Part shown: positions 1-64,000 of the stretch, in pieces | Numbering within the stretch: position 1 is the first letter of the stretch | Layout: each line of letters begins with the position of its first letter | Origin: a virus | Length of the DNA stretch: 64,000 bases | Direction: 5' to 3' (one strand) | IMG/VR virus record: IMGVR_UViG_3300045988_103846 | Made by a program: the position numbers and the translations under genes | The notes under the pieces: generated by a model | Database searches by the model: none | Told to the model about the DNA's origin: nothing | The model's input: the letters and a program-made list of their open reading frames with translations, nothing else

Positions 1-570
1 TTCTTTTGCTTTTGCGCTTGCTATCCTGTACCATTGCTTGATGGATTTGAGATTAGCTTCCGGGAATTTCTTGGTTACTCTTTTGACTACCCTTTCTAGT
101 GAGAAGCCTCTTTTGGCAAGCTCAAAGGTATAAGATTTTTTGGTTCCCTTCCAGAGTCCACTCTCATCTTTCTCTCTTTTGGGTTTCTTTGGTTTGGGTA
201 ACCCCCTTACTCTTCCGAGCCTTTTAACCTTAGTCTCTTCATCTTCTTCCCGAACATATCCCAAGCGAAGCTGATAAGATCGCATCGGGTCATCTTTGGC
301 ATAACCCCTCTCTTCGAGTTGTCTATCCATCCATTCATCATATTTATCGATGAGGGTATAATCTGGTTTGTTCGGAGAATTCCTTATAAAGGACTCTAGC
401 CTAAAGTAGTCTGAAGATACTACATCTGGGAAAGGCATTCCCAAGATGATAGCTCTTCTCTGAAGATCCTTGAAGGACATGTTCTTTAGTCCCCCCATTG
501 AGGCAATCAGGGAGATTTTCTCGGGATCTCCCTTGATTCGGTGTTGTTTTTTTGTCTTTCCTGTTCCCAT
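1..570 (-). CDS. hypothetical protein, partial (C-terminal part lies beyond the left edge)
   Basis: The minus-strand frame is open from the ATG at 568-570 (MGTGKTKKQHRIKGDPEK...) to position 1. It is absent from the ORF track because it has no stop in the window. K/E/R-rich, no motif recognised. Preceded by a TATATTTG promoter box. Confidence 0.5.
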   Translation of the reverse strand, partial: MGTGKTKKQHRIKGDPEKISLIASMGGLKNMSFKDLQRRAIILGMPFPDVVSSDYFRLESFIRNSPNKPDYTLIDKYDEWMDRQLEERGYAKDDPMRSYQLRLGYVREEDEETKVKRLGRVRGLPKPKKPKREKDESGLWKGTKKSYTFELAKRGFSLERVVKRVTKKFPEANLKSIKQWYRIASAKAKE

Positions 571-594
571 ATAAATTGCATTTATTTTAATTGC

Positions 595-613
595 ACATTG
601 CAAATATAATAAT
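595..613 (-). promoter_or_regulatory. Bacteroidota-type promoter element (-7 box TAnnTTTG) for the gene at 1-570
   Basis: The minus strand reads ATTATTATATTTGCAATGT, 18/19 identical to the 19-mer at 23976-23994 (+). It contains TATATTTG, and the G of the box is 30 nt before the ATG. Confidence 0.55.
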
Positions 614-1584
614 TATTTTTCAATAGTTGAAGAGGCTGCTTCTAGAGCTTTTTTCTTAGCCCTCTTGCCATCATTCATGAGTTTGTGTTGTGGAATTCTG
701 CAGAGCTTGAAAGCATTGTCTAGATCTCCAGTTACAAAATCTCGATTGTTTATAGCATCATAGTTTATGGCTTCTTTCACAATATCGTTAAAGTGATTCC
801 AGAACTTTATGCCTGCTTGTACATTTCCTATATAGAAGAAGTTAGATACCTGAAGGCCAAAGTCTTCGGCATTAACTCTAGTATTGAACACATAAATCTT
901 TGAATTACTCATCAACTTAGTGACATTTTCCTCTTTGCTTATGGGAACTACCTGGTAGCCAAACTTGAACTTCTCTGAAACTAGGGCAATAAAGTTTACT
1001 GGACCAGACTTTTTCCAGAAAGTGTCAATCAGATATTGTATCTTGAAATAGGGTATTCTGTGAAGATATTTCATATAGGCTTTGTACTTACGATTAGATT
1101 TCCTTCTGTACGGAGTGGGTGCTTGAAGAGCCCTTGGCAACACACGAAAAGAGTTCCACCTATCGAACTCCATGATCAGTTTATATAGATCTTGATCCCA
1201 TTCATTCTTGGATTCTTTCAGCCTCTCCATATTTCTCTTGGTCTTGTCAAAGTTGTAGCTCTGAATATGCCACAGAGACTCACCTGCATAAGTAGCAGCC
1301 TCTTCTTTCGGAAGCCTTTTGTATATTAGACCATATAGGTAATCTCTAAACCCCTCTGTTATTGGAGCCCCAGGTCTTACTAAATCGGGGTGTTTATAGA
1401 AGTAATCTGAGAACATCTTGAAGAACTTCTCAGCTCTAGCTTTCAGTTCCAGATATTTGTAATGTGACATGTTAAGAATATCCCCCACTTTTCTGGTACT
1501 TAGACCCTGAGAGATATTTAGGAATAAACTGTCTTGTTCTTCTTTGGTAAGACATGACCAGGCTTTATCTTGATAAGGCTGCAT
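613..1584 (-). CDS. putative transcription regulator with sigma-70 region-4-like / LuxR-like HTH at the N-terminus
   Basis: 323-aa ORF with ATG start. LTKEEQDSLFLNISQGLSTRKVGDILNMSHYKYLELKARAEKFF resembles a region-4 HTH. The rest is unrecognised. Confidence 0.45.
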   Translation of the reverse strand: MQPYQDKAWSCLTKEEQDSLFLNISQGLSTRKVGDILNMSHYKYLELKARAEKFFKMFSDYFYKHPDLVRPGAPITEGFRDYLYGLIYKRLPKEEAATYAGESLWHIQSYNFDKTKRNMERLKESKNEWDQDLYKLIMEFDRWNSFRVLPRALQAPTPYRRKSNRKYKAYMKYLHRIPYFKIQYLIDTFWKKSGPVNFIALVSEKFKFGYQVVPISKEENVTKLMSNSKIYVFNTRVNAEDFGLQVSNFFYIGNVQAGIKFWNHFNDIVKEAINYDAINNRDFVTGDLDNAFKLCRIPQHKLMNDGKRAKKKALEAASSTIEK

Positions 1585-1588
1585 ATAA

Positions 1589-2278
1589 TTACTGTTGTTC
1601 GGGTGTATTAGAAAGATCCTGGAACTCTATCTTAGAAGCCAACAGATCTTCCTGATAATGCTCATAAGGGCTGTATAGAATATTCTCTAGAGGAATCTGC
1701 ATAGATAATACTGAGCCTTCTCCAGGATATATCTCTACAATAGCCGTCTTGTTTGGGTAGTTGAAATCCAGGACCTTTGCAGGCATACCGTCTAGAGGAT
1801 AGCCTCTCATTACCACAAAGTCACCCACATTCACCATCACCTCATCTAAGCTAAAGACTTGATTAGCCCTGCTGAGTCTCATGTAATGTCTAAACTCTTT
1901 CTTAGTGACTGTAGCTACCTTTGAAAAATCATCCCAGTCCTCTGCATTGTCCACTCTTCTTCTCTTTTTCTTAACGTGCATACTATCGAGGGACTTGAGA
2001 AAACTAACTATGCCGGGAATCTCTCTTTTCAAATGAAAGAGGAAATTACGGTTGTAAGCTACCTCTGACCTCATTCTAATAAAGCCATAGTTAAAGAGCA
2101 TAGGGACTTCTTCTACCTCTTTTTTTTGACCCCTGTAAGTCTTCTTCACCATAGTTAGAGTGGGTACAAAGCATTTTATATCCTTGTACCCATGTTCAAC
2201 TAGCTCATGGTTGATATTTCTCCAATCTTTAGTATCTATGCGACATATAGTGTATACGTAAGGGGTCTTCTTTTTCAT
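1589..2278 (-). CDS. NusG/RfaH-like transcription elongation/antitermination factor (NGN + KOW)
   Basis: NGN-like segment YVYTICRIDTKDW...IKCFVPT...VPMLFNYGFIRM. KOW-like segment VGDFVVMRGYPLDGMPAKVLDFNYPNKTAIVEI. The ATG at 2276-2278 overlaps the upstream TGA (TGATG); the track start at 2281 is a GTG. Confidence 0.65.
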   Translation of the reverse strand: MKKKTPYVYTICRIDTKDWRNINHELVEHGYKDIKCFVPTLTMVKKTYRGQKKEVEEVPMLFNYGFIRMRSEVAYNRNFLFHLKREIPGIVSFLKSLDSMHVKKKRRRVDNAEDWDDFSKVATVTKKEFRHYMRLSRANQVFSLDEVMVNVGDFVVMRGYPLDGMPAKVLDFNYPNKTAIVEIYPGEGSVLSMQIPLENILYSPYEHYQEDLLASKIEFQDLSNTPEQQ

Positions 2279-2817
2279 CACAGTAGAGTCTTAGCGTTGA
2301 GGTGAAATTCCTTATAGGGAATGGACTTTAGATCTGATAACATTATGACGGCTAAAGAATCGCCTTTTGGAAAGTCTATCATCATGTGGGGCTTTTTAAA
2401 AGACTTAGTGTATTCATGTATACAGACTTCAAATACTTTCCAATGAATCATAACAAAAGCTTCCCCTTTGGGCATCCCATTATACTTCATGATGAGAATA
2501 GGGAGTTTCTTAGCCCTATTAGCATCTTCTGAAGCCTGCTTCCAGAACCTCAGAATCTTGCAGGTCTTCTTCTGCAAAAGTATATGCTCAAAGTTGAGAT
2601 CTTTATAAGATTTACACTCTACTGAGAAACAAAACCTCCTGGAATGTCTTGTGTCAGTACAAGCTACATCAGAAGTTATGTTCTCGGCATTCTTCCATCT
2701 AAGTCCACCCGATGCTGGCACTCTATTAAACTCATATCCCGTCCATTGGGTGAACCATTTACAGATAGATCTCTCAAATCTACCTCCCTTTTGTTTACTA
2801 TTTACTCTATTAGACAT
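2278..2817 (-). CDS. PD-(D/E)xK nuclease, Holliday-junction-resolvase-like
   Basis: N-terminal KGGRFERSICKWF, then D...ECK (TSDVAC...SVECKSY), i.e. the D/E-x-K arrangement typical of Hjc-like phage resolvases. Confidence 0.55.
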   Translation of the reverse strand: MSNRVNSKQKGGRFERSICKWFTQWTGYEFNRVPASGGLRWKNAENITSDVACTDTRHSRRFCFSVECKSYKDLNFEHILLQKKTCKILRFWKQASEDANRAKKLPILIMKYNGMPKGEAFVMIHWKVFEVCIHEYTKSFKKPHMMIDFPKGDSLAVIMLSDLKSIPYKEFHLNAKTLL

Positions 2818-2847
2818 GGTCTTGTGTTTTAAGGTTATAGTGATTAC

Positions 2848-4560
2848 CTAAAACTCATACCTTGAAATGCCCTTTATTCTCTTCACCCTGAGAACCCTTG
2901 AGTTAGGAATAGGGAGGCTATCCTGATGGGTGATAAGAAACAGTGTCTTGTCTTTGTATACCTTTCTAATAAGACCAACTACCACTTCTATGTTGTCCGA
3001 ACTGAGAGATTCAAATACTTCATCTAAGAAAGCTATATTCACCCCTTGTGCTTGGCCTATCAGGGTATTCATAGAGAAAGCCATAGCTAAGTTCACCAAT
3101 TGTTTCTGACCCCCAGATAGGTCTTCATATTCTACAGTTTGCCCCTCCATACTTATGAGAGTCTTAAAATCTTTTCTAGCTGAAGAGAGATCCACTTCAA
3201 ACTGAATAGCGAATCCAAGGACATCAGAGTAAGTAGCCAATATATCATTCAGATCTTGCAAAGAAGATTCAAACAGATAGGATTTGATACCCATATTGCC
3301 GAACGGATCCGTGTAAGCCCACTTATACAGATCGGAGTTTTCTTTGAATAGGTCTAGCTTCTCCTTCTGTTCTTTTAGCTCTTCCCTTACATTATCAATC
3401 TTTTTCTGATTGTCTTGGTAAATAGACTCAAAATCAGGCCTCTCTTGCTTCTTATCCTTAATCCTCTGTGTAAGGTTATCAATCTGGGACTCTACTTTAG
3501 CTGTAGTAGTACCCCATCTCTCTATATTGAGTATCTGGGCGTTTAAGTCTGAGACCTTATCTTGGAGTGAGGATATTATCCCTTTACATTCTTCCTGAGT
3601 CTGGAATGCTTCCTGGAGGGTTAATAATTGCTTCAAAGAGGCATCATATTTCTTTGCTCTGAGTAACTTTATTATTTCTTTAATTAAAGTCTCTAGAGAG
3701 ATGCCTGTGGCATTTCTAGCGGCATTTAATTTCTCTCGGGCATCCCTTGTTTTCTTATGCAGAGAATTAATCTCAGCTTGCATACCCTGAGCATCACCAT
3801 CTGGCTTGTTTTCAAGCCACTTCTTCAGTTTAGCTTTTAAGTCTTTCCTCTCAGCTTTAAGAGACTCAATCTGAGATTCTACCTTAGACTCATAATTCTT
3901 TCGGTTGTCTATTACCAGCTCTTGACTCTCAAGCAGATGATCTAAACTTCTTTGATTCAGGGTCACTGTATTCTGTATCTGATGATACTGCTCATTAGCT
4001 TTAGCATACCTGTCCTGGGCAATCTTCTTGGCCTTGGTGAGATAACCTAACTCGAACACTTCTTCAAACAATTCTCTTTGGTTAGTACCTGTCTCTTGAA
4101 CTAGCCTCTTCAAGCCCTGACCAAACATAACAGCATTCATGAACAAGTTGTATGACATACCTATATTCTGATTTATGATCTCCTGTATGCCCCTCTTTCT
4201 CTTGTCTTCTATGAGATTGCCATCTATTTGATAGAGAACTTGTGAATTGCCCTTAGCACCCAGAACTTCACCCTTGTACTTCAGGCACCTTATTATTCGG
4301 TGTATCTGACCATTAGCATTGAAGTAAATCTCCACCTTAGTACCCTGGTAAGCTTTGGTTCGATATTTCTCCCAGGTGTTTACATCAGAGTTGCCCTTGA
4401 TGTTCTTACCATATAGAGCCCATACTAGAGCAGAGAATATAGTAGACTTGCCAAACCCGTTAGCAGCTCTTATAACGGTTATACCGGGGATATTAAGAGG
4501 AAGATCTAGCTCCCCTATGCTACAGAACCCCTCTACAATCAGTTTTGTAAACTCAATCAT
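2848..4560 (-). CDS. SbcC/Rad50-like ATPase (T4 gp46-like recombination nuclease subunit)
   Basis: Walker A GFGKSTIFSALVWALYGK, a long central coiled coil, ABC signature LSGGQKQL, Walker B AFLDEVFESL. Overlaps the Mre11-like gene. Confidence 0.8.
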   Translation of the reverse strand: MIEFTKLIVEGFCSIGELDLPLNIPGITVIRAANGFGKSTIFSALVWALYGKNIKGNSDVNTWEKYRTKAYQGTKVEIYFNANGQIHRIIRCLKYKGEVLGAKGNSQVLYQIDGNLIEDKRKRGIQEIINQNIGMSYNLFMNAVMFGQGLKRLVQETGTNQRELFEEVFELGYLTKAKKIAQDRYAKANEQYHQIQNTVTLNQRSLDHLLESQELVIDNRKNYESKVESQIESLKAERKDLKAKLKKWLENKPDGDAQGMQAEINSLHKKTRDAREKLNAARNATGISLETLIKEIIKLLRAKKYDASLKQLLTLQEAFQTQEECKGIISSLQDKVSDLNAQILNIERWGTTTAKVESQIDNLTQRIKDKKQERPDFESIYQDNQKKIDNVREELKEQKEKLDLFKENSDLYKWAYTDPFGNMGIKSYLFESSLQDLNDILATYSDVLGFAIQFEVDLSSARKDFKTLISMEGQTVEYEDLSGGQKQLVNLAMAFSMNTLIGQAQGVNIAFLDEVFESLSSDNIEVVVGLIRKVYKDKTLFLITHQDSLPIPNSRVLRVKRIKGISRYEF

Positions 4561-5527
4561 TTTCGCTTTCTTTTATTATGTCTAATAATATGCTCTTCTT
4601 CTTTGGGTCTGCAATACCCTGGTCTTTGAGATACCTTCTGACAATTCTCTTTTTTGAGAGTGATCTTCTGAGAGTGTTCTCTACCTTAGCTTCACTCTGG
4701 GCAACCTTATTGGATATGACCGTATAGTAGTTGCCGTCTTGCTTAATCTGGTCTTCTGAAGTGACATCGATGAACTTAGGGAAAGTGTCAAAAGGGTGGA
4801 ACTTCAAAGTCAGATCCTCATATATGAGCCAGTAACCCAGATCACAGTTCTTGTCAGTCCTTCTCTGCTGCATTGGAGCACCTACCATATATACTTTCTT
4901 GCCCAGTCTCTGGGGTTTATGTATATGGCCTATGAGAGTGAGATCAAATCTATTGAGAAGATTTGTGTTAAGGTTCTCTGAAGTACCCACTTCTGACCCG
5001 TCAGTATCTTTTGCTCCTGGGTAATCTGTATGAAGCAAGAGTATATTCTTCTTGGTAGAACTGAGTTTCAGACCCTGTATGTAGTCATTCAGACCTATAT
5101 TGTGATCTATATGGGGAACCCCGTACACTGCAATATCTTTATTCTCTTTAGACTTGAAATCAAGGTCTTTGATAAAATTATACTGTTTAGACATAACCTC
5201 TACCCAGCTTGGGGGTATAGGTTTTCCCACTTGGACCATCTTAGATATATCATGGTTTCCAGAGATACACCACATATCCCAGGAAGTAATATCTAGTTGT
5301 CCAAAATGTTCCACCACATCTCTGGCAAGACCCAGAGACATGTTCTCTGGCTTATGGAATAAATCCCCACAGAACAAGGCAGGACACCCATACTTCAAGC
5401 ATACCTTCTTAATCAAATAGAGGGCACTGAAATGACTCAGTGTCCTCTGATTGTTCTCGTTGAACTTAGCCCAGTCATTGATATGCAGATCAGAGAAGGC
5501 TAAAGCTATGACTCTTTTCGCTACCAT
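4553..5527 (-). CDS. SbcD/Mre11-like nuclease (T4 gp47-like)
   Basis: Calcineurin-like phosphoesterase motifs in order: FSDLHIND, GDLFH, GNHD, LLLHTD, GHIH. Confidence 0.8.
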   Translation of the reverse strand: MVAKRVIALAFSDLHINDWAKFNENNQRTLSHFSALYLIKKVCLKYGCPALFCGDLFHKPENMSLGLARDVVEHFGQLDITSWDMWCISGNHDISKMVQVGKPIPPSWVEVMSKQYNFIKDLDFKSKENKDIAVYGVPHIDHNIGLNDYIQGLKLSSTKKNILLLHTDYPGAKDTDGSEVGTSENLNTNLLNRFDLTLIGHIHKPQRLGKKVYMVGAPMQQRRTDKNCDLGYWLIYEDLTLKFHPFDTFPKFIDVTSEDQIKQDGNYYTVISNKVAQSEAKVENTLRRSLSKKRIVRRYLKDQGIADPKKKSILLDIIKESEND

Positions 5528-6183
5528 TGCAAGAACTCATTGATTAACCTCATACGCTTCTCATGATCCTGGGTCTCTAGTACTAATATCTGGGTATACT
5601 CTTTTTCTCCTCCAGGGAGAAAAGCTTCCATTGACCATACAGGAGCTTGATCATTACCGATGGTTATTACATCATATAGTTCACACCCCCAGTGACTTAA
5701 CAACCACCCCATCAGGAGAGATACTTCTGTCTGATAGAACTTATTGGATATCCTCTTCCCATTTTGCTCGATCTCCCAATGGTAGAAATATTCTTCAGTG
5801 AAAGGGAGAAATACTGTCTTGGGACATAGAGAAACAGTGAGAATTCGACATTTCTCAATAAAATCTTCTATATCACATTGGGGAAGTCTGTGGGAGAGCT
5901 TCTGTATCATGTAAGCAGCAGAATCTAAGAAAGACCTGTCGCATATAAACTCGGGAGTATTGCGAAACAGCTTTCTCCTGAGAGCCATCAGCTTAGTATC
6001 TTGAGCATAGATAGTCTGAGCATCCTCCATTATCATGGAATTATGTGACATACCTTTAGTAGAGGGGATTAGATCAGAATAACTGCCTGACACAAACGGT
6101 ACATTCCACTGTTCAGACAAAGCTTTTGCTAAGGTAGTTTTCCCTATCCCTGAGCAGCCTGCAAAATTAAGTCTTCTTTCCAT
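5521..6183 (-). CDS. P-loop deoxynucleoside/deoxynucleotide kinase-like protein
   Basis: Walker A GCSGIGKTTLAKAL and a dNK-family (D/E)RS motif FICDRSFLDSAAYM. Confidence 0.55.
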   Translation of the reverse strand: MERRLNFAGCSGIGKTTLAKALSEQWNVPFVSGSYSDLIPSTKGMSHNSMIMEDAQTIYAQDTKLMALRRKLFRNTPEFICDRSFLDSAAYMIQKLSHRLPQCDIEDFIEKCRILTVSLCPKTVFLPFTEEYFYHWEIEQNGKRISNKFYQTEVSLLMGWLLSHWGCELYDVITIGNDQAPVWSMEAFLPGGEKEYTQILVLETQDHEKRMRLINEFLQW

Positions 6184-7079
6184 TGCTTCAGTGTTTTGAA
6201 TGGAGTTATAAATTCTGGTTTAGTGAAAGAGGTAAATCCATACTTCTTATAGACTTCCCCCAGTTTCTTAATAGACAAGGTGTCCTTTTTGTGGTAGATG
6301 ATCGGGACCCTCTTCAATGGGTGTTTAGCCAAAGCTACATCTATATCAATGAGCTCAGTATTACGAGCATATAGATCGGTTAAACCATCTCTGTCTATAC
6401 CAGGAAACTCAGCTTCGGGATCATCCAAAAAAGCTTGAATAGAGCCAAACTGATCCAGGAACTTCCTGGCTTTTACTTCCCCTATGCCTCTGTACCCTGG
6501 AATGTCATCGGATTTATCCCCCAATAGACAAAGGTAGTCAACGCATTCTGCAGGACTGTAGCCCATAATCTCTCTACAATTAGCTTTGTTCACTAACTGA
6601 TTCTTAAATGGGTTGAACACCTTTATATCGCTGTCTATAAGCTGACAGAAATCTTTGTCTGAAGAGAGAATGATAACTTTTCCTTTACAGTCACGATGGA
6701 ACTTAGCTAGCCATCCTATGTAGTCATCTGACTCATGTCCAAGTCCTTTAGAATCCCATATCACTGGAATGTTAAGGTACTTGAGAGCCCTCTTAACTAC
6801 TCTAGACTGTGCATTAAAGTCCTCGTAATCCATACGAATATTGTCCTTACGATGAACTTTATATGACCCTAAGAGATCTTTTCTGAAGTTAGACTCCTTG
6901 CTCTCTTTTGTGTCGAAAGTAACCACTACATAAGTGGGTCTGAATCTTGCAATATAAGACTGGAGGATCCTCAGAAAACCATAGATCAAATTCACCGGTC
7001 TCTTCTGGGAATCCTTCAAACCCTCAAACTTATTATAAGCTCGATGGGCCAAGTTTGACCCATCGACTATCATAAGCAT
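6144..7079 (-). CDS. 5'-3' exonuclease / flap endonuclease (T4 RNase H / FEN family)
   Basis: PIN-like N-terminus MIVDGSNLAHRAYNKF. H3TH motif LLGDKSDDIPGYRGIGEVKARKFL. Start moved to the ATG at 7079 (MLMIVDG), just after the RecA-like stop at 7084. Confidence 0.8.
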   Translation of the reverse strand: MLMIVDGSNLAHRAYNKFEGLKDSQKRPVNLIYGFLRILQSYIARFRPTYVVVTFDTKESKESNFRKDLLGSYKVHRKDNIRMDYEDFNAQSRVVKRALKYLNIPVIWDSKGLGHESDDYIGWLAKFHRDCKGKVIILSSDKDFCQLIDSDIKVFNPFKNQLVNKANCREIMGYSPAECVDYLCLLGDKSDDIPGYRGIGEVKARKFLDQFGSIQAFLDDPEAEFPGIDRDGLTDLYARNTELIDIDVALAKHPLKRVPIIYHKKDTLSIKKLGEVYKKYGFTSFTKPEFITPFKTLKQWKEDLILQAAQG

Positions 7080-7083
7080 CTTG

Positions 7084-8229
7084 TTAATCGCCCTCGCCAT
7101 ATTCCTCATCTCCATTATAAGATTCGTAAGATACTCCATCTACTGGGAAATAGTTCTCTTTAAGCTCAGCCATCTGCTTCCTGGTAGAACCTATAGTATT
7201 AATGCCTGCAGCTTTCATGAGTTTCTTTCTCAGCTTGGAGTCTTCCTCAAGAAGTTGCCTAAACTTCTCTTCTCCACGGCATAGAGTCTTACCATTGAAT
7301 GAATAAGTTCCTCCCCCGTTCTTGGTTATAATCTCTTCTTCTAAGAAAGTGTCTTCTAGACCGAAATACCTGTCAAAGCCGACCTCATGATACTTCGGGT
7401 TGAAGTATACACTACACTGCTTGATTGAAGGCTTGGGTGGAGCAACTTTGTTCTTTAGAACTCGAATAGTAACCACCTTTCCAGCTCTTCTCTCTTTCCC
7501 TTTGACTTTCAAAGTTATAGTTTTGCCTGCATAAAAAGCTAACCTTATAGAAGCCCAGAACTTGAGAGCTGCCCCTCCAGTGGTTGTAGAATTATCTTTT
7601 CCGAACCCCACATTGAGAGCTGTTCTCAGCTGATTGATATAGATCTGGGTTATTCCCAGTGAAGCAAAGAGCTCATTCCTTATTCGGAAATACTTATACA
7701 AAGCTTTAGCTCTACCACCCATCTCTGCTTTACCATCGGTCATCTTAGCATCAATGTTGTCTGCACAGTCCATAGCAGCAATGGAATCTACTACCAATAG
7801 AATCGGCTCATTGTTGGTCAATTGAGAACGATAATACAGAGCCAAATCAGCAACAATATCTGATACTACCTCTATTCTAGTGTCATTCACCACTGTCACT
7901 TTGTTTATATCAAGACCATTGGTCTCTGCCCAGGAATTCATCCAAGACTGCTCGGCATCAACCCAGATGACATGACCACCAAGCTGTTGACAAGCATAAG
8001 CAAAGTTGTAAGCAATCAGGCTCTTTCCTGAGGACTCTTCCCCAGCTATCTCGAGAATCTTCCCCCAAGGAATGCCTCCCCCGATAGTATCATTCAGAAA
8101 GTAGAATGTAGAGGGCAGCTTGAGAGGGAATTCCTTTGACTCAGAAGCAGTGACAATCATATTGCCGTACTTCTTGAGTATCTCATTCCTTGTGGGTACT
8201 TTAACTCCCACTTTCTTCGGTGTTCCCAT
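7084..8229 (-). CDS. RecA/UvsX-family recombinase
   Basis: GGGIPWGKILEIAGEESSGKSLIA (Walker A), LLVVDSIAAM (Walker B), RecA-like core length. Confidence 0.8.
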   Translation of the reverse strand: MGTPKKVGVKVPTRNEILKKYGNMIVTASESKEFPLKLPSTFYFLNDTIGGGIPWGKILEIAGEESSGKSLIAYNFAYACQQLGGHVIWVDAEQSWMNSWAETNGLDINKVTVVNDTRIEVVSDIVADLALYYRSQLTNNEPILLVVDSIAAMDCADNIDAKMTDGKAEMGGRAKALYKYFRIRNELFASLGITQIYINQLRTALNVGFGKDNSTTTGGAALKFWASIRLAFYAGKTITLKVKGKERRAGKVVTIRVLKNKVAPPKPSIKQCSVYFNPKYHEVGFDRYFGLEDTFLEEEIITKNGGGTYSFNGKTLCRGEEKFRQLLEEDSKLRKKLMKAAGINTIGSTRKQMAELKENYFPVDGVSYESYNGDEEYGEGD

Positions 8230-8524
8230 CCGCAGTTGGTTTTTTATACATATTTACAATTGCTTGTGTAACGTAGCGATTAATACAATCCCTCAAAGAG
8301 GAAGAAAGTTTACTCTTCTTAGAAATTATTAATAGAAACTGCTCTATCAGTCCCTCGGGTGTATAAATTCCCATCTCTATGAGGGAATCTTCTGGGTTGC
8401 GTAGATATCTTTTACCAGCCGGGGCAGGACCTCTGTTGAGGTATTTGTCAATATAACCCTGAAGCTCGGGCATGAGCCTTGGATCATCAAGATACTGTTG
8501 AATGTTGAATGAATTTTGTGCCAT
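8201..8524 (-). CDS. hypothetical protein
   Basis: 107-aa ORF with ATG start, tightly packed (29-nt overlap with the next gene). No motif recognised. Confidence 0.6.
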   Translation of the reverse strand: MAQNSFNIQQYLDDPRLMPELQGYIDKYLNRGPAPAGKRYLRNPEDSLIEMGIYTPEGLIEQFLLIISKKSKLSSSLRDCINRYVTQAIVNMYKKPTADGNTEESGS

Positions 8525-8537
8525 AACTTTTTAGTTG

Positions 8538-8563
8538 AAAAAGGGGAGGTTGTAGGCCTCCCC
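8538..8563 (-). terminator. rho-independent terminator after the SSB-like gene
   Basis: The minus strand reads GGGGAGGCCTACAACCTCCCC followed by TTTTT. The stem is GGGGAGG/CCTCCCC plus two wobble pairs. Confidence 0.65.
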
Positions 8564-8592
8564 GTGAATAAAAACGTTAACGAAATGAAGCC

Positions 8593-9351
8593 CTAGATAT
8601 CGCTGTGGAACTTCTTTTTCTTCTTGAGCTTCTTCTTCTCCTTCGGCTTCTCTTCTTCCTCTTCATTCTCTCCCTCATTTGAGCCATACAGGAACTCTGA
8701 GAGTTTCTCCTCCAGCTCATCATAAGAAAGCATCTGAGCTCTAAGCTTCTCCTCTATGTCTACCGGCTTGGTATACTTAGGGTCTGGGTTCTTGCCCTTT
8801 GGACAAGCTGTCACTGAATAAGTGGTGTCCATCTTACCCTTGCCAGTTCGGGTAATCTTGATATCGTATCCATCATCTGGATCAGTCATATCACCCCAGT
8901 CATCCTCATCCAGGAAGAGGTCGATGATGTCTTGGTATACCGAGCTTGGGATGAGGATTAGCTTGCCCACCTTCTCTGGATCAACCTCTTTGCCCTTCTC
9001 GTCTTTGTAGACTGTGCCAGCTACGATGTACCTTCTTCTTGGTGAGAGAGTCTTTGCCAGTTCCTGATCATCTGGATCACTAGAACCCTTTAGCTCTTGG
9101 AACTTCTCCATGAACGGGCATGGCTCATTGAATGTAGCTGGTGAAAGAATACCCCCTGTCTTAGAGGAGTAAAATTGAATGATCTCAGCACCTATCTCTT
9201 TGTCTGGTCCCTGAGATACAAGTCTTACCCTCATTGTCCCCTCTTTAGGGAATAAGATACCGTTGCCTGAGCCCCTTTCCTGGAGCTTCTTCTTTCTTTC
9301 CATCATCCTCTCTCGAGTAGTCTTGATGGAGCTTTTCTTTTCTGTCTTCAT
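8593..9351 (-). CDS. ssDNA-binding protein, T4 gp32-like architecture
   Basis: Basic N-terminus, GTMRVRLVSQGPDKE, PCPFMEKF, RRRYIVAGTVYKDEKGKEV...GKLILIPSSVYQDI, acidic stretch EGENEEEEE. Sits between the recombinase and polymerase genes and is followed by a terminator. Confidence 0.55.
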   Translation of the reverse strand: MKTEKKSSIKTTRERMMERKKKLQERGSGNGILFPKEGTMRVRLVSQGPDKEIGAEIIQFYSSKTGGILSPATFNEPCPFMEKFQELKGSSDPDDQELAKTLSPRRRYIVAGTVYKDEKGKEVDPEKVGKLILIPSSVYQDIIDLFLDEDDWGDMTDPDDGYDIKITRTGKGKMDTTYSVTACPKGKNPDPKYTKPVDIEEKLRAQMLSYDELEEKLSEFLYGSNEGENEEEEEKPKEKKKLKKKKKFHSDI

Positions 9352-9362
9352 ATCGTATACGA

Positions 9363-9740
9363 TTAATTGATGTTCGACTCAATGAATATAATCTCTGAAG
9401 CAGAGAGTACATAGAATTTCAAACCTTCAGTGTCTACCTTCTCCTTGAAAGTAGGAAAGATCTCTTTCCCCCCATATTGACCGTACTGGATCACCTGACC
9501 TATTGCCAGAGTATTCCTCCAGAACCTATGATCATCATCAAAGTCCCCGAGAGCAACTATAACCCCTTTCTTGGGAACATCATCTTTTACACTGCCCGGA
9601 ATAAGAAGCCCTGAGTTAGTCTTCTTCTCCTGAGTAGAGATAGCTAATACAATACGATTCTCAGTGGGCTTTCCACAGAGAGTGGAATTCAGATCCTCAG
9701 CCTTAGCGATGCTGATCAAATTGAAATTGATTTGTTCCAT
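9363..9740 (-). CDS. GroES/Cpn10-like co-chaperonin
   Basis: RIVLAISTQEKKTNSGLLIPGSVKDDVPKKGVIVALGD matches the Cpn10 mobile-loop/beta-barrel pattern. 125 aa. Confidence 0.6.
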   Translation of the reverse strand: MEQINFNLISIAKAEDLNSTLCGKPTENRIVLAISTQEKKTNSGLLIPGSVKDDVPKKGVIVALGDFDDDHRFWRNTLAIGQVIQYGQYGGKEIFPTFKEKVDTEGLKFYVLSASEIIFIESNIN

Positions 9741-9787
9741 TTTAATTGCATTTTATATTGAATATGTTATTGGCTTTCTATTCTGTA

Positions 9788-10225
9788 CTACTGTTGCTTT
9801 CTTAAGTTCGCAGACAGAGTCTGAAGGATTCTTTCCCTACTTTCAAAGGCTCTGCATACAGATATTAATTGATTTGCTTGATAAGCTGCTTTCTGATAAG
9901 CCTTATCTGCATATTGGTATCTAGAGTTAGTAGTAGCCTTGTGACTAGCATAATCATTAGTCAACTTGTTATTAGAATCTTTATAGTAAAGCCATAGCTC
10001 TGAGAAGATGGTGTCCCTCTCTTTCTCTAGCTTGTCCCTTTTGCGTATAGCCTTGTCCCTGAGAGTACAGAGAAAAGCATAATTAGAGGGTGAATCTCTC
10101 AGCTGGGAGTTCATCTGTGACTCATCTATAGACAACTCTTTGGTTAGATTTATGGCTAACTTCTCATCATGATAAGTGATCTCCAGGATATCATCCTTGA
10201 TCTGATTTATTTTAACTGTCTCCAT
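9788..10225 (-). CDS. hypothetical protein (helical)
   Basis: 145-aa ORF with ATG start, overlapping the polymerase gene end by 19 nt. No motif recognised. Confidence 0.6.
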   Translation of the reverse strand: METVKINQIKDDILEITYHDEKLAINLTKELSIDESQMNSQLRDSPSNYAFLCTLRDKAIRKRDKLEKERDTIFSELWLYYKDSNNKLTNDYASHKATTNSRYQYADKAYQKAAYQANQLISVCRAFESRERILQTLSANLRKQQ

Positions 10226-12495
10226 TGTTTGCCCTGTTCAAATAATTCTGGAAAATGTTTTGGATAATCTTTGATGGGTATATCTTTGAACTTATGATAT
10301 TCTTCCATATAGGCTTCTACTGAAAAATCTGGCTGAAGCATCTTGCTGTAATCATAGCCAGGGATAAACGGAAGCTCTTCACCCATAGTTCTACCTATCT
10401 CAAAATCCATTGACATATCTACGTCGTTAATCTGGAAATTAAAGTATTCTTTGGTCTTCGGGTTACGGAAAGTGTCCCAAAGTTTCCATATAGTATACAA
10501 ATTGATGTACTTGGGATTCGTATTGTAATATACTGCATCATGCACCGTGCATACCTCATCCATTGGTGGGAAATATCCTCTCTTCATATCCCAATAGTTC
10601 AATATAGCCCCAAACAGAGTCATATGAGAAGCAGCCCCTTGACAAGGAAAGTTAACGGCTAGTCGAATTGCATAAGCAACATCGGCATTGTTCTCTGAAT
10701 ATATTCCAGGAAGTCTTCTCTTGGTTCCAAACAGAGACTTGATATATCCCTGCTTATAAAGCAGTCTCTCTTGAGAACCCATGAACTTCTTGATCCTTGG
10801 ATGCTCTGCAAAATAATCATCCATCATCTGTTGAGCTTCTTCTGGAGTTACTATCAAACCTGCTTTTGGATCCGATAGCTTCACTGACAATAGCTTGGAT
10901 TGAATACCATATATCAAGCCAAACGCAATCTGCTTGGCTTGTTTCCTTCGAGTCTTCCATAGCTTGTAGTCTGGGTGATTCTCATCTCCATATATCTTCT
11001 CGGCTTCATCGTATGGAACTCCATATTTCTGAGCAGCAATGGCTAAGTGTGGATCTTTGTTCTCCCTAAAGGCCTTCAGATAAGTCTCATCTTTAGACAA
11101 ATGAGCCATGATTCTAAGCTCTGCCTGAGAGAAGTCCATCACCAGATATAACTGACCGGGTTTAGCAATAAGTTGCTTTTTGATATTTGGGTCAACAGAA
11201 GTCTTTGGTATCTGCTGCATATTTGGCTCAGCACTAGACAATCTCCCACTCGTTGTGCCATGAAGAAGGAATCTCCCATGTAAACAGTCATCATCTTGTA
11301 CTTTTTCACTCCAGCCTAAGATATAGGTCTTGTACATCTTCTCTAAACCCCTCAGCTCAAGCAATTTATCCAAGAAGACCGCTTTTGGGGAATCTGGTTT
11401 CTTTATTCTCAACCTTAATTCTACTAAAGTATCTTCTGCAGTGCTTGGCTTATCTGTGTCTTTGTAATTCTGTTGAGTGTAAGCTATAATTGGGAGATTT
11501 AGACCCTCTTTAGAATACATGAGAGCCGGTAGATCTTTGTTGCTGTTGAGATTTATGGGTTTTATAAGATCTTGCTCTTTCTGAGTAATAAATATTCCTG
11601 CCCGTATATTTGCAATCTTTGTCTCTCTAGAGGAGATTTTTCTCTTGTCCTTAGGATTATCTGGGTCTAGTTCATCTAACTCTCTTTGAAGCTGATCTAA
11701 ATATGCCTGGATCTTGCCCTGGATATAAATCCCATTAAATTTCTGAACCCTTGGCAAACTGTAAATAGTATCTCTTGCTGCCTGTATCTTTGGCTCATAC
11801 TCTGCTAGAAGCTGCTGATTGAACCCCCTGTCCAGATAAAGCCCATTAGCTTCTACCTCAGTGAGCAGTCTTGATGCGGGCATATACAGATTCCTTAAGA
11901 TATTGTACATCCCTAGATCTATCAACTTCTTCTCAAAGAAGAGAGTCAATCTCAGAGTGCAGTCGGTGTCCATACCAGCATATTTAGATAGAAGATCAAG
12001 AGGCTTCTTGTCCCAATCCATCTTATCAAGGTTGTTCTCTTTCTGATACCCCGCAAACCCTGGAAGATACCTTACAACCATTTCTTTCAGACCGTTGGGT
12101 TTTTCCTCATTGAGGATGTACTTAGCCAGCATCCCATCAAGAAGAGTTCCCTTACATTGAATACCAAACTTCTTGTTGATCTGATCATCAAACTTAGCAT
12201 TCCAAGCTATCTTGGTAACTTTCAGATTCTGAAATAATTCTTTCCCCACCATCTGAAGAGCTTTCTTCCAATCAAACCCATCAGTGTATTTATCTCTCTC
12301 AAAGTGATCAAGAGGAATCTGCACTGAAGACCCTACTTGAAAAGTTATTGAAAGCAGAGTAGGGGTGAAAGTGTGCATATATAGGGGTTGAGCATTGGTC
12401 TCATAGTCAAAACAACAATATCCAGTCTCTTTACAAGACTGGATAACTTTTTTGACTTCCTCTAAACTCTTAACTATGTAGTAACTAGACCTCAT
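10207..12495 (-). CDS. family A DNA polymerase with 3'-5' exonuclease domain
   Basis: Exo I CCFDYETN, Exo II AWNAKFD, Exo III YAGMDTD. Pol motif A VMDFSQAELRIMAHLS, motif B RRKQAKQIAFGLIYG, motif C CTVHDAVYY. Confidence 0.9.
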   Translation of the reverse strand: MRSSYYIVKSLEEVKKVIQSCKETGYCCFDYETNAQPLYMHTFTPTLLSITFQVGSSVQIPLDHFERDKYTDGFDWKKALQMVGKELFQNLKVTKIAWNAKFDDQINKKFGIQCKGTLLDGMLAKYILNEEKPNGLKEMVVRYLPGFAGYQKENNLDKMDWDKKPLDLLSKYAGMDTDCTLRLTLFFEKKLIDLGMYNILRNLYMPASRLLTEVEANGLYLDRGFNQQLLAEYEPKIQAARDTIYSLPRVQKFNGIYIQGKIQAYLDQLQRELDELDPDNPKDKRKISSRETKIANIRAGIFITQKEQDLIKPINLNSNKDLPALMYSKEGLNLPIIAYTQQNYKDTDKPSTAEDTLVELRLRIKKPDSPKAVFLDKLLELRGLEKMYKTYILGWSEKVQDDDCLHGRFLLHGTTSGRLSSAEPNMQQIPKTSVDPNIKKQLIAKPGQLYLVMDFSQAELRIMAHLSKDETYLKAFRENKDPHLAIAAQKYGVPYDEAEKIYGDENHPDYKLWKTRRKQAKQIAFGLIYGIQSKLLSVKLSDPKAGLIVTPEEAQQMMDDYFAEHPRIKKFMGSQERLLYKQGYIKSLFGTKRRLPGIYSENNADVAYAIRLAVNFPCQGAASHMTLFGAILNYWDMKRGYFPPMDEVCTVHDAVYYNTNPKYINLYTIWKLWDTFRNPKTKEYFNFQINDVDMSMDFEIGRTMGEELPFIPGYDYSKMLQPDFSVEAYMEEYHKFKDIPIKDYPKHFPELFEQGKQWRQLK

Positions 12496-12513
12496 TATAA
12501 TTAAAGTTAACTT

Positions 12514-12589
12514 GGAGAGTCTAGGGGATTCGAACCCCTATCTGGTGATCTCTATATCAGCCCGCCCTACCATTTAAGCGAAGACTCTC
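12514..12589 (-). tRNA. tRNA-like gene with a non-canonical anticodon arm (anticodon not assignable)
   Basis: The minus strand reads GAGAGTCTTCGCTTAAATGGTAGGGCGGGCTGATATAGAGATCACCAGATAGGGGTTCGAATCCCCTAGACTCTCC. Acceptor stem is perfect (AGAGTCT/AGACTCT). U8, A14, G18G19 and A21 are present. D stem is GCTT/GGGC. T arm is perfect: AGGGG-TTCGAAT-CCCCT. The anticodon region folds only as TGAT/ATCA with a 6-nt loop, or as a mismatched 5-bp stem with an 8-nt loop. No CCA is encoded. Confidence 0.6.
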
Positions 12590-12647
12590 TGGTTGCAATT
12601 AAAACCAATAAATTATGAAAACGTAATGCAAGTGCAATTCAATATAG

Positions 12648-13436
12648 TTACCCTTGCATCAATTGAGCAATTGATGTCTTTAGAAGAACCCAGTCCTTCT
12701 TATAGACATGCAGAGAGTCAATTGTGTGAATCAAATACCCAGGCTTAACCCCCACTTTCTCAGCTACATACTCCATCATCTTCCACGCAAGCCATACATC
12801 ATTACCGAAGTGCTGAACAAAGTCTGAGCTTCTCTGATGATAACATAGGTTCAATTGAGTCTCACCCTTTGCATTCTCTCTGAGAAGGAAGTCATAGTAC
12901 ATAGAGCAAGGGATTCTATGACTTCCATCAAGATAATCATGATCCATAGCCCCAGACTGTCTGTAGCCACCGTATATGTCTAATATAGCTTTTCTAGTTC
13001 CAGGGTCATCTTTGAGAAGTCTGATAATGGCCTCTAATTTTGTCATCATACTTCGGTTGTAAGATACAGTATCGTTAATCCTCTCTGGATATGTATAGTC
13101 AAACTTCTCTAACCCATATACATTCTTTGTAAGGAACTGATCCCACATCTCTCTTCTCAAGAGATAGGCCTTTCCCGGATTTACTCCGTGTCCACAAACT
13201 CTCTCTGCAAACTCGGCTTCAGCCCATTCCTTAGACTTAGTGTGAATGAACAGGATATCTGGATCAGGAAGCTCCATGAGAGTATATTGCTCGCACATCA
13301 ACTCTTTGGTGATGAAGTCATCATTACCCTCAATGTTCTTGTTCTGATAATGCTTGGGCCTGTTTTCGATACCCATCTCATACAAGTTACGACCCATCTC
13401 TGACATGAGTTCGTAAGCATTTGAATAAATACGCAT
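12648..13436 (-). CDS. ThyA-superfamily enzyme, dCMP-hydroxymethylase-like (paralog 1)
   Basis: LLKDDPGTRKAIL (cf. ThyA NDPDSRR), catalytic-Cys segment HRIPCSMYYDF (cf. APCH), LCYHQRSSDFVQHFGNDVW (cf. YQRSxDxxxGxPFN; Asp 8 residues after the RSxD Asp, as in T4 gp42), DSLHVY (cf. D/GxxHxY). Confidence 0.7.
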   Translation of the reverse strand: MRIYSNAYELMSEMGRNLYEMGIENRPKHYQNKNIEGNDDFITKELMCEQYTLMELPDPDILFIHTKSKEWAEAEFAERVCGHGVNPGKAYLLRREMWDQFLTKNVYGLEKFDYTYPERINDTVSYNRSMMTKLEAIIRLLKDDPGTRKAILDIYGGYRQSGAMDHDYLDGSHRIPCSMYYDFLLRENAKGETQLNLCYHQRSSDFVQHFGNDVWLAWKMMEYVAEKVGVKPGYLIHTIDSLHVYKKDWVLLKTSIAQLMQG

Positions 13437-13448
13437 AATATTAAAAAA

Positions 13449-14201
13449 TTAAAACAGTTGACAATCTTTAGCAAGTGTCTTTGGATATTTATATAGTTCA
13501 GGGTGCAATACTTTGGCAGCTCGTCTATGCACTTTGTACTTTATATCCTCTGGGTTGGTCTCAAGCATCTTGTTTAGCTGTGCAAGAAGTTTCTCTTTTC
13601 TTGCCCCTGATTTATCTTTGAAGAGTTTTCTTAAGTCCTTATGGGCATGATACATTAGCAGCACGGCATCATCCTGGAACAATTGATTGAAATGGATAAC
13701 TAGCCTGAATGGCTGGCCATCATATACATACTCGCCCATTCTCTGGAAGAAGAGTAAGTCTACTATCAATCTCTTAGTCACTTCTGAAGCTCTTAAAAAT
13801 ACTGTAACTGTGGGTTTCTCTTCACTGAATCTCTTAGAGAATATCATAGAAAGGAGACAGTTCTTACCATGTCCATGTTTGTTGGTGAACTGCATAGCAA
13901 TGTTGTATACTTTCTTGCCACAAGACTTAACCTCTTCTTTCACAGACTCAAGCTCACCTTTATCTAAGTAATTAGATACCAGGGTCTTCCATTTGTTAAT
14001 AGTATAGTTGAAATGCCTACCAAAGTCAAAGTTAGGGTCAACCTGGGGATTAGTTATACCCAAAATGACATCATAGACATATAGAGCCTTAGAATCAAAA
14101 CGAAAGTGAAAGGGGCCCTCCCCCTTGAGAAAGGCCTCGTTCACTTCTTCCCAAGCTCTCATGGAATCAGAAGTCCAGAGAGCAGTGTCAACTTTAATCA
14201 T
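13449..14201 (-). CDS. divergent ThyA/dCMP-hydroxymethylase-fold protein (paralog 2)
   Basis: Clear paralog of the next ORF (VDPNFDFGRHFNYTINKW... vs FDPEFDFGKIMGYSQGKW...). GHGKNCLLSMIF (candidate Cys) and VFLRASEVTKRLIVDLLFF align with the C...QRSxD...N/D core. Start set to the ATG at 14201 (MIKVDT); the track start at 14225 is a GTG. Confidence 0.45.
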   Translation of the reverse strand: MIKVDTALWTSDSMRAWEEVNEAFLKGEGPFHFRFDSKALYVYDVILGITNPQVDPNFDFGRHFNYTINKWKTLVSNYLDKGELESVKEEVKSCGKKVYNIAMQFTNKHGHGKNCLLSMIFSKRFSEEKPTVTVFLRASEVTKRLIVDLLFFQRMGEYVYDGQPFRLVIHFNQLFQDDAVLLMYHAHKDLRKLFKDKSGARKEKLLAQLNKMLETNPEDIKYKVHRRAAKVLHPELYKYPKTLAKDCQLF

Positions 14202-15192
14202 CGGACTCTTCGTTGTCAAACTCACCCTTAGTCGGATCCTCTACCAAAGAGCCATCTGATTCCTTAAACTTGATAAGCTTTCGTTTTTGAACTTCATCCG
14301 CGAAAGCGTCCAAGTTATATTTCTGAATGAACTTAGTATAGGCTTTCTTGATATTGTTCCTGACCAAGATGGAAGGACATCCTCCCTTAGGCATAGGAAT
14401 TCCATCCCAATCTCCGATGATGCAGTCTTTGGCTTTGAGAGACTTGACTTCTTTTCCATATTTCTCTGGATTAAAGATTTTGTATACTCGAGTGTAAGCC
14501 TGATACCCCGGGTCAGTACCGGCATCGGCTGCAGCCCTAACATTTTTGAGAGCTTTTTTGAGTCTCTTCCGGCGATCTTCATTCTCAATGCCCTTGATTA
14601 GAGGCTCTATATCCTCATAACCATTGTAGAGCATGATAGAGATGTCATCAGCAAAAGCAGATCTAAGGAATAACTCAATTGAGAAGTCCTCATGACCGTA
14701 TACATATAAACCCATACGACAAGCAAGAAGAAGATCCCAAGGAAGTCTAGTGACTACATCAGAAGCCCTCATAACTACAGTAAGTCTCGGCTTGTCAACA
14801 TAGATCATTCGGGAGAATACTCCAGAGACTAAGCATCCCTTGCCGTTGCCATGGGCATCTGCAAAGTTGAAGCCTATATGGTAATTCCTGTTGACAGACT
14901 TGTTCTTCTCAAGTTCCCTGATCTGACTCTTTAGTACATCCATAGCATCAAGGTCAAGGTAGTTATTCAAGAGTGAGCTCCATTTACCCTGACTATAGCC
15001 CATGATCTTACCAAAATCAAACTCGGGGTCGAATTTAGCTTCATTTATGAGAACGGTCATCCCATAAGTGTAAAGTGAACCAGTTATAGCAGCCCCCTGA
15101 CCCTCTTCAAAGAGTTCAGGAGCTTGATTCAAGAAGAGCTTGATGATATTTTCCCAAGCATCTACTGGATTTTGAAAGGTGTAACTTTTCAT
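14194..15192 (-). CDS. divergent ThyA/dCMP-hydroxymethylase-fold protein (paralog 3, acidic C-terminal extension)
   Basis: GNGKGCLVSGVF and VVMRASDVVTRLPWDLLL align with the ThyA/gp42 core C...(Q/M)R(A)SD......(W)D. About 90 extra C-terminal residues ending EFDNEESDD. Confidence 0.45.
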   Translation of the reverse strand: MKSYTFQNPVDAWENIIKLFLNQAPELFEEGQGAAITGSLYTYGMTVLINEAKFDPEFDFGKIMGYSQGKWSSLLNNYLDLDAMDVLKSQIRELEKNKSVNRNYHIGFNFADAHGNGKGCLVSGVFSRMIYVDKPRLTVVMRASDVVTRLPWDLLLACRMGLYVYGHEDFSIELFLRSAFADDISIMLYNGYEDIEPLIKGIENEDRRKRLKKALKNVRAAADAGTDPGYQAYTRVYKIFNPEKYGKEVKSLKAKDCIIGDWDGIPMPKGGCPSILVRNNIKKAYTKFIQKYNLDAFADEVQKRKLIKFKESDGSLVEDPTKGEFDNEESDD

Positions 15193-15201
15193 ATTGTTTT
15201 G

Positions 15202-16092
15202 TTAATAGTTGCTTCTGATACGGAAAGCATTGGCTTCGTGTTTTTTGAAATAAATCTGATAGAGAGTCTCAGAATCAAGGTTGAGATATCGGAAAGCTCC
15301 CATCATAGCAATGAAGGCTTTCACTATCTCTTCTTGGAAGTGAATCTCATCAGTCATCATCTGTGACTGTTTCCAAGGCTTGTTCTTGAGAAAGTTTCTG
15401 GCGATATTTAGATGATAGGTCACATCCCATAAGCATTTCTTAGTCTCTAGATAGAGAGAGTGACTGTATACACTGCCCGCCTGGTAAAGAACTGGACTAC
15501 CAATCTCATCCCAAGTCAAAGGAGCAGATACAGATTCAACCAGACTAGTTAACAGGTTTACAGGATGAATAGCTCCATCTAACTCATTATCTCCCACTAG
15601 TTGGTAGAGGCCGAACATCATAGCTTCATTGAGAATATCTGTTTCCTCTTCCTTGAAGAACTGAAGATACTCTTTATCGTAAGCTTTGAGGATATACTTA
15701 TGAATATCTTCGGGCTGAATGTTGACATAAATCAGAAGCTCTGTCATGAAGTGCATAGCATCAGCAAACTCTTCACTGACATTCTGAAGATGATCAATGC
15801 ACATGATAGCTTGATTCTTGGTATACTCACCCTGCCAGTACTTTGTCTCTATAGATATCTTGTCTATGAGAATCATGGATTCATAGCCCTCTCCGAGCTC
15901 TTCAATGACCCTGCCAACAAAATCCTTTATGAGTACTTGGCTCTTCTTGGGATTCACATTGATGGGGTAAGGAGGTAAACCCTCAATTTTAACGTAATGA
16001 TCTATGAGCTCTTTTTGAAGCTCATAGATTTTCTCCAAGTACCTGTGATCTTTTACTTCAGGTGCGATTGCTTTGATGTCTCTGGCATCCAT
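15202..16092 (-). CDS. all-alpha (dimeric dUTPase / dCTPase-like) NTP pyrophosphatase
   Basis: YLEKIYELQKELIDHY, VIEELGEGYE, VSEEFADAMHFMTELL, FLKNKPWKQSQ, YFKKHEANAFRIRSNY. This is the pattern of the dimeric dUTPase (dUTPase_2)/MazG-like superfamily. Confidence 0.6.
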   Translation of the reverse strand: MDARDIKAIAPEVKDHRYLEKIYELQKELIDHYVKIEGLPPYPINVNPKKSQVLIKDFVGRVIEELGEGYESMILIDKISIETKYWQGEYTKNQAIMCIDHLQNVSEEFADAMHFMTELLIYVNIQPEDIHKYILKAYDKEYLQFFKEEETDILNEAMMFGLYQLVGDNELDGAIHPVNLLTSLVESVSAPLTWDEIGSPVLYQAGSVYSHSLYLETKKCLWDVTYHLNIARNFLKNKPWKQSQMMTDEIHFQEEIVKAFIAMMGAFRYLNLDSETLYQIYFKKHEANAFRIRSNY

Positions 16093-16098
16093 TTTTCT

Positions 16099-16668
16099 TT
16101 ACTTTTTATCTGTTGAACCGAAGCCACCTTCTCCTCTATCTGAGTTAGAAGATATTTCGATATAATCATCATGGCTGATCTCAACCATTTGAGATAAATA
16201 GAGATCCAGATGCAAGAATTGTCCTATCTTATCACCCTCTTTGAAGATTACCTCTTTTTCTGAGTTGTTCTGAAGCCCCATGTGAACTTCCCCTGTATAG
16301 TCGGCATCTACTACCTGAGCCGTAACGGTGAGACCCTTGTTGGCAGCAAGACCTGATTTATTGAAAGCCACAAGAGCGGACTGCTTATTCTGAATCCATA
16401 CCTTAATACCGGATGGAATGAGAACTCTATTGAAAGCGGGGATCTTGATAAAGCAGTCTTTGCCGTTTTCCCCAAAGAGAGCAGCCCATTTTTCCCGGAT
16501 AGTTCCATAATGAGGATTCTTCTCAAAGAAGTCCTCCATGAAAGTACTTGTCAATGTGGGTAAGAAGAAATCTATCCCAGCATCGTGTTGATTAGCCCTC
16601 CTGGGGCTCCTAACATCCCTTACCTTTGTGAAGAAGATGTCATTGAGTGAAAGTTGAGTTGGTACCAT
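16099..16668 (-). CDS. dut: trimeric dUTP pyrophosphatase
   Basis: All five dUTPase motifs in order: AGIDFF, IPSGIKV, VVDADYTGEV, GDKIGQF, RGEGGFGST. There is an insertion between motifs 1 and 2. Confidence 0.85.
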   Translation of the reverse strand: MVPTQLSLNDIFFTKVRDVRSPRRANQHDAGIDFFLPTLTSTFMEDFFEKNPHYGTIREKWAALFGENGKDCFIKIPAFNRVLIPSGIKVWIQNKQSALVAFNKSGLAANKGLTVTAQVVDADYTGEVHMGLQNNSEKEVIFKEGDKIGQFLHLDLYLSQMVEISHDDYIEISSNSDRGEGGFGSTDKK

Positions 16669-16669
16669 T

Positions 16670-17074
16670 TTAACTCTGTTGTTTTTTGGGTTTATATTTT
16701 TTGTACAGCTGTTTAGCCTCCTCTTCTGTTACTCCATATTTGGCCTGGAGCTTCTGTCGTATGATCTTTCGATCTTCCCCCTTTCTCTGAAGTGCCCTGA
16801 TAGTCTTCTTGACAGCTGGAATATCAACTAAGATCTCAAGATCTTTGTAATTATTCTCTTTTTCCAGCTCTTTTCTAGTTTTGCCCATCATTGCAGCAAA
16901 CTTGATGCAGCATAACTCTGAGTCACCACACATCTGGCAATCTTCAGTTGTGAGATCATACTTCTTCCCAAAGCAGGGATCTCCATTGTCACCTATTGAG
17001 TTTATATCAATGGGTTTCAGGGGATCCAACTGAACCGGGAGATTCTTTGGATTAGATTTTTCCTTCTGTTTCAT
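16670..17074 (-). CDS. hypothetical Cys-rich protein
   Basis: 134-aa ORF with ATG start. Contains CFGKKYDLTTEDCQMCGDSELCC, a possible metal-binding cluster. Confidence 0.6.
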   Translation of the reverse strand: MKQKEKSNPKNLPVQLDPLKPIDINSIGDNGDPCFGKKYDLTTEDCQMCGDSELCCIKFAAMMGKTRKELEKENNYKDLEILVDIPAVKKTIRALQRKGEDRKIIRQKLQAKYGVTEEEAKQLYKKYKPKKQQS

Positions 17075-17300
17075 ATAACTTTTTCTCTAATTGCATTACT
17101 TTAGTCTCATACCATTCTGCTTTGGCAAGATCTTTCTCTTTTGAGTTGCCAGGTTTATTCCCAGCTCTCCATCGGTATTTGAAAGCATTGATCTTACAGA
17201 AGGATATCAGTTGACTAATGCCAAAGAGGTTTTCCATTACATCTATGCACTCTTTCCCCTCGGCATTCTTGTAGTAGTCTGGATGATTGATGTTGTCCAT
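17052..17300 (-). CDS. DUF3310-like protein
   Basis: INHPDYYKNAEGKECIDVMENLFG...AFKYRWRAGNK...DLAKAEWY matches the DUF3310 pattern as I recall it. Start set to the ATG at 17300 (MDNINHP), after the upstream stop at 17305. Confidence 0.55.
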   Translation of the reverse strand: MDNINHPDYYKNAEGKECIDVMENLFGISQLISFCKINAFKYRWRAGNKPGNSKEKDLAKAEWYETKVMQLEKKLYETEGKI

Positions 17301-17304
17301 AATC

Positions 17305-17502
17305 CTATTCCTCCATTGCTTTCTTGAATTGTTTAACACGTTCTTCAGCTAATTCATACCATTCTTGGTAGTGAACTGGATATTGACTCCTCATGTATTC
17401 ACAGGCTTTTTCAAGCATCCACAGAGCACCGTTCAGGAACGCATCCTTACTTTCATTATTGTCAGGAGAATATTCTCTCGCCTTATCTATTATTGATGCC
17501 AT
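17305..17502 (-). CDS. hypothetical protein
   Basis: 65-aa ORF with ATG start, in the gene-dense minus-strand run. Confidence 0.5.
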   Translation of the reverse strand: MASIIDKAREYSPDNNESKDAFLNGALWMLEKACEYMRSQYPVHYQEWYELAEERVKQFKKAMEE

Positions 17503-17546
17503 AATTTCTCGATTCTTTATGTATTCTTTTAATGTTAGATATAGTA

Positions 17547-17966
17547 TTATCGTTTTACACCCCCGAGTTTATCTGCCCATTTCTCGGTCCAGAAATGATG
17601 GTAATCTTTGCCGTGACATAGATACCCATGGAAGCCAGCATGAATGATAGACTGATAACCGATCAACAGGATATAGAATGGACCAAACATTAGAGACTGC
17701 CTTGTGTGGCCGTATTCATGTTTTATAGTTTTTAAGCCCTCCTCCCAATCGGAATGGCGATATGAATGATATACCCAATTTACGATAACATAGTTACCAA
17801 GAGAGATAGCTCCTTTTATCTTGTCAGTAAAGAGGTAATTTACACCTTTGTAAATATCTCTATGGGTCCTGGTAGATATTCGTTTATACCACCAAAATAG
17901 TATAAGGCCCAGAATATTCTGGGGTAGCTGCCAAATGAACAGCAAGATCTGTTTTACTCTTTTCAT
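17547..17966 (-). CDS. membrane protein with HExxH zincin motif (DUF3267-like)
   Basis: Hydrophobic segments ILLFIWQLPQNILGLILFWW and LMFGPFYILLIGYQSIIHAGF flank KHEYGHTRQS (HExxH). Confidence 0.45.
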   Translation of the reverse strand: MKRVKQILLFIWQLPQNILGLILFWWYKRISTRTHRDIYKGVNYLFTDKIKGAISLGNYVIVNWVYHSYRHSDWEEGLKTIKHEYGHTRQSLMFGPFYILLIGYQSIIHAGFHGYLCHGKDYHHFWTEKWADKLGGVKR

Positions 17967-17989
17967 ATTAGTTGTTTTTATATTTATGT

Positions 17990-18325
17990 TTACCTATGGT
18001 CTCCAGAACCTCCAATTTTCCCCCTTTCGGCTCTGGAGTGGAGTTTTTCATAATTCATCTGGGCCACATCTTCTAAGGTATAACCACACTCCTTGGCCAA
18101 CATAGCGATATACCAGAGGCAATCTCCAGCCTCATACATAAGTTCACGCAGTTTTTCCGGATTGCAAACCCCGTTGTCGTCACGGAATATCTTCTTTACC
18201 TTATTCGCCACCTCTCCGGCCTCTCCGGTCAGCCCAAGAGAGCAGTAAGTGATTGCCAGGAACTGATTCGGCCTGCTATAATTGGACGTCTCCTGGGCTT
18301 TTTCCTGATATTCATTTAACTTCAT
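17990..18325 (-). CDS. mazG: MazG-like nucleoside triphosphate pyrophosphohydrolase
   Basis: LGLTGEAGEVANKVKK and YEAGDCLWYIAMLA (the EExxE...ExxD-type MazG helices), C-terminal YEKLHSRAERGKIGGSGDHR. ATG at 18325; the track start at 18331 is a TTG. Confidence 0.75.
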   Translation of the reverse strand: MKLNEYQEKAQETSNYSRPNQFLAITYCSLGLTGEAGEVANKVKKIFRDDNGVCNPEKLRELMYEAGDCLWYIAMLAKECGYTLEDVAQMNYEKLHSRAERGKIGGSGDHR

Positions 18326-18441
18326 ATTCAACTGTTTTGAATTAATAGGTTTTTGGCAATTAATTCTGTACCTCTTGCAATTTTCTTTCTATATAACAAA
18401 TATGGGTGCTTCATACAGTATCTAAACAGCCACTCTGTCTA

Positions 18442-18485
18442 TATTCAACTCGGTTAGAGTTGAATACTGATGACGAAGTCATCAG
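18442..18485. repeat. two abutting perfect hairpins
   Basis: TATTCAACTC-GGTTA-GAGTTGAATA (10-bp stem, 18442-18466) is immediately followed by CTGATGAC-GAA-GTCATCAG (8-bp stem, 18467-18485). Confidence 0.8.
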
Positions 18486-18554
18486 GGCTTGATTTTTAAT
18501 TCTTAAGTACATAAATGTATAAATGGGTAGGGGATATTAAGGGTTAGTTTATAT

Positions 18555-18587
18555 TAGATATATTTATTTTTTATATAAATATATCTA
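18555..18587. repeat. 13-bp A/T-rich perfect inverted repeat
   Basis: TAGATATATTTAT-TTTTTAT-ATAAATATATCTA. Confidence 0.8.
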
Positions 18588-18692
18588 TAATATACCCGTT
18601 ATTCCCTCCCTTTTTCCTTTCTGGTTCTCTTTCCTTTTTCCCTAGTAGAGAGCTGTGTCGCTCGAAGCAATTTTTGGCAATGCAAAATAAGC

Positions 18693-18760
18693 CCTCGCAG
18701 AGAAGCTTTAGAATTAAAACTAAGTAACTAGACATTTTAATAATAATTCTCTCTGCGAGG
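18693..18760. repeat. 11-bp inverted repeat enclosing a 46-nt A/T-rich loop, directly downstream of the helicase stop
   Basis: CCTCGCAGAGA (18693-18703) pairs with TCTCTGCGAGG (18750-18760). On the minus strand it is followed by GCTTATTTTGC. Possibly a terminator or RNA element. Confidence 0.6.
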
Positions 18761-18787
18761 TACTCTTCGCCGCCGTTTAGGCACAGA

Positions 18788-20260
18788 TTATTTATTAACT
18801 TTACTTGCAATTTTTAATTTTACCTTTGATGGCACCATTAATACCTTAAGCTTTTCTTTTTTATAATAGGCCTTGCGATGTTTGGCATGCCGGGTTAAAT
18901 AATGGCCCGGGAACATAAGGTCATCTAAATAGGCTTTATCTTTGCCCTCGGATTGACGAACAAGACGACCAAGGATCTGAATAGCCTTCTCATTTGAATC
19001 CATTGAAGCAGTGTTCTGAAGATATCTCAGGGCAGGGAAATTCTTGCCTCTAGAAATGATAGTAGTAGCAATTAGCACATCTATCTTTCCTAATCTGAAA
19101 TCTTCTAGAATTTGATTGCGATTTTTAGTCTCATGGTGCACAAAAGCTATGTTCCACTTGAGACCAAGGGATTGAGCCCTATCTTTGTAGAACTGATAGA
19201 GCTGTTCACAGTGATCAATGAATTTGGTGACGATGAGCATAGGAAATCTATGGTACTTGGCATTGTACAGAGCTCTGTCAAATGATTCCCAGTAAGCTTC
19301 TTCATTGTTAGTTATTGTAGCAGCATACTCATCTGGGTAGTTAGTCTGATCCTTGTCTTCCAGGTTAGTGTCAATCATTTTTACAACTACTGGAGTAGCT
19401 CTGCCTGCTTTCATCTGATCTATAAGTTTTACAGTGTCTACCTTATCACCAATGAAAGACATGATATTAAGGTTGTGAACCTGGTCTTTCTTGAGTTTGC
19501 TCATGTAGAGAGTACCAGAGAGGCCAACTCTAACTCTAGTGTTATAGAGATGCTCTATTACCCCCTTGTAAGTCTTGTTGTCTATGATATCAGCCTCATC
19601 AATAAGGCATATCTCTATCTTAGCAAGCTCCCATTGATACTTCTTAAGATTTCTTGAGATAGATTGAACCATAGCAACATTGAAGTCTCCAAACTCTGCT
19701 TTAGCTCCCTGGATGAACTTGACATCTATTCCCGGGAGCATAGGGGGAATCTCTCTCTTGAATTGATTGAAGAGGTCGGAGTCATTCAATAATAGGATGG
19801 TCTTCAGCTTATTGTTGTAAGCTTTATGGATTGCACTGAAGAGCAGAGATTTTCCAAATCCCACTGCAAGATCTCCAGCACAGACGTGAAATGGAACCCC
19901 TCCTATCTTATGATAGAGAATCTTCTCCAGGGCTTGCTTCTGACGAGGGTACAAGGTCTTGTCTCCAAGAGTATCTGGGATGACGGGCTCAGGGAGTTTA
20001 GCCCTCTCATCTATTACTTTTACTCTTTGACCCATCTTAGTTGCCTCTTCATATACCTTTGGAAGAAGCCCTATTCTGAATCTACCTGCATCTGAAATGT
20101 ACTTGATGAAGCCATCCCATTTAGTCTTTCCCTTTTGATACATTAGGATGTGCCAAGCATTCGGATGTTTCACACGAAAAAGATCACAAAGCTTCATCAA
20201 AGCCTTGCGATCCCCGTCTAATTGGCAGATATTGCCATTCTTAATCTCAATTGTAACCAT
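18788..20260 (-). CDS. superfamily-2 DEAD/DEAH-box DNA helicase
   Basis: Motif I AVGFGKSLLF, motif II CLIDEADII, motif III GLSGTL, motif VI QILGRLVRQ. Start set to the ATG at 20260 (MVTIEIK), after the upstream stop at 20271. Confidence 0.8.
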   Translation of the reverse strand: MVTIEIKNGNICQLDGDRKALMKLCDLFRVKHPNAWHILMYQKGKTKWDGFIKYISDAGRFRIGLLPKVYEEATKMGQRVKVIDERAKLPEPVIPDTLGDKTLYPRQKQALEKILYHKIGGVPFHVCAGDLAVGFGKSLLFSAIHKAYNNKLKTILLLNDSDLFNQFKREIPPMLPGIDVKFIQGAKAEFGDFNVAMVQSISRNLKKYQWELAKIEICLIDEADIIDNKTYKGVIEHLYNTRVRVGLSGTLYMSKLKKDQVHNLNIMSFIGDKVDTVKLIDQMKAGRATPVVVKMIDTNLEDKDQTNYPDEYAATITNNEEAYWESFDRALYNAKYHRFPMLIVTKFIDHCEQLYQFYKDRAQSLGLKWNIAFVHHETKNRNQILEDFRLGKIDVLIATTIISRGKNFPALRYLQNTASMDSNEKAIQILGRLVRQSEGKDKAYLDDLMFPGHYLTRHAKHRKAYYKKEKLKVLMVPSKVKLKIASKVNK

Positions 20261-20270
20261 ATAGTTAGAT

Positions 20271-21101
20271 TTATTTGAACTGTTTCCAAGTGTCTTCTGA
20301 TAGAGCTGCTCTCTTAACTTGTATACCATTCTTAGCAATGAATTGGGCTAGTCTCTGCTCGGCTTTATCGTTACCCAGATCCCTTAGGTTTGGTATACCG
20401 TTGCAGAAACTGAGGGCAGCAAACTGAGCAGAGATGAAAGCATAGTAATCCATATTGTACTTGTCAGCTAATTCCCTGGCTTGAACAAAGTATACATATT
20501 CGGATGGATTCTGGGTGTAGTCTACATACATCCCAGTCATCTCCGATACTTTGGATTGATATATACTCATAATTTCTCTAGTGTTCTGAGGATAAGGGTC
20601 ATTCCTTATGGATTCCTCTGCAGTATACCTACTGTCTATGTAGCTAGCCTTTTGCACCATCCAAGAAGCAGCAAAGTTGAAGTTTGGTCTCTTTGCTTTA
20701 GTCATCATCTTCAGACCAAGCTCAATGAAAGCAATGTAGCCAGCCCTCTTCTCCAGATCATGGTTATCACAGAACTGATTCAATACTGTGGTTAGTTGTC
20801 TAATCTGACCCCAGGTCTGATCTGTCTGCTTTATCTTAGTCACTCCCACATGTTTCATCTTTATCCTGCAAGAATATATTATATGGGCAGCAAGATTGGC
20901 ATCTCCTATGGAGCCCTCACTCCTTCGGATAGTCTTCTCTTCTCTCTTAGTGTTTGCAACCATAGTTCGGTTGTCACATGACACTTCCCTTGCTGCCCTC
21001 ATCAGTCTGTCTATGTTGGGCTTAGACAACTTTATACCAAGCTCCTTAGTGAGATGTATAAAGACACTTTTGGTGATGTGTATACTGGGTTCTCTATCCA
21101 T
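20271..21101 (-). CDS. hypothetical protein (between helicase and primase)
   Basis: 276-aa ORF with ATG start. No motif recognised. Confidence 0.65.
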   Translation of the reverse strand: MDREPSIHITKSVFIHLTKELGIKLSKPNIDRLMRAAREVSCDNRTMVANTKREEKTIRRSEGSIGDANLAAHIIYSCRIKMKHVGVTKIKQTDQTWGQIRQLTTVLNQFCDNHDLEKRAGYIAFIELGLKMMTKAKRPNFNFAASWMVQKASYIDSRYTAEESIRNDPYPQNTREIMSIYQSKVSEMTGMYVDYTQNPSEYVYFVQARELADKYNMDYYAFISAQFAALSFCNGIPNLRDLGNDKAEQRLAQFIAKNGIQVKRAALSEDTWKQFK

Positions 21102-21103
21102 TT

Positions 21104-22054
21104 TTATAAGCTTTGTTTTAATGCTAATAGTTCTTGATAAGATTGATAATGTACTTGATAGACATATCTAAGCACTTCCTTTCTCCCCAAGTCATTGCAA
21201 TCTTTCCCCTCAGGTAAGAACACTACCTTTACCCTTTTATAATTAACTAGCTTGAGGGCAAGATCAAGCGCATACGCCTTTGCATCGGGGTCAAAGAGAA
21301 GAATTATTCTCTCAACGGGGGATTTTATCATTTCATTTATTTGGTATCTGCTAACGGCTTTTCCTCCCGATGCAATGCCCCTATCCCCCATTGTCTGAGC
21401 ATTGATCGCCCCCTCACATAAAAAGATAGACTGATACATGTCAAGAGCATCTTTATTGTAGATAATGAAGGACTTTCCCAGACCAGACTCTGAAGCATCT
21501 GGGTTGTTATATCTTGGTCCGTTGCCTGCAAAGAGTCGGGCATTGAAGTATACTAGCTGGCCATGTTCATGAAAGGGTATTATCAAATAACCGAAATATT
21601 TGTCTTTAGTTCCATACCCCCATCCTCTCTTAGATAGGTCTTCTACATTGAACCCTCTCTTGGTGACATAAGCTCTAGCCATCTTGGCTAATGTAGAGTC
21701 CCCCTGATTTAGAAGCTTAAAGCCCTCTGGAAGATACAGATCTCTCTTCCCTCTAAGCTCTATCTTCTCCTCTTTGAAGACATATCCAGAGTATTCTTCT
21801 TTATCAAGCAGCTGAATTACTTGACTGTAATTGTCTAGATTTTCTAGATACAGGACTAAGTCAATTGTAGAGGGGTGTTCTCCACATCTGAAGCAGTTGC
21901 ATCGATTCATGCTCAGGTTGATACCAAACTTCAGATCTCTTCCGCAATATGGACACTTAGACTTCATCCACCCGTGACGATAATCAAATGCCCCAAGTTT
22001 GATCTGGAAGTACTTGTGGAGACGACCCTTTATATTATTTGACAATCTAGACAT
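21104..22054 (-). CDS. DNA primase (zinc ribbon + TOPRIM)
   Basis: CPYCGRDLKFGINLSMNRCNCFRCG zinc ribbon. TOPRIM segments IFLCEGAINAQT and ILLFDPDAKA. Confidence 0.75.
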   Translation of the reverse strand: MSRLSNNIKGRLHKYFQIKLGAFDYRHGWMKSKCPYCGRDLKFGINLSMNRCNCFRCGEHPSTIDLVLYLENLDNYSQVIQLLDKEEYSGYVFKEEKIELRGKRDLYLPEGFKLLNQGDSTLAKMARAYVTKRGFNVEDLSKRGWGYGTKDKYFGYLIIPFHEHGQLVYFNARLFAGNGPRYNNPDASESGLGKSFIIYNKDALDMYQSIFLCEGAINAQTMGDRGIASGGKAVSRYQINEMIKSPVERIILLFDPDAKAYALDLALKLVNYKRVKVVFLPEGKDCNDLGRKEVLRYVYQVHYQSYQELLALKQSL

Positions 22055-22379
22055 TACGACTCCTTAAGTATTCTTCTTTAGTCACTTTGTGAAAGACCAA
22101 CCAAGTCCCATCAGTTCTAGTGTAACCTGAGCAAGTAGTATTGGCTTCCTTAGTAGTGAGTATTCTTTGACAAATCCCGCCCTCTAAGAAGTCACACCCT
22201 TTACAATTTCCAGGCAAGGGTGCTTCTACTGCTTGGTAATAATGCCCTCGAGAGGAGAATATATGACCGGGCTTTATGAAGATCTTAGCATAAGCCAGAT
22301 TGTGGGGACTAATCATACTAGCCCTGTCCCTGTGATTGTCCATCATTGCTTTTATGGACATCGATATATCGTTTCTCAT
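22047..22379 (-). CDS. hypothetical Cys-containing protein
   Basis: 110-aa ORF with ATG start, overlapping the primase start by 8 nt. Confidence 0.55.
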   Translation of the reverse strand: MRNDISMSIKAMMDNHRDRASMISPHNLAYAKIFIKPGHIFSSRGHYYQAVEAPLPGNCKGCDFLEGGICQRILTTKEANTTCSGYTRTDGTWLVFHKVTKEEYLRSRNV

Positions 22380-22394
22380 TTTATTGATTATTTA

Positions 22395-23846
22395 TTAAAT
22401 GTCACCTGTCTTGTGGGCTGCTTTAGAAGCATCTGCCCTTGTATTATTATTAGACTTTCGCTTGATCATTTGATCTACTATCTTCCCCTGAGTCTCATCA
22501 TATTTAGCCCGAGCATCTTTGGAGAATTCTTTCCACCTCTGCCTGTCAGGATCAATATTAAAGAGACATCTCCCATGAGGTTTACCATCCCTCTGAACTA
22601 CAATTTCAAGCCTCTGAATATTATGCTCTTCTTCATCATCAGTAGAGTTGAGACCCATGATGCACTGGGCATTTCTGATGATAGATATTGCAGAAGCAAT
22701 ATCGTTGTCTTCATACACAGTATCTTTATGCTTAGCCCCCTCTCGAGTTATATGCTGAGCAGTCCATATTGCATCTAGTCCCAGCTCATTCCCGAGATTA
22801 TCTAGATCAATGTATACTTGATTGATTCTCTCTATATCCTCTTTTTGACGAAGAGTAGACCCGAGCTTTGCAGCATAATCAACCATGAGTATATTGATCT
22901 TGATTCCCAGCTCTGCTTCCACTTTCTGAATGATAGCCCTGATCGTGTTAGTGTCATCAATGAGAGCAGCTACCCTTTCTACAATGAACTCAACCCCGAG
23001 TCTCTTATATTTCCTCATGTGCTTCTGCTCCTGCTTATCATAATCTCCAGAGAGAAGGTCTAGTTTAGTTTTGTTCAAAGTAGATTGAATCATTCTCTCC
23101 ATGATCTGCCTCTTTCCATTCTCAGTGTCTATATAGAGAACATTCTTCTTCATCGACAGATACCCTCTTGCTACATTGATGAGAGCAAAGGTCTTCTTGG
23201 CTTTTGGTCGATCTAGTAGAACAAAGATTGAACCCCGAGAGTAGCCCTGTCCATTAGATAGATTATTTAATTGCCAGTATGGAGTGGGAATAACATCAGG
23301 GTCAGCTTGTCTGAATAACTGTCTCTGGCTAGTTCCCCTTACCATCATCAGAGGCTCTTCCTCTTTGACTGGCTTAGATTCTTGGATGATTTTAGAAACC
23401 TTAGATTGGTAGTCAGCATAAGTGTTGAAGTTAGAGAAATCCATTTGCTCGGTGAGAGCCTTCATCTCTACATAAGCGGCAAATTGATAGATCTTCTCTA
23501 AGATAGCATCCCCGTCCTTAAGAGGGATCCCGTACAGGTTGTCGATGACCTTATGAATATTAGGGATATCCTCTTTGGTCACCAGGTCTACATAGCTCTT
23601 GTCTTCAAGCAAATTCTTGAGAGTCTCAATCAAGAGAGGTTTACTTGGGATCTTCTTATATTTCCGGTAGAACTTATGCAGCCCCTCTAATATAAGGGAA
23701 TGCTCAATCAGAGCAAAATAACCGGGCTTGACCTTGTTCATCACAAGTGAACCCTCTTTACCCTGGATCAAGAACCTCAAAACCTCCAGTTGAAACTCCA
23801 GAGAGAATGAGAATTTGTTAGTTGCATCAAAAGTGTGCTTCTTCAT
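22395..23846 (-). CDS. DnaB-like replicative helicase
   Basis: RecA-like C-terminal domain with FVLLDRPKAKKTFALINVA (degenerate Walker A), ILMVDYAAKL (Walker B), IWTAQHITREG. Start set to the ATG at 23846 (MKKHTFD). Confidence 0.65.
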   Translation of the reverse strand: MKKHTFDATNKFSFSLEFQLEVLRFLIQGKEGSLVMNKVKPGYFALIEHSLILEGLHKFYRKYKKIPSKPLLIETLKNLLEDKSYVDLVTKEDIPNIHKVIDNLYGIPLKDGDAILEKIYQFAAYVEMKALTEQMDFSNFNTYADYQSKVSKIIQESKPVKEEEPLMMVRGTSQRQLFRQADPDVIPTPYWQLNNLSNGQGYSRGSIFVLLDRPKAKKTFALINVARGYLSMKKNVLYIDTENGKRQIMERMIQSTLNKTKLDLLSGDYDKQEQKHMRKYKRLGVEFIVERVAALIDDTNTIRAIIQKVEAELGIKINILMVDYAAKLGSTLRQKEDIERINQVYIDLDNLGNELGLDAIWTAQHITREGAKHKDTVYEDNDIASAISIIRNAQCIMGLNSTDDEEEHNIQRLEIVVQRDGKPHGRCLFNIDPDRQRWKEFSKDARAKYDETQGKIVDQMIKRKSNNNTRADASKAAHKTGDI

Positions 23847-23975
23847 ATCAGTTGTTAATATTGCAATATAATTGCTCAATAGTATTTGAAAGAACACCTG
23901 ATGCTATTCCTGAAGTAGCTCTCATAGCAGCCTCTAAGAAGATTTTTCTCAGGAGTCTATCAAATTTCAAAATTT

Positions 23976-23994
23976 ATTATTATATTTGCATTGT
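23976..23994 (+). promoter_or_regulatory. Bacteroidota-type promoter (-7 box TAnnTTTG) for the sigma-like gene
   Basis: ATTATTATATTTGCATTGT contains TATATTTG (23981-23988), whose G is 25 nt before the ATG at 24014. 18/19 identical to the element at 595-613 (-). Confidence 0.55.
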
Positions 23995-24013
23995 AATTTA
24001 ATAATAAGCTTAT

Positions 24014-24664
24014 ATGAAAACGAAAGGCACAAACGGCTCAGAAGTTCACAGGTTGAAGACATTTGAGCACGTGGATGAAAAATTATTCAACCGACTCTGG
24101 AAGACTTGCCAGCCCCTGATAAGGAAGCTGTCCAGGAATATAGATCTCCGGAAGTACAATGTCTCCCAGGATGTTATACAATCTTACTTTGAGGACAAGT
24201 TCCTCTATGTCTACAACAAATATCAGGATAAATATGATGAGGATCATCTAAAATATACCCTGATACATTCCCTTACTCAATTCAGAAACAAGCTACTTAG
24301 GGCAGCCTATACTGAGCAAGCAGAGTTTAATGATGACATGAGATCTCTAGATGATTTATCAGTGGAGAAAGATTGGGATATAGAAGATGAAGATGAAACA
24401 GCTTATAAATCAGAGCTGTCTCAGAAACTGCATAAATTCATGAAAGAACATCTCACAGATGATGAATATCTTTTATTCATCACTCAGCTCAATCCCCCTC
24501 CATTCTTTGATGAGAGAATCAAGGAGTCTCATGGAAGGATATCTGCTTATGCTTTGATTGAGTTCTTTGAGCTCCCGAAGAACATGAGATCCCAGGAGAT
24601 TATATCCCAGATGAGGGCGGATATTCAGGAAGCTCTAGACTTAGCTGCTAGAACTTTACGCTAA
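24014..24664 (+). CDS. ECF-type sigma-factor-like protein
   Basis: Region-2-like segment FNRLWKTCQPLIRKLSRNI...SQDVIQSYFEDKFLYVYNKY...LIHSLTQFRNKLLR. Region-4-like C-terminus HLTDDEYLLFITQL...IEFFELPKNMRSQEIISQMRADIQEAL. The only plus-strand gene inside about 63 kb of minus-strand genes. Confidence 0.5.
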   Translation: MKTKGTNGSEVHRLKTFEHVDEKLFNRLWKTCQPLIRKLSRNIDLRKYNVSQDVIQSYFEDKFLYVYNKYQDKYDEDHLKYTLIHSLTQFRNKLLRAAYTEQAEFNDDMRSLDDLSVEKDWDIEDEDETAYKSELSQKLHKFMKEHLTDDEYLLFITQLNPPPFFDERIKESHGRISAYALIEFFELPKNMRSQEIISQMRADIQEALDLAARTLR

Positions 24665-24736
24665 AAGAGGCCAGAACTCCTTGCGGAATTCCAGCCTCCG
24701 GAATTAACCAACTCAACTGATGGCTAACGGCTATGA

Positions 24737-25201
24737 CTAAATTTTGATCTCTATGTAAATTTTCTCTCCCCTTTGATCAGCTTCTTTCAGGATTGAATAC
24801 AGGGATCTAAAAGTTTCTGTGGATTCTAATACTTTCCCGACAGCTTTATTTTTGCCCACTAAGATACAGCCTGCAGTTTGAGTAGCCTTGTTTCCTATAT
24901 GTATGAGGATTCCCTCATAACCTGGAACTTTAAGAAGTCGAGGAAGATACCCTTTACAGAAAGCATAAGCTGGAGTAGTGGCAAATTTAGGGGACTGCAT
25001 CTTCATATACACTTGATAAGTACCCCGAGGTATAGCTGTCTGAGTTTTTATCTTTATAGCTAGTATCTCTTCTTTTGGCATAGTTTGAGTGAGACCCCGA
25101 TCGGTATCTTCTATAGTATCGCAGAAATATTCTCCATTGATATATAGCTTACCTATGGTATATTTGGGTTTGAGGTATTTTCTAATCAAGGTTAACTTCA
25201 T
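24737..25201 (-). CDS. putative cell-wall hydrolase with a YkuD-like His/Cys motif (endolysin candidate)
   Basis: GILIHIGNKATQTAGCILVG resembles the H...(S/T)xGC(I/V) catalytic signature of the L,D-transpeptidase fold. Overlaps the holin-like gene. ATG at 25201; the track start at 25207 is a TTG. Confidence 0.4.
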   Translation of the reverse strand: MKLTLIRKYLKPKYTIGKLYINGEYFCDTIEDTDRGLTQTMPKEEILAIKIKTQTAIPRGTYQVYMKMQSPKFATTPAYAFCKGYLPRLLKVPGYEGILIHIGNKATQTAGCILVGKNKAVGKVLESTETFRSLYSILKEADQRGEKIYIEIKI

Positions 25202-25676
25202 CGTCAATATGTTTTTTTTGGTTGTACATTCTGAGCATCTCTTTAATTTCTTCTCTATCCATGAGTTTAAGAAGAAGAGCTAAAGTCTGATCCTGAGACT
25301 TCTTGGTTTTCGCATCTGCTTTTTCTCGAACTGATAGGAACTCCACTATGAGCAGGAAGATGCCCACTATTATAGTTATAATAGGAACCCCCAGGAGCAA
25401 TGTTATACCGGTCAACTCCCAGAATCTAGCATAGTGTATTAACACATCTACTAGAGAAGCAATGAAAAGCCCTCCCTCATAAGTGATAAACTTAGTGAGT
25501 GTTCTCTTAAGAGCTTCTGATCGATGGACCTCATTTCGTTGCTTAGCTTTATACAAGCCAGAGCCAAGATCTATGATCATGGCCATCAGCACGCAGAGCA
25601 TTACAATTACAACTTGAAAGAACATACCAGGTGTTTCGAACAATAGTTCAGGCATTGTGATTAAAATTTTAGACAT
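25182..25676 (-). CDS. holin-like membrane protein
   Basis: Three hydrophobic segments (FFQVVIVMLCVLMAMII, GGLFIASLVDVLI, LLLGVPIITIIVGIFLLIV), IIDLGSGLYKA as in LL-H-type holins, and a charged C-terminus. Confidence 0.5.
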   Translation of the reverse strand: MSKILITMPELLFETPGMFFQVVIVMLCVLMAMIIDLGSGLYKAKQRNEVHRSEALKRTLTKFITYEGGLFIASLVDVLIHYARFWELTGITLLLGVPIITIIVGIFLLIVEFLSVREKADAKTKKSQDQTLALLLKLMDREEIKEMLRMYNQKKHIDDEVNLD

Positions 25677-25707
25677 CGGTACTTTGATTGATTAGAGATT
25701 ATCTCGA

Positions 25708-26154
25708 TTAGAAGTCTGACCACGGGATCTGAAGATCTTGACCCATGACATCAGAGAGCCATCGGTTGAAGATCATTCCCTCATAGCCGTCTATGTCCAT
25801 TGCAGTGTGAAGAGCAAAGTCAATGCACTGGGCCTCAGTAAGGAGGTCTGGACAGAAATCGGCATAGGCCATGTTTGCTAGATAAGTGAGGTCTCCGAGA
25901 GTAGCTTTGGGCGGGAAGTTGTCCAGAGCTTCTGCACTTTTCTTTGAGGCCTCCCTCACAGCGGCAGCATTCCAAGAGTGAGAAGAACCATCTGAGTTCT
26001 TCATTAGTGAGCTGGCATATACAGCCAGTTGATTAGTGAAATGTCTGCCGTTTCTTTTAATATAAGATTGAAAGCCAGGGTCTTCGCAGCAGGCATTAGA
26101 ATTGCCGCTAGAGCTTTCTTTTATGATTTCCCCTATAAATCTATAGCGCTTCAT
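25708..26154 (-). CDS. hypothetical protein
   Basis: 148-aa ORF with ATG start. No motif recognised. Confidence 0.6.
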   Translation of the reverse strand: MKRYRFIGEIIKESSSGNSNACCEDPGFQSYIKRNGRHFTNQLAVYASSLMKNSDGSSHSWNAAAVREASKKSAEALDNFPPKATLGDLTYLANMAYADFCPDLLTEAQCIDFALHTAMDIDGYEGMIFNRWLSDVMGQDLQIPWSDF

Positions 26155-26642
26155 GATTTGAATTCTTTGAGAAGGGTTTTCATCATGTCTTTCATCTCAC
26201 CCATAGTGTCTTCCACTTTGGAGAAACGATCTTCAATTTGAGTGAATCTAGCTTCGGTCTCTTGTTTCTCTTTGAGGGCAGGATTGAGGTCACCCAAAAG
26301 CTTCTGGGATTTCTCCAGGACCTCTTTCTGTTTGTCTACTGAAGCCAAGATCTGCTCTGCAGCATTCTTCATTGCTTCTATTTCACAGATGAGACTACCC
26401 TTGTCTGTAGCAAGAACTAAATTGCCAGCATAGGTAACCACCAGATCATCTGGTATAGCATAAGGTCTAGTAGAGCCGTTTATCTCAATGGAGACATCTA
26501 CCAGTGTCTCCATCTTACTGGTCTTGGGATTGATCTCTACTCTTGGCTGGGAGACTGACAAAGTCTTGCCCTGAGTAACTGTGAGATCTTCTTTATTGAG
26601 AATGTATATCGGGTAGTTGGGTTTCAAATCTTTGAATGTCAT
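26151..26642 (-). CDS. hypothetical protein with C-terminal coiled coil
   Basis: Start set to the ATG at 26642 (MTFKDLKPNYP). The track's GTG start at 26699 would run through the terminator hairpin. Confidence 0.6.
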   Translation of the reverse strand: MTFKDLKPNYPIYILNKEDLTVTQGKTLSVSQPRVEINPKTSKMETLVDVSIEINGSTRPYAIPDDLVVTYAGNLVLATDKGSLICEIEAMKNAAEQILASVDKQKEVLEKSQKLLGDLNPALKEKQETEARFTQIEDRFSKVEDTMGEMKDMMKTLLKEFKS

Positions 26643-26667
26643 ATCTTGAGTCTTTAAGTTTATAAAC

Positions 26668-26697
26668 AAAAAAGCCCGGAGACTGTTATCCCCGGGC
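26668..26697 (-). terminator. rho-independent terminator after the 274-aa gene
   Basis: The minus strand reads GCCCGG-GGATAACAGTCT-CCGGGC followed by TTTTTTG. Confidence 0.7.
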
Positions 26698-26728
26698 ACC
26701 TACATGAAAACGAATTTATTTTGAGCGA

Positions 26729-27553
26729 TTACGCTGAGGCAGTGGTCGTTGTAGTAGTCTTCAGGGCTGCTATGAGAGCGGCATTCTGTCTCTGTTGTGA
26801 GAGCTCAAGACGAGCATCATTGTACCTCTGCTGGAGGTCCTGCTGCCAGTGAACGTTGAGAAGATCCATGATCTTCTGGGTGTTGTCCTGGTTAGCACGA
26901 ATGATGTCGCACTTGTCTTGCTGAGCCTGGAAGGCCGTGGCGGAGAAGCCTCTCTCAATACTTGTGTTAGTCCGATCGAAACCAGACTGCATAGCATTTA
27001 TGATGTCTTTCTGGCCGAGCTGATTCTCGTAGCCCATCTTGATGATAGACTGCTGAGTCTGGCAGCAGCAATCCTTGAGAGCCTGAGTGAGCTGGAGGTT
27101 GCCCGTGAGGACAGCATTGATAACCTTCTCAGCATTAGAGTCAGCCTTTCCAGCCAGCAGGGCAATACCCTGGCGAACATCGCAGATAGCACCCTGGAGG
27201 GTGTTGAAATCGCAATTGAGGTTACCAGCAAGCTGGTTGATAGCAGAGTTAACTCCCTTGACCGCATCCATGACGAGGTTGGAGTTCTGGTTGTCTTGCA
27301 TCTGGGTTCTGATTGCAGAAAGCTGGTTCTGTATCTCGGAATCCTGCAGGCCCTCCCGATGGTTGCCCCACATACGGTTAGCGAACATCATCCATACGAG
27401 ATAGATGAACGGGTTGTTGTTCCAGTTGTTTGCACCTCCGTTGAGAGCAGCGGCCATGGCCATAGGATCAGTCTGATTCTTCTGGCTGAGGAGTGCATAC
27501 AGAGCATCATTACTGTCACGATCACAGTAGATCTTTTCAATAGTATCTGCCAT
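26729..27553 (-). CDS. Q/N-rich protein of unknown function, strongly codon-biased (probably abundant)
   Basis: 274-aa ORF. It uses C-ending codons like the capsid and sheath genes and has a stop-free antisense frame. It has its own leader of about 190 nt and is flanked by terminator-like hairpins. Confidence 0.75.
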   Translation of the reverse strand: MADTIEKIYCDRDSNDALYALLSQKNQTDPMAMAAALNGGANNWNNNPFIYLVWMMFANRMWGNHREGLQDSEIQNQLSAIRTQMQDNQNSNLVMDAVKGVNSAINQLAGNLNCDFNTLQGAICDVRQGIALLAGKADSNAEKVINAVLTGNLQLTQALKDCCCQTQQSIIKMGYENQLGQKDIINAMQSGFDRTNTSIERGFSATAFQAQQDKCDIIRANQDNTQKIMDLLNVHWQQDLQQRYNDARLELSQQRQNAALIAALKTTTTTTASA

Positions 27554-27665
27554 AATTTTGGTGATTTTAGATTAGTGTTATGAATAAAATGGGTTAGAAC
27601 GATACAGGAGAATTGAAAAAACCCTTGGCGCCTTTTAGATTTTTCGCATCCCTTGTATTTAATAT

Positions 27666-27678
27666 AAAACTGGTCTTG
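27666..27678 (-). promoter_or_regulatory. copy 1 of the conserved 13-mer CAAGACCAGTTTT (minus-strand reading)
   Basis: The plus strand reads AAAACTGGTCTTG. Identical 13-mers occur at 41791-41803 and 63300-63312, all upstream of minus-strand genes. Confidence 0.5.
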
Positions 27679-27744
27679 TGTTTTAATGCCTGAATGTGAA
27701 TCAGTTACGAATGGGCAGAAGATGGCCACATGGCCTTTGGTTCA

Positions 27745-27803
27745 CAAAAAGAAAGGAAGATCACCGATTATAGGGTACCTATAAATTTTGGCAATCTTCC
27801 TTC
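27745..27803 (-). terminator. terminator-like compound hairpin after the 934-aa gene
   Basis: The 9-bp stem AAGGAAGAT/ATCTTCCTT (27753-27761 with 27794-27802) encloses a smaller hairpin TATAGG-GTA-CCTATA. On the minus strand it is followed by TCTTTTTG. Confidence 0.4.
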
Positions 27804-27815
27804 AAATTTTGGCAA

Positions 27816-30620
27816 CTAGCTAATTAGGGCAATCCATGATTCACCAGTGGCAGCACTAACATCCATCGTACAATCATTATTCAAGGATCCAAAATCCCAG
27901 CCCCCATAAGATTGATCACCATCCTCATCAAACGGAGCTAACCACTTATCACCAGCAACCACAGTATCACTATCAGGACTCGTACCTACTGAGAATCCAA
28001 AACTCATATTAGCTGAAATAGGCTCTGCGGTTAAATTTATATGTCCATCATGGGCTTCTGAAATTGTGGTATAAACACCATCATTGTTAATCAAGAATAT
28101 CTCCCATCCATCAAAGATTATATAATTAGTTGACTGAGTCAACGGTATAACTCGATAGAAGCTTATATTCTTAATTATATTACCGTCTGAATCGGTTGAA
28201 GTGTTAATGTTGTCAAAAGGTTGAATAGGGATCACCGGAGCATAGCATATCTCGCTTCCTGCATGGTAATAAAGACGTAAGAATGCTTTTATACCATAAT
28301 CTGTAGGATCTTGTGAAAAGGCCACAGGGAATGTGCCCGTAAGGGTCATCTTACGAGTAGAAAGCATGTTCACACCGTAAGTCTCTGAGAGCTCTATAGA
28401 GTTCGTATTTCCTGAAGCTGCAAAGTCTAACAGCTGATTCTTCAGATTAGAAGTAATAAGGTCATACTCATAGAACACAAAAGTAGTATTGGTAAAGTGA
28501 GTCTTAGAAGTGGATCCAAACACTGGAACTACGTTAGCTTGGGTACTTCCATTCTTAACCCAGAAGTAGAGATAGTTGTAACCCTGCCAATCACCTTCAT
28601 TAAGCTTACTAGATAGCTGTTCTATAACAGAGTGTGCAACTGATAGACCAAGATCACTGTCATTTACATAATCAGTTGTCCCTAATTCAATATGATCTTC
28701 ATTAAACTCATTGAGAGTTCCAAATGGTGATACACAAATGGTGATATCGCCTGAAGAGACATTCAACTTACCACAAACTTCATGAGTAATAGTGAGAGTG
28801 TGAGCTTGTTCAGCAGAAGCATCCTGTGTACAATTGCAAGTGGCAATCACATCTCCAGTAGAAGCTTTAAGAACGAGATCAAAGGTTCTCTCTGAAGAAG
28901 TGTTAACATCCGGTGCCAGAGACAAGCTCTTATTTCCGGTACCACTTATTGGTAGCGAGTTGCCACTTACTAAACTGTTGCCAACGTAAGAAGGACCATC
29001 GATAGTCCAACCAACATTATCTGGATCAGAGATATTCAAATCCAAGCCTGATGGGGATAGATCACTTTGACCATTGCTGTCAAAGCGGAATGTAGTAGGA
29101 ACATTCCAAGAAGGACTAACTAAAGATTCCTGATGGTAGGATATAGATGCTGTAGTTGACTTGTTCCCCTCGCCCGTTATCTTCATTTCAATAGTATCAT
29201 CTCTGCTTAGGCCCGTGATGTTCTTACCAACAGTGGCCTTGAGATTAAGCTCATCAATGGTTACCAAACTTGGTACTGATGTGAACTCATAGGTAAAATC
29301 AGTTATAGTTCTAGTAGCACCAGAAGTATAGGTGGCTGTCTGGTTCGGGGATACCTTAGCGGCTATATCTACATCCCCACCAGTCTTTGGAATGTTTACA
29401 GTTGTAGATGTGGCATTAACTGATGAATAGGTTACTTGGTTGGCCTGTTGGTACACATCAATGCTTTGGGTTACTTTAGAGCCATTCCAGGTTATAGTGG
29501 CTGTAACTGTGTCAAGTTTTGTTCTGGCCTTAACAGTTGAACCAAGATTTGAGCCGTTTACCGTTTTAGACAACGTAATGATAACATCTGAGGATGTTAT
29601 AGAAAGAGTATCGGATTCTCCAGAAGAATAATCAATCTTGCCTGAAGCTGAGATAAAGTTTGGTGAGTCAGCTGAGCCACCAGATGCTGGGATATCGTCT
29701 AATGAAACAGAAGCAGAGCTTAAAGTGTAGGTGGCCTTATTAGAACCCTGTTTTACAGAGTCGGTGGAAGTTAAGGTCTGACCATTAACGATAATGGTTA
29801 TCTTAATAAGGGCTAACTTATAAGAATCAGTGATGTTCTTTCCCAGAGAATCCATAACTAGCTCTCCTGTTTGCTCGTTTAAGGTCCAGTTATAAGGGGA
29901 ACCAGGAGGATCAGTATAATAAGTGTATTTTACAGAATGAGAAGAATTAGATTGTGTAAGAGTTCCACCACCGGATGTTTTGCCATTCCATCCCCAAGGG
30001 ATTGAAAATTCGTAAGAAGGGGTAGCAACTCCTCCTTCTGCGCCGATATTCCAATTAGAATATCTCATATTGACACTTGCAGTGCCGTAGGTCTTCTCGC
30101 CTTCTGTCTGGGTAATAGTGATGATTTTAGAAGATACCCCAGGATCACCCGAATCTCGAAGCCTGAAAGTGATGTCCCTAGAGTTCTCTGTCTGATTCTC
30201 CGCCACGTCAAAAGAGATCTCAAAAGTGTAAGAGCTAGATGCTCCAGGATCACCCGATATCTGATGAGAGGCGTTCCCGTCCCAGGAATAGGCCGTCCCG
30301 TTTACCTTAAGGGCAAAGTTTGAAAGTAAAGAAGAATTAGTGAGATTAGTCAGCTTCAGAGACGGCGAGTTGCTAGTGCCAGTGATTTTCACGGTGCCAC
30401 CAAGAGCTGTGACAAAATAATAAGCCTTGTCTACTGTGATAAACTCACCAGCTCCAATCTGTGAGAGAACTACAGAATCATAGGCCCCACCAGAGGTAAC
30501 ACCTTTGATAGAGCCTGATCTGCTTGACCTTCCAGTATGGGAGCTTGCTTTTAATGATCTTGTTCCTGAGCCACTTCCTGTAGACCCAGATACTACAGTG
30601 ATCCAACTTGGTTTTGCCAT
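27816..30620 (-). CDS. BACON/Ig-like-repeat virion surface protein (934 aa)
   Basis: Starts MAKPSWITVVSGSTGSGSGT...HTGRSSRSGSIKG...VVLSQIGAGEFITV (BACON-like). Repeated module ends ITITQTEGEKTYG, IDVYQQANQVTYS, ISYHQESL. S/T/G-rich. Confidence 0.65.
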   Translation of the reverse strand: MAKPSWITVVSGSTGSGSGTRSLKASSHTGRSSRSGSIKGVTSGGAYDSVVLSQIGAGEFITVDKAYYFVTALGGTVKITGTSNSPSLKLTNLTNSSLLSNFALKVNGTAYSWDGNASHQISGDPGASSSYTFEISFDVAENQTENSRDITFRLRDSGDPGVSSKIITITQTEGEKTYGTASVNMRYSNWNIGAEGGVATPSYEFSIPWGWNGKTSGGGTLTQSNSSHSVKYTYYTDPPGSPYNWTLNEQTGELVMDSLGKNITDSYKLALIKITIIVNGQTLTSTDSVKQGSNKATYTLSSASVSLDDIPASGGSADSPNFISASGKIDYSSGESDTLSITSSDVIITLSKTVNGSNLGSTVKARTKLDTVTATITWNGSKVTQSIDVYQQANQVTYSSVNATSTTVNIPKTGGDVDIAAKVSPNQTATYTSGATRTITDFTYEFTSVPSLVTIDELNLKATVGKNITGLSRDDTIEMKITGEGNKSTTASISYHQESLVSPSWNVPTTFRFDSNGQSDLSPSGLDLNISDPDNVGWTIDGPSYVGNSLVSGNSLPISGTGNKSLSLAPDVNTSSERTFDLVLKASTGDVIATCNCTQDASAEQAHTLTITHEVCGKLNVSSGDITICVSPFGTLNEFNEDHIELGTTDYVNDSDLGLSVAHSVIEQLSSKLNEGDWQGYNYLYFWVKNGSTQANVVPVFGSTSKTHFTNTTFVFYEYDLITSNLKNQLLDFAASGNTNSIELSETYGVNMLSTRKMTLTGTFPVAFSQDPTDYGIKAFLRLYYHAGSEICYAPVIPIQPFDNINTSTDSDGNIIKNISFYRVIPLTQSTNYIIFDGWEIFLINNDGVYTTISEAHDGHINLTAEPISANMSFGFSVGTSPDSDTVVAGDKWLAPFDEDGDQSYGGWDFGSLNNDCTMDVSAATGESWIALIS

Positions 30621-30654
30621 GATGATTCTGTTTTTAGAAAAAATTAGAAGATGA

Positions 30655-30672
30655 GAGGGGTTTCGCCCCCTC
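30655..30672 (-). terminator. GC-rich hairpin between the two BACON-repeat genes (weak terminator candidate)
   Basis: GAGGGG-TTTCGC-CCCCTC. On the minus strand the T-run begins about 10 nt after the stem. Confidence 0.35.
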
Positions 30673-30688
30673 CCACCTTATGACAGTC

Positions 30689-32341
30689 TTATTCAAGAGT
30701 CCAGCTGTCGTTTGACTCTATAGTGAGCTCCTTGGATTCTCCGGCAGCCACAAAGGTGAGGCTCTCTGGAGTGAGGTTGATGTAGGAAGAAGACCCCTGC
30801 TGACTAAACGTGAAGTCTCTGGTGGCAGTCTTGCTGCCCTCGCCGGTGACAGTAACTGTCACTACAAAGCCTCCACGAGGCTCCGTAGTAGGGTTGGCTC
30901 CAACAGAGACGATGCCGTCAGAAGAGAGAGCAAACCCAGTTGCGGCGGTCTTGACCTTTGGACTGAGATCAAAGACAACCGCAGCAGTAGTGCTGGCCTC
31001 TGTTCTGGTGGCGCCAGAAGTATAGGTGACAGTCTGCTTAGCTCCAACATTGGAGTTGTCGGTCATGTTGCGGCTTTGGGTACCATCTGCCTTGAGTGAA
31101 ATCTCTGTGGCAACGGCAGAGTCAAAGGTGATGTCACCGTAAGTGGCGGTATTGGCTGCCTGATATACATCCACAGAAGCGGACTTGGTAGCTGTAGTCT
31201 TCCAGGTAACTGTAGCAGTGAGAGTGCCTTTCTTAGTTCTGTTGGTAACAGTAGTACCAAGTGAAGCAGCTGAAACTCCCTCACTAAATGTGATGGTACA
31301 ATCATCAGAGCCGTTGGTGAGGGCAACATCACTGGTGACTGAACCTGAGGTATAGGTTTTGGAACCCTTGGCTGTAACGGTGGCAGAAGATACTGAACCT
31401 CCGGAAGCTGGGATGTCAGCTGGAGCAGCCAGTTTCACATCTGTAACGGCATAGGTTACAGAGTTAGCCTGCTGGCTAACTGAAACTTCCTTGGAAGCGG
31501 ACTTGCCGTTAGCCGTGAGGGTGATGGTCACTGTTCCTGAAATTACCGCACCAACAGTAGTGCCACGGGAAGCCGCAGTCACCTGACCCGTAGCTGTGGC
31601 AAGGGTAAGGGCTTCTGGCCAGCCCGTCTTAGTTGCATAAGCAACAGTGCCACCGGTAGTAATGGTGCCACCCCCCGAGGTAACACCGTTCCATCCCCAA
31701 GGCTGGGAGAAGGAAACAGAAGGAGCATCAACTGTACCACCGGCAGCAGGGATTTGCTGATAAGTGCCCACGGTGAGGGTAACAGCACCATAAGACTTAA
31801 CACCCTTGGCCTGAGTGATGGTGATAGCTTCTGTGGTCACATCGCCGTTACCATTCTGAAGCTTGATCTCCAATGTTCTGGCAGCTTCTGTCTTGTTCTC
31901 TGGGATCTTGACGTCGATAGTGAAGGTGAATTCTGCATTCTTACCCGGATCGTCATCAATGCCCGTGTCAGTCTTTCCATCCCAAGAATCATCATTGACT
32001 GCGTTGACTTGGATCTTGTAGGCTGCCCCAGGGATAATCTTGCCCGTAGTCTCGGCCACCTTGATGTTTGCCGTATTTGCGGTACCAGTGATCTGAATGG
32101 TGTCAGAACCGTCAGAGTTGCTACCTTTTGCAGCGGCATTGTAAGTCTTGGTCGGCACATTAATGAACTCAGCCTTACCGGCCTGAGAAACTGAAGTAGT
32201 GTCGGTTGCACCTCCAGTTGTTTTAGCAGTGATTGTTCCACCTCTCTGCTGACGACCCGTGTACTCACTGGCGGTAACAGTTGTGGAATCGTTCATGGAA
32301 CCTGAGCTCTTGCCCAGTTTGATCCAACTCGGTTTTGCCAT
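30689..32341 (-). CDS. BACON/Ig-like-repeat virion surface protein (550 aa)
   Basis: Starts MAKPSWIKLGKSSGS...YTGRQQRGGTITA...SVSQAGKAEFINV. Module ends ITITQAKGVKSYG, VSVSQQANSVTYA, VDVYQAANTATYG, FTFSQQGSSSY. Ends ...KELTIESNDSWTLE. T/A/G-rich and GC-rich relative to its neighbours. Confidence 0.65.
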   Translation of the reverse strand: MAKPSWIKLGKSSGSMNDSTTVTASEYTGRQQRGGTITAKTTGGATDTTSVSQAGKAEFINVPTKTYNAAAKGSNSDGSDTIQITGTANTANIKVAETTGKIIPGAAYKIQVNAVNDDSWDGKTDTGIDDDPGKNAEFTFTIDVKIPENKTEAARTLEIKLQNGNGDVTTEAITITQAKGVKSYGAVTLTVGTYQQIPAAGGTVDAPSVSFSQPWGWNGVTSGGGTITTGGTVAYATKTGWPEALTLATATGQVTAASRGTTVGAVISGTVTITLTANGKSASKEVSVSQQANSVTYAVTDVKLAAPADIPASGGSVSSATVTAKGSKTYTSGSVTSDVALTNGSDDCTITFSEGVSAASLGTTVTNRTKKGTLTATVTWKTTATKSASVDVYQAANTATYGDITFDSAVATEISLKADGTQSRNMTDNSNVGAKQTVTYTSGATRTEASTTAAVVFDLSPKVKTAATGFALSSDGIVSVGANPTTEPRGGFVVTVTVTGEGSKTATRDFTFSQQGSSSYINLTPESLTFVAAGESKELTIESNDSWTLE

Positions 32342-32371
32342 ACTTTTTAATGGTTTTAGAAAGTTAATAAA

Positions 32372-32551
32372 TTAACCTTTGTTAGGTGTTTCGTCGTTGT
32401 ATTTAACTCCAAGAGTCCATGGAGCATTAGACTCTATAGTTAGATCTTTAGTGCTCTCTGGGTCCGGGAATTCTAAGTTCTCTGGAACAAGTTTGATAAA
32501 CTCATCCAGAGGTTGATGCTTGTGCATCATCAGAGCTCTAAATACACTCAT
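32372..32551 (-). CDS. 59-aa ORF carrying a BACON-like N-terminal half module
   Basis: Not in the ORF track (below the cutoff). MSVFRALMMHKHQPLDEFIKLVPENLEFPDPESTKDLTIESNAPWTLGVKYNDETPNKG. Its last part is 16/27 identical to the C-terminus of the 550-aa protein. It is in frame with the 550-aa ORF, separated by one TAA and nine sense codons. Confidence 0.5.
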   Translation of the reverse strand: MSVFRALMMHKHQPLDEFIKLVPENLEFPDPESTKDLTIESNAPWTLGVKYNDETPNKG

Positions 32552-32554
32552 AGC

Positions 32555-32911
32555 TTAGGCTTTTGGAAATTCTCCCCAGACAGCCAGAGACCCGATCACT
32601 GAGATCACATATATGTGATCAGCTTGAGTGACAGGAGCCTCACCGTTCATCCATTTGATGGTGGAGTCACCCACGATAGCATGGATGGTTGCTCCCACTT
32701 CGATAGTATAGACAGTCTCTTTGTGAGATGCGCTTGCCTGAACAATGTAATCGTTCTCGAGCTCTGGGACATCTACGTAGGTGACACCATCTAGTCTATC
32801 CAGTACTTGTTTTACGTCCTCATTCTTATATTTTACCTGATCTGAGTTTGTGACATATTGGCCCTCTAATGGTCGTCTTAGTTCGCCATAGATCTTGATA
32901 TAATCTGCCAT
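32555..32911 (-). CDS. hypothetical protein (downstream of tail fibre; possible fibre accessory)
   Basis: 118-aa ORF with ATG start. No motif recognised. Confidence 0.6.
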   Translation of the reverse strand: MADYIKIYGELRRPLEGQYVTNSDQVKYKNEDVKQVLDRLDGVTYVDVPELENDYIVQASASHKETVYTIEVGATIHAIVGDSTIKWMNGEAPVTQADHIYVISVIGSLAVWGEFPKA

Positions 32912-32924
32912 GATATTCTAAGTT

Positions 32925-34700
32925 TTAAGAGATAACAATGGTCATAGGGTCAGTACCAGGAAGATCCTTAGTTCGATAGCACTTGTAGGTTCCCAGTGGA
33001 GTAGAAGCCTCTACTGGAGCCAAGAACGGAACATCGAAACCACTAGATGTAACCTTGTTGATTGACATGGTGTTAGGGACACAGAGCCACAGGTACTTAG
33101 TAGCATCATCATTGTTAAGAGTCTTGGTACCATTGAGAGAAGAGCCTCCCTTAGTCAGTGAAGTGATAGTCAACTCATTTCCTGTGGTGGCCTTAGAGAA
33201 TCCATAGTATACTGGGAGATATAGATTAGCACTGATAGACCTTGGTGAGTTCTTTATAGTAGTAGAACCCTTCTTAGCAGTGACTGAGCCAGATTTGTAG
33301 CCCCGAGTAGAAAGAGTGAATTTCTCTGAGCCCTCCGCTACATTCTCCAGGGTCTTAGTCTCGCCGTTGAACTGGATCTGGACAGTGTCAGCTACTACTG
33401 GCTTAGAGTTTCTGAGAACCCTGAAAGATACACTGACCTCTACTGAGTTACCTGTCCATTCTGCCGAAGACGGCGAGATGGAAGCCTCAAGTGAAGTCGG
33501 GAAGCAATGGTCCTGCAACTCAGTAATGGCCTTGGTGACAGCCTTGTTTTGAACTGCATTGGTAGATTCTGCATCAAGCTCAGCATCTACTGTAATACTT
33601 CCCCCCGGTGTGTCTGGCTTATTGAGGATAGCCCCTGGAGTTCCGGGCTCGGCATTCCAATCAGGCTTAACATTCTTTTGAGCCCCCTCCTCCATACCAT
33701 CCAGTTTATCCTTATCTTCCTGGGTGAAGTCTTTGGTAGAAAGACCCTTGCCCTCTTCTTTCTGAACGTAGTTGCTGAGGTCCTGATGTTTGGTCAAGAA
33801 GTTGGAATCATTCTCAAGCTCTGACACCTTGGTGGGAACCTTGATATTTACTTCCTTGTTCTCTACTGGAAGCTCAGTTCCATTGACCTTGATCTTCTCG
33901 ATAACGTTTTCTTGACCCCCTGTGCCTGAGCCTCCTGGAATCTCAATATTACCCTCACCGAAAATGGACTGACCATTGATAGTCTTAGTCTTGAGATCAT
34001 TCTCTAATTCGGAGAGCCTGCTGGGGATGTCAGTGGTATTGGCCTTCTCGTTTAGGGATTCTTCTAGAGAATCTACTTTTTGGGAAAGGGAGTCTACTAG
34101 AGTTTTATCGGGTTTAGTCTCTAGCGCTTGGTTTACTTCCTCCTTGGTGTAAGCCTTGTCGGAACCCATAATGCCCAGATCTTCCAGAGTCTTATTGCCC
34201 TCTAGGACTACGTCATTGATAGAAGGCTTATGCTCCAGATCATTGTAGTCTGAAGTACCGCTTCCTCCCGTGTTAACGTTCTTACCTAAATTGACAACCT
34301 CTAGATCGATCCCCATAGTGAGATCAATGCCATAGCCATTCTCACCCTCAGTATCTTGGGTAGAATAGTCTGTATCGCCCTGGCATCGAACCACATGGAT
34401 AATATTGCACTCATAAGCCCTCTTATTCAAGCCCCCCTTAACAAAAGAGACTTCAACATCATAATCGGTAAGCTTTAATTTAGTTCCCGATACTAGAGTG
34501 CTTATGACATTCTTGCCCACAATCTTGAAAGGGGCAAGGCGGAGAACATGGCCATTGATCTGGCTGATTAACTTGACTTCTAGAGACTTAGCATCCCTTA
34601 TATCATAGGGATCAGGAGCCTGAGTCTCTTTATTAGGTGTAGATAGGGCGATGTTCAGGGTAAAGTCATTACCCTGAACCACCGTTACAAAGTTATTCAT
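32925..34700 (-). CDS. tail fibre protein
   Basis: Repeated SELENDL/SELENDSNF heptads and AESTNAVQNKAVTKAITEL, typical of phage fibre shafts. Sits next to the baseplate/fibre genes. Confidence 0.65.
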   Translation of the reverse strand: MNNFVTVVQGNDFTLNIALSTPNKETQAPDPYDIRDAKSLEVKLISQINGHVLRLAPFKIVGKNVISTLVSGTKLKLTDYDVEVSFVKGGLNKRAYECNIIHVVRCQGDTDYSTQDTEGENGYGIDLTMGIDLEVVNLGKNVNTGGSGTSDYNDLEHKPSINDVVLEGNKTLEDLGIMGSDKAYTKEEVNQALETKPDKTLVDSLSQKVDSLEESLNEKANTTDIPSRLSELENDLKTKTINGQSIFGEGNIEIPGGSGTGGQENVIEKIKVNGTELPVENKEVNIKVPTKVSELENDSNFLTKHQDLSNYVQKEEGKGLSTKDFTQEDKDKLDGMEEGAQKNVKPDWNAEPGTPGAILNKPDTPGGSITVDAELDAESTNAVQNKAVTKAITELQDHCFPTSLEASISPSSAEWTGNSVEVSVSFRVLRNSKPVVADTVQIQFNGETKTLENVAEGSEKFTLSTRGYKSGSVTAKKGSTTIKNSPRSISANLYLPVYYGFSKATTGNELTITSLTKGGSSLNGTKTLNNDDATKYLWLCVPNTMSINKVTSSGFDVPFLAPVEASTPLGTYKCYRTKDLPGTDPMTIVIS

Positions 34701-34712
34701 AAGTGTGTGAAT

Positions 34713-37700
34713 TTACAGAGTGACTTGTCGATAAGTGAATTTAATAGTGGAATTACTCAACCAGAAATCATGTCTAACTGTAGTCCATCCACTAGTACCC
34801 TCTTGAGTAGCTATCAAAGAAGCCGATAAACCATTGTAAGCACCATTATTGTTTCGGGTAATAACTAGAGGAGCTATTCCAAAACAAGTCTGAAGATAAA
34901 CAGGGTAGTGTTGAACAAGGTTCATGAGAACTAACATAGAGTTCTTAGTAAAACCAAGGTTGTTTAAGGAAACTCCATAGTTGCTGATATCTACTACTCC
35001 ATAACCAGGTCTCGGACGGTAATGAGGTATCTCAGTGGTATATAGCTTGATAGGTCCCATAAAGGCCTCCTGAGAATTAAACTTAAAACCATAGTCTTTA
35101 GCTAACATCTCCAAGTCTAACCCTCGGTCCCCCTGATCATTTATGTCTTTGAGAGATAGTTGGAAATATTCTCTTCCAGACCTGATTAGGGAGATTCCTG
35201 AAGAGTGGATCTTTATAGATTGACCCTGATTAAAAGTATTAAGTATCAACAGAGGGTGTATAAGAGAACTATCAACAGAGCTCTTTAAGTTAAATAAAAA
35301 CTCTATGCCTTGAAGAGTAAGGGTTTCCCAACCAGTACCTTTAGCCAGTACCTTACGTGTAATTCGAAGAACAACCTCATATACTCCACCTACTAATTCT
35401 GGTATTGCTTCTCTAACCTCAGTTTTAGAATCTCCAGAAGAAACGAAGGATGGGAAATAAGCTTCAAACTCTTCTTGATCTAACAGTGTTTGGAATGATA
35501 TAGGGTAATCTCCTGTGAGAGACATTAATACACACTCAGTGTTTTGGGTTTTATTCTTTAAGACCAAATGAAGACCAAGGTCACCTTCAAAACCACTGAT
35601 CTTTGACAATTGACTTTCAGCTGAAGAAGTAGGTCCATATTCTAGATGATCGGCTTGGGATATCTTAGAATTATAGACTGCTAAGACAGTGGATCCTGGG
35701 AACTTATACCTGTCTTTCGGTGATACCACTACATCAGGTAGTGGTTCTACATCGGGTTGCTTCAATGAAGCTTTTTCTCCTCCTATCACCCAATCAGGTA
35801 TTAGAGTAATATCAATTACACTAGTACCCCCCTGAGCAATAATTCTATCTACTTCTTCTTCTTCAAAACCTATTCGTAAAGGGTCATATTTTATAGTCTC
35901 AGTATTCCCCGTTTTAATAGTCCAGAACATCAGGTCTGAGTTCAGATGTTTCTCAATATAATCAAGAATAACATTCTCTGAATTACCCGAAGAAATAGGT
36001 ATTATCCCATTATTGCCGTTATCATCAAGTATTTTATATACATGATCATAAGTATCGCCCGTAACCAGGGCAATTATAAGAGCATCTGCTTGAACTACTT
36101 TGTCATCCCAATCATTATTTGAATCATAGTAGACTATCTTTATGGTACCACCAGTATAATTTTGCCCATATAAGCTAGTTATAGGAATCATGACTCCCAG
36201 CTGATCTACTACATTGGTAAAATCATCTCCCATAGTAGTAAATGGCTCATTAGACTCAGGATCTATAAGTATTCTCTGAATATCATCTTTATCATATACC
36301 GCCATTTCATTACCCTCAGTCTCTACCCTAGCTCCCTTAGAAGCAGTTTGAAGAACCCGGACAATAGCATTCTCTATTACTGCATTCTCAGTGAAGAGAA
36401 GTCCTGTAGCAATATTAGCAAACTGTCCCTGGAAAGCACCCCAATAAGCTTTACCCTCAGCAGTATTTGGAGCAGGGGTAGTCTGATCGATGAACTGCTT
36501 AGACTGAATAGCTAAATAGTACTTACCCTCTGATTCCTCTGGGCCCTGGTAGTAAACCACATCTACTCGAATAGTAGTGTCATCTTCCATACCAGTATAT
36601 AGACCATCAGCTTTCCAAGGACCCTGGTAGTTCACTACAGTAGCTTTACTAATTGCGCTAGAGCCATCTGAGCCACATCGGGAGTAACTCAAAGATACTG
36701 TAGTAGAACCATTAGACCAAGTATAAGTTATTCTGATCCAGAGGTATTGTCCTGGGATTCCCTCTACTGGAGTAGGGCTCCAAGAAGTAGGAACCTCAGT
36801 GTTTGTAGTGATAGCATACTCGGTCTTAGTTTTAGACTCAATGATATAAGGGGTGTCACCATCATCACCGTCTTTTCCGTCTAGTATTATGAATACGTCT
36901 TCGGTATCCCAAAGTACCCCGTCTACAGAATATTCAAAATGAATCTTACTAGAGATACGACTGCAGTCAATAGCCCCAGAATAGTTCAACAAGCTACCGC
37001 TATCTATCTTATATTTAAGTACACCGTCTTGAGTCTCTTCCTGAGTACTACCAACGGTCTTCAGCTTTTTACAAGTGATACTTACGGGGTCAAGATTGCC
37101 ATTCTTATCTTTGTGAATGACACTTACGGAAGGCTTAAGGCTATAAAGGGTAACATCTTCCCCAGGAGTACCTGCTTTCACGCAATTGACTGAGAAGACT
37201 ACCTGCTTGATATAAGACTGTTCTTTGACAGTAGCTTTTACAGTGATCTCTACCTGGAAAGAATCTACCAGAGAGTTATTGTCTATAGAGACTGTGACCT
37301 TCCCAGTAGAAACATTGGAAACAACATGAACACTGTTAATTGTATTACCCACTAATTTAGTAGTAAGGGAGTCAAGAGTGAGTTTCTTGAGACCATACCA
37401 CATAGACACTACAGGACTAAACTCCCAAGCACTCTCAGTTCTGCCATCATAAGAGAGAGCAATAGACTCAATCTCATTGTCAAGGTCAGCTACAATTGCA
37501 GATTCACCGTCTTCTCCTGATACATCTTGCCAATGGTAGTCGGTAGGATTCTGACTATCTACACAAGTGGATGGATCCGCAGAATAATCTACATAAGTAC
37601 CCATGTACTTGAACTTCTGACCAGAAGGCTTCTGAGTAGTGAAATTAGCCCAATCAGGGGCTAAAGAATTAGCCCAAGCTATATGGAGACAAGCAGAGTT

Positions 37701-38699
37701 ACCCTGATCTCCCTTAATAGGTCCCACATTGGTGAACCCCCTGTGATTCTCATCATTCTCAAGAGTAGTACCTGTATAAGTCCAAAGATCTCCATTGATG
37801 ATATACCCATCTCCAGGAGTTGGTTTTGGATCCATTGGCAAATCATCAATACTCTTAATAGTACCCTTGATAGTCACGGAAGTACCATTCTTACCATCGT
37901 TTCCATCTTTACCTATATAGGTGACTGAATAGACAGTAGAAGTAGTATCATCTGTATAGGTGATAATGGTTCTGGACCAGAGATACTTGCCAACTTCTAT
38001 GTTTGGCATATTGACATTCCAACCCGTAGTCGGGGGAGTGATACCCTGATCGGATAGTACATAGCTTACTTGCGTTGTCTTGATACCACGACCATCTTTG
38101 CCAGTATATGGCTTGAGTCTCCATATATTCCAAGCTCCACCCTCTTCTTTGAGAGCTGCCCATACAGAAGAGTCTTTCTTGACAGCATACCATAAACTTG
38201 GATCAGTATCTGGATCAGGAGGAGTACCATCACCCTCATAATCGGAGTAAGCCCAGGTCAATGAAGCGGGTTGATCACCCCCTGAACCACCGTTTGAAGA
38301 TACAGTGAAGTTATCCAAGGTCAAACCCTCCTCAGTGAAGGTATATCTAGTAGCAGTCATGGACACTATGCCCAAACCACCCTCACCAGTAGAACCCGAA
38401 TTAAGGTTGAATCTATAACCCGTAAATGCCGTAGAGCTCACCTGGGTTATAAGAACATTGTAACCCTCCCCAAACTGTACTATGACGGCCTTATTGGCAT
38501 CATAAAGTTCTTTTAGGTTACTGAAAGTGGTTGGTCCATTAGTGTACCGGATCAACACTACTTGACAAGAGTCATTCAGGTCAAGCTCATCTACCATTCT
38601 ACAAAGAACAGTCTGAAGACTATTACCAGTGATCTCTTTGTTAGTGTTAGTTTTTACTCGGCCTTTGATGTACTCTTTGAGTTCGTCTTTTGTAGCCAT
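34713..38699 (-). CDS. large tail fibre / receptor-binding structural protein (1328 aa)
   Basis: Follows the gpI-like baseplate gene, as fibre genes do in P2/Mu-type tails. Collagen-like bits GKDGRGIK and GKDGNDGKNGTS. Confidence 0.6.
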   Translation of the reverse strand: MATKDELKEYIKGRVKTNTNKEITGNSLQTVLCRMVDELDLNDSCQVVLIRYTNGPTTFSNLKELYDANKAVIVQFGEGYNVLITQVSSTAFTGYRFNLNSGSTGEGGLGIVSMTATRYTFTEEGLTLDNFTVSSNGGSGGDQPASLTWAYSDYEGDGTPPDPDTDPSLWYAVKKDSSVWAALKEEGGAWNIWRLKPYTGKDGRGIKTTQVSYVLSDQGITPPTTGWNVNMPNIEVGKYLWSRTIITYTDDTTSTVYSVTYIGKDGNDGKNGTSVTIKGTIKSIDDLPMDPKPTPGDGYIINGDLWTYTGTTLENDENHRGFTNVGPIKGDQGNSACLHIAWANSLAPDWANFTTQKPSGQKFKYMGTYVDYSADPSTCVDSQNPTDYHWQDVSGEDGESAIVADLDNEIESIALSYDGRTESAWEFSPVVSMWYGLKKLTLDSLTTKLVGNTINSVHVVSNVSTGKVTVSIDNNSLVDSFQVEITVKATVKEQSYIKQVVFSVNCVKAGTPGEDVTLYSLKPSVSVIHKDKNGNLDPVSITCKKLKTVGSTQEETQDGVLKYKIDSGSLLNYSGAIDCSRISSKIHFEYSVDGVLWDTEDVFIILDGKDGDDGDTPYIIESKTKTEYAITTNTEVPTSWSPTPVEGIPGQYLWIRITYTWSNGSTTVSLSYSRCGSDGSSAISKATVVNYQGPWKADGLYTGMEDDTTIRVDVVYYQGPEESEGKYYLAIQSKQFIDQTTPAPNTAEGKAYWGAFQGQFANIATGLLFTENAVIENAIVRVLQTASKGARVETEGNEMAVYDKDDIQRILIDPESNEPFTTMGDDFTNVVDQLGVMIPITSLYGQNYTGGTIKIVYYDSNNDWDDKVVQADALIIALVTGDTYDHVYKILDDNGNNGIIPISSGNSENVILDYIEKHLNSDLMFWTIKTGNTETIKYDPLRIGFEEEEVDRIIAQGGTSVIDITLIPDWVIGGEKASLKQPDVEPLPDVVVSPKDRYKFPGSTVLAVYNSKISQADHLEYGPTSSAESQLSKISGFEGDLGLHLVLKNKTQNTECVLMSLTGDYPISFQTLLDQEEFEAYFPSFVSSGDSKTEVREAIPELVGGVYEVVLRITRKVLAKGTGWETLTLQGIEFLFNLKSSVDSSLIHPLLILNTFNQGQSIKIHSSGISLIRSGREYFQLSLKDINDQGDRGLDLEMLAKDYGFKFNSQEAFMGPIKLYTTEIPHYRPRPGYGVVDISNYGVSLNNLGFTKNSMLVLMNLVQHYPVYLQTCFGIAPLVITRNNNGAYNGLSASLIATQEGTSGWTTVRHDFWLSNSTIKFTYRQVTL

Positions 38700-38713
38700 A
38701 TTGTGAAATTTAA

Positions 38714-39583
38714 TTAATCAAAACTGTTAGTGTTATCGAAGCTGTTGTCGAAAGAACCCTTTTTACCAGGCTGAGGAATATCTCCGAGGATTACCTTTGG
38801 GGAGCCATCATCGTATCTTCCCACTTTGCAATGGATAGGCAGATATTTCTCTATGAGAGCAGCTATGATCTCTTTAGCTTCTTCCAACTTAGCCTCACCG
38901 AGAAGACGTTCCCAGATATCGGAGTCTAGAATAGATACCTTTACTAAGAAATAGAGGCAAGACACGCAATTGCCCTCAGCATAAGGGGCACGAATTTCCT
39001 CATCACCACGAGAATATACATTGATAGACTCATCTCCATCACTATTGGTGTAAGTAGCTAGAACTAAGTGATCATAGACAGGTATGCTCTCATCACCTTC
39101 ACCAATAGTACCACCATTGACAGTCTCTATTAGAGTAATCTTCATACCATAGAATCTACCCAAGATAGTGTAGAAATCAACTGTACCCCGGATCTTGTAT
39201 AGAGAGATGGCATATCTCAGAAGCTCCCTTGGATTGACTTTTGGGAACCAAAAGCTAGTGAGCCATTCCCTGAGATCATCCTTATTGTAAGGTTTATTCT
39301 GGATGATGAGGCCGTAAGCATAAGGTATCTCCCCGAGAAACTCCCAAAGATAATTGAGAAACAGATCAGGAGTCTTATCAAAGTCAATCAAGTCTAGAAT
39401 ATTATCTAGACCCGGTTGGTTAGACTCATCATCTGTTACATGAGCATCGAAATACTCTGCACAAACTCTCATGAGTCTCTGCAGAATACCCCTGCCATCT
39501 TTATCCTTATAAGTATCTTGGTCATGATACCAGAAAGGAAAGAATCGAGGAAAGATATAGTCTTTGAATCTAAACTTGCTCAT
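38714..39583 (-). CDS. baseplate protein, P2 gpI / Mu gp48-like by position
   Basis: 289 aa, immediately after the J-like gene with a 14-nt overlap. Called by synteny only. Confidence 0.45.
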   Translation of the reverse strand: MSKFRFKDYIFPRFFPFWYHDQDTYKDKDGRGILQRLMRVCAEYFDAHVTDDESNQPGLDNILDLIDFDKTPDLFLNYLWEFLGEIPYAYGLIIQNKPYNKDDLREWLTSFWFPKVNPRELLRYAISLYKIRGTVDFYTILGRFYGMKITLIETVNGGTIGEGDESIPVYDHLVLATYTNSDGDESINVYSRGDEEIRAPYAEGNCVSCLYFLVKVSILDSDIWERLLGEAKLEEAKEIIAALIEKYLPIHCKVGRYDDGSPKVILGDIPQPGKKGSFDNSFDNTNSFD

Positions 39584-41312
39584 GAATGTTCAGTATAAGG
39601 GAATCAGATGTGTTCTTGAAGATTGGTATGGTCTTATAAGAAGAATCACTCTTTGATGCCAGATTAGTATTCATCTGACCGATGTAAAAGTAATACCTAT
39701 CCCCAGGATTATACATACCGAAAGCTATAGTGATAGTGAAGTCGAACTCTGTTAGCTTGATCCTGAGGGCTTCCCCATAAGTGCCTTTGAAAGTTCGGCT
39801 TCCCACTGTGAGAGTGTACCCCTTTTCCAGAATCCCAATGTAAGCATCGGTGAATTCAGAATCAGAAGTATAACTGTTCTGAACGAATGAAGTTATCTTT
39901 AGATTTGGGGAAGCTTTGTCACTAGACTCTGAAGATACCAAAATAGGCTGAGGGAGGATGTACATCCTCTTGATGTTAAGATAGTCTACAGTAGATAGAT
40001 TATCTATGAGACTGTAGACATCTGACACCCTTACAGCCCTGCCCAGCTCGGCATTATTATAGCCATAGGACTCTTCTAGAGCTTTAACTATCTGATCCTT
40101 GATGTCTAAGGAAGCAAATGAAGTTCTTCCGAATACTTCTAAGTCTAGATATATGTAAGCGGGATATACCGGAAGAACGGAGAGAGTAGTGGTTATTACC
40201 TTAGACTTATTGAGCTGAGCCTCTACGGCATCAATCAAAGCCCTAGATGCTTCAACTCCACCGTTGTCTGGGGTTATGTATACTCTAACCTCTTTTCCGC
40301 AAATGTATTCTACATAAGCCTTGTTCACTCCCCCGACCAGCTTAGCCATAGCCTCAAAGTCTTCTTTAGTTATGGCTACTCCCAAAGTCTTTACTGAAAG
40401 AGGGACATGGTCTTTGAGCATAGAGAAGTTTTCATAATCAGAACCTCCTGATGCTGGATTGAAATTAGTGACAACTATATTAGACAGATCTGCACCAGAT
40501 ATTGAAGGTAGGGAACTGAAAGAGCCACTAGCGATATTACCACTAGATCCATAGGTGACTTCATATTCACCCTCAATAGATCCACCAAGTTCTGGAACAG
40601 CCCCGAATTTACCGTCCCCGAATACCACTAGTGGAATGAGATCACCTCCGAGCTCAACTTTATAGACCTTGTCATCAGGTCCAGAATAAGCAAAAGTGTC
40701 TACCAGTGTCCAGGTCTCCCCATCTATAGTGAGAATCATAGAACCCTCTACGTAGAACTTGCCGTCAGGAATACCCCTGAGAGCAATAGTAATGTTTGGA
40801 TCTATGATCTGACCAAAAGATATCTTAGAGGAGTCACCAACTTTCTCTTTCTGAACTACGGGTACCTTGATGGACTTAGGATATAAAGTCTTATCCCAGA
40901 TTATACCGTCTTTTGCTACTACTGTCCAGACTTTACCATCATCGGAGGTGAAAGTAGTTCCAGCTGGAATGTAGATTGAAGACTTCAGATCAGAGCCGTC
41001 TTTAGTGTAGAGAGTTAAATCTACTGAAGCAGGTATAGCACTCTTTACATGATAGTCTACCAACTTAGCATGTTTGAAGAGAGAGCTATATCTTCTAGCG
41101 GAGACAAAGAATGTCTCTCTAGCCATATTATCTATGTAGTAATGTATTACCTCAGCAATACCTGCTAGAATAGATATAATGATGATAAAAATATTACCCT
41201 CACTGTAATCTGTGATCTCAGGAACATTATTTCTCAGAGAGATCTTAAGTTGTTCCTTAATACTGTTGAAAGATCTCTGGTAGGGGTTTACCCAAGGATT
41301 TTTAGTAGGCAT
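39570..41312 (-). CDS. baseplate wedge protein, gpJ / T4 gp6-like
   Basis: About 580 aa, follows the gp25/W-like gene with an overlap. Start set to the ATG at 41312 (MPTKNPWVNPYQ). Confidence 0.55.
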   Translation of the reverse strand: MPTKNPWVNPYQRSFNSIKEQLKISLRNNVPEITDYSEGNIFIIIISILAGIAEVIHYYIDNMARETFFVSARRYSSLFKHAKLVDYHVKSAIPASVDLTLYTKDGSDLKSSIYIPAGTTFTSDDGKVWTVVAKDGIIWDKTLYPKSIKVPVVQKEKVGDSSKISFGQIIDPNITIALRGIPDGKFYVEGSMILTIDGETWTLVDTFAYSGPDDKVYKVELGGDLIPLVVFGDGKFGAVPELGGSIEGEYEVTYGSSGNIASGSFSSLPSISGADLSNIVVTNFNPASGGSDYENFSMLKDHVPLSVKTLGVAITKEDFEAMAKLVGGVNKAYVEYICGKEVRVYITPDNGGVEASRALIDAVEAQLNKSKVITTTLSVLPVYPAYIYLDLEVFGRTSFASLDIKDQIVKALEESYGYNNAELGRAVRVSDVYSLIDNLSTVDYLNIKRMYILPQPILVSSESSDKASPNLKITSFVQNSYTSDSEFTDAYIGILEKGYTLTVGSRTFKGTYGEALRIKLTEFDFTITIAFGMYNPGDRYYFYIGQMNTNLASKSDSSYKTIPIFKNTSDSLILNIHEQV

Positions 41313-41766
41313 AAGAAGTATTAGTTGAATGGTCATACTGAAGCACTGCTTCTCCCTGGTTATCCAGGTCTGTAGCAAACTTCACTTGAATAAAAAGCTG
41401 GGAGTCTTGACGAAAACTAGATACCTCTATGGCCTTGATCCTAGATTCCCACTGCTGTATAGAAGTCTTGACAAATTCTCTGGTCATGTGTTCAAGAAGA
41501 ACAGTATTCTGTTCCTCTATACATTCCCAGAGACGAGAACCAAAGTTCTCTTGTCTAAACCTCTGTCCTATCTGATAGATGAATAGGGCTGTGAGATTAT
41601 TCTTGATGAGAATCAGCCCAGACTTAGGGTACCATCCCACCTTCTTGATCTTAGAGCCATCGGGCTGTTCTATGTACTCGTCATTGCCCTGAGCATCTTT
41701 TGGTGTAGTCAATTGGATAGGGAATATCATTCCAGATCCAAAGGTAGACAGTTGTTTAAGGTTCAT
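41302..41766 (-). CDS. baseplate wedge protein, gp25/gpW-like
   Basis: 154 aa. FGSGMIFPIQL near the N-terminus (G-x-G-x-x-FP pattern of the GPW_gp25 family). Position fits. Confidence 0.55.
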   Translation of the reverse strand: MNLKQLSTFGSGMIFPIQLTTPKDAQGNDEYIEQPDGSKIKKVGWYPKSGLILIKNNLTALFIYQIGQRFRQENFGSRLWECIEEQNTVLLEHMTREFVKTSIQQWESRIKAIEVSSFRQDSQLFIQVKFATDLDNQGEAVLQYDHSTNTSYAY

Positions 41767-41790
41767 GGGCCTTGAGATTTTATAAGGGTT

Positions 41791-41803
41791 AAAACTGGTC
41801 TTG
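41791..41803 (-). promoter_or_regulatory. copy 2 of the conserved 13-mer CAAGACCAGTTTT
   Basis: Ends 24 nt upstream of the ATG at 41766. Confidence 0.5.
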
Positions 41804-41811
41804 AGTTTTTA

Positions 41812-42555
41812 TTAATGTAGTACCTTAGTGTCTTCTAGACTAGGTAGTTGAGTAGTTATGAATTGAGTCACTTGGGTACCTGATTTTGCAGCAATCAAAT
41901 CAGCTTGAACAGCGGTGATAAATTGCTGCAGAACCCGAATGTCTATCAGACCTCTAGTGCCCTTGTTTAGAGTGATCTTACTAGATGAAACATTGATATT
42001 AGACTGGCCCACAGTGACATCTACCTCTTTGTTGGAAGATATAGATATATCATCAGAGATCTTTACCTGGGTGTCCCCCTGGTTGAGGGTCAACCCATTT
42101 TGGTCTATCTCTAGAGTAAATTTTTCCCCAAAGATAAGATGCAAAGCATCGCCATCTTCTTTCTCTTCTAAATAAAGCTTATGCCCCTTTGGGGTGACAA
42201 TTCCGCAAGTGCTTTTAGAATTGGTGTCCCTTAATTCCTCGGGGCATTCCCCCTGTGCCCAAGTATGAGGATGCCATACTGCTTGAGTGGGATTACCATA
42301 CTCAAACTCAATCCAGACAACCTCACCTTTCTTAGGCAAGAAAGACTTGACACCAAAGCCGGGACCACCCTGAATGCTTCCAGCCCGAGCAATAAGCTTC
42401 ATCCCCCCTTGAACTTTAGGGATTTCCACCAGGATATTGCCAGTGTTCTTGTTATCTGGTAAATTGTCTAATACTACAGCTCGATATTGAGAATACCACC
42501 TACCTAGTTTCTCAAAACCTTCTTTTCGAAGAATTTCCCAAACATCTATAGCCAT
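41812..42555 (-). CDS. baseplate central spike, gpV / gp5-like by position
   Basis: Start set to the ATG at 42555 (MAIDVWEILRK), just after the upstream stop at 42557. Has an OB-like N-terminal half and a beta-rich C-terminus. Confidence 0.5.
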   Translation of the reverse strand: MAIDVWEILRKEGFEKLGRWYSQYRAVVLDNLPDNKNTGNILVEIPKVQGGMKLIARAGSIQGGPGFGVKSFLPKKGEVVWIEFEYGNPTQAVWHPHTWAQGECPEELRDTNSKSTCGIVTPKGHKLYLEEKEDGDALHLIFGEKFTLEIDQNGLTLNQGDTQVKISDDISISSNKEVDVTVGQSNINVSSSKITLNKGTRGLIDIRVLQQFITAVQADLIAAKSGTQVTQFITTQLPSLEDTKVLH

Positions 42556-42556
42556 A

Positions 42557-44899
42557 TTACTTATGCTTTTGAAGATCCTGATAATACTCACCAGGACTAT
42601 ACTCGACCTTGTGAGGACTATTGACAATAAAACTACCAGAAGAGATATCAGTTTGACCATAGACTGCTTGACCTGTCTTTGGATCAATCCAACTTATGAC
42701 AGTCTTATCAGGTCTGTCTTTTCTCTGTTTCTTTACCTCTTTGGTTATTTGAGTCACTCCCATATAGCTGCCTGATTCAGAAGCAGCCCTAGAAGCTTCT
42801 ATCAACTCTTTAGCATAATCTCTCTTAGAGATAGTTGACTGAATAGTGATAGTAGATACAGGGATAGTGCGCTGAATGAATTCAAGGTTACAGATATAAC
42901 CCTGGTCACTGATGGTGTGAACCACCTTCTTAGAATACCACAGACCCTGATATTTATCAGAGACATTCTGTATCTGGAAATTCATAGAAGACTCCAAAAC
43001 TGGATCACCTATTACCTGAGCCTGAGCTTTCACCTGGTTAGATATAGACTCATTAACACTATTGCCAAAAGAATTGCCCAGATTGATACTATTAGCCCCA
43101 GCTATAATATCTACTCCATTGAGCTCGATAGTAACCTCTACCTCATAGACTATCTGATGGGGGTGTACAGCATCATTTGGATCTCCCAAGATCTTAAGAC
43201 CCGGAACAGAAGAGAGTAAAGCCCAACCTTGTCTGTGACCAACTCCATGTGCTCGGCGATTAGATATTGAAGTAGAGTTACTTCCTGGTAATATCCAGGG
43301 TCTCTTATAATCTGCACTAGTCAAGTCTATTTGACCTGATTGAACGGCGTTAACGAATTCTTGAGTCTGCTCAGTGGTAACATCTGTGTTATTGACCCGG
43401 TTCTTAGTTCGATTATATAAGAAAGTATTACCCACAGTGTTGACTCGAACTTCAGTAAACAATTTCACTTTACGTTTGATTCTAAAAGGAGGTATCTTAT
43501 CCAAACCCTTAGTAGGATCCATAGGTTGTTTAGCACCTTCTCTCCATTTAGTCAATTGTTCATTGAAATACTGATCAATCTCTTCCTGAGAAATCTGAGG
43601 GTGTTCTGTGTAATACCTCTTAGCATCATTCAGAGTCTTAAAGGAATTCTTCTGAAGAAGAGCTGTATTATCTTCTTTAGCATCAACTTTAACAGGGACT
43701 GGAGTCTGAGCTACTCTAGTCTTGTCTCTTGGATTACCTTTCTCCCAAATGTTGCCAAACCAGCTACGACTGCGTTTACGAGGAATACCATCATTCCAGT
43801 CTACATAGGCATCGATATCTTTACCATCTTCATTGCCTTGATTGGGGTCAGTTACCCCTTGAACCATAGTGGTATCGATGGACTTGTCATCTGGATCAAT
43901 GTCAGTAGAAGATTTAACTTCAGTAGAGGACTTGACAAACTTAGACTCAACTGAGAACTCTAAAAGTTCTCCATCCCCTCCCCAATAATCATATATCTTA
44001 ACTATACTCCGAGTAGTCTGGGCATTATGAATCACCAATCTACCATCTCTAGAGTCCATGAAGTAAGGGCCGTTAGATAAACCCCCAATGGCATCTTTGA
44101 TCTGGTAGTACTTGTTTCGAGAAGTACCCATGATTACACCTAGTTGGGTAGAGCTGTCTTTCACATAAACTGTCTTAAAATTCTCTGGGTCTTGTTGAAT
44201 CAAAGCTTGAGTCTCTGGATTAAACTCCAAAAGTTTAACTCCCACAGCATTGGGATTACTAGTAGTGGGATTCTGAAGATTATTTTTTGGATCTAGTGGA
44301 TCTTTAGGTGTACCTTTTGACACTACATCTTCGAACTCTGGATCTTGTTGTCTAATCTCTGAGCCGTCGGTTACTTTCTGAGCAACCTTTGGAACTACCA
44401 TAGGCTTACTCTGATGGTCTACTATCTCGATACCGATGGGAATACCCTTACATAGATCCTTAAAATACTCCACAAAACCTCTAGTAGTGTCATAGTGAGT
44501 AGCAGGGATATTCTTGAGAAGCTCAGAAGAGTCAGTAAATTCTATAGTGATATTTACTCCTCTCTGACCAAAGGTCACTTTCTGACCCACGATTATAACC
44601 CTGCGAATAGGGCCATAATATCCAGTACCATCGGGATAGATATAACCCCACTGAAGCTGTAATCCCTGCTGATAGCCAAGCTCAGTAAGAGCACATAAAT
44701 TAGGATTTTTAGTAGAGATCTCTATATGTCCCTTGTCGGTCTTCTCTTCTTCATAGATATACTCAAAAAGGGTTACCAGGGAACCCAGAGTGATATTACT
44801 CTCGGGATCTCTGATAACCTCTCCTTGGGAATTGAATATAGCGATATAAGGGGTAGCACTACCAGTTGGCAGATGTCTGCTCTTGCTTGACTCTTCCAT
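42557..44899 (-). CDS. baseplate hub protein (gpD / Mu gp44-like by position)
   Basis: 780 aa, between the LysM protein and the spike. Called by synteny only. Confidence 0.45.
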   Translation of the reverse strand: MEESSKSRHLPTGSATPYIAIFNSQGEVIRDPESNITLGSLVTLFEYIYEEEKTDKGHIEISTKNPNLCALTELGYQQGLQLQWGYIYPDGTGYYGPIRRVIIVGQKVTFGQRGVNITIEFTDSSELLKNIPATHYDTTRGFVEYFKDLCKGIPIGIEIVDHQSKPMVVPKVAQKVTDGSEIRQQDPEFEDVVSKGTPKDPLDPKNNLQNPTTSNPNAVGVKLLEFNPETQALIQQDPENFKTVYVKDSSTQLGVIMGTSRNKYYQIKDAIGGLSNGPYFMDSRDGRLVIHNAQTTRSIVKIYDYWGGDGELLEFSVESKFVKSSTEVKSSTDIDPDDKSIDTTMVQGVTDPNQGNEDGKDIDAYVDWNDGIPRKRSRSWFGNIWEKGNPRDKTRVAQTPVPVKVDAKEDNTALLQKNSFKTLNDAKRYYTEHPQISQEEIDQYFNEQLTKWREGAKQPMDPTKGLDKIPPFRIKRKVKLFTEVRVNTVGNTFLYNRTKNRVNNTDVTTEQTQEFVNAVQSGQIDLTSADYKRPWILPGSNSTSISNRRAHGVGHRQGWALLSSVPGLKILGDPNDAVHPHQIVYEVEVTIELNGVDIIAGANSINLGNSFGNSVNESISNQVKAQAQVIGDPVLESSMNFQIQNVSDKYQGLWYSKKVVHTISDQGYICNLEFIQRTIPVSTITIQSTISKRDYAKELIEASRAASESGSYMGVTQITKEVKKQRKDRPDKTVISWIDPKTGQAVYGQTDISSGSFIVNSPHKVEYSPGEYYQDLQKHK

Positions 44900-44901
44900 T
44901 A

Positions 44902-45156
44902 CTAAGGTATATAGATTTGCATGTTTGGCTTCAAGTCAGTGAAAGGGTTATAGATACTGTTCACATCAGCTATAGCTGGCCAGTAACCAGAATCCCCGTA
45001 ATATTGGAAAGCAATGCTCTGGAGAGTTTCCCCCTCCAGAACTGTATGGATAGCCTTGGGATTAGAAATAGTAGCTGGTTGAGCTGGGGTTCTCTCTACT
45101 AAGATATCCCCATCACCCAGATCAACTATAACACTATCAGAATATGGATCGTACAT
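44902..45156 (-). CDS. LysM-domain tail protein (P2 gpX-like)
   Basis: HTVLEGETLQSIAFQYYGDSGYWPAIADVNSIYNPFTDLKPNMQIYIP fits the LysM pattern. Confidence 0.65.
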   Translation of the reverse strand: MYDPYSDSVIVDLGDGDILVERTPAQPATISNPKAIHTVLEGETLQSIAFQYYGDSGYWPAIADVNSIYNPFTDLKPNMQIYIP

Positions 45157-45158
45157 GA

Positions 45159-46205
45159 TTACTTGGTTCTTATACCTTTGATGCCCTTCAGAGCATTCAA
45201 GTCAATAATGTCACTATGAGAAGTGTTACCAGCAGTCACTTTCTTGAAAGTGAGGGACTGAGTAGCATAGTTAGGATATAGCTTGAGATCTTGGATCTCT
45301 CCATAAGGATCTGATCCATCGCTCTTCTTTTGATACTGTCGAGCCTTGTCCTGGAAGTGAGTAAGGATATAGCTAGCAGATTCTAGAATAAATCTTTGAT
45401 CTTTGAAGATGTTACTCTGACCCCAGATGATTTGAAGAACAGGAGGTGAAGCTAGATAACCATCGGCTCGAGTCCAACTCTCCAGAAGCTTGCACTTAGC
45501 TATAACTTCCTCTCTGTGAGAGGGATCACTGGCATACCAAGAGATATCAAAGCTTACAGTATCTTCTCCACCTGTATACATCATGAAAGGATTATTCCTT
45601 CCAGCAGAGACGATATTTACCCAAGTACTCTGGGGAGTTATGCGAAGCTCATTCGGGCGGTTTTGGATCACTAGAGAAACGTAAGGAGAAATATTATCGT
45701 TTACAATAATAATCTCATTCTTGGATAGGCTAGAGGCATCATTAAGAGCATGCCTTAAAGCATTCTCTCGAGCTTGAGTAAAATTTATAGGGGAAGCAGC
45801 CCATTGAGAACGCTTAGCTTCATCTCTTCGTGATAATATCTTGAAACTCTCCTGTGACTCTCTCTCGGCAGGGGAGAGAGTATAGGTATAATGCTCATTC
45901 CTTAGATTATTGGGCTGTTTATTAAGAGGCCTTGGAGAATAATCAGTTTTTTCCATCAAGGTTTTCTTCAAGAGCAATTTCATTCTCCAGAACTTACTAT
46001 AGTTCATGAGAGAAAGACCTTCTAATGGAGTACCCTCAAGTATCTCTCCACTAGAGATAGTCTGAAGGCTGTTTGATACAAGGCCTCCGGCTATCCCTAT
46101 TGGATTCTGTATTATCTGAATAAAAGGCTTAGCAGCAGCCCTCTTTTGTTTAAGAAGCAGTCGTTGCCAAGTAGAGTTGGCAGCTGAGGGTTTGATATTA
46201 GCCAT
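45159..46205 (-). CDS. tail protein following the tape measure (Mu gp43 'DNA circulation'-like by position)
   Basis: 348-aa ORF with ATG start. Called by synteny only. Confidence 0.4.
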   Translation of the reverse strand: MANIKPSAANSTWQRLLLKQKRAAAKPFIQIIQNPIGIAGGLVSNSLQTISSGEILEGTPLEGLSLMNYSKFWRMKLLLKKTLMEKTDYSPRPLNKQPNNLRNEHYTYTLSPAERESQESFKILSRRDEAKRSQWAASPINFTQARENALRHALNDASSLSKNEIIIVNDNISPYVSLVIQNRPNELRITPQSTWVNIVSAGRNNPFMMYTGGEDTVSFDISWYASDPSHREEVIAKCKLLESWTRADGYLASPPVLQIIWGQSNIFKDQRFILESASYILTHFQDKARQYQKKSDGSDPYGEIQDLKLYPNYATQSLTFKKVTAGNTSHSDIIDLNALKGIKGIRTK

Positions 46206-46207
46206 GG

Positions 46208-48268
46208 TTATCGAACGTTTTGTGATAAGTCACTATCTGTGACCTCTCTGGTTTGACCATCAGGGGTAGTTACCCGGATATTCACATTCTTGCCCTGTCT
46301 CATCTGATCCAACATTTGCTGGAGAATGTTGATGATACCAACAAGCTCTTCCCTCTCCCTAGCCTTTCTAGCTTCTTCTGCAGCTTGTCTTTTAGCTTCA
46401 CTCTCAGCATCATATTTAGCAGATAGACTATTCACTGAAGCCGTGTTAGAATCTTGGGCAGAGGTGTTAGCTTCAGTAGCTTTCTTGTTTCCACTCAAAG
46501 CCCCGAAAATAAGAGGCAAGAAGGTGAGAATACCTGTGATAGCAAATCCCCAAGGACCAGTGAAGAATCCCAACAACTTACTAGCTATTTTACCGATTCC
46601 AGCCCCGAAAGCCCCAATCTTACCCAAACCCTTGCCAAGAACTCCAGCAGTCATAGCCCCAGCAGACATCCCTAAAGCTTTTTTCTTTACTGAATCTGCT
46701 ACAGCTTTACTAACAAATTTACCCTTATCATCTCTAACTACCATTCTACCAGATTTGCTCATAGAGGCTGAATAACCGGGTACAGAACCCATAGCTAAAG
46801 CAGCCCAGCCAGGATTGCCCATGACACCAAGCTTCTGCTGGATATTGATACCGTTAAGGATTCTCTGATATTGCTTAGCAGAAATGGTAGCAGCTTTCCA
46901 CCCCGCAACCCACACAGCAAATAGGTTTCTACTACCAACTATAGAGTCAGTTTTCCACATCAACCACTTAGATCGAATGATCATAAAGGCTGAGCTAATA
47001 CCTACAAGAGTACCAGAGATAAGAGCTAATCCAGCAATAAATTTGCCAAGACCCGTACCTAAACCCTTTCTAAGAACATCAAACACTTTAGTAAGAGTCT
47101 TGAATACCGGGATCAAAACTCCAGAAGCTGCTTCTGTAAAGCTAGCTTTTAAGTTCTGCCAGGTAGACTTCATAGCATTAAACTGACCAGCAACGGTGGC
47201 CATTCTTTGATCTACGATAGATTTAGCATATCCCTCCTCAGTAGACCCTACTTTATCATATAGGCTTCTAAACCCCTCTAGATCTCTCATCAAGGCCATA
47301 GCAGCACGATTACCTCTGACTCCAAAGATACCAGTAGTAAATAAGTTCATCTCAGTCGGATCTAGGTCTTTAGTCACTAACTGAATCGTCTTCATGATAG
47401 AATATAGATCCTTAAGGTGACCATCTGCCGTAGTGAGATCTTCTTTCGTAAGACCCACAGATTCAAGAAACTTATGACCCTTATAGCTTGGATCTGAGAT
47501 AGACTTGTTAAGATACCTGGCCATGTTTGCCAAAGCAGTACCGGCCATAGAACCCTGAATACCCATATTACCAAGAGTACCTATGGCTGCAGATACTTCA
47601 GGCAGAGTATAACCCAAATTGGTCATATCTGCTGCAGCATACCTAATAGAAGCAGCCAAGTCTTGCATAGATATATTGGCAGAAAGAGTAGCCTTGGTCA
47701 TGACATCTCCCACCCAGTTAGCAGCTTTCTCACCTGATAACTGGAAGGTTCTCATCACATTAGTGATGACGTCAGCAGCTCCACCCTTTCCACCAAGGGC
47801 CATACCAGTAGCTCCTGCAGCATAAGTGGCACCTTTGATCATACCCTTGATCTCCTCTGCGGTGTTACCAGCCATAGCCAGGTATTTCATACCCGAAGCA
47901 ATGTCTTGAGAACTGAACATGGTTTGAGCACCCAAGTCCATAGCTACATCTTTGAGAGCTGTCATTTGAACTGTAGTAGCTTCAGTGATAGCCTCAACGG
48001 TGGTCATGGTATCTACAAACTCTATTCCATAGGATATCATATCGGCTACTCCAGCAGCCATAGCTCCGAAAGCCGCTAACCCATATTTCCCTATCTGACC
48101 TGCGGCAATGAGATTAGACTGCACAGCAGATCTAGCATCCATCTGGAGCTTACGTATTTGAGCTGAAGCTTGTCCAGCTTGATTAGAAAATCTGTCATGT
48201 AGTACTAGAGCAATTCCGATCTCCATCATTCCTGATTTCGGAACCCCAGCATTAAATCCCAGTGCCAT
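46208..48268 (-). CDS. tail tape measure protein
   Basis: 686 aa, A/G/M-rich helical and hydrophobic segments with a C-terminal coiled coil. Directly downstream of the frameshifted chaperone. Confidence 0.75.
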   Translation of the reverse strand: MALGFNAGVPKSGMMEIGIALVLHDRFSNQAGQASAQIRKLQMDARSAVQSNLIAAGQIGKYGLAAFGAMAAGVADMISYGIEFVDTMTTVEAITEATTVQMTALKDVAMDLGAQTMFSSQDIASGMKYLAMAGNTAEEIKGMIKGATYAAGATGMALGGKGGAADVITNVMRTFQLSGEKAANWVGDVMTKATLSANISMQDLAASIRYAAADMTNLGYTLPEVSAAIGTLGNMGIQGSMAGTALANMARYLNKSISDPSYKGHKFLESVGLTKEDLTTADGHLKDLYSIMKTIQLVTKDLDPTEMNLFTTGIFGVRGNRAAMALMRDLEGFRSLYDKVGSTEEGYAKSIVDQRMATVAGQFNAMKSTWQNLKASFTEAASGVLIPVFKTLTKVFDVLRKGLGTGLGKFIAGLALISGTLVGISSAFMIIRSKWLMWKTDSIVGSRNLFAVWVAGWKAATISAKQYQRILNGINIQQKLGVMGNPGWAALAMGSVPGYSASMSKSGRMVVRDDKGKFVSKAVADSVKKKALGMSAGAMTAGVLGKGLGKIGAFGAGIGKIASKLLGFFTGPWGFAITGILTFLPLIFGALSGNKKATEANTSAQDSNTASVNSLSAKYDAESEAKRQAAEEARKAREREELVGIINILQQMLDQMRQGKNVNIRVTTPDGQTREVTDSDLSQNVR

Positions 48269-48273
48269 AAATG

Positions 48274-48447
48274 TTATTTTTTAGTTTTGATGCGTTTGTC
48301 TAGCTCACTGTAGTAGTCCTTTGCTAAGTCTAGAAACTTGATACGTCTACGGAGAGGTAGTTTAGCAAAGGACTCGTAATCTATGGGGATCTCTGCCCGA
48401 GAAACATATACAAAGTCTCTCTCTAGATCTCCCCCGGATAGAAAAAA
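48274..48447 (-). CDS. -1 frame extension of the tail assembly chaperone (GT-like product)
   Basis: The -1 frame is open from the slippery site to a TAA at 48274-48276: LSGGDLERDFVYVSRAEIPIDYESFAKLPLRRRIKFLDLAKDYYSELDKRIKTKK. It ends 5 nt before the tape measure ATG. Confidence 0.6.
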   Translation of the reverse strand, partial: FFLSGGDLERDFVYVSRAEIPIDYESFAKLPLRRRIKFLDLAKDYYSELDKRIKTKK

Positions 48448-49199
48448 TCCTTGATAGCTACGATACTGATAGTCTGTTTCTGATTGGTGACTGGGTTTTC
48501 TATGTCTGTATTGCCCATAAATACAGGGTCATTAGCTAAAACATAGTTTCGAATCTCAATCATATCTTTAGTAGAGAACATAGAGAAGTTATGCACTTTC
48601 TCATATTTCTCACCAAGCTTTACCTGAAGATTTCTAGCAACGAAAACCTGGTTCTTAGTCTGTTTCTCCAGAGGGAGGTTCATGATGTAAGCTTCCCCCT
48701 TAGCATTGAGCAGATCAAACTTCAACTCTTTGCCAGAAGTAGTAGTGAAAGTCAGATCAGTTGCCTGGCCTCCATTAGGATAGAAAGGTATGGCATTCGG
48801 CTTAGCATTGAGTTCTTCCTCAGTTGGTATCTGACTATAGTCAAAGATGAAGTCTCTGAGATCCTGCTCATAATTGACCTGACCACCGTCTTGGCCCCAG
48901 TCAAAAGTAAACTCCATGATCTCTCCAAGAGAGAAGATACGAGAGTTGAAAAGAATGCAGTACCTATCGAGAGAAGGTATTAACTGGGCCTCATCAGCAG
49001 TGATTTTAGTCTTGCCCTCTATGTAATCGCAAGAAGTAATGATTGATGCCAGGAACTGAGATATATTCATTCCTGTAGAGGCCAAAGCAGGATTAGACAG
49101 AATGTCATCGTCGGCCCCATTTTGCTCTCTTATCGTCACATTATGACCTGAGGGTGTGACGAAAGTAAATTTCCTTGTTTCAAATACGTTTGTTTCCAT
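48423..49199 (-). CDS. tail assembly chaperone (zero-frame G-like product)
   Basis: 258 aa, located between the tube and tape measure genes. Carries the slippery site near its end. Confidence 0.65.
   Translation of the reverse strand: METNVFETRKFTFVTPSGHNVTIREQNGADDDILSNPALASTGMNISQFLASIITSCDYIEGKTKITADEAQLIPSLDRYCILFNSRIFSLGEIMEFTFDWGQDGGQVNYEQDLRDFIFDYSQIPTEEELNAKPNAIPFYPNGGQATDLTFTTTSGKELKFDLLNAKGEAYIMNLPLEKQTKNQVFVARNLQVKLGEKYEKVHNFSMFSTKDMIEIRNYVLANDPVFMGNTDIENPVTNQKQTISIVAIKDFFYPGEI
48441..48447 (-). other. -1 programmed ribosomal frameshift slippery heptamer T_TTT_TTC
   Basis: Zero frame reads GAT TTT TTC TAT (X_XXY_YYZ), six codons before the zero-frame stop of the chaperone gene. 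Confidence 0.6.
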
Positions 49200-49220
49200 T
49201 TTGTTGAGTTGTTAAATTGA

Positions 49221-49255
49221 TAAAAGGGAGGCAGCCCTTCCGAAGACTGTCTCCC
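49221..49255 (-). terminator. rho-independent terminator after the tail tube gene
   Basis: The minus strand reads GGGAGACAG-...-CTGCCTCCC (9-bp stem with one G-U pair) followed by TTTTATC. Confidence 0.55.
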
Positions 49256-49266
49256 ATATAAAAATA

Positions 49267-49731
49267 TTAGAGCTTATTCACAGTACCAACTGAGAACTCG
49301 ATCTCTTCAAGAGTATTATCGGAACTCATCCTGTCTAGATCTTGGCTATTGACCTTGGATGGCCAAACTTCTTCGCAGATCCAGGAGTTAAGGATAGATA
49401 CACCATCCTCAGCAAGCTCATCTACTCTAACCGTTTCCCAATACTCAGAAGGAGTTAGACCACCTCCGAGAATAAGATCTTGGACTGACATGAGCCAATC
49501 CCAGAGCCAAGTGTCAGAACCAGAAGTAGACTCAAGTTTGCGACAAACTAGATTGCCAACAGTGATTCTACCACCGGTCTTTACATCCCTATTGATGTCT
49601 CCATGTGATACCTGCTCTATCTCAAGCTCAGGTAGAGATACTTCCTGAAACAGATACGGGTTGAGAGGATGCTTAACAAAGGTGATCTGCCAAAGGAATT
49701 TCTTCCTTGGATTCTTTACTTTTGCACTCAT
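49267..49731 (-). CDS. tail tube protein
   Basis: 154 aa, immediately after the sheath gene, codon-biased, followed by a terminator. Confidence 0.65.
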   Translation of the reverse strand: MSAKVKNPRKKFLWQITFVKHPLNPYLFQEVSLPELEIEQVSHGDINRDVKTGGRITVGNLVCRKLESTSGSDTWLWDWLMSVQDLILGGGLTPSEYWETVRVDELAEDGVSILNSWICEEVWPSKVNSQDLDRMSSDNTLEEIEFSVGTVNKL

Positions 49732-49744
49732 ATTGCTTTAGTTT

Positions 49745-51418
49745 TTATTCTGTTGTGATGTCAATAGTGCTGTCAGAAGCAGAGATGATCACATCCAGGG
49801 TGATCTCCTGCATAGTGACTACATCCTTGAACTTCAGCTTTGCGTGGTACTTGCCCTGGCGAACATCAGCCTCTTTGTTTACCTGAAGATCAGAATAAGA
49901 CTGGGCATTCTGATCACCAAGCCACTCGGGTTCGGTCATGGCATTCCTGGTAACAAGGTCATCAAGGATAGGCTTAACCTGATAGAAGATGTTCTTCCAA
50001 GTACTGAAGGTGTTTGGCTCCTCCAGATAGCTCTCAACAATAGGTCTAAGATTCTTCTTGAGATAGAGGATTAAGTTCACAATACCAATGAACCTGAAGG
50101 AATCAGTGATAGGGTTCGAAGTGAAGTTCTGCCATAGCATGGTTCTCTTGCCCGCATACTGAGTATCCTTGATCACGAAGAGGTTCATGTACCAGTCAGC
50201 AAACCTTTGAAGATTCTCCAGCTGTGATGGAGTACCAAGATTAGGCATAACTGGACCAAGAGCATCAGCAACAATTCCTCTGTTTTGTCCGGCAGGAGAA
50301 ATCCAGGGACCGTAAGAAGAAGCAGAAGCATCGTGTAAACCCATAACGGTACCCATGACATCGCAATCCCTGAGAATGCCCATATCGTCGTAGTACTTGA
50401 TACCACCGCCGAAGTAGCAGATGAACTTGTCCTGACCAACTTTGTTCACCAACTCTTTCACAGCTGCCAAATAAGTATCTAGAGTGTCGGTAGATTTGTA
50501 CTTAGGTACCTCTACGCAAAGCTTGATCTCCTGAACAGCCTTTACTTTCTTAGCAATAGCCGTGTACACTTCGGTGTAGTTTGTTGGAAGGTGCTGATGA
50601 ACATGAGAACATATGAGGTTATACCCATCATTGTAATCAGTCAGAGCATCATAAGCAGTAACCCAATCTGCTGCCAGAGGGGTAGAACTGTCAGTACCAC
50701 AAGTGATACTGTAAACAGTCTCTCCAGCAAGAGCCTCAGAAGGAACATAGTCAGAATGGTTAGTGAGCCAAGCAACAATCCCGTAGATGTCAAGATTCTG
50801 ACCTCCGAATGTTCCAACCACCTCAAAATCAAGGTTTGGAACATTGTTCAAGAAATTCAGAAAAACCTTGGCATCAAATGAACCTTTAGGCTGCCAAGCC
50901 ATCATCACCCTCTGATCAACGATATCGTTAACCCCCATAGCTTCAGCTTTAGCCTGAGTCAGGATGATTCTAGACTTAGGACCATCGCTCTCGATAGAGA
51001 ACTTCAGGTAAAGCTTAGAGTACTTGTCGTCAAACTTAGCACCCTGCTGTTTGCTCCTGATCTTGAAGTTCAGGTTAACGATCTCACCGGAAACGTTCGA
51101 AGTGAACGGAACAGAGAACTCTTTTGTAGTGTCTTCGGAAGAAGCATAGCCGTAGGCAGCTCCTGTACCAACTACTCTAGAGATACGCAGTTTTGAACCC
51201 AACTCCAGGGCCTTCTGGATATTCGAGACAGAACCGTCGGGCACAATCTCTGAACCAAAAACTCTCTGGAACTGAGCAAAAGAAGTAATTAGCTCACTAG
51301 GGTCATTAGCTGGACCCTGAGTAGTACGGGCAATAACGTGTGACACTCCATTGAGAGGTACACTTACCTGCACATTTTGATTGATGAAGTTAAAGTTAAC
51401 TTGCGGTGTAGTAGGCAT
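49745..51418 (-). CDS. contractile tail sheath protein
   Basis: 557 aa. N-terminus ...VSVPLNGVSHVIARTTQGP resembles the sheath N-terminal pattern. Order is sheath, tube, chaperone, tape measure. Confidence 0.7.
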   Translation of the reverse strand: MPTTPQVNFNFINQNVQVSVPLNGVSHVIARTTQGPANDPSELITSFAQFQRVFGSEIVPDGSVSNIQKALELGSKLRISRVVGTGAAYGYASSEDTTKEFSVPFTSNVSGEIVNLNFKIRSKQQGAKFDDKYSKLYLKFSIESDGPKSRIILTQAKAEAMGVNDIVDQRVMMAWQPKGSFDAKVFLNFLNNVPNLDFEVVGTFGGQNLDIYGIVAWLTNHSDYVPSEALAGETVYSITCGTDSSTPLAADWVTAYDALTDYNDGYNLICSHVHQHLPTNYTEVYTAIAKKVKAVQEIKLCVEVPKYKSTDTLDTYLAAVKELVNKVGQDKFICYFGGGIKYYDDMGILRDCDVMGTVMGLHDASASSYGPWISPAGQNRGIVADALGPVMPNLGTPSQLENLQRFADWYMNLFVIKDTQYAGKRTMLWQNFTSNPITDSFRFIGIVNLILYLKKNLRPIVESYLEEPNTFSTWKNIFYQVKPILDDLVTRNAMTEPEWLGDQNAQSYSDLQVNKEADVRQGKYHAKLKFKDVVTMQEITLDVIISASDSTIDITTE

Positions 51419-51419
51419 G

Positions 51420-52094
51420 TTACTTAGAGTTAATGTTTAATAAATATTCTTTATATTCTGTTAAGAAGACATCGATGCTGTTGATTGGCACAAGGTCATT
51501 TTGTATATCTTCCACTTCTCCAACCAAAGTATCATAAATCTTAAACTGGTATACCTTTTCTAATATGCCCAGGTTTATATTACTGTAGTCAAAGAAGTTC
51601 CCCAGCTCTATAAAGATATTACCACTAGTTAGTAATTTCTTTGAAGTATAGGGCTTGATATAACCCCTCTGGGGGATAGACCAAAAGAGTATTTGATGTA
51701 GCAATCTCAAGTCTTCTTGATTTTGAGCTACCAGATGAATGTCAACATATTGATCTATGGTCTCATAAGGTTCCATATCAATATTAAAACGGACAGAACC
51801 ATGAACCTCTTCTTTATTTTGAAGGTACTTGGGAAGGCCTATACTACCAGGGTAGAAGCCCTTAGCATTGATAACTATGCGAGGGGTTATCTTCTGATCT
51901 TTAGAAGAGGCATTCCCAGTACCATATATAAAGATGAATTTAGAAAGGTTTTTCTTATCTTCCTGCATCCTCCTCACATTCTCTTCGGTTTTAGGAAGAT
52001 AAGAGTTAGGATCCAGTGTATAGCTTAGATCTATAGCTGTGGTTAGTATAGCTTTATAGATTGATCTCTCTATGATCTCTTGTGAGTTTACCAT
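51420..52094 (-). CDS. head-tail/tail completion protein (function by position only)
   Basis: 224-aa ORF with ATG start, abutting the sheath gene. Confidence 0.4.
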   Translation of the reverse strand: MVNSQEIIERSIYKAILTTAIDLSYTLDPNSYLPKTEENVRRMQEDKKNLSKFIFIYGTGNASSKDQKITPRIVINAKGFYPGSIGLPKYLQNKEEVHGSVRFNIDMEPYETIDQYVDIHLVAQNQEDLRLLHQILFWSIPQRGYIKPYTSKKLLTSGNIFIELGNFFDYSNINLGILEKVYQFKIYDTLVGEVEDIQNDLVPINSIDVFLTEYKEYLLNINSK

Positions 52095-52669
52095 TTCACT
52101 TGATTTGGTTTAAAGCCTAAAGGGATCAGTTTCCTTCGAATCTCTTGTATGATATTGGCTTTTAGTTTTCTTCGCCCTCCAGCAGTTTCGAATGATGGCT
52201 TGAACAAAGGTCTACCCGGAATATTTCTTTTAATAGACCCTGTCTCAAGTAATCTGACTAACTGGATAAAGGTTAAGCCTGAGTCTTCACCCCTCAGAGA
52301 ATCAGGGTATGGGGCATTGCTTGGAAGACCAATATAAACCCTATCTCCGTAGTTGTATACCCCCAGAGATCTCGACAGTATACCTGTTCTTAACCAGGGT
52401 GAAGTATCGGTCAAACCCTTTTTGGCATAAGTCTTGATAGTCTCGGGGGATAATGGGGCCCAATAAATGCCCTCTGGTCCACCTGAGTATATGGCATCTC
52501 GTATAAGAGCTATAAGCTTTTTACTGAAGCTATCTACTGCAGAATCATATCCTTGCCTGATAGCTTTGGGTAAACCATCTATGCCAGCAGTGACTTTTTC
52601 CCAGTCTCCCTCAAGCTTGATTTGAACCGTTGGGGCTGGCATGTATACGTTAGTAGTATAACGAGGCAT
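52088..52669 (-). CDS. virion morphogenesis / tail completion protein (Mu gpG / P2 gpS-like)
   Basis: YWAPLSPETIKTYAKKGLTDTSPWLRTGILSRSL resembles the Phage_tail_S pattern. Confidence 0.4.
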   Translation of the reverse strand: MPRYTTNVYMPAPTVQIKLEGDWEKVTAGIDGLPKAIRQGYDSAVDSFSKKLIALIRDAIYSGGPEGIYWAPLSPETIKTYAKKGLTDTSPWLRTGILSRSLGVYNYGDRVYIGLPSNAPYPDSLRGEDSGLTFIQLVRLLETGSIKRNIPGRPLFKPSFETAGGRRKLKANIIQEIRRKLIPLGFKPNQVKW

Positions 52670-52672
52670 AGC

Positions 52673-53452
52673 CTATATGGATCGTTCTGAATATCCACAC
52701 TTATTGAATACGAAGACAGGTATACCTCCTGTCTTGTACATCTGTACAGCTACTACCTGAGCTTCAGTAGCAGGAGCTATGTCAAAAGATTCACTGAAGT
52801 ATATCTTACCGCTCTCACAGGATATAGATTTAGAAGTGATGTTAGTATTAACAGCCATGATAGAAGCTGTATACTGACCACCTTTCAAGGACTCCCAGTA
52901 GGCCTTTTTCAACTGAATGATAGGAGCAGAAGAAGTACTGAACACTACATCTCCAGGCTTGAGAATTATGGAGTTTGACTCATTTGTATATAAGTTGTCT
53001 GGATGAGTGAGTGTTATGTAGTTCCCCTTATTCTCGAGGTATTGATACAAACCTTGTGGGGTCCATAGTCTCTCAACCTCATCACCCGAATAGTCAGCAT
53101 ACTTGGCTTTTAGAGATCCGTCGCCGCTTATCCACATGCCCCACACTTGGGTGCTTATATCGCGATCTAAGAAGATCGCCATACCATCATAACAACCAAC
53201 AAAACTACTAGACCCACCAACTCTACCTAAAAGATAGGCTATAATCTCTTCCAGGGTATCATCTGGCTGTGGCTCATATGTAAGATCTATAGAACTGAAA
53301 TCTTTTGGTGTAATGGTTTTATTAGTAGAACCCTTTATCACAGCTGATAGAAGTGCCTTAAGGGTTGTATATTCTGTAGCACTTATCTGGATCTTCTCAT
53401 CCCCCTCGGGAACTTTGAAGAGAAGAGTGTTTATATTGGGAAAGAGAGGCAT
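52673..53452 (-). CDS. hypothetical structural protein
   Basis: ATG at 53452 (MPLFPNINT); the track start at 53461 is a TTG. Confidence 0.55.
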   Translation of the reverse strand: MPLFPNINTLLFKVPEGDEKIQISATEYTTLKALLSAVIKGSTNKTITPKDFSSIDLTYEPQPDDTLEEIIAYLLGRVGGSSSFVGCYDGMAIFLDRDISTQVWGMWISGDGSLKAKYADYSGDEVERLWTPQGLYQYLENKGNYITLTHPDNLYTNESNSIILKPGDVVFSTSSAPIIQLKKAYWESLKGGQYTASIMAVNTNITSKSISCESGKIYFSESFDIAPATEAQVVAVQMYKTGGIPVFVFNKCGYSERSI

Positions 53453-53454
53453 AG

Positions 53455-53964
53455 TTAACAACGGTTACAATTACACTTTCCAGCTTTATACTGGTCTAAT
53501 ATAGCCTTAGACTCTTCTGGACTCATTCTCTGTAGAATGATGAAGAAGAGAAGTGCTTTGTCATTACTTTGAGCTACCTGGGTATCTCCTGAAGGCTGGT
53601 ACACATGTCCATTAAGGATGAATCTGTCTTCAGCCCAGTTAAACCTCCAGTAGCCATATTCGTCAAGAAAACCCCGGGATCTTAGTAGATCAGCCGAGAT
53701 ATAAAGTACACAGTCTGTAGCATCAAGCTCTCCAGAGATATAGTTCTGCTGGTTATTGCTTGGCCAAGTCTTGATGTAGTTGTAGTGGAAAAGACCCTCT
53801 AGATCATGTTTAACATAGGTTTCATCTGAGTCTTCTCCCCACTCTGACATGAGAGGAACTTTCTCTAGCCATACAAAAGGCTGTTTGCCAGCATCGTTAT
53901 TGATAAACTTGTTGACAATGTTCTCATATCGTCTCCAAGCTTTGGAAGATACAAAAGAACCCAT
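53455..53964 (-). CDS. hypothetical head-tail protein
   Basis: 169-aa ORF with ATG start, coupled to its neighbours. Confidence 0.55.
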   Translation of the reverse strand: MGSFVSSKAWRRYENIVNKFINNDAGKQPFVWLEKVPLMSEWGEDSDETYVKHDLEGLFHYNYIKTWPSNNQQNYISGELDATDCVLYISADLLRSRGFLDEYGYWRFNWAEDRFILNGHVYQPSGDTQVAQSNDKALLFFIILQRMSPEESKAILDQYKAGKCNCNRC

Positions 53965-54821
53965 TACTTAATCACTTCAAGAGGATCTGGGCCTCCCAAG
54001 AAAGTATTGTGTCTTCGATTCTCTACCCTTGGCACTACTACCCGTTTACTTGGTCTGCTGCATATAGGGAGATATATCTCTAACCTCTCAGCCAGCATAC
54101 AGATATTAGCTTTCAAAAGGTCTATGAGACCATCTGGTTTCATAGCTTTAATGATATTGGCAGAATAATCTGAGCTAGCTGTAGCTGAATCGAAGTACTC
54201 CACTTCGGTTGGTCCAGTGGTTATATGTTTAACATTTCCAGCCCTATCACCACCATTCTCTTCTGAAGAGTCTGGGGTATATTCAGAACTACTGCTCTTA
54301 TTGCTGGAATACACATAATTAGATAGAGCCTGCACCATCTGATTTACTTTCAGAACCATGTAGTCGTATGCAGCCAATTCCATGATTAATTGGTTCTCTA
54401 GAGCTTCATAATAAAGCTCATTAGAATATTCTTCTACGGGAACGTCATGATTCACTAGAGGCTGTAAATACAGCTGCCATTTCTGAATAAATTTTCTCTT
54501 TTGGGAGAAATCGAGCTCCCCGAATATATCAGAGGGAAGATAGGCATCTATCAAATGGTAAATGGTATCAGACAGGGTTGTGTGAACCTTATCTGATACC
54601 AAGATGTCTTGAATGCAGCTACCCACCATCTGACCATCTGCAAAGTACCTGAGACTTACAGTGTATCTTCTGGACTGCTCATAAGTATGTACGGGCTCCC
54701 TTTCGGTAGAGGTAGAACCATCCCCGAAGTCCCAGAGAAGAGTGAAGTCTTCTACATCCCGGGAGTAGTTCAAGAAAGTTACAGTCAGCTCCTTACAGGA
54801 GAAGGTGAATTCTGCATTCAT
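53964..54821 (-). CDS. PKD-domain-containing virion protein
   Basis: N-terminus FTFSCKELTVTFLNYSRDVEDFTLLWDFGDGSTSTEREPVHTYEQSRRYTVSLRY fits the PKD signature WDFGDG...HTY...Y.V.L. Confidence 0.65.
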   Translation of the reverse strand: MNAEFTFSCKELTVTFLNYSRDVEDFTLLWDFGDGSTSTEREPVHTYEQSRRYTVSLRYFADGQMVGSCIQDILVSDKVHTTLSDTIYHLIDAYLPSDIFGELDFSQKRKFIQKWQLYLQPLVNHDVPVEEYSNELYYEALENQLIMELAAYDYMVLKVNQMVQALSNYVYSSNKSSSSEYTPDSSEENGGDRAGNVKHITTGPTEVEYFDSATASSDYSANIIKAMKPDGLIDLLKANICMLAERLEIYLPICSRPSKRVVVPRVENRRHNTFLGGPDPLEVIK

Positions 54822-54826
54822 GGTGT

Positions 54827-55207
54827 TTAGTTATTGTTTACTTCGGCCTTGATAGCTTCAAGGATATCCAGAGCCTTGTCTGACTCCTCTACTTCAATGT
54901 CGTAGAGAGCAGCAATGGCAGTCAGGTCAGCCTTCTTGTAGAGCTTGAGAATTTTCTTATCCTCAACGCCCTTAGAGAGCTCATCAAGAAGAGAGTCTCT
55001 AAGCTCTTCTGGGGATAGAGCCTTTGGCTCTTCTACGGTAGCATAAACCAGATGACCTCCTCTCAATGCACCAGCAACTCTGCCGGAATTGAGCTGACGA
55101 AGATTGAGTTCTACCGTCTCACCTGGACGAACTGAAATACCCTGGACTGGGTCTCTGAAGAAACTTGCTTTTGGGCCGAGTTTCACAAACTTATTAGATG
55201 TTGCCAT
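54827..55207 (-). CDS. hypothetical head-associated protein
   Basis: 126 aa, codon-biased, directly after the capsid gene. Confidence 0.55.
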   Translation of the reverse strand: MATSNKFVKLGPKASFFRDPVQGISVRPGETVELNLRQLNSGRVAGALRGGHLVYATVEEPKALSPEELRDSLLDELSKGVEDKKILKLYKKADLTAIAALYDIEVEESDKALDILEAIKAEVNNN

Positions 55208-55284
55208 ATTTGATGTTGAGTTAAGTTAAGGGAGCCCCAAAGAATTATGGAGCCCCCAAATATTTAGAAATGAGCAAGAAAGGC

Positions 55285-56397
55285 TTAGCCCTCCATATTA
55301 TACTGGATGTAAGAATCCTTCTCCAAGTACTCTGGGAATGGGTTCTCAGTGAGGTTCTTGCTGCCGTCCAGAAGGATAGCGGCATCCTGATACATCTTGG
55401 AGAATCCGGTGGTCAGAGTTGCATAGGTGGCCTCTGTCTGGTTAGATACGATCCTCTCTGACTCGAGCATGAGGCTCTGAGCATTGAGCTTGATCATAGC
55501 AAAGCGAGGGTCTACCAGCAAGATCTGATTCTCATCTACACCCGTATGGATGAAGCAGTTTGCCTGGTTCGGAACTGGGGTCTTGAGATTGAGAGTAGCC
55601 TGAGTGGTACCCTGCTGACGAAGCTTGAACTCAGGGAGATCCAGGAGCTCAACTGCCTTGTCTTCTCCAGCGATGATATCCTGGAAGCTTCTTCCGAGAC
55701 GAGCACCACGGATCCAGAGACGAAGGAGATCTTTGTACTGGATGCCAGCAGTAGTGTCATTCACTCCGATAACTGGAGAAGACTCAGAGCCATCCTTGGC
55801 GTTACCGTTAGTGAGAACGTCCAGAGCAAGGCTGTCAAGAGCATAGCCAAGCTGAACACCGAAGTCACGGAGGAAGATACCGAGAACATCAAGAGAAACG
55901 TAGTTCTTCACCTCATCAGTGAGCTTGAATCCGCGTCCAATCTTGAAGAGGTTCACAGACTTCTGACCGAAGCTAACGGAGCCAACTGGAATGGTCTCAG
56001 CCTCATTGATCCTTGAAGGAGCAGCCTCTGCCGGGTTGATGATAGGCATGATAGCGGACAACCCATTGATTCCCTGCTCACTAGCAATGAGATTCGGGTA
56101 GAATGGTGCCTCCCTGATGCCGAGATCGATAGCAGAACGGATAATCTCCGGAACAATCCAACGAATGGACTGATCAGGCATCGTGAAGATGTTCTGCATT
56201 GTGGTGGACTTAAGGTTGACTCCCAGCTTGTCGCAGTAGTCATCCATAGACATGTTGTACTTCTCCTGAATAAACTCAGAGAATGAGATGTCGGTCGGCC
56301 TCATCTGAGCACCGCCGGCACGATAACCATCAAGCTGCTGAATATTGGAAGGAAGCTCCTGGAGCAGTTCCTGAGCAGTGAGTGTTTTTTCTGCCAT
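55285..56397 (-). CDS. major capsid protein (by position, size and codon bias)
   Basis: 370 aa, follows the protease/scaffold and decoration-like genes. It has the strongest C-ending codon bias in the window (stop-free antisense frames). Confidence 0.6.
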   Translation of the reverse strand: MAEKTLTAQELLQELPSNIQQLDGYRAGGAQMRPTDISFSEFIQEKYNMSMDDYCDKLGVNLKSTTMQNIFTMPDQSIRWIVPEIIRSAIDLGIREAPFYPNLIASEQGINGLSAIMPIINPAEAAPSRINEAETIPVGSVSFGQKSVNLFKIGRGFKLTDEVKNYVSLDVLGIFLRDFGVQLGYALDSLALDVLTNGNAKDGSESSPVIGVNDTTAGIQYKDLLRLWIRGARLGRSFQDIIAGEDKAVELLDLPEFKLRQQGTTQATLNLKTPVPNQANCFIHTGVDENQILLVDPRFAMIKLNAQSLMLESERIVSNQTEATYATLTTGFSKMYQDAAILLDGSKNLTENPFPEYLEKDSYIQYNMEG

Positions 56398-56420
56398 AGT
56401 TTTGAAATGTTTTTTGGTTG

Positions 56421-56903
56421 TTAGCGAATGAGAACCTGGATGAGATCACCCTTAGCAGCACTTGGAGTGATGCAGATGAACTTAGGGTCAGTGCTGGCCT
56501 CGTCTACAGCATAAGGAGTGTAGAACTCGTTTTCTTCAGACTTTACGAGAGCTACAGGCTTTATAGCCCCGCATTTTGTGATCTCGGCATTGGCAATACC
56601 GTAGGTGAGAGCAAAAGCTTCAACCATTACAGTTACCTCTGGGCCGAGTGCTCCCTCTGGATAGCAAGGGAATTCACTGCCTGTGACAGCCATGCCAAGG
56701 TAGACGCCCTCTCCAACATAGGCCTCAATTGTGCCGTCTTCGTTGAGTTTAACAGGCATACCCGGAACAATGAGCTTGGCAACATTACCTTCTTTCTTTA
56801 CCGGAAAAGCTTGATGCAGCTTCTGTGACTCACTCTTGTAAATCACGGTCTGAGGAGTCTTGATACCGACCTTTCTCAGATGCTGAGGGTTTGTATACTT
56901 CAT
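56421..56903 (-). CDS. head decoration/cement-like protein (DUF2190-like)
   Basis: 160 aa, beta-rich, between the protease/scaffold and capsid genes. Confidence 0.4.
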   Translation of the reverse strand: MKYTNPQHLRKVGIKTPQTVIYKSESQKLHQAFPVKKEGNVAKLIVPGMPVKLNEDGTIEAYVGEGVYLGMAVTGSEFPCYPEGALGPEVTVMVEAFALTYGIANAEITKCGAIKPVALVKSEENEFYTPYAVDEASTDPKFICITPSAAKGDLIQVLIR

Positions 56904-56922
56904 AATAAAGTGTTTTGAGATT

Positions 56923-58410
56923 TTACTGTTTTGACTTAGCGATCTTCTTGAGGATAGACTGAGTGTCGTTTACCTTCTCGTTATGCTCCTTATTGGAGTC
57001 TACAGAAGACCCACGGTTAACATTCTTAGAGCCGCAATCAGCACAGTGAAGAGGGAACTTCTCCTCAAGCTGGGCATCATAGTTGGCCTTGAGAGAAAGG
57101 AGCGTAGAGAGAGAATCAACGTTCTCGATGAGGGTAAGGATGTTTGAATCCTCTTTCTCCCCCATAAGCTTCTTGTATGAAGCCAGGGTAGCCTCTTTTA
57201 CCTCCTTAAAATGATCCTGACCCATCTGGATGAAAGAAGCATTAGCTTTAGCATCTTTCTCCAAATTGGCTACCTTTTCCTGAAGCTCCGTTACAGAAGC
57301 CTCTGACGCAGTCACTTTCTCTGAGAGTGACTTGTTTTCTGTGAGAAGCCTCTTCACTTCAGAAAGGACTAGCTCACTGGAAGCGGTCTGACCTTCTCCC
57401 AAAGAGAGCATACCCTCACCAAAGAGGCTCTCCAAAAATGCTTGTAATTCCTGTGGCATTGTGTTGGATTGATTGTTAGGGTTAATATTGATTTTCTGAG
57501 AATTTCCCTTTAGTGGGTCTGCCTCTGCGTTAGAGACAGTATCACTGCGAAGAATATTCTCGAAGTCACGAAGAATATTCTTGAAGTCAAAGAAATAAGA
57601 GTCTCTGGTAGAGTTAGATACTCTCTCTTTGACCTGTTCAGAGAACGAGTTATATACTGAATCAGCATAGCCCGGGTTGATGATCTTACCATCTCTGATT
57701 ATCTGAGCATAAGGGTCTGCACCGTGAGAAACCAAGGATGTCTCTTTATAGGAAATGATCTTGGTAACAATTCTGCGAACCATAGTGCCATCTTTAGCAT
57801 AAGTTCCCAGCTTGTCCCAGAACTCCCATTCATGCTCAAACTCATGAGAAGGCTTCCATTCAAACTGAACGGTGACCGAATTAGAGTGAATAGAAGGAGG
57901 ATCCATGTTGATTCCCCTGGCTATTCTTGGATTAGCTTTACCATCAATGCGAAAGACTCCATTGATTCCAGCAGGGATCTTCAACCCTTTATCGGAATAG
58001 GCCTCTTGCCAAGTGACGGCTTTAATTGAGCCGATAGCATTAGCAATGTCAGTAGAATGATCACAGTTGATAGTCTGACCAACCAGAAGAGGCATAGAAG
58101 CCTTGAGCACATCAGCTGGAAACTCTGTCGGATTGTAGTTCTTAGATACAATACAGTTAGAGATCAACCTAAATACTGGCTCTATGAACTCATCATCAGC
58201 AGGGTTAAACTGTGCAGCTTCTACGTCTGGGTAGAAAGTGTTGTAGTCAATGCTACTAAAAAGACCGAACTGCTCAATTGTTTGAGGGTTAGCCCCTATG
58301 GCATTGAAATAACTGTCTGAAAGTCTCTGGGGATCCAAGTTTCTTGGTTTATGGTTGATCATCATGCTATGATCAGCACCCAGAGTAAGAGTAGCTACAA
58401 GTGGTGGCAT
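56923..58410 (-). CDS. prohead protease fused to a scaffold-like coiled coil
   Basis: YKETSLVSHGADPYAQ resembles the (E)xSLVxxPA segment of HK97-type (S78) proteases. The C-terminal half is helical and charged. The ATG overlaps the portal stop (TAATG). Confidence 0.5.
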   Translation of the reverse strand: MPPLVATLTLGADHSMMINHKPRNLDPQRLSDSYFNAIGANPQTIEQFGLFSSIDYNTFYPDVEAAQFNPADDEFIEPVFRLISNCIVSKNYNPTEFPADVLKASMPLLVGQTINCDHSTDIANAIGSIKAVTWQEAYSDKGLKIPAGINGVFRIDGKANPRIARGINMDPPSIHSNSVTVQFEWKPSHEFEHEWEFWDKLGTYAKDGTMVRRIVTKIISYKETSLVSHGADPYAQIIRDGKIINPGYADSVYNSFSEQVKERVSNSTRDSYFFDFKNILRDFENILRSDTVSNAEADPLKGNSQKININPNNQSNTMPQELQAFLESLFGEGMLSLGEGQTASSELVLSEVKRLLTENKSLSEKVTASEASVTELQEKVANLEKDAKANASFIQMGQDHFKEVKEATLASYKKLMGEKEDSNILTLIENVDSLSTLLSLKANYDAQLEEKFPLHCADCGSKNVNRGSSVDSNKEHNEKVNDTQSILKKIAKSKQ

Positions 58411-59870
58411 TATCTTGGTCTTGAATCTTGATCTTTACGTTTTGGAGTAGGGTTATTTTTATCCCTAGTCTTGCGGTCGGAGGTGTCCTTATCGGCTTCC
58501 CTCTTTCGATTTGGAGTACTAACCCCCTCGGCATCTTCGAGAGGTATGCGCGGTTCTTTCTGGTCAGCTTTTGCATACCCAAGTTCCCAAGCAGCCTGAT
58601 CTTGACTGATGAGACCCTGGTTGTATTTTGAGATGACATTTTTGATCTTATACTCTTGGGCTTGCTGAACCTTGATCTCATCTGATACTGTAGAAGTACC
58701 AAAAGTAACTTCGATGCCCTTGTTGGGCAGCCCAGCTAATCTGAGTTCCAGAGTATAAATGAACTCAAGAGCATGAGTGACCATCATCTGAATATTCTTG
58801 AGCTGAGATATCATCTTAGAAAGCATGATACCAGCACCGCCCTCAGTATTCTGAGTCTGAACCCCGATGATAGTAGAAGTGACACCCAAACCGTTAGCAA
58901 CAGCTTGCTCATTCATTTTCCAAGGGATATCCAGATTTTGCATTGAAGCAGAGGTAGAATTCATCTCAAACTCATGATCATCAATAAAACCTGTTACGAT
59001 ACCGTCTTTCATACCATCTTTAAGGTTCTTCTTTAGATCTCGAAGGATCTTGCTCAAGCGAGCAGCATAAGCAGCCTCAGACTCGGAGCCTCTTCTAGCA
59101 GGCTTCTGCATCTTAGCTTCTAAAAACCCTACCATACCCATGAGCTCCATGATCTGCTTGAAGTTAATTCTCATGTCATGTTGGGTCTTCAAAGAGTCAA
59201 GAGCCCCAAGGAAAGGTGGAATACCATAAGGCTCATCCACATCGTTGTACATTCCGATGTACTGATAAGTCTCGGTGTTCAGCTTAATGAGAGATGGCTT
59301 CTTGTTGTTGACCCTGAATCGATTGATCTGGTAGGGTTGATAGACCCCGTTATCTTCTCTCTTAAAGAGAATATCTTCTGGATTCAGAAAAAGCAAAGTA
59401 GACAAGCCGTCCAAATTTTCATCTGGAACGGCTTCAACTGAAATAGCACCCCCAATGAGCGTTTGGCAGATCATTTTGTTTACTAGTCCGTTTATACCAG
59501 CAGTATATCGGGACCATTTTTTTGACGCCTCTTTGAGGTGCTTTCTCATCTTCTCAGATTCTTGAGCAGTATTGTTCGGGAAATTGATGATATGCTCAGT
59601 GTTGGCTAACTTGAACATGTCCTGAACAGCAATGCTCATATCTGGGTTGATCTTGTACAGATCCCTAATCAGAGGAATCAGCTCAGTCCTGAAAGAGGGG
59701 TTCACCATTGCAGCAGTCTCCCCCAACACTCTTATGGTGTTGGCAGGGCTGCTGTCGTTTGGTACTGATACTCTTCCGGGAGATATAGCTGATATATCTG
59801 GCTCGGGCTTCTTCTCCTTGAGCTCTGGTGAAGATCTTCGGAACCAGGTCAAGGGATTGAGTATGCTCAT
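58410..59870 (-). CDS. portal protein
   Basis: About 486 aa, between TerL and the protease. ATG at 59870 (MSILNPL); the track start at 59879 is a TTG. Basic C-terminus. Confidence 0.6.
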   Translation of the reverse strand: MSILNPLTWFRRSSPELKEKKPEPDISAISPGRVSVPNDSSPANTIRVLGETAAMVNPSFRTELIPLIRDLYKINPDMSIAVQDMFKLANTEHIINFPNNTAQESEKMRKHLKEASKKWSRYTAGINGLVNKMICQTLIGGAISVEAVPDENLDGLSTLLFLNPEDILFKREDNGVYQPYQINRFRVNNKKPSLIKLNTETYQYIGMYNDVDEPYGIPPFLGALDSLKTQHDMRINFKQIMELMGMVGFLEAKMQKPARRGSESEAAYAARLSKILRDLKKNLKDGMKDGIVTGFIDDHEFEMNSTSASMQNLDIPWKMNEQAVANGLGVTSTIIGVQTQNTEGGAGIMLSKMISQLKNIQMMVTHALEFIYTLELRLAGLPNKGIEVTFGTSTVSDEIKVQQAQEYKIKNVISKYNQGLISQDQAAWELGYAKADQKEPRIPLEDAEGVSTPNRKREADKDTSDRKTRDKNNPTPKRKDQDSRPR

Positions 59871-59881
59871 ATATGTCAATT

Positions 59882-61369
59882 TTATTGTGGCAACGGAATA
59901 ACGGTATTGATAGGACTCTTCCTGATATGATTTGTGATAGCCTTGCCGAAGATATCATCATCAGCATAAGCAATACCATCATCTATATCAATGTCTTCAG
60001 AAGCAGCTCTTGAGTGTTTGCCCAGAGCAATTGGTCTTCCTTGAGTGTCATAGATGAAAGTATAAGCTTCCTGAACAAAGAAAGGATCTTTGATTATCAC
60101 TTCTTCATTACGGATATCTTTCTCTAGACCCTCAATTATGAGGGACCTATTTTTGTTTGTAGTGAGCCATCCCGGGATCTTCTCTTCCCTTGGCTTACTC
60201 ATGTGCTTCTCTTTGATGAGCTTAGTGGAGTAATACAGGTTCGGATAAGCTTCATCCTGTAAAGCCAGAGTTACGGCCATTCCAATATCATTAGTCTCTG
60301 GGGCTAAGCAAGCATAGTTGTATTTCTCACCAATATCTCCGAGAAGCTTAGCATACTTGTCAAGAGGAATCTTACCCTTAAAGACCGCATGTTCTTCTCC
60401 CCATCGATCCATACAGGTAAAAGAAGAGAAGTCAGCACCTCTACCGGTAGCACAGTCTGCCCCGATAAAATAAAGCTCGTTTATATCTGGATCTTTGAAT
60501 TCCCTGTAAGCTCCCCCGAAACGGGTCTGTAGAGTCGGATAATCAGTGAGGCAGTCTTCAATAGCTTTGATATCAGCAGGACTAAATACGGTGTTTCCAG
60601 ATGATAGGAAGTCTCCATCAATCTCTTGGGCAGTTCTTTTAGGGCCGAGGGCCTTAGCCATTTCCTCATACCATTTCAAATCTCTGTCTGGGTGCATGTC
60701 CCAGAGAAGTCTGATTGGTGTGAAATTATTGGCATGTTGAAGAGCATCAACCCAAGTCTTGTGATAAAACCCACCGATACCTAAAGGTGTGCTATTGATG
60801 ATACAACTACCTCCAGTAGCCAGTGTAGGAGCAGCAGCAGCCCAAATCTGATTAGCCCACCTAACAGCAGCAGCTTCATCAATGATCAGAAGAGAAAGGG
60901 ATTCAGATCGGCCAGCATTTTCGGATGTTGGTATTGACTCTATGACTGATCCATTACAGAACTGCATCTCAGTAGCGGATCCGAATTCCCCTGCCCTTCC
61001 GTTTATGATTGGGGTCTGAAGGAACCACGGAAGATTCTTGTACATAAACTTGATTCTTCGAAGGACCTTCTTAGCAACTGTATCTTTGATGGAGATGATG
61101 TTTATCTTCTTGTTGTCATGGTAGGAAGCAAGCCAGAGACTGTGCATTGACATGAGCTCTGTGATTCCCATCTGACGACATTTCAGAATGATATTGAATC
61201 TGGATCGGTTGAACTCATACAGAACTGATTTCTGATAGGGGTATAGGTCAAATCGAACCTTACCGAGCACAGGATTGACTACATTCACAAACTGAGAGTA
61301 GTAGAAAGGATCTCTACTGACTCTAGCTAGAATCTGTACCTGTTCTCTTGTTAATGTTCTCTGTTCCAT
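59882..61369 (-). CDS. terL: terminase large subunit
   Basis: ILKCRQMGITELMS (Walker A-like RQxG(K/I)T), SLLIIDEAAAV (Walker B), and a C-terminal nuclease segment YFIGADCATGRG. Confidence 0.8.
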   Translation of the reverse strand: MEQRTLTREQVQILARVSRDPFYYSQFVNVVNPVLGKVRFDLYPYQKSVLYEFNRSRFNIILKCRQMGITELMSMHSLWLASYHDNKKINIISIKDTVAKKVLRRIKFMYKNLPWFLQTPIINGRAGEFGSATEMQFCNGSVIESIPTSENAGRSESLSLLIIDEAAAVRWANQIWAAAAPTLATGGSCIINSTPLGIGGFYHKTWVDALQHANNFTPIRLLWDMHPDRDLKWYEEMAKALGPKRTAQEIDGDFLSSGNTVFSPADIKAIEDCLTDYPTLQTRFGGAYREFKDPDINELYFIGADCATGRGADFSSFTCMDRWGEEHAVFKGKIPLDKYAKLLGDIGEKYNYACLAPETNDIGMAVTLALQDEAYPNLYYSTKLIKEKHMSKPREEKIPGWLTTNKNRSLIIEGLEKDIRNEEVIIKDPFFVQEAYTFIYDTQGRPIALGKHSRAASEDIDIDDGIAYADDDIFGKAITNHIRKSPINTVIPLPQ

Positions 61370-61372
61370 AAC

Positions 61373-62047
61373 CTAAAATATGTATCGTACCCTGATGTAC
61401 GGATCTAATCCGAAAGGGGTTTCCCAACCAGGGTACCAATGGGAATTCAAACCGATTTCATAATACAAAAAGCTGGTCTCGCGTCCTAATCCGAGATTGA
61501 CATCATATAGATTAGACAGGGGTCGTATCATGATTTCTGAAGATAATCGAAATTTTTTCAGAAATTTTTGGGGGTTCTTGGTCATAGTTCCCCCGAAGTA
61601 ACTGTACCGGTAAAGGTTTGGATTTACCTTATACTCTCTTGTAGATATGTCTCCATAAGAGTCTAACTCAGTCAAGGTGAGAATATTATGATCCAAGAGT
61701 ATCTGGACTAACTTATTAGACTCAGGGTACTTAGCTAAGAACTGAGTAGAGTAACTCTTCAACTGATTGAAGCCAAAGTTAACATCTATTCGCTTAAGAT
61801 CAGCTTCAACCTTATGCACCGGGACTGAGTCCTTGGGATAGAATACAACCAGCTTTGGTACTTGTATAGTCTTGTACTCTTTTTCGGGTTGAAAAACTTT
61901 TGTTTTGTATATTGTGTCAACTCTCGGCATAGTGTCATCATCTCTCATCTTGTTCATCTTAACTTTGAGAGACAGAGTTATCATCCAACTCAATATGAGC
62001 AGAGACAACAAAATAAAATTCACATTCACTTTCATATCGTCTATCAT
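61373..62047 (-). CDS. membrane-anchored/secreted protein with an OMP-like C-terminal beta-signal
   Basis: N-terminal hydrophobic helix VNFILLSLLILSWMITLSL. C-terminus ...GLDPYIRVRYIF (alternating hydrophobic residues ending in Phe). Confidence 0.5.
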   Translation of the reverse strand: MIDDMKVNVNFILLSLLILSWMITLSLKVKMNKMRDDDTMPRVDTIYKTKVFQPEKEYKTIQVPKLVVFYPKDSVPVHKVEADLKRIDVNFGFNQLKSYSTQFLAKYPESNKLVQILLDHNILTLTELDSYGDISTREYKVNPNLYRYSYFGGTMTKNPQKFLKKFRLSSEIMIRPLSNLYDVNLGLGRETSFLYYEIGLNSHWYPGWETPFGLDPYIRVRYIF

Positions 62048-62052
62048 CTATC

Positions 62053-62147
62053 TATACTGAGTCTGACGACTCAGTATATACGCGTATGCGTATAAATAAC
62101 AACCTATCTACTTCGTAGATAGGGCTATACTAGTAAACTAGTATAGC
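62053..62147. repeat. array of four back-to-back perfect hairpins/palindromes
   Basis: 62053-62078: 11-bp stem TATACTGAGTC, loop TGAC. 62077-62094: 7-bp stem TATACGC, loop GTAT (contains the palindrome ATACGCGTAT). 62103-62123: 9-bp stem CCTATCTAC, loop TTC. 62124-62147: 10-bp stem GCTATACTAG, loop TAAA. Confidence 0.85.
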
Positions 62148-62201
62148 ATTAGCTATGTGTTATAACTATAAGACTGTGTTGTTATTTTTCTCTTTCTTTA
62201 T

Positions 62202-63269
62202 TTATTTCTTTCTCTTTTTAGAAAGGGTTTGGGAAAACCTTTTTCTCTTTCTTTTTTCTTTCTTTCTCTTGTCTAAGGCTGATCTCAAGCAGCTTCTCAA
62301 CCAAAGCCCGATCTCATATACAGCTCCCTTTGAGAGAGCATTTCTCCCCTTGTTCAGCCAATAGGTGGGATTAGACTCATCAAACCAGACCTTGAACCTC
62401 TTAGGGAATCCCATTATGACTCTGAACTCCTCAAGACCCATAGGCCACCCCTCTGGGTTGAACTGCCTATTTGAAGGTCTAAGAGTGAGAGGGGGAGCCC
62501 AGTTCCTGTTTCTGTATACTCCGGGGAGGGTTTTCATCTTCTGGGTTCTCATTGGCCACTTAAACTCTTGCTTGAACTTCCCATTCCATAGCTCATGTAC
62601 TTCATCTACAGTCAAAGTAGTTCTATTTGGGTCCCAATACTTGTACATTGACAGCTTTCTATCCCCCGTTTCTCGGTAGTTTAGCTCGGGTCTAATCATC
62701 CCAGAGATGTCACAGGTAAGGAATCTTTCACGCCTCCCAGAGAAAATTCTAGAGAAATATTTTTCAAATTCAGTGGAATCAGCTCGTATTCCCACTAATA
62801 GAAGCCTCTTTCTCGAAGTTTGGGAATTACCAAATGCCGAAACTGAATGGGAATGGACTATAAACTTGTACCCAGGCAAATTTGCTTCCCACTCGGGCAG
62901 TGGAATTAGGTCTAAGAGCTTCGGAAGATTCTCCATGACAAAGATTCTGGGTGTAAATTTTTTGACACATGACAGGAAAAGGTTCAAACATACGTCTTCA
63001 CGGGGTTTCCCAAGGGTCTTTTTTCTCGAGTAAGAGAAAACAGAGCTGTGACCACAGGAGGGAGACCCCACAATCATGTCTGGGCTATCAATTTTCAGAG
63101 CATCAAGACTTTTTACAAACGGTACTTCCCCGAAATTCAGTCTCCACTGCTCTTCGTTTGGGGTATGAAACACCCCTCGAGGCTCGATGTTACCGATCAG
63201 CCATCTTCTCAACGGGTACAGAAGAGCTCCTTGAGCTCCACAGACACCCAAAATCTTCCAGTTTTGCAT
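62202..63269 (-). CDS. DNA (cytosine-5)-methyltransferase-like protein with a K/R-rich tail
   Basis: Motif I-like ILGVCGAQGAL, motif IV-like VGSPSCGHSS (cf. GPPCQ), motif VI-like FVMENLPKL (cf. ENV), motif VIII-like GNSQTSRKRLLLVG (cf. QxRxR). ATG at 63269 (MQNWK); the track start at 63350 is a TTG. Confidence 0.6.
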   Translation of the reverse strand: MQNWKILGVCGAQGALLYPLRRWLIGNIEPRGVFHTPNEEQWRLNFGEVPFVKSLDALKIDSPDMIVGSPSCGHSSVFSYSRKKTLGKPREDVCLNLFLSCVKKFTPRIFVMENLPKLLDLIPLPEWEANLPGYKFIVHSHSVSAFGNSQTSRKRLLLVGIRADSTEFEKYFSRIFSGRRERFLTCDISGMIRPELNYRETGDRKLSMYKYWDPNRTTLTVDEVHELWNGKFKQEFKWPMRTQKMKTLPGVYRNRNWAPPLTLRPSNRQFNPEGWPMGLEEFRVIMGFPKRFKVWFDESNPTYWLNKGRNALSKGAVYEIGLWLRSCLRSALDKRKKEKRKRKRFSQTLSKKRKK

Positions 63270-63299
63270 TGTTTCAAAAGAATTGAGTATATGAGGTAC

Positions 63300-63312
63300 A
63301 AAACTGGTCTTG
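63300..63312 (-). promoter_or_regulatory. copy 3 of the conserved 13-mer CAAGACCAGTTTT
   Basis: Ends 30 nt upstream of the methyltransferase ATG at 63269. Confidence 0.5.
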
Positions 63313-63322
63313 CGAGGAGCTA

Positions 63323-63356
63323 TTTCAATGCAAATAATCAAAATTTTCAATGCAAA
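63323..63356. repeat. tandem direct repeat TTTCAATGCAAAT x2 in the divergent control region
   Basis: Copies at 63323-63335 and 63344-63356, spaced 21 nt. The minus strand reads ATTTGCATTGAAA, related to the ATTTGCAWTG core of the 19-mer promoters. Confidence 0.6.
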
Positions 63357-63688
63357 TGAATCAAAACAGATTGAAAGTAGGGGATCCAGTGCTCATAACA
63401 GGGTCCTTTCACTATGACAAAGCTCTGGTGGAGAAGGTAGAAAAGGGGGTTGTATACCTCAACAACGGGATGAAGATAGATCATAACTATCAGAATCTCC
63501 AGAGATCTGAGTGCACCGCTCAGCCTTGGGATGAAGCAGAGTGGGAATACCAGAGGGCTATGCACTCTTATAAGAGCAATCTCACTATCATTCGGGACAA
63601 TTTCCCTGCTCTGGAGAAGCCCTATGCTATCGGGATCAACCAGAAGCTCGAGAAGATAATCAATAAGTATGGCTTCAAACACATGTAA
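63350..63688 (+). CDS. hypothetical early protein
   Basis: 112-aa ORF with ATG start. It is first in a plus-strand run whose genes are spaced 2 nt apart or overlap by 1 nt, so it is preferred over the antisense ORF 63347-63682. Confidence 0.55.
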   Translation: MQMNQNRLKVGDPVLITGSFHYDKALVEKVEKGVVYLNNGMKIDHNYQNLQRSECTAQPWDEAEWEYQRAMHSYKSNLTIIRDNFPALEKPYAIGINQKLEKIINKYGFKHM

Positions 63689-63690
63689 TC

Positions 63691-63900
63691 ATGAAACTAG
63701 CTTTTTGGATCATCCTTGTAGTGCTCTATGGTATAGGCACTGTCACTGTTAAATGGCTTGACACTATTCTGCCTGATCAATATGTCAACAATAAGGTTCA
63801 CTACCCAGTGCTTCTCACTATGTGGATCATATCACCGCTTCTGGTGATCTGGTTTGCTTTCAAATTTATCTCTAGCCTCATCTTCAAAAAACGCAGATAA
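63691..63900 (+). CDS. small membrane protein
   Basis: 69 aa, with two hydrophobic helices (LAFWIILVVLYGIGTV, VLLTMWIISPLLVIWFAF). Confidence 0.55.
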   Translation: MKLAFWIILVVLYGIGTVTVKWLDTILPDQYVNNKVHYPVLLTMWIISPLLVIWFAFKFISSLIFKKRR

Positions 63901-64000
63901 TGGGATTCATAGACTCGTGCAAAGGGGTGTTCCTCTCTTCTTTTCAAATATGTAAGCTCAAGAAGTTCAACCGAAACTACAGGAGATATGAGATCTTGGA
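63900..64000 (+). CDS. hypothetical protein, partial (continues beyond the right edge)
   Basis: The ATG overlaps the preceding TAA (TAATG). MGFIDSCKGVFLSSFQICKLKKFNRNYRRYEIL... stays open to the window end. Confidence 0.4.
   Translation, partial: MGFIDSCKGVFLSSFQICKLKKFNRNYRRYEIL

What the first reader, a model, noticed from the sequence alone, without database searches (positions are those of the whole stretch)
12648..16668. Three tandem ThyA/dCMP-hydroxymethylase-fold paralogs inside an NTP-pyrophosphatase cluster: candidate pre-replicative pyrimidine hypermodification pathway
Seen in sequence:
- Three consecutive genes (12648-13436, 13449-14201, 14194-15192) carry the core of the thymidylate-synthase fold.
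- The first has DPGTRKAIL, IPCSMYYDF, YHQRSSDFVQHFGNDVW and DSLHVY.
- The other two are clear paralogs of each other (FDFG..(N/G)Y..(N/G)KW, GHGKNCLLS / GNGKGCLVS, LRASEVTKRLIVD / MRASDVVTRLPWD).
- In all three, the residue 8 positions after the RS(x)D/E acid is Asp (GND, IVD, PWD).

Established knowledge: in ThyA that position is the Asn that reads uracil. In T4 dCMP hydroxymethylase it is Asp, and an Asn-to-Asp swap shifts ThyA toward dCMP.

Neighbouring genes:
- An all-alpha dimeric-dUTPase/dCTPase-like NTPase (15202-16092).
- A canonical trimeric dUTPase (16099-16668).
- A MazG (17990-18325).
- A dNK-like P-loop kinase further left (5521-6183).
This is the logic of the T4 gp56/gp42/gp1 route: dNTP to dNMP, C5 modification, re-phosphorylation.

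Inference: the phage may replace a pyrimidine, probably cytosine, with a C5-modified base. The two divergent paralogs may catalyse a different or additional transfer, or act as non-catalytic partners; a three-paralog arrangement is not one I know as described.

Caveats: my alignments are by eye. A C5 cytosine methyltransferase elsewhere in the window (62202-63269) would be redundant if all cytosines were pre-modified.
Basis: partly seen in the sequence, partly recalled or inferred. Interest (0 to 1): 0.8.

Follow-up and report, generated by a model that had tools for sequence, protein, structure and literature searches.

The report
Undescribed thymidylate-synthase-fold enzymes in cytosine-modification module
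An uncultured human-gut phage carries, next to its DNA polymerase, a T4-like gene set for altering deoxycytidine before DNA synthesis. The set includes two copies of an unnamed, very divergent thymidylate-synthase-fold enzyme family, and the same set recurs in distant and even cultured phages, so a possibly new DNA base chemistry can now be tested directly.

Summary
Gene A (12648-13436) is a complete ThyA-family enzyme. It has Asp at the E. coli N177 discriminator, as T4 dCMP hydroxymethylase and the Xp12 dCMP methylase do.

Genes B and C are paralogs (34% identity) with no Pfam or NCBIfam match. A confident AlphaFold model of C matches only ThyA-superfamily structures. Across 104 diverse family members the five invariant residues include the Cys, Arg and Asp that align with ThyA C146, R166 and N177.

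A is a distant superfamily relative of B and C, not a recent paralog.

The order dUTPase-D-C-B-A-PolA holds in 81 related gut-phage contigs. The core trio is a gp56-family NTP pyrophosphatase, a B/C-family gene and an A-family gene. This trio recurs in very distant phages, including cultured Clostridium perfringens phages (CPD4 group) and Microbacterium phage Triscuit. Triscuit also has a canonical ThyA, and an uncultured Manatee Spring phage genome (MW202455) with the same trio has a ThyX, so in those phages the pair is not needed for dTMP synthesis.

Best reading: pre-replicative C5 modification of dCMP, with B/C as a second catalytic ThyA-fold component whose reaction is unknown.

"Hypermodification" is unsupported because no tailoring genes were found. 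A C5 DNA methyltransferase and avoidance of CCGG/GGCC argue against full cytosine replacement.

I rate this a new variant of a known kind.

The parts
12648..13436 (-). Gene A: complete ThyA-family enzyme of the dCMP type (262 aa)
   Evidence: - PF00303 E 1.8e-15; phrog_160 E 1e-25.
- Model pLDDT 93. Foldseek top hit is MilA CMP hydroxymethylase (E 1.7e-14, TM 0.70), followed by ThyAs and AfhB.
- Alignment with real E. coli ThyA, T4 gp42 and Xp12 TS keeps W80, Y94, R126, C146 (=C177), R166/S167/D169 (=R202/S203/D205), H207 and Y209.
- N177 is Asp (D213). L143 is Arg (R174).
13449..14201 (-). Gene B: member of an undescribed ThyA-fold family. It is 250 aa from the ATG at 14201, or 258 aa from the alternative GTG start at 14225.
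   Evidence: - 34% identical to C, E 7e-44.
- Found by profiles built only from distant clades (A4 E 1.8e-21, A5 E 9e-34).
- Keeps C123, R145, S147, E148 and D156.
- Its ATG overlaps the stop region of C.
14194..15192 (-). Gene C: second member of the same family (332 aa), with a low-confidence acidic tail
   Evidence: - AF2 model pLDDT 85, pTM 0.82.
- Foldseek PDB hits are exclusively ThyA superfamily. In BFVD, after two uncharacterised proteins at 64% and 32% identity to C and a PMBT14 protein, the significant hits are almost all ThyA or gp42 homologs.
- Family invariants are K70, Y78, C120, R142 and D153.
15202..16092 (-). Gene D: all-alpha dimeric-dUTPase/dCTPase-family NTP pyrophosphatase (296 aa), the candidate dCTPase
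   Evidence: - PF08761 E 3.3e-8; phrog_12184 and phrog_173.
- T4 gp56 dCTPase hits the same Pfam family and aligns with D at its C-terminus, E 7e-4.
- D homologs (phmmer 1e-19 to 1e-27) lie immediately upstream of, or within one small ORF of, the first B/C gene in seven distant loci.
16099..16668 (-). Gene E: trimeric dUTPase (189 aa)
   Evidence: - PF00692 E 6e-14; TIGR00576 E 5.6e-22.
- Conserved at this position in related gut-phage loci.
- Because a dUTPase is already present, D probably has a different substrate (inference).
17990..18331 (-). MazG-like pyrophosphatase (113 aa), near the cluster
   Evidence: - PF03819 E 5e-10; phrog_229 E 4e-36.
- Not detected by tblastn in the flanks of the 81 relatives' loci analysed, so its link to the pathway is weak.
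5521..6183 (-). P-loop kinase (220 aa), a candidate dNMP kinase for re-phosphorylation
   Evidence: - AAA_28 E 4e-10; phrog_2107 'thymidylate kinase' E 9e-8.
- It lies 6.5 kb from the cluster.
- It is not detectably similar to the ~170-aa kinases adjacent to the module in distant phages.
10207..12495 (-). Family A DNA polymerase, directly downstream of the cluster; it would have to accept the modified dNTP
   Evidence: - ORF of 762 aa. Relatives' copies carry DNA_pol_A_exo1 and DNA_pol_A domains.
- PolA follows the module closely downstream (within 0-5 intervening genes) in gut, Clostridium, Microbacterium and environmental phages.
62202..63269 (-). C5 cytosine DNA methyltransferase (context; it argues against complete C5 pre-modification)
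   Evidence: - PF00145 E 6e-10.
- Motifs 'PSC' and 'ENL'.
- Conserved in relatives.

Best explanation
The block E-D-C-B-A, just upstream of PolA, is a pre-replicative deoxycytidylate-modification module of the T4/Xp12 type. The proposed steps are:

1. D, which belongs to the family of T4 gp56 dCTPase, hydrolyses dCTP to dCMP. This both removes the canonical precursor and supplies substrate. (Family membership is shown; the substrate is inferred.)
2. A is a full ThyA-family enzyme with every catalytic residue and Asp at the uracil/cytosine discriminator. It adds a one-carbon unit from methylene-tetrahydrofolate to C5 of dCMP, giving 5-methyl- or 5-hydroxymethyl-dCMP. (The residues are shown; the product is inferred and uncertain, because the position that usually separates methyl from hydroxymethyl products is an Arg.)
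3. B and C are duplicated members of an undescribed, strongly diverged ThyA-fold family. The family keeps the Cys nucleophile, the phosphate-binding Arg, an acidic residue at the D169 position and Asp at the N177 position. It appears to have lost about 50 residues of the region that in ThyA carries E58.
   - They are most likely catalytic, using covalent Cys-C6 chemistry on a cytosine nucleotide.
   - Their obligatory pairing with an A-type enzyme suggests one of two roles. They may carry out a second step on A's product, for example re-forming the exocyclic methylene from 5-hydroxymethyl-dCMP and capturing another nucleophile. Alternatively they may form a hetero-oligomer with A.
   - The overlapping B and C genes would suit a B-C heterodimer.
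   - This step is inference only.
4. A P-loop kinase and host NDP kinase return the product to the triphosphate level, and the phage PolA incorporates it. (Inferred.)
For: **Fold and active-site residues**
- A.
- C.
- B/C family invariants K70, Y78, C120, R142 and D153, plus E145 in at least 90% of 104 sequences whose mean column identity is 18%.
- Both the B clade and the C clade keep these residues.

**Sequence-level links between B/C and the ThyA superfamily**
- The only significant PDB hit of the family profile is AfhB, a ThyA-fold dCMP hydroxylase (E 1.7e-4).
- hhalign places Cys, Arg and Asp in register with A.
- The family HMM hits A-type proteins of other phages at E 1e-5 to 5e-4. It ranks window gene A as its best non-self hit.

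**Conserved gene context**
- 81 of 81 related gut-phage loci keep D-C-B-A-PolA, apart from contig truncations.
- The trio of dUTPase_2-family, B/C-family and A-family genes is adjacent in distant clades:
  - L082, L085, L087, L089, L090 and L091;
  - L092 to L095;
  - Clostridium phage CPD4 and nine relatives;
  - Microbacterium phage Triscuit;
  - MW202455.
- Triscuit also has a canonical ThyA (PF00303, E 4e-123) and MW202455 has a ThyX. In those phages the A plus B/C pair is therefore not needed for dTMP synthesis.

**Literature**
- Asp at N177 confers dCMP preference (PMC13326640, citing Hardy & Nalivaika 1992 and Liu & Santi 1992).
- ThyA(N177D) with a deaminase-family gene, PRA-PH and PolA is the typical neighbourhood on metavirome contigs with modified cytosine (bioRxiv 10.1101/2024.12.05.627091).

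**D and T4 gp56 share a family**.
Against: - There is no chemical evidence that the virion DNA is modified.
- A C5 cytosine DNA methyltransferase is conserved in the genome. It would be useless on DNA fully substituted at C5.
- CCGG (z -4.8) and GGCC (z -3.2) are under-represented. This suggests cytosines in those sites are, or recently were, exposed to restriction.
- A has Arg at the L143 position. That matches neither the hydrophobic (methyl) nor the acidic (hydroxymethyl) pattern, and Xp12 has Asn there, so the product cannot be read from sequence.
- No phage DHFR, dCMP deaminase or ThyX was found in this lineage.
- The window's kinase is not adjacent to the module and is not homologous to the module kinases of other phages.
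- Structural similarity of C to solved ThyA-fold proteins is moderate (TM 0.3-0.53), and profile-profile probability is low (10%).
- The mapping of B/C residues W71 and Y78 onto ThyA W80 and Y94 rests on a zero-confidence part of an hhalign alignment.
Confidence: 0.55

Rival explanations
1. B and C are non-catalytic ThyA-fold partners (pseudo-enzymes). They bind A, D or the replisome to channel nucleotides, as in the T4 dNTP-synthetase complex, or they regulate A. Only A does chemistry, producing simple 5-methyl- or 5-hydroxymethyl-dC.
For: - B/C lack any PF00303 signal.
- They appear to lack about 50 residues of the ThyA N-terminal half that carries E58 (secondary-structure comparison).
- They always accompany an A-type enzyme.
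- ThyA-fold proteins are obligate dimers (established knowledge), so heteromers are plausible.
Against: - The five residues invariant across 104 very diverse members include the exact counterparts of the ThyA nucleophile Cys, the phosphate Arg and the base-reading position. Pseudo-enzymes normally lose these.
- Both duplicated copies keep them.
Confidence: 0.17
2. B and C are flavin-dependent 5-hydroxy-dCMP synthases like AfhB and RB69 gp48. The phage would then carry 5-hydroxycytosine-based DNA.
For: AfhB (9iqc/9iqu) is the nearest characterised relative of the B/C family. This holds both by sequence profile (E 1.7e-4, the only significant PDB hit) and among the top three by Foldseek.
Against: - The diagnostic D169N substitution of all tested 5hodCMP synthases (PMC13326640) is absent. 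B has Glu and C has Asp there, and Glu is present in at least 90% of the family.
- The reaction needs O2. This phage comes from human faeces, and cultured carriers of the module infect the anaerobe Clostridium perfringens.
- No glycosyltransferase or sugar-activation genes were found.
Confidence: 0.07
3. The cluster only manages nucleotide pools: dUTP and dCTP sanitation, and dTMP supply through non-canonical thymidylate synthases. The virion DNA is canonical apart from site-specific methylation by the C5 methyltransferase.
For: - The C5 DNA methyltransferase is conserved.
- C-containing palindromes are avoided.
- No other thymidylate synthase was seen in this lineage, so one of the three could supply dTMP.
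- In Xp12-like phages a dCMP methylase plus a deaminase makes dTTP.
Against: - All three proteins have Asp, not Asn, at the discriminator. In ThyA that substitution disfavours dUMP.
- Triscuit and MW202455 carry a canonical ThyA or ThyX in addition to the pair.
- This lineage has no deaminase to turn 5-methyl-dC nucleotides into dT nucleotides.
Confidence: 0.16

Closest known systems
Phage T4 dCTPase (gp56) / dCMP hydroxymethylase (gp42) / dNMP kinase (gp1) pathway
   Same: - D shares the NTP-pyrophosphatase family PF08761 with gp56.
- A is a ThyA-family enzyme with Cys, RSxD and Asp at the N177 position, matching gp42 D179.
- A P-loop kinase is present.
- The module is encoded beside the replication genes.
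   Different: - A has Arg where gp42 has Asp145 (Ec L143).
- An extra, obligatory ThyA-fold family (B/C) is present, here in two copies.
- No glucosyltransferases were found.
- A C5 DNA methyltransferase coexists with the module.
- The polymerase is family A rather than family B.
Xanthomonas phage Xp12-type dCMP methylase with 5mC-selective deaminase (mSCD), as in MetaGPA 'modified cytosine' contigs
   Same: - A ThyA homolog with N177D sits next to an all-alpha NTP-PPase and PolA.
- In distant carriers of the B/C family, a dCMP-deaminase-family gene follows, as described for modified contigs.
   Different: - No B/C-family gene was detected in the 50 kb of Xp12 that were examined, which include its nucleotide-metabolism cluster.
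- The window lineage has no deaminase and no DHFR.
- Xp12 TS has Asn at L143, whereas A has Arg.
AfhB / RB69 gp48 flavin-dependent 5-hydroxy-dCMP synthases (ThyA fold)
   Same: - They are the closest characterised relatives of B/C by profile and by structure.
- They are also the best PDB sequence hit of A (E 1.6e-7).
- They are short ThyA-fold proteins with Asp at the N177 position.
   Different: - The signature D169N is absent in A, B and C.
- The habitat is anaerobic.
- There is no arabinosylation or glycosylation cluster.
MilA CMP 5-hydroxymethylase (mildiomycin pathway)
   Same: - It is the top Foldseek hit for both A (TM 0.70) and C.
- It has Asp at the discriminator.
   Different: MilA acts on the ribonucleotide CMP in antibiotic biosynthesis. 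It has Asp at L143 and is not linked to a dCTPase or a polymerase.

Membership tests
Thymidylate synthase / dCMP hydroxymethylase family (Pfam PF00303): gene A | Matches the family HMM above the curated cut-off | tested here: met
   57.2 bits against a cut-off of 24.3, E 1.8e-15. All 120 listed homologs carry PF00303.
Thymidylate synthase / dCMP hydroxymethylase family (Pfam PF00303): gene A | Catalytic Cys146, R166-S167-x-D169, Y94, W80, R126, H207 and Y209 (E. coli numbering) | tested here: met
   All are conserved in alignments with real E. coli ThyA, T4 gp42 and Xp12 TS. The E58 equivalent is probably E75 or E78, but the alignment is ambiguous there.
dCMP-specific branch (T4 gp42, Xp12 TS, MilA): gene A | Asp instead of Asn at the Ec N177 position | tested here: met
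   D213 aligns with T4 D179 and the Xp12 Asp. It is invariant in 30 family members.
Hydroxymethylase versus methylase sub-type: gene A | Acidic residue (hydroxymethyl) or hydrophobic residue (methyl) at Ec L143 | tested here: not met
   R174 is invariant in the A family and in distant A-type proteins. Xp12 has Asn there, so the rule is not decisive.
5-hydroxy-dCMP synthase (AfhB, RB69 gp48, DLP3 gp80): A, B and C | Asn at Ec D169 (D169N signature, PMC13326640) | tested here: not met
   A has D205, B has E148 and C has D145. Glu is found in at least 90% of the B/C family.
ThyA-fold superfamily: B and C | Three-dimensional fold | tested here: met
   - AF2 model of C: pLDDT 85, pTM 0.82.
- All top-50 PDB hits are ThyA superfamily, E 2e-6 to 1e-3, TM to target up to 0.53.
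- BFVD gives the same picture.
- B is assigned by 34% identity to C.
ThyA-fold superfamily: B and C | Sequence membership in PF00303 | tested here: not met
   0 of 104 family members hit PF00303 at E<=0.01. There is no NCBIfam hit. The only PHROG match is a weak one to phrog_34294, of unknown function.
ThyA-fold superfamily: B and C | Nucleophile Cys, phosphate Arg and base-reading residue in register | tested here: met
   C120, R142 and D153 are invariant in 104 sequences. They align with A's C177, R202 and D213. The alignment probability is low (1.5-10%), but the same register was obtained from two independent profiles.
ThyA-fold superfamily: B and C | Folate-site and general-base elements (E58, W80, W83, Y94) | tested here: inconclusive
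   - C has about 30 residues where A has about 80, between the N-terminal hairpin and the helix preceding the central sheet.
- A zero-confidence hhalign extension suggests W71 = W80 and Y78 = Y94.
T4-type pre-replicative dC replacement pathway | dCTP-specific pyrophosphatase | tested here: inconclusive
   D shares family PF08761 with gp56, and a separate dUTPase exists. Substrate specificity cannot be read from sequence.
T4-type pre-replicative dC replacement pathway | dNMP kinase that accepts the modified nucleotide | tested here: inconclusive
   A P-loop kinase lies at 5521-6183 (AAA_28; PHROG 'thymidylate kinase'). It is not adjacent to the module and not similar to the module-linked kinases elsewhere.
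T4-type pre-replicative dC replacement pathway | Non-canonical cytosine in virion DNA | not testable with these tools
   This needs LC-MS/MS of nucleosides or nanopore signal analysis.

The most novel reading that the evidence does not exclude
[quoted passage not shown] It would work together with a dCMP-type ThyA homolog and perform a C5 (or C5-substituent) transformation on a deoxycytidine nucleotide that no known phage pathway makes. That would give a previously unknown cytosine derivative in the DNA of abundant human-gut phages, Clostridium perfringens phages and actinobacteriophages.
Probability: 0.3. Interest if true: 0.85.

Novelty: new variant of a known kind. Interest (0 to 1): 0.68.

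Why it matters
Non-canonical pyrimidines made by ThyA-superfamily enzymes are the entry point of many known phage pyrimidine hypermodifications. A flavin-dependent hydroxylating branch was added to this superfamily only in 2025-2026.

Here a further branch emerges. It has no Pfam or NCBIfam model. It keeps the catalytic Cys, Arg and Asp, and it is genetically locked to a dCMP-type ThyA homolog and a gp56-family pyrophosphatase across phages of Bacteroidota/Firmicutes-type gut communities, Clostridium and Microbacterium.

Several carriers are in culture: the CPD4/CP3/Clo-PEP-1 group and Triscuit/Huwbert. The question 'what base do they make?' can therefore be answered at once by nucleoside LC-MS and by the established in vivo assay.

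The answer matters in three ways:
- for restriction and CRISPR evasion;
- for sequencing bias in gut viromics;
- for enzyme tools used in epigenetic sequencing.

Tried and rejected
- **DNA search of phage genomes.** Megablast of the cluster against 50,697 phage genomes found nothing. This lineage is uncultured, and only three metagenomic records share the B/C protein at high identity.
- **First B/C profile against PDB.** The profile of close homologs (A1) gave only noise. The AfhB hit appeared only after distant representatives were added (A3).
- **BLASTP of A against C.** No similarity was found.
- **Clade-Y alignment (A5) for locus retrieval.** The attempt failed for lack of a conserved stretch. 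It was replaced by exact-protein look-ups.
- **Literature searches.** Searches for PDB code 9IQU, for MT121964, for Flandersviridae with thymidylate synthase, for the C. perfringens phages and for Microbacterium phages returned nothing on this family or on DNA modification in its carriers. The Aravind jumbo-phage survey mentions the TS superfamily only in general terms.
- **'A is an ordinary thymidylate synthase'.** Considered and rejected, because A has Asp213 and because Triscuit carries an additional canonical ThyA next to its A-like gene.
- **'B/C are O2-dependent hydroxylases'.** Considered and given low weight, because the D169N signature is missing and the hosts are anaerobic.
- **Promoter and terminator scan of the cluster.** Nothing exceeded the shuffled expectation.
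- **Pseudomonas phage PMBT14.** Its protein was the third BFVD hit. I could not locate it in the phage collection with distant family queries.

Full report
**1. What is in the sequence**

The region lies in a minus-strand replication module of an uncultured phage. The window has about 40% G+C. Near-identical contigs of 62-79 kb come from human-gut metagenomes. GenBank relatives come from human faeces.

The tightly packed genes, in order of transcription, are:
- E, a trimeric dUTPase (16099-16668);
- D (15202-16092);
- C (14194-15192);
- B (13449-14201, or 14225 from GTG);
- A (12648-13436);
- a tRNA-Ile(TAT);
- a family A DNA polymerase (10207-12495).

Gaps between genes are 6-12 nt. B's ATG overlaps the end of C (GATGATTAA).

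**2. Gene A**

A is a genuine ThyA-family enzyme:
- PF00303, E 1.8e-15;
- phrog_160 'thymidylate synthase', E 1e-25;
- AlphaFold model with pLDDT 93;
- Foldseek top hit MilA CMP hydroxymethylase (E 1.7e-14, TM 0.70), followed by many ThyAs and AfhB.

I fetched the real E. coli ThyA, T4 gp42 and Xp12 TS sequences and aligned them with A.
- A keeps W80, Y94, R126, C146 (C177), R166/S167/D169 (R202/S203/D205), H207 and Y209.
- At N177 it has Asp (D213), exactly as T4 D179 and the Xp12 enzyme do.
- Asp at this position is the established determinant of dCMP preference (Hardy & Nalivaika 1992 and Liu & Santi 1992, as summarised in PMC13326640).
- The D169N signature of flavin-dependent 5-hydroxy-dCMP synthases is absent.
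- At L143, whose character is thought to separate methyl from hydroxymethyl products, A and all A-type relatives have Arg. T4 has Asp and Xp12 has Asn. The product cannot therefore be predicted.

**3. Genes B and C**

They are paralogs: 34% identity over 247 residues, E 7e-44. They have no Pfam or NCBIfam match and only a weak hit to an unknown-function PHROG.

*Size and diversity of the family.* Homolog searches found 175 and 101 cluster representatives. An exhaustive profile search of 1.8 billion representatives found only 258 proteins at E<=1e-3. The family is therefore small and distinct, not a fringe of ThyA. In a 104-sequence alignment with 18% mean column identity:
- the invariant residues are K70, Y78, C120, R142 and D153 (C numbering);
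- N17, Y66, W71, L74, F110, L121 and E145 are conserved in at least 90%.

*Structure.* The AlphaFold model of C is confident (pLDDT 85, pTM 0.82). All of its top 50 PDB matches are ThyA-superfamily proteins: MilA, AfhB, T4 dCMP hydroxymethylase and many ThyAs. E-values run from 2.4e-6 to 1e-3, and TM reaches 0.53 on the target. In BFVD the first two hits are uncharacterised proteins at 64% and 32% identity to C. The next hits are an uncharacterised PMBT14 protein and then ThyA and gp42 homologs.

*Sequence-level support.*
- The broad family profile has a single significant PDB hit, AfhB (E 1.7e-4).
- hhalign against the A family aligns C120 with C177, R142-A-S-D145 with R202-S-S-D205, and D153 with D213. 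The probability is low, but the register is the same from two profiles.
- The family HMM hits A-type proteins in other phages at E 1e-5 to 5e-4. It ranks window gene A as its best non-self hit.
- An automated pipeline had already labelled one family member 'pyrimidine hmase synthase' in GenBank MW202455.

*Differences from ThyA.* No member matches PF00303. Comparison of predicted secondary structure suggests about 50 residues are missing from the part of ThyA that carries the E58 helix. Whether W71 and Y78 correspond to W80 and Y94 is only hinted at.

*Status of the two copies.* Both the B clade and the C clade keep every core residue. Neither looks like a decayed copy.

**4. Comparative genomics: the most informative result**

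In 81 IMG/VR loci of the same lineage, with C identity down to 49%, the order helicase-F134-dUTPase-D-C-B-A-PolA is kept. Departures are small: contig ends, one locus with no detectable dUTPase (E) match, a short extra ORF in about 20 loci, and one locus with a rearranged B region.

In very distant family members (15-22% identity to C) the same core appears: a PF08761-family pyrophosphatase homologous to D (phmmer 1e-19 to 1e-27), then a B/C-family gene, then an A-family gene (A-profile E 1e-42 to 1e-64).
- **Environmental ~45-kb phage contigs**. The core is preceded by a 170-aa P-loop kinase and followed by a ligase, a dCMP-deaminase-family gene and a UDG-PolA fusion.
- **Metagenomic contigs L092 to L095**. 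L094 has two B/C genes, which is an independent duplication.
- **Ten cultured Clostridium perfringens phages** (CPD4, CP3, Clo-PEP-1, CPAS-15, P21 and others).
- **Microbacterium phages Triscuit and Huwbert**. The gene order was examined in Triscuit only.
- **Spring-water phage MW202455**.

Triscuit has, besides its B/C-like gp64 and A-like gp66, a canonical ThyA (gp67; PF00303, E 4e-123) and a dCMP deaminase. MW202455 has a ThyX. In those phages dTMP synthesis is therefore covered independently, and the A plus B/C pair must serve another purpose.

This neighbourhood (ThyA with N177D, a PRA-PH-type pyrophosphatase, a deaminase-family gene and PolA) is the one reported as characteristic of metavirome contigs with modified cytosines (bioRxiv 10.1101/2024.12.05.627091). 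In the 50 kb of Xp12 examined, which hold its TS, deaminase and DHFR genes, no B/C gene was detected.

**5. Mechanism proposed**

*Shown*
- D is in the same family as T4 gp56 dCTPase.
- A separate dUTPase exists.
- A is a complete dCMP-type ThyA-family enzyme.
- B/C are ThyA-fold proteins with a conserved Cys, Arg, acidic residue and Asp.
- The D, B/C and A genes co-occur wherever the flanks were long enough to check, in about 100 loci of diverse phages.

*Inferred*
- D makes dCMP from dCTP.
- A adds a C1 unit to C5.
- B/C perform covalent Cys-C6 chemistry on dCMP or on A's product. One possibility is that they regenerate the exocyclic methylene from 5-hydroxymethyl-dCMP and trap a different nucleophile, which would need no folate site.
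- Alternatively, B/C act as a heteromeric partner of A.
- The duplicated and translationally coupled B and C may form a heterodimer.
- A kinase and PolA complete the route.

I put 0.55 on the general model of pre-replicative dC modification with catalytic B/C.

**6. Evidence against, and rival readings**

- A C5 cytosine DNA methyltransferase is present (PF00145; motifs PSC and ENL) and is conserved in relatives.
- CCGG, GGCC, CATG and CTAG are under-represented.
- Both observations are hard to reconcile with complete, protective C5 substitution. Partial substitution, or a modification that does not block those enzymes, remains possible.
- No tailoring enzymes, DHFR, deaminase or ThyX were found in the window's replication module or in the flanking genome of near-identical relatives. 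'Hypermodification' is therefore not supported.
- The rivals are: non-catalytic partner (0.17), pool management only (0.16) and AfhB-like hydroxylase (0.07). They are set out in the dedicated section of this report.

**7. Novelty**

The pathway logic is that of T4 and Xp12, which is a known kind. The new element is the B/C family: an unmodelled branch of the ThyA superfamily, obligatorily coupled to a dCMP-type ThyA homolog, widespread, and here duplicated.

I found no description of it in the searchable literature. The absence of a paper is not proof.

Cultured carriers exist, so the question is directly testable.

Verdict: new variant of a known kind; interest 0.68.

Noticed in passing
window 12514-12588 (-): A tRNA-Ile with anticodon TAT lies between the DNA polymerase gene and gene A.
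   Followed up: no
whole window: CpG is strongly depleted (observed/expected 0.39). CTAG, CATG, CCGG, TGCA, GGCC and ATGCAT are under-represented relative to a maximal-order Markov expectation. This could reflect host-like dinucleotide bias, restriction avoidance or 5mC deamination.
   Followed up: partly
window 62202-63269 (-); L104 and L105 8779-9846: The C5 cytosine DNA methyltransferase has unusual catalytic motifs: 'GSPSCGHS' instead of PCQ, and 'ENL' instead of ENV. It is conserved beside the head-gene block in relatives. Its target site and its relation to the dCMP-modification module are unknown.
   Followed up: partly
L102 1-1379 and L103 1-1377 (relatives of window 10207-12495): The PolA gene of near-identical relatives carries an intein (L102). 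In L103 it is split by a DUF559-type insertion. The window's PolA (762 aa) is uninterrupted.
   Followed up: no
L094 1272-2129 and 3562-4413: An unrelated metagenomic phage contig also has two B/C-family genes. They flank the A-type gene and a dCMP deaminase, so duplication of this family happened more than once.
   Followed up: partly
L082, L089 and L090 (about 11.1-13.7 kb): The DNA polymerase A of the distant module-bearing phages has an N-terminal uracil-DNA-glycosylase-like domain (seen by reading the translations). This matches the UDG-PolA fusions described in bioRxiv 10.1101/2025.03.26.645540 (listed).
   Followed up: no
window 30001-32000: G+C rises to 0.50 against about 0.40 elsewhere. 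The rise coincides with the 550-aa ORF at 30689-32341 in the structural region.
   Followed up: no
window 9363-9740, 8593-9351, 1589-2281 (-): The replication module also encodes a GroES-like Cpn10, a gp32-like ssDNA-binding protein and a NusG-domain protein.
   Followed up: no
window 16670-17074 (-): A 134-aa Cys-rich, lysine-rich protein has no family match. It is conserved directly upstream of the dUTPase in all related loci long enough to show it (78 of 81). Whether it belongs to the module is unknown.
   Followed up: no

What the first reader, a model, noticed from the sequence alone, without database searches (positions are those of the whole stretch)
27816..32551. Twice-repeated 'split BACON' junction: each surface-protein gene starts with the second half of a BACON-like module and the preceding ORF ends with the first half
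Seen in sequence, protein ends:
- The 59-aa ORF (32372-32551) ends LVPENLEFPDPESTKDLTIESNAPWTLGVKYNDETPNKG*.
- The 550-aa ORF ends LTPESLTFVAAGESKELTIESNDSWTLE*, which is 16/27 identical to the 59-aa tail.
- The 934-aa ORF ends similarly: ...DVSAATGESWIALIS*.

Seen in sequence, the ORFs that follow:
- The first two tails are followed, after 30 nt and 68 nt, by ORFs starting MAKPSWI(K/T).
- Those ORFs continue G-S-G ... (Y/H)TGR..R.G.I ... GGA.D ... SQ.G..EFI.V.
- The DNA junctions are homologous too: TGGACTCTTG ... TTTCTAAAA(C/A)CA ... ATGGCAAAACC(G/A)AGTTGGATCA.

Read across each junction, tail plus head reproduce the order of conserved positions of a BACON domain (..SN..W.. then W[IL]..G.G..(N/T)G..R.G.I..V.Q.G). 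The domain therefore looks cut by a stop, a spacer and a new start, twice in tandem.

Frame relationships:
- Junction 1 is in frame: TAA TTT ATT AAC TTT CTA AAA CCA TTA AAA AGT ATG.
- Junction 2 is out of frame, has stops in the connecting frames, and carries a GC hairpin (30655-30672).

Possible interpretations (inference):
- A cassette array generated and reshuffled by unequal recombination at the conserved junction, diversifying glycan-binding virion decorations.
- Low-level TAA readthrough fusing the 59-aa ORF to the 550-aa protein.
- Trans complementation of half-modules, chaining consecutive proteins on the virion.
Basis: partly seen in the sequence, partly recalled or inferred. Interest (0 to 1): 0.7.

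Follow-up and report, generated by a model that had tools for sequence, protein, structure and literature searches.

The report
Split BACON domain joins fibre proteins
Three neighbouring phage genes are cut in the middle of an immunoglobulin-like (BACON) domain, so each protein ends with the first half and the next starts with the second half; this conserved arrangement most likely lets separately made fibre proteins snap together end to end.

Summary
A 59-aa ORF and the 550-aa protein end with the first ~35 residues of a BACON domain ("tail"). The 550-aa and 934-aa proteins begin at Met1 with the remaining ~57 residues ("head").

- **One domain when joined.** Head alone matches Pfam BACON_2 positions 42-93 only; tail+head matches 2-93 (45.9 vs 30.9 bits). 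A joined profile aligns gap-free across the junction to solved BACON domains (3ZMR, 8VA4). Reversed, unrelated or mis-ordered controls do not.
- **Conserved cut.** In 50 related loci all 103 strong tails are C-terminal and all 96 strong heads N-terminal.
- **Protein classes.** Tail-only (a conserved ~50-aa protein; crassvirus dimeric head-fibre proteins), head+tail connectors (200-830 aa) and head-only distal proteins all exist.
- **Supporting points.** Head and tail are the most conserved parts of the 550-aa family. One contig carries a natural in-frame fusion (…NWEFD-MAKPSWI…).
- **Readthrough refuted.** Spacer length and frame vary, and terminator-like hairpins are common.

Best explanation (0.6): non-covalent trans-complementation of a split Ig-like domain joins fibre subunits into base→connector→variable distal protein. 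No structural or experimental test was possible. The window phage is a baseplate-bearing, Flandersviridae-like phage, not a crassvirus.

The parts
32372..32551 (-). Small 59-aa gene, a tail-only 'base/adaptor' protein. It has a conserved N-terminal peptide (MSVFRALMM...) followed by the first half of a BACON domain.
   Evidence: My tail HMM, built without any small ORFs, hits it at E 7e-7. The gene is present in all 31 close relatives, and also in crassvirus loci L068, L033, L035, L037, L070-L079 and L084. pN/pS is 0.32 in its own frame against 0.70 and 1.35 in the other two frames. The family comprises 73 clusters, all 46-81 aa long and never fused to another protein.
32408..32497 (-). Half-A ('tail') of the split BACON domain within the 59-aa protein, residues 19-48 (IKLVPENLEF...ESNAPWTL). 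A short extra segment (GVKYND...) follows it.
   Evidence: The tail HMM aligns to residues 19-48. Joined to the 550 head, it gives a BACON_2 match over profile positions 7-93 at 36.8 bits.
32342..32371 (-). Junction 1: a 30-nt spacer between the TAA of the small gene and the ATG of the 550-aa gene.
   Evidence: Read directly from the sequence. It is in frame in this window, but the same spacer is 46, 47 or 48 nt in relatives, so the frame is not conserved.
32171..32341 (-). Half-B ('head') of the split BACON domain at the N-terminus of the 550-aa protein, residues 1-57 (MAKPSWIKLGKSSGS...SVSQAG).
   Evidence: Pfam BACON_2 matches profile positions 42-93 of 94 only. The AF2 model shows four strands here, at residues 7-9, 22-24, 33-40 and 46-53.
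30689..32341 (-). 550-aa 'connector' protein: head, then four complete Ig-like/BACON-like domains, then tail.
   Evidence: The search returned 2870 homologues; the ~50%-identical ones among the best 120 listed keep head and tail. The AF2 model has mean pLDDT 87 and is all-beta. Foldseek matches cadherin, RTX-adhesin and S-layer strings of Ig-like beads.
30692..30799 (-). Half-A ('tail') at the C-terminus of the 550-aa protein, residues 515-550 (QGSSSYINLTPESLTFVAAGESKELTIESNDSWTLE).
   Evidence: Tail HMM E 3e-23. Joined to a head it restores BACON_2 coverage to positions 2-93 at 45.9 bits. Identity to ~50% homologues is 64% here, against 40-51% for the internal domains.
30621..30688 (-). Junction 2: a 68-nt spacer holding a terminator-like GC hairpin plus T-run (30679-30648).
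   Evidence: Comparable hairpins sit in the equivalent junctions of L068, L033, L036 and L073. In L024-type relatives, homology with the window continues through this spacer to ATGGCA and then stops.
30432..30620 (-). Half-B ('head') at the N-terminus of the 934-aa protein, residues 1-63 (MAKPSWITVVSGSTGSGSG...).
   Evidence: Head HMM E 1e-17. Pfam BACON matches profile positions 8-59 of 61.
27816..30620 (-). 934-aa head-only distal protein with a mosaic, variable C-terminal part.
   Evidence: It has no tail. In relatives, residues 1-602 are conserved and are followed by alternative C-terminal modules, giving proteins of 701, 794, 921 or 934 aa.
32555..32911 (-). 118-aa gene immediately upstream. 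Its stop lies 3 nt before the start of the small gene (TAA GCT ATG). It is a possible attachment partner of the small protein.
   Evidence: The arrangement is conserved in all close relatives. Homologous 147/148-aa genes, or a 494-aa protein with the same C-terminal domain, precede the small gene in crassvirus loci.

Best explanation
The region encodes a set of fibre subunits that are made as separate polypeptides. They are joined end to end by rebuilding a split BACON (Ig-like beta-sandwich) domain at each joint.

**How the joint is built**
- The C-terminal ~35 residues of one protein supply the first strands of the domain, ending at the SNxxW motif.
- The N-terminal ~57 residues of the next protein supply the remaining four strands, starting at (M)AKPxW-I/L.
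- The chain break lies in the turn between the two conserved tryptophans.

**Proposed chain in this window**
- Base: the 59-aa tail-only adaptor, translationally coupled to the 118-aa gene upstream.
- Connector: the 550-aa protein, with head and tail.
- Distal end: the 934-aa head-only protein, whose C-terminal part varies between strains and is presumably the binding end.

**Shown here**
- Tail plus head make one BACON domain at the sequence-profile level.
- The cut position is conserved.
- The three protein classes exist, and tail-bearing genes are followed by head-bearing genes.
- Both halves are under purifying selection.
- The products are separate proteins, not a readthrough fusion.

**Inferred, not shown**
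- That the halves physically dock.
- Which tail pairs with which head.
- That the assembly is a tail or baseplate fibre in this phage. It sits after the baseplate and tail-fibre genes. In crassviruses it would be an extension of the dimeric head fibre.
For: **Domain continuity**
- Heads alone match BACON_2 profile positions 42-93 only.
- True tail+head joins match positions 2-93/94: 45.9 bits for 550 tail + 550 head, 40.1 for HFD tail + 555 head, 36.5 for 555 tail + 172 head.
- Controls do not reach full-length coverage.
- The joined profile aligns gap-free over 8VA4 and 3ZMR.
- The two Trp are 8 residues apart in the join, or 7 if Met is removed. Unsplit repeats show 7 (447 cases) or 8 (101 cases).

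**Conservation of the cut**
- The ~50%-identical homologues among the 120 listed start M-A-K-P-x-W and end SNDSWTL[ES]*.
- In 50 loci, 103 tails are at C-termini and 96 heads at N-termini. The only strong internal pair is a fusion.
- Of the best 148 representatives, 25 clusters at 50% identity have the head exactly at residue 1.
- A RefSeq crassvirus of another family carries the same split, in Kahucivirus cr127_1 gp35/gp36.

**Need for a partner in trans**
- Tail-only proteins exist: the small protein, and Head_fiber_dimeric proteins.
- Head-only proteins of 82 to 1018 aa also exist.

**Gene order**
- Every HFD gene with a tail is followed by a head gene.
- L084 has three consecutive tail-to-head junctions.

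**Rosetta-stone fusion**
- P0200/L080 reads HFD...SNSNWEFD-MAKPSWITL... as one continuous ORF at the DNA level.

**Selection**
- Head and tail are 62% and 64% identical to ~50% homologues, against 40-51% for the complete domains.
- The small ORF has pN/pS 0.32.

**Module exchange keeps the head**
Against: - There is no structural or experimental evidence of docking.
- AF2 gave the C-terminal tail the same local confidence with and without the head: blocks 73/82/83/69 against 88/88/84/71. The models therefore say nothing about pairing.
- Tails and heads do not always balance.
  - Several crassvirus loci have one more tail than heads: L033, L035, L037, L073-77, L080 and L081.
  - One locus, L083, has one more head than tails.
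  - So some half-domains may stay unpaired, or pair with partners I did not see.
- In L070-72 and L078 the genome order is small | head-only | connector. Adjacency alone therefore does not give the order in the chain.
- The natural fusion rests on a single contig from one sample.
Confidence: 0.6

Rival explanations
1. Complementation occurs, but within one chain or between identical chains. The 550-aa connector would close on itself, form reciprocal dimers, or polymerise head to tail. The two orphans, the 59-aa tail and the 934-aa head, would then pair with each other.
For: The 550-aa protein carries both halves. The window has exactly two tails and two heads, so either pairing scheme balances. 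In L070-72 and L078 the small gene is followed directly by a head-only gene, and the connector has no tail-bearing or head-bearing neighbour. In L035 the connector is the only head-bearing protein.
Against: The natural fusion joins a different protein (HFD) to a connector head. L036 lacks the small gene but has HFD-tail | connector | head protein. L084 has HFD→832→~506→999 in tandem. Deleting the head in silico did not lower AF2 confidence in the tail, so the model gives no sign of a cis contact.
Confidence: 0.15
2. This is a gene-fission relic with no docking. A long multi-BACON fibre gene was broken into separate genes, for example to tune expression. The half-domains would be left as disordered or differently folded ends, and the proteins would assemble by other contacts or not at all.
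For: Unpaired tails seem to be tolerated in several genomes. AF2 models the tail as a confident hairpin on its own. Ordinary unsplit multi-BACON proteins are common relatives.
Against: Head and tail are the most conserved segments of the family. The cut is at the same profile position (41/42) in proteins with otherwise unrelated bodies and in different phage families. A dedicated ~50-aa protein consisting of little more than a tail is under purifying selection and is widespread. When a new distal gene is swapped in, it brings a head with it.
Confidence: 0.12
3. The conserved sequences at the gene ends serve mainly as DNA-level recombination linkers for swapping whole fibre genes between phages. 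On this view the protein-level half-domain pattern is a by-product.
For: The block is shared between a Flandersviridae-like phage and crassviruses at 72% protein identity. One clade has a breakpoint exactly at the ATG-GCA of the head.
Against: At that breakpoint the incoming head is not similar at the DNA level, so homology in the head did not mediate the exchange. Conservation is at the protein level: pN/pS is 0.32, and motifs are kept at under 50% identity with different codons. Most variation in the distal gene has breakpoints inside the gene.
Confidence: 0.05
4. Translational recoding produces fused polyproteins across the junctions. Candidates are TAA readthrough at junction 1, or frameshifting or ribosome bypass at junction 2.
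For: Junction 1 in this window is in frame with no second stop. The 118-aa ORF is also in frame with the 59-aa ORF. Junction 2 has a stop followed by a hairpin, superficially like T4 gene 60.
Against: - In close relatives junction 1 is 46, 47 or 48 nt long, in other frames or with stops.
- Distant junctions run from about 2 to about 150 nt with unrelated sequence.
- Every head starts with ATG, and the Met is conserved.
- A GAA-to-GAA hop at junction 2 would land out of frame (read from the sequence).
- No suppressor tRNA is present; the only tRNA is tRNA-Ile(TAT).
- The small protein family is always called as a 46-81-aa stand-alone protein.
Confidence: 0.02

Closest known systems
BACON domain (Pfam PF13004 / PF19190 'viral BACON'; solved in BoGH5A, PDB 3ZMR, and in a GH16 enzyme, 8VA4)
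   Same: It has the same sequence family and the same order of conserved positions. The joined halves align over the whole solved domain.
   Different: Known BACON domains are continuous within one chain. Here the domain is divided between the C-terminus of one gene product and the N-terminus of another, always at the same loop.
BACON tandem repeats of crAssphage gp64 and other gut phages (de Jonge et al. 2019, PMC6949934)
   Same: These are gut-phage structural proteins built of BACON/Ig-like beads. They lie next to tail or head genes and have poorly conserved distal ends.
   Different: That study counted whole domains within ORFs. Term searches of its text found no mention of split or truncated domains.
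Donor-strand complementation and exchange in chaperone-usher pili, and strand exchange in Bacteroidia type V pili (established knowledge, not tested here)
   Same: A subunit with an incomplete Ig-like fold is completed by a segment of the neighbouring subunit. This gives a head-to-tail non-covalent fibre with initiator, polymerising and terminator subunit types.
   Different: Here a half-domain of about three strands is donated, not a single strand. The donor is C-terminal and the acceptor N-terminal. No chaperone or usher was detected, and assembly would take place in the cytoplasm. Docking itself is unproven.
Dimeric head fibre (HFD) gp29 of PhiCrAss001 (Bayfield et al. 2023, PMC10172136; Pfam PF25641)
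   Same: In crassvirus relatives the protein just upstream of the connector has this N-terminal capsid-binding domain.
   Different: According to the paper, gp29 ends in a complete beta-sandwich. These relatives instead end in a half BACON. The window phage shows no HFD homologue within the 64 kb.
Modular phage fibres joined through conserved adaptor ends, such as T4 gp34-gp37 or the branched receptor-binding proteins of G7C/CBA120-like phages (own knowledge)
   Same: A conserved attachment end is combined with an exchangeable distal receptor-binding part, and separate genes are arranged in order.
   Different: To my knowledge, the joints in those systems are whole domains or trimeric interfaces, not two halves of one Ig-like domain.
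Engineered split-domain pairs such as SpyTag/SpyCatcher (a split CnaB2 Ig-like domain) and split GFP (own knowledge)
   Same: Fragments of a beta-rich domain reassemble in trans.
   Different: Those are man-made, and SpyTag also forms an isopeptide bond. The case here would be a natural, evolutionarily maintained split used for virion assembly.

Membership tests
BACON domain (PF19190 BACON_2 / PF13004 BACON) | A profile match above the curated cut-off that covers the whole domain | tested here: met
   This is met only for the joined halves: tail+head scores 45.9 bits over profile positions 2-93 of 94, against a cut-off of 25. The 550 head alone scores 30.9 bits but covers only positions 42-93. 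The tail alone gives no hit.
BACON domain (PF19190 BACON_2 / PF13004 BACON) | Similarity to a solved BACON beta-sandwich across the full domain | tested here: met
   The joined profile aligns to 8VA4_A residues 35-121 (E 1.6e-9) and 3ZMR_A residues 15-91 (E 5.7e-9), with no gap at the junction.
BACON domain (PF19190 BACON_2 / PF13004 BACON) | The two halves actually fold together into one sandwich | not testable with these tools
The AF2 monomer models show two strands in the tail and four in the head, but give no contact information.
Donor-strand-complementation fibres (chaperone-usher pili or type V pili) | A subunit with an incomplete Ig-like fold that needs strands from a neighbour | tested here: met
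   Heads lack profile positions 1-41 and tails lack positions 42-94. Tail-only and head-only proteins both exist.
Donor-strand-complementation fibres (chaperone-usher pili or type V pili) | A dedicated periplasmic chaperone and outer-membrane usher, or proteolytic activation as in type V pili | tested here: not met
   The neighbouring ORFs that were scanned gave no such Pfam family. These are phage cytoplasmic proteins. The system is therefore not a member of this family, only an analogue.
Crassvirus dimeric head fibre (PF25641) | An N-terminal Head_fiber_dimeric capsid-binding domain | tested here: not met
   tblastn with four HFD proteins found no N-terminal match in the window. The feature is met in the relatives L033, L036, L037, L080 and L084.
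Programmed readthrough, frameshift or bypass fusion | A conserved frame relation or recoding signal across the junction | tested here: not met
   Spacer lengths are 30, 46, 47 or 48 nt in close relatives and about 2 to 150 nt in distant ones. Frames differ and stops intervene.
Crassvirales (identity of the window phage) | A crass-type major capsid protein and other crassvirus hallmark proteins | tested here: not met
   The window encodes Phage_capsid_4, Baseplate_J, a tape-measure protein, PolA, RecA and DnaB. By contrast, L068 (72% relative) has Crass_capsid at E 1e-163, and L033 also has a Crass_capsid hit.
'Flandersviridae' (Benler et al. 2021, PMC8008677) | A genome of about 85 kb, a structural block with baseplate and sheath, a replication module with DnaB and PolA, and BACON-bearing structural genes | tested here: inconclusive
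   Gene content fits. The longest contig carrying the identical three proteins is 83,995 bp. I did not look for a sheath protein or build a TerL or PolA phylogeny.

The most novel reading that the evidence does not exclude
Gut phages of at least two unrelated virion types share a portable 'split-domain connector kit'. The types are crassviruses and a baseplate-bearing, Flandersviridae-like phage. Fibres would be built from separately encoded subunits that lock together by reconstituting an Ig-like BACON domain from two halves. The kit has tail-only bases (including a dedicated ~50-aa adaptor), head+tail connectors of variable length, and exchangeable head-only distal proteins. The same distal modules could then be hung on capsid head fibres or on tail structures, and fibre length and tip could be changed by swapping or adding genes. 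A further possibility is that connectors polymerise head to tail, giving fibres of variable length.
Probability: 0.5. Interest if true: 0.8.

Novelty: new variant of a known kind. Interest (0 to 1): 0.7.

Why it matters
**Assembly principle.** If the halves do dock, this would be a naturally split Ig-like domain used as the joint between virion fibre subunits. I found no such joint described for phages in the papers I could search. It would be the phage counterpart of donor-strand complementation in pili.

**Biology it would explain.**
- Very abundant gut phages could mix and match host- or mucus-binding tips without touching the anchor.
- The same block could move between crassviruses and unrelated tailed phages.
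- Annotation pipelines see only 'partial BACON' hypothetical proteins and overlook a conserved 50-aa gene.

**Practical use.**
- It gives a rule for predicting which fibre proteins assemble together in uncultured phages: find C-terminal SNxxW-T/S-x ends and N-terminal MAKPxW starts.
- It offers a natural, small, non-covalent protein-ligation pair that could be exploited for engineering.

Tried and rejected
- **In-silico deletion test.** I ran AF2 on the full 550-aa protein and on a head-deleted version. Tail confidence did not change, so the result is inconclusive and is not used as support.
- **Foldseek of the 550-aa model against the PDB.** It returned only generic strings of Ig-like or cadherin-like beads.
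- **PDB sequence searches.** The whole 550-aa family profile and the 934-aa protein gave no hits.
- **Deposited phage genomes.** Megablast of the region found nothing. tblastn with the 550-aa protein found only a weak hit, which nevertheless led to Kahucivirus gp35/gp36.
- **PHROGs.** No family matched the 59-, 550-, 934- or 118-aa proteins.
- **Natural fusions of the small protein.** I looked for fusions to its neighbours and found none among 73 clusters.
- **Ribosome bypass like T4 gene 60.** Rejected, because a GAA-to-GAA landing is out of frame and the spacers are not conserved.
- **A tail on the 934-aa protein.** Rejected.
- **Who pairs with whom.** I tried to infer this from residue patterns at tail ends and head starts across loci. 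There was no clear signal and too few independent lineages.
- **Literature.** Searches on split BACON or Ig-like domains in phage fibres found nothing relevant.

Full report
**What is there.** On the minus strand the window carries five consecutive genes:
- a 118-aa gene (32555-32911);
- a 59-aa gene (32372-32551), which starts 3 nt after the stop of the 118-aa gene;
- a 30-nt spacer;
- a 550-aa gene (30689-32341);
- a 68-nt spacer with a terminator-like hairpin and T-run (30679-30648);
- a 934-aa gene (27816-30620).

The two tails share 15 of 27 residues, not 16.

**Do tail and head make one BACON domain?** They do at the level of sequence profiles.
- Pfam BACON_2 (94 positions) matches the 550 head only over positions 42-93, at 30.9 bits.
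- It matches the head-bearing proteins from other loci that were scanned, apart from Kahucivirus gp36, over 42-92/93 as well.
- Joining a tail in front of a head extends the match to positions 2-93/94 and raises the score:
  - 550 tail + 550 head, 45.9 bits;
  - crassvirus head-fibre tail + connector head, 40.1 bits;
  - connector tail + distal head, 36.5 bits;
  - small protein + connector head, 33.8-36.8 bits.
- A reversed tail, an unrelated 36-aa piece of the same protein, or head+tail in the wrong order do not do this. They give 28-34 bits with coverage 42-93 or 23-93.
- A profile of 15 tail+head joins (A1) aligns, with no gap at the join, over the whole BACON domains of 8VA4_A (E 1.6e-9) and 3ZMR_A (E 5.7e-9).
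- The profile of the entire 550-aa family finds nothing in the PDB.
- The join leaves 8 residues between the two conserved tryptophans, or 7 if the initiator Met is removed. Removal is expected for Met-Ala/Pro/Thr/Ser/Val, but that is inference. Unsplit BACON repeats among the relatives have 7 (447 cases) or 8 (101 cases).
- In the AF2 model the tail contributes two strands and the head four. The neighbouring complete domain has seven.

**Is this a local accident?** It is not.
- The search for homologues of the 550-aa protein returned 2870 hits. The ~50%-identical ones among the 120 listed start M-A-K-P-x-W-I/V and end ...SNDSWTL(E/S)*.
- I built HMMs of the head (62 aa) and the tail (36 aa) and scanned 50 related loci on both strands.
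  - 103 tail hits lie at C-termini and 96 head hits lie at N-termini.
  - The only strong internal pair is a natural fusion, described below.
  - The weak internal head hits are ordinary unsplit BACON-like domains.
- I searched a two-sequence head profile against 1.84 billion representatives. Among the best 148, 25 clusters have the head exactly at residue 1.
  - At least 13 of these also end in a tail; they are connectors of 201-832 aa.
  - The other complete ones are head-only proteins of 801-1018 aa (several are short fragments).
  - The remaining 123 are ordinary multi-BACON proteins whose internal repeats match from profile position 4-6 onward.
- The RefSeq crassvirus Kahucivirus cr127_1 (Crevaviridae) has the same pair. 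gp35 is a 70-aa tail-only protein and gp36 is a 211-aa head+tail protein. gp36 is annotated only as 'lipocalin-like... BACON binding domain'.

**Grammar of the system.** Three classes of protein recur.
- *Bases with a tail only.*
  - One is a ~50-aa protein that follows a conserved 118/147/148-aa gene.
  - It is present in the window, in its 31 close relatives and in most of the crassvirus loci examined.
  - The other, in many crassviruses, is a protein with the Head_fiber_dimeric domain of PhiCrAss001 gp29. According to Bayfield et al. (PMC10172136) that domain anchors a dimeric fibre in the winged-hexon pocket of the capsid.
- *Connectors with head and tail.* The 550-aa family is in nearly all the loci that were mapped; shorter 200-440-aa forms also occur.
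- *Distal proteins with a head only.* Sizes seen are 82, 172, 222, 314, 361, 463, 588, 868, 934 and 999 aa.

Each head-fibre gene with a tail in the mapped loci is followed directly by a head-bearing gene. L084 has three tail-to-head junctions in a row: HFD → 832 aa → about 506 aa → 999 aa. The caller's start for the third gene is wrong there, and an upstream ATG gives MANNWLSI.... Tail-only and head-only proteins cannot complete their half-domain in cis, so any completion must be intermolecular.

**Independent support.**
- *Fusion.* One contig (L080, protein P0200) carries a head-fibre protein and a connector fused in frame exactly at the cut...SINSNSNWEFD-MAKPSWITLDK..., DNA TGGGAATTTGATATGGCAAAACCAAGTTGG. 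This is a Rosetta-stone type of indication that these two ends belong together. The retained Met suggests the fusion arose from the split state.
- *Conservation.* Against ~50%-identical homologues, head and tail are 62% and 64% identical. The four complete internal domains are 40-51% identical.
- *The small gene is real.* pN/pS is 0.32 in frame against 0.70 and 1.35 out of frame, and is the same in the N-terminal peptide and in the tail. The family has 73 clusters at 90% identity, all 46-81 aa and none fused. Its conserved N-terminal peptide (MS-x-FR-x-L...) is unexplained and may be its own anchor.
- *Swapping keeps the head.* In one clade, DNA identity with the window runs through the 550 tail, spacer, hairpin and ATG-GCA. 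It then breaks into an unrelated gene that nevertheless begins MALPDWLRISPV..., which is a head.

**What it is not.**
- Readthrough or another recoding event is excluded as a general mechanism.
  - The same junction 1 is 46, 47, 48 or 30 nt long in close relatives, in different frames or with stops.
  - Junctions in distant relatives run from about 2 to about 150 nt, are unrelated in sequence, and often contain GC hairpins followed by T-runs.
  - Every head begins at an ATG.
  - The only tRNA in the window is tRNA-Ile(TAT).
- A gene-60-like hop at junction 2 would land out of frame.

**Context.** The window phage is not a crassvirus.
- It encodes Baseplate_J, a tape-measure protein, a Phage_capsid_4 capsid protein, a terminase, PolA, RecA and DnaB-like and other helicases.
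- Its capsid protein is 64% identical to that of 'Phage DP SC_6_H4_2017'.
- The identical three proteins occur on a contig of 83,995 bp.
- This fits the description of 'Flandersviridae' in PMC8008677, but I did not test membership by phylogeny.
- The block from the fibre genes through the split-BACON genes to DUF7841 and DUF5675 is shared with genuine crassviruses. L068, at 72% identity, has Crass_capsid at E 1e-163.
- The kit has therefore moved between virion types.
- In the window it follows the baseplate and tail-fibre genes (a 1328-aa protein with tail-fibre PHROGs). It is thus more likely a tail or baseplate appendage here, and an extension of the head fibre where an HFD base is present. 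Both placements are inference.

**Most likely mechanism, and its limits.** I favour non-covalent trans-complementation of the split domain as the joint between base, connector and distal protein (0.6).

Unresolved points:
- Docking itself is unproven.
- AF2 gave the tail the same confidence with and without the head, which neither supports nor excludes a cis contact.
- Tails outnumber heads by one in several genomes, and heads outnumber tails in one.
- In some genomes the gene order is small | head-only | connector, so pairing specificity remains open. The possibilities are small protein → connector, small protein → distal protein, or connector → connector.
- A self-pairing or polymerising connector is the main rival (0.15).
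- A fission relic with no docking is the next rival (0.12).

**Novelty.** BACON-bearing phage proteins are known, and so is completion of an incomplete Ig fold by a neighbouring subunit in bacterial pili. My full-text searches and the two key papers turned up no description of a domain split between consecutive phage genes and used as a fibre joint. I therefore rate this as a new variant of a known kind. The evidence is well supported at the sequence level and untested structurally.

Noticed in passing
window 38714-61369 (- strand) and 2848-23897: The window is a baseplate- and tape-measure-bearing phage. It encodes Baseplate_J at 39570-41378, a tape-measure protein at 46208-48268, Phage_capsid_4 at 55285-56397 and a terminase at 59882-61369. 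It also has a PolA/RecA/DnaB/SbcC replication module. That makes it Flandersviridae-like, not a crassvirus. Even so, about 9 kb (fibre genes through DUF7841 and DUF5675) is shared with crassviruses.
   Followed up: partly
L024 8084-14012 (also L020, L022, L023, L026-L029): In one clade of close relatives everything after the 550-aa gene is replaced. The replacement is an 82-aa head-only ORF, a stretch of about 60% GC with different genes, an amidase and a tyrosine-recombinase-like gene. Some identical 550-aa or small proteins sit on contigs of 0.5-3.4 Mb, which suggests integrated copies or chimeric assemblies.
   Followed up: partly
window 32549-32560: The 118-aa ORF and the 59-aa ORF are in the same frame, separated only by TAA GCT (…GEFPKA* A M…). 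This arrangement is conserved in all 31 close relatives. In crassviruses the two genes overlap (ATGA). It looks like translational coupling, and the role of the 118/148-aa protein is unknown.
   Followed up: partly
L031 5932-6000 (= L068 8932-8991): In the 72% crassvirus relative, the spacer before the connector gene is a five-fold tandem repeat of a 12-nt unit (TTTTTGTTTATA). This could be a variable-length promoter or leader region.
   Followed up: no
window 27816-28815 (C-terminal third of the 934-aa protein): The distal protein is mosaic among near-identical phages. Residues 1-602 are conserved and are followed by alternative C-terminal modules, giving proteins of 701, 794, 921 or 934 aa. 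This is the pattern expected of a receptor-binding tip. No Pfam family matches the tip.
   Followed up: partly
L080 6001-8763: This is a natural in-frame fusion of a Head_fiber_dimeric protein with a connector, exactly at the split point (…NWEFD-MAKPSWI…). It rests on a single contig from one sample (SRR33454274), and the read-level support was not checked.
   Followed up: partly
L083 5844-6715: A 201-aa connector and an 85-aa head-only protein lie in a different context, next to Dam methylase, SAM synthetase and HD-domain genes. No tail-bearing gene lies upstream. The split-BACON proteins therefore also occur outside the conserved fibre block.
   Followed up: no
window 53964-54821 (- strand): A 285-aa protein with PKD domains lies near the capsid gene. 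It may be a separate Ig-like capsid decoration protein.
   Followed up: no
window 12514-12588 (- strand): A single tRNA-Ile with anticodon TAT sits next to the PolA gene.
   Followed up: no
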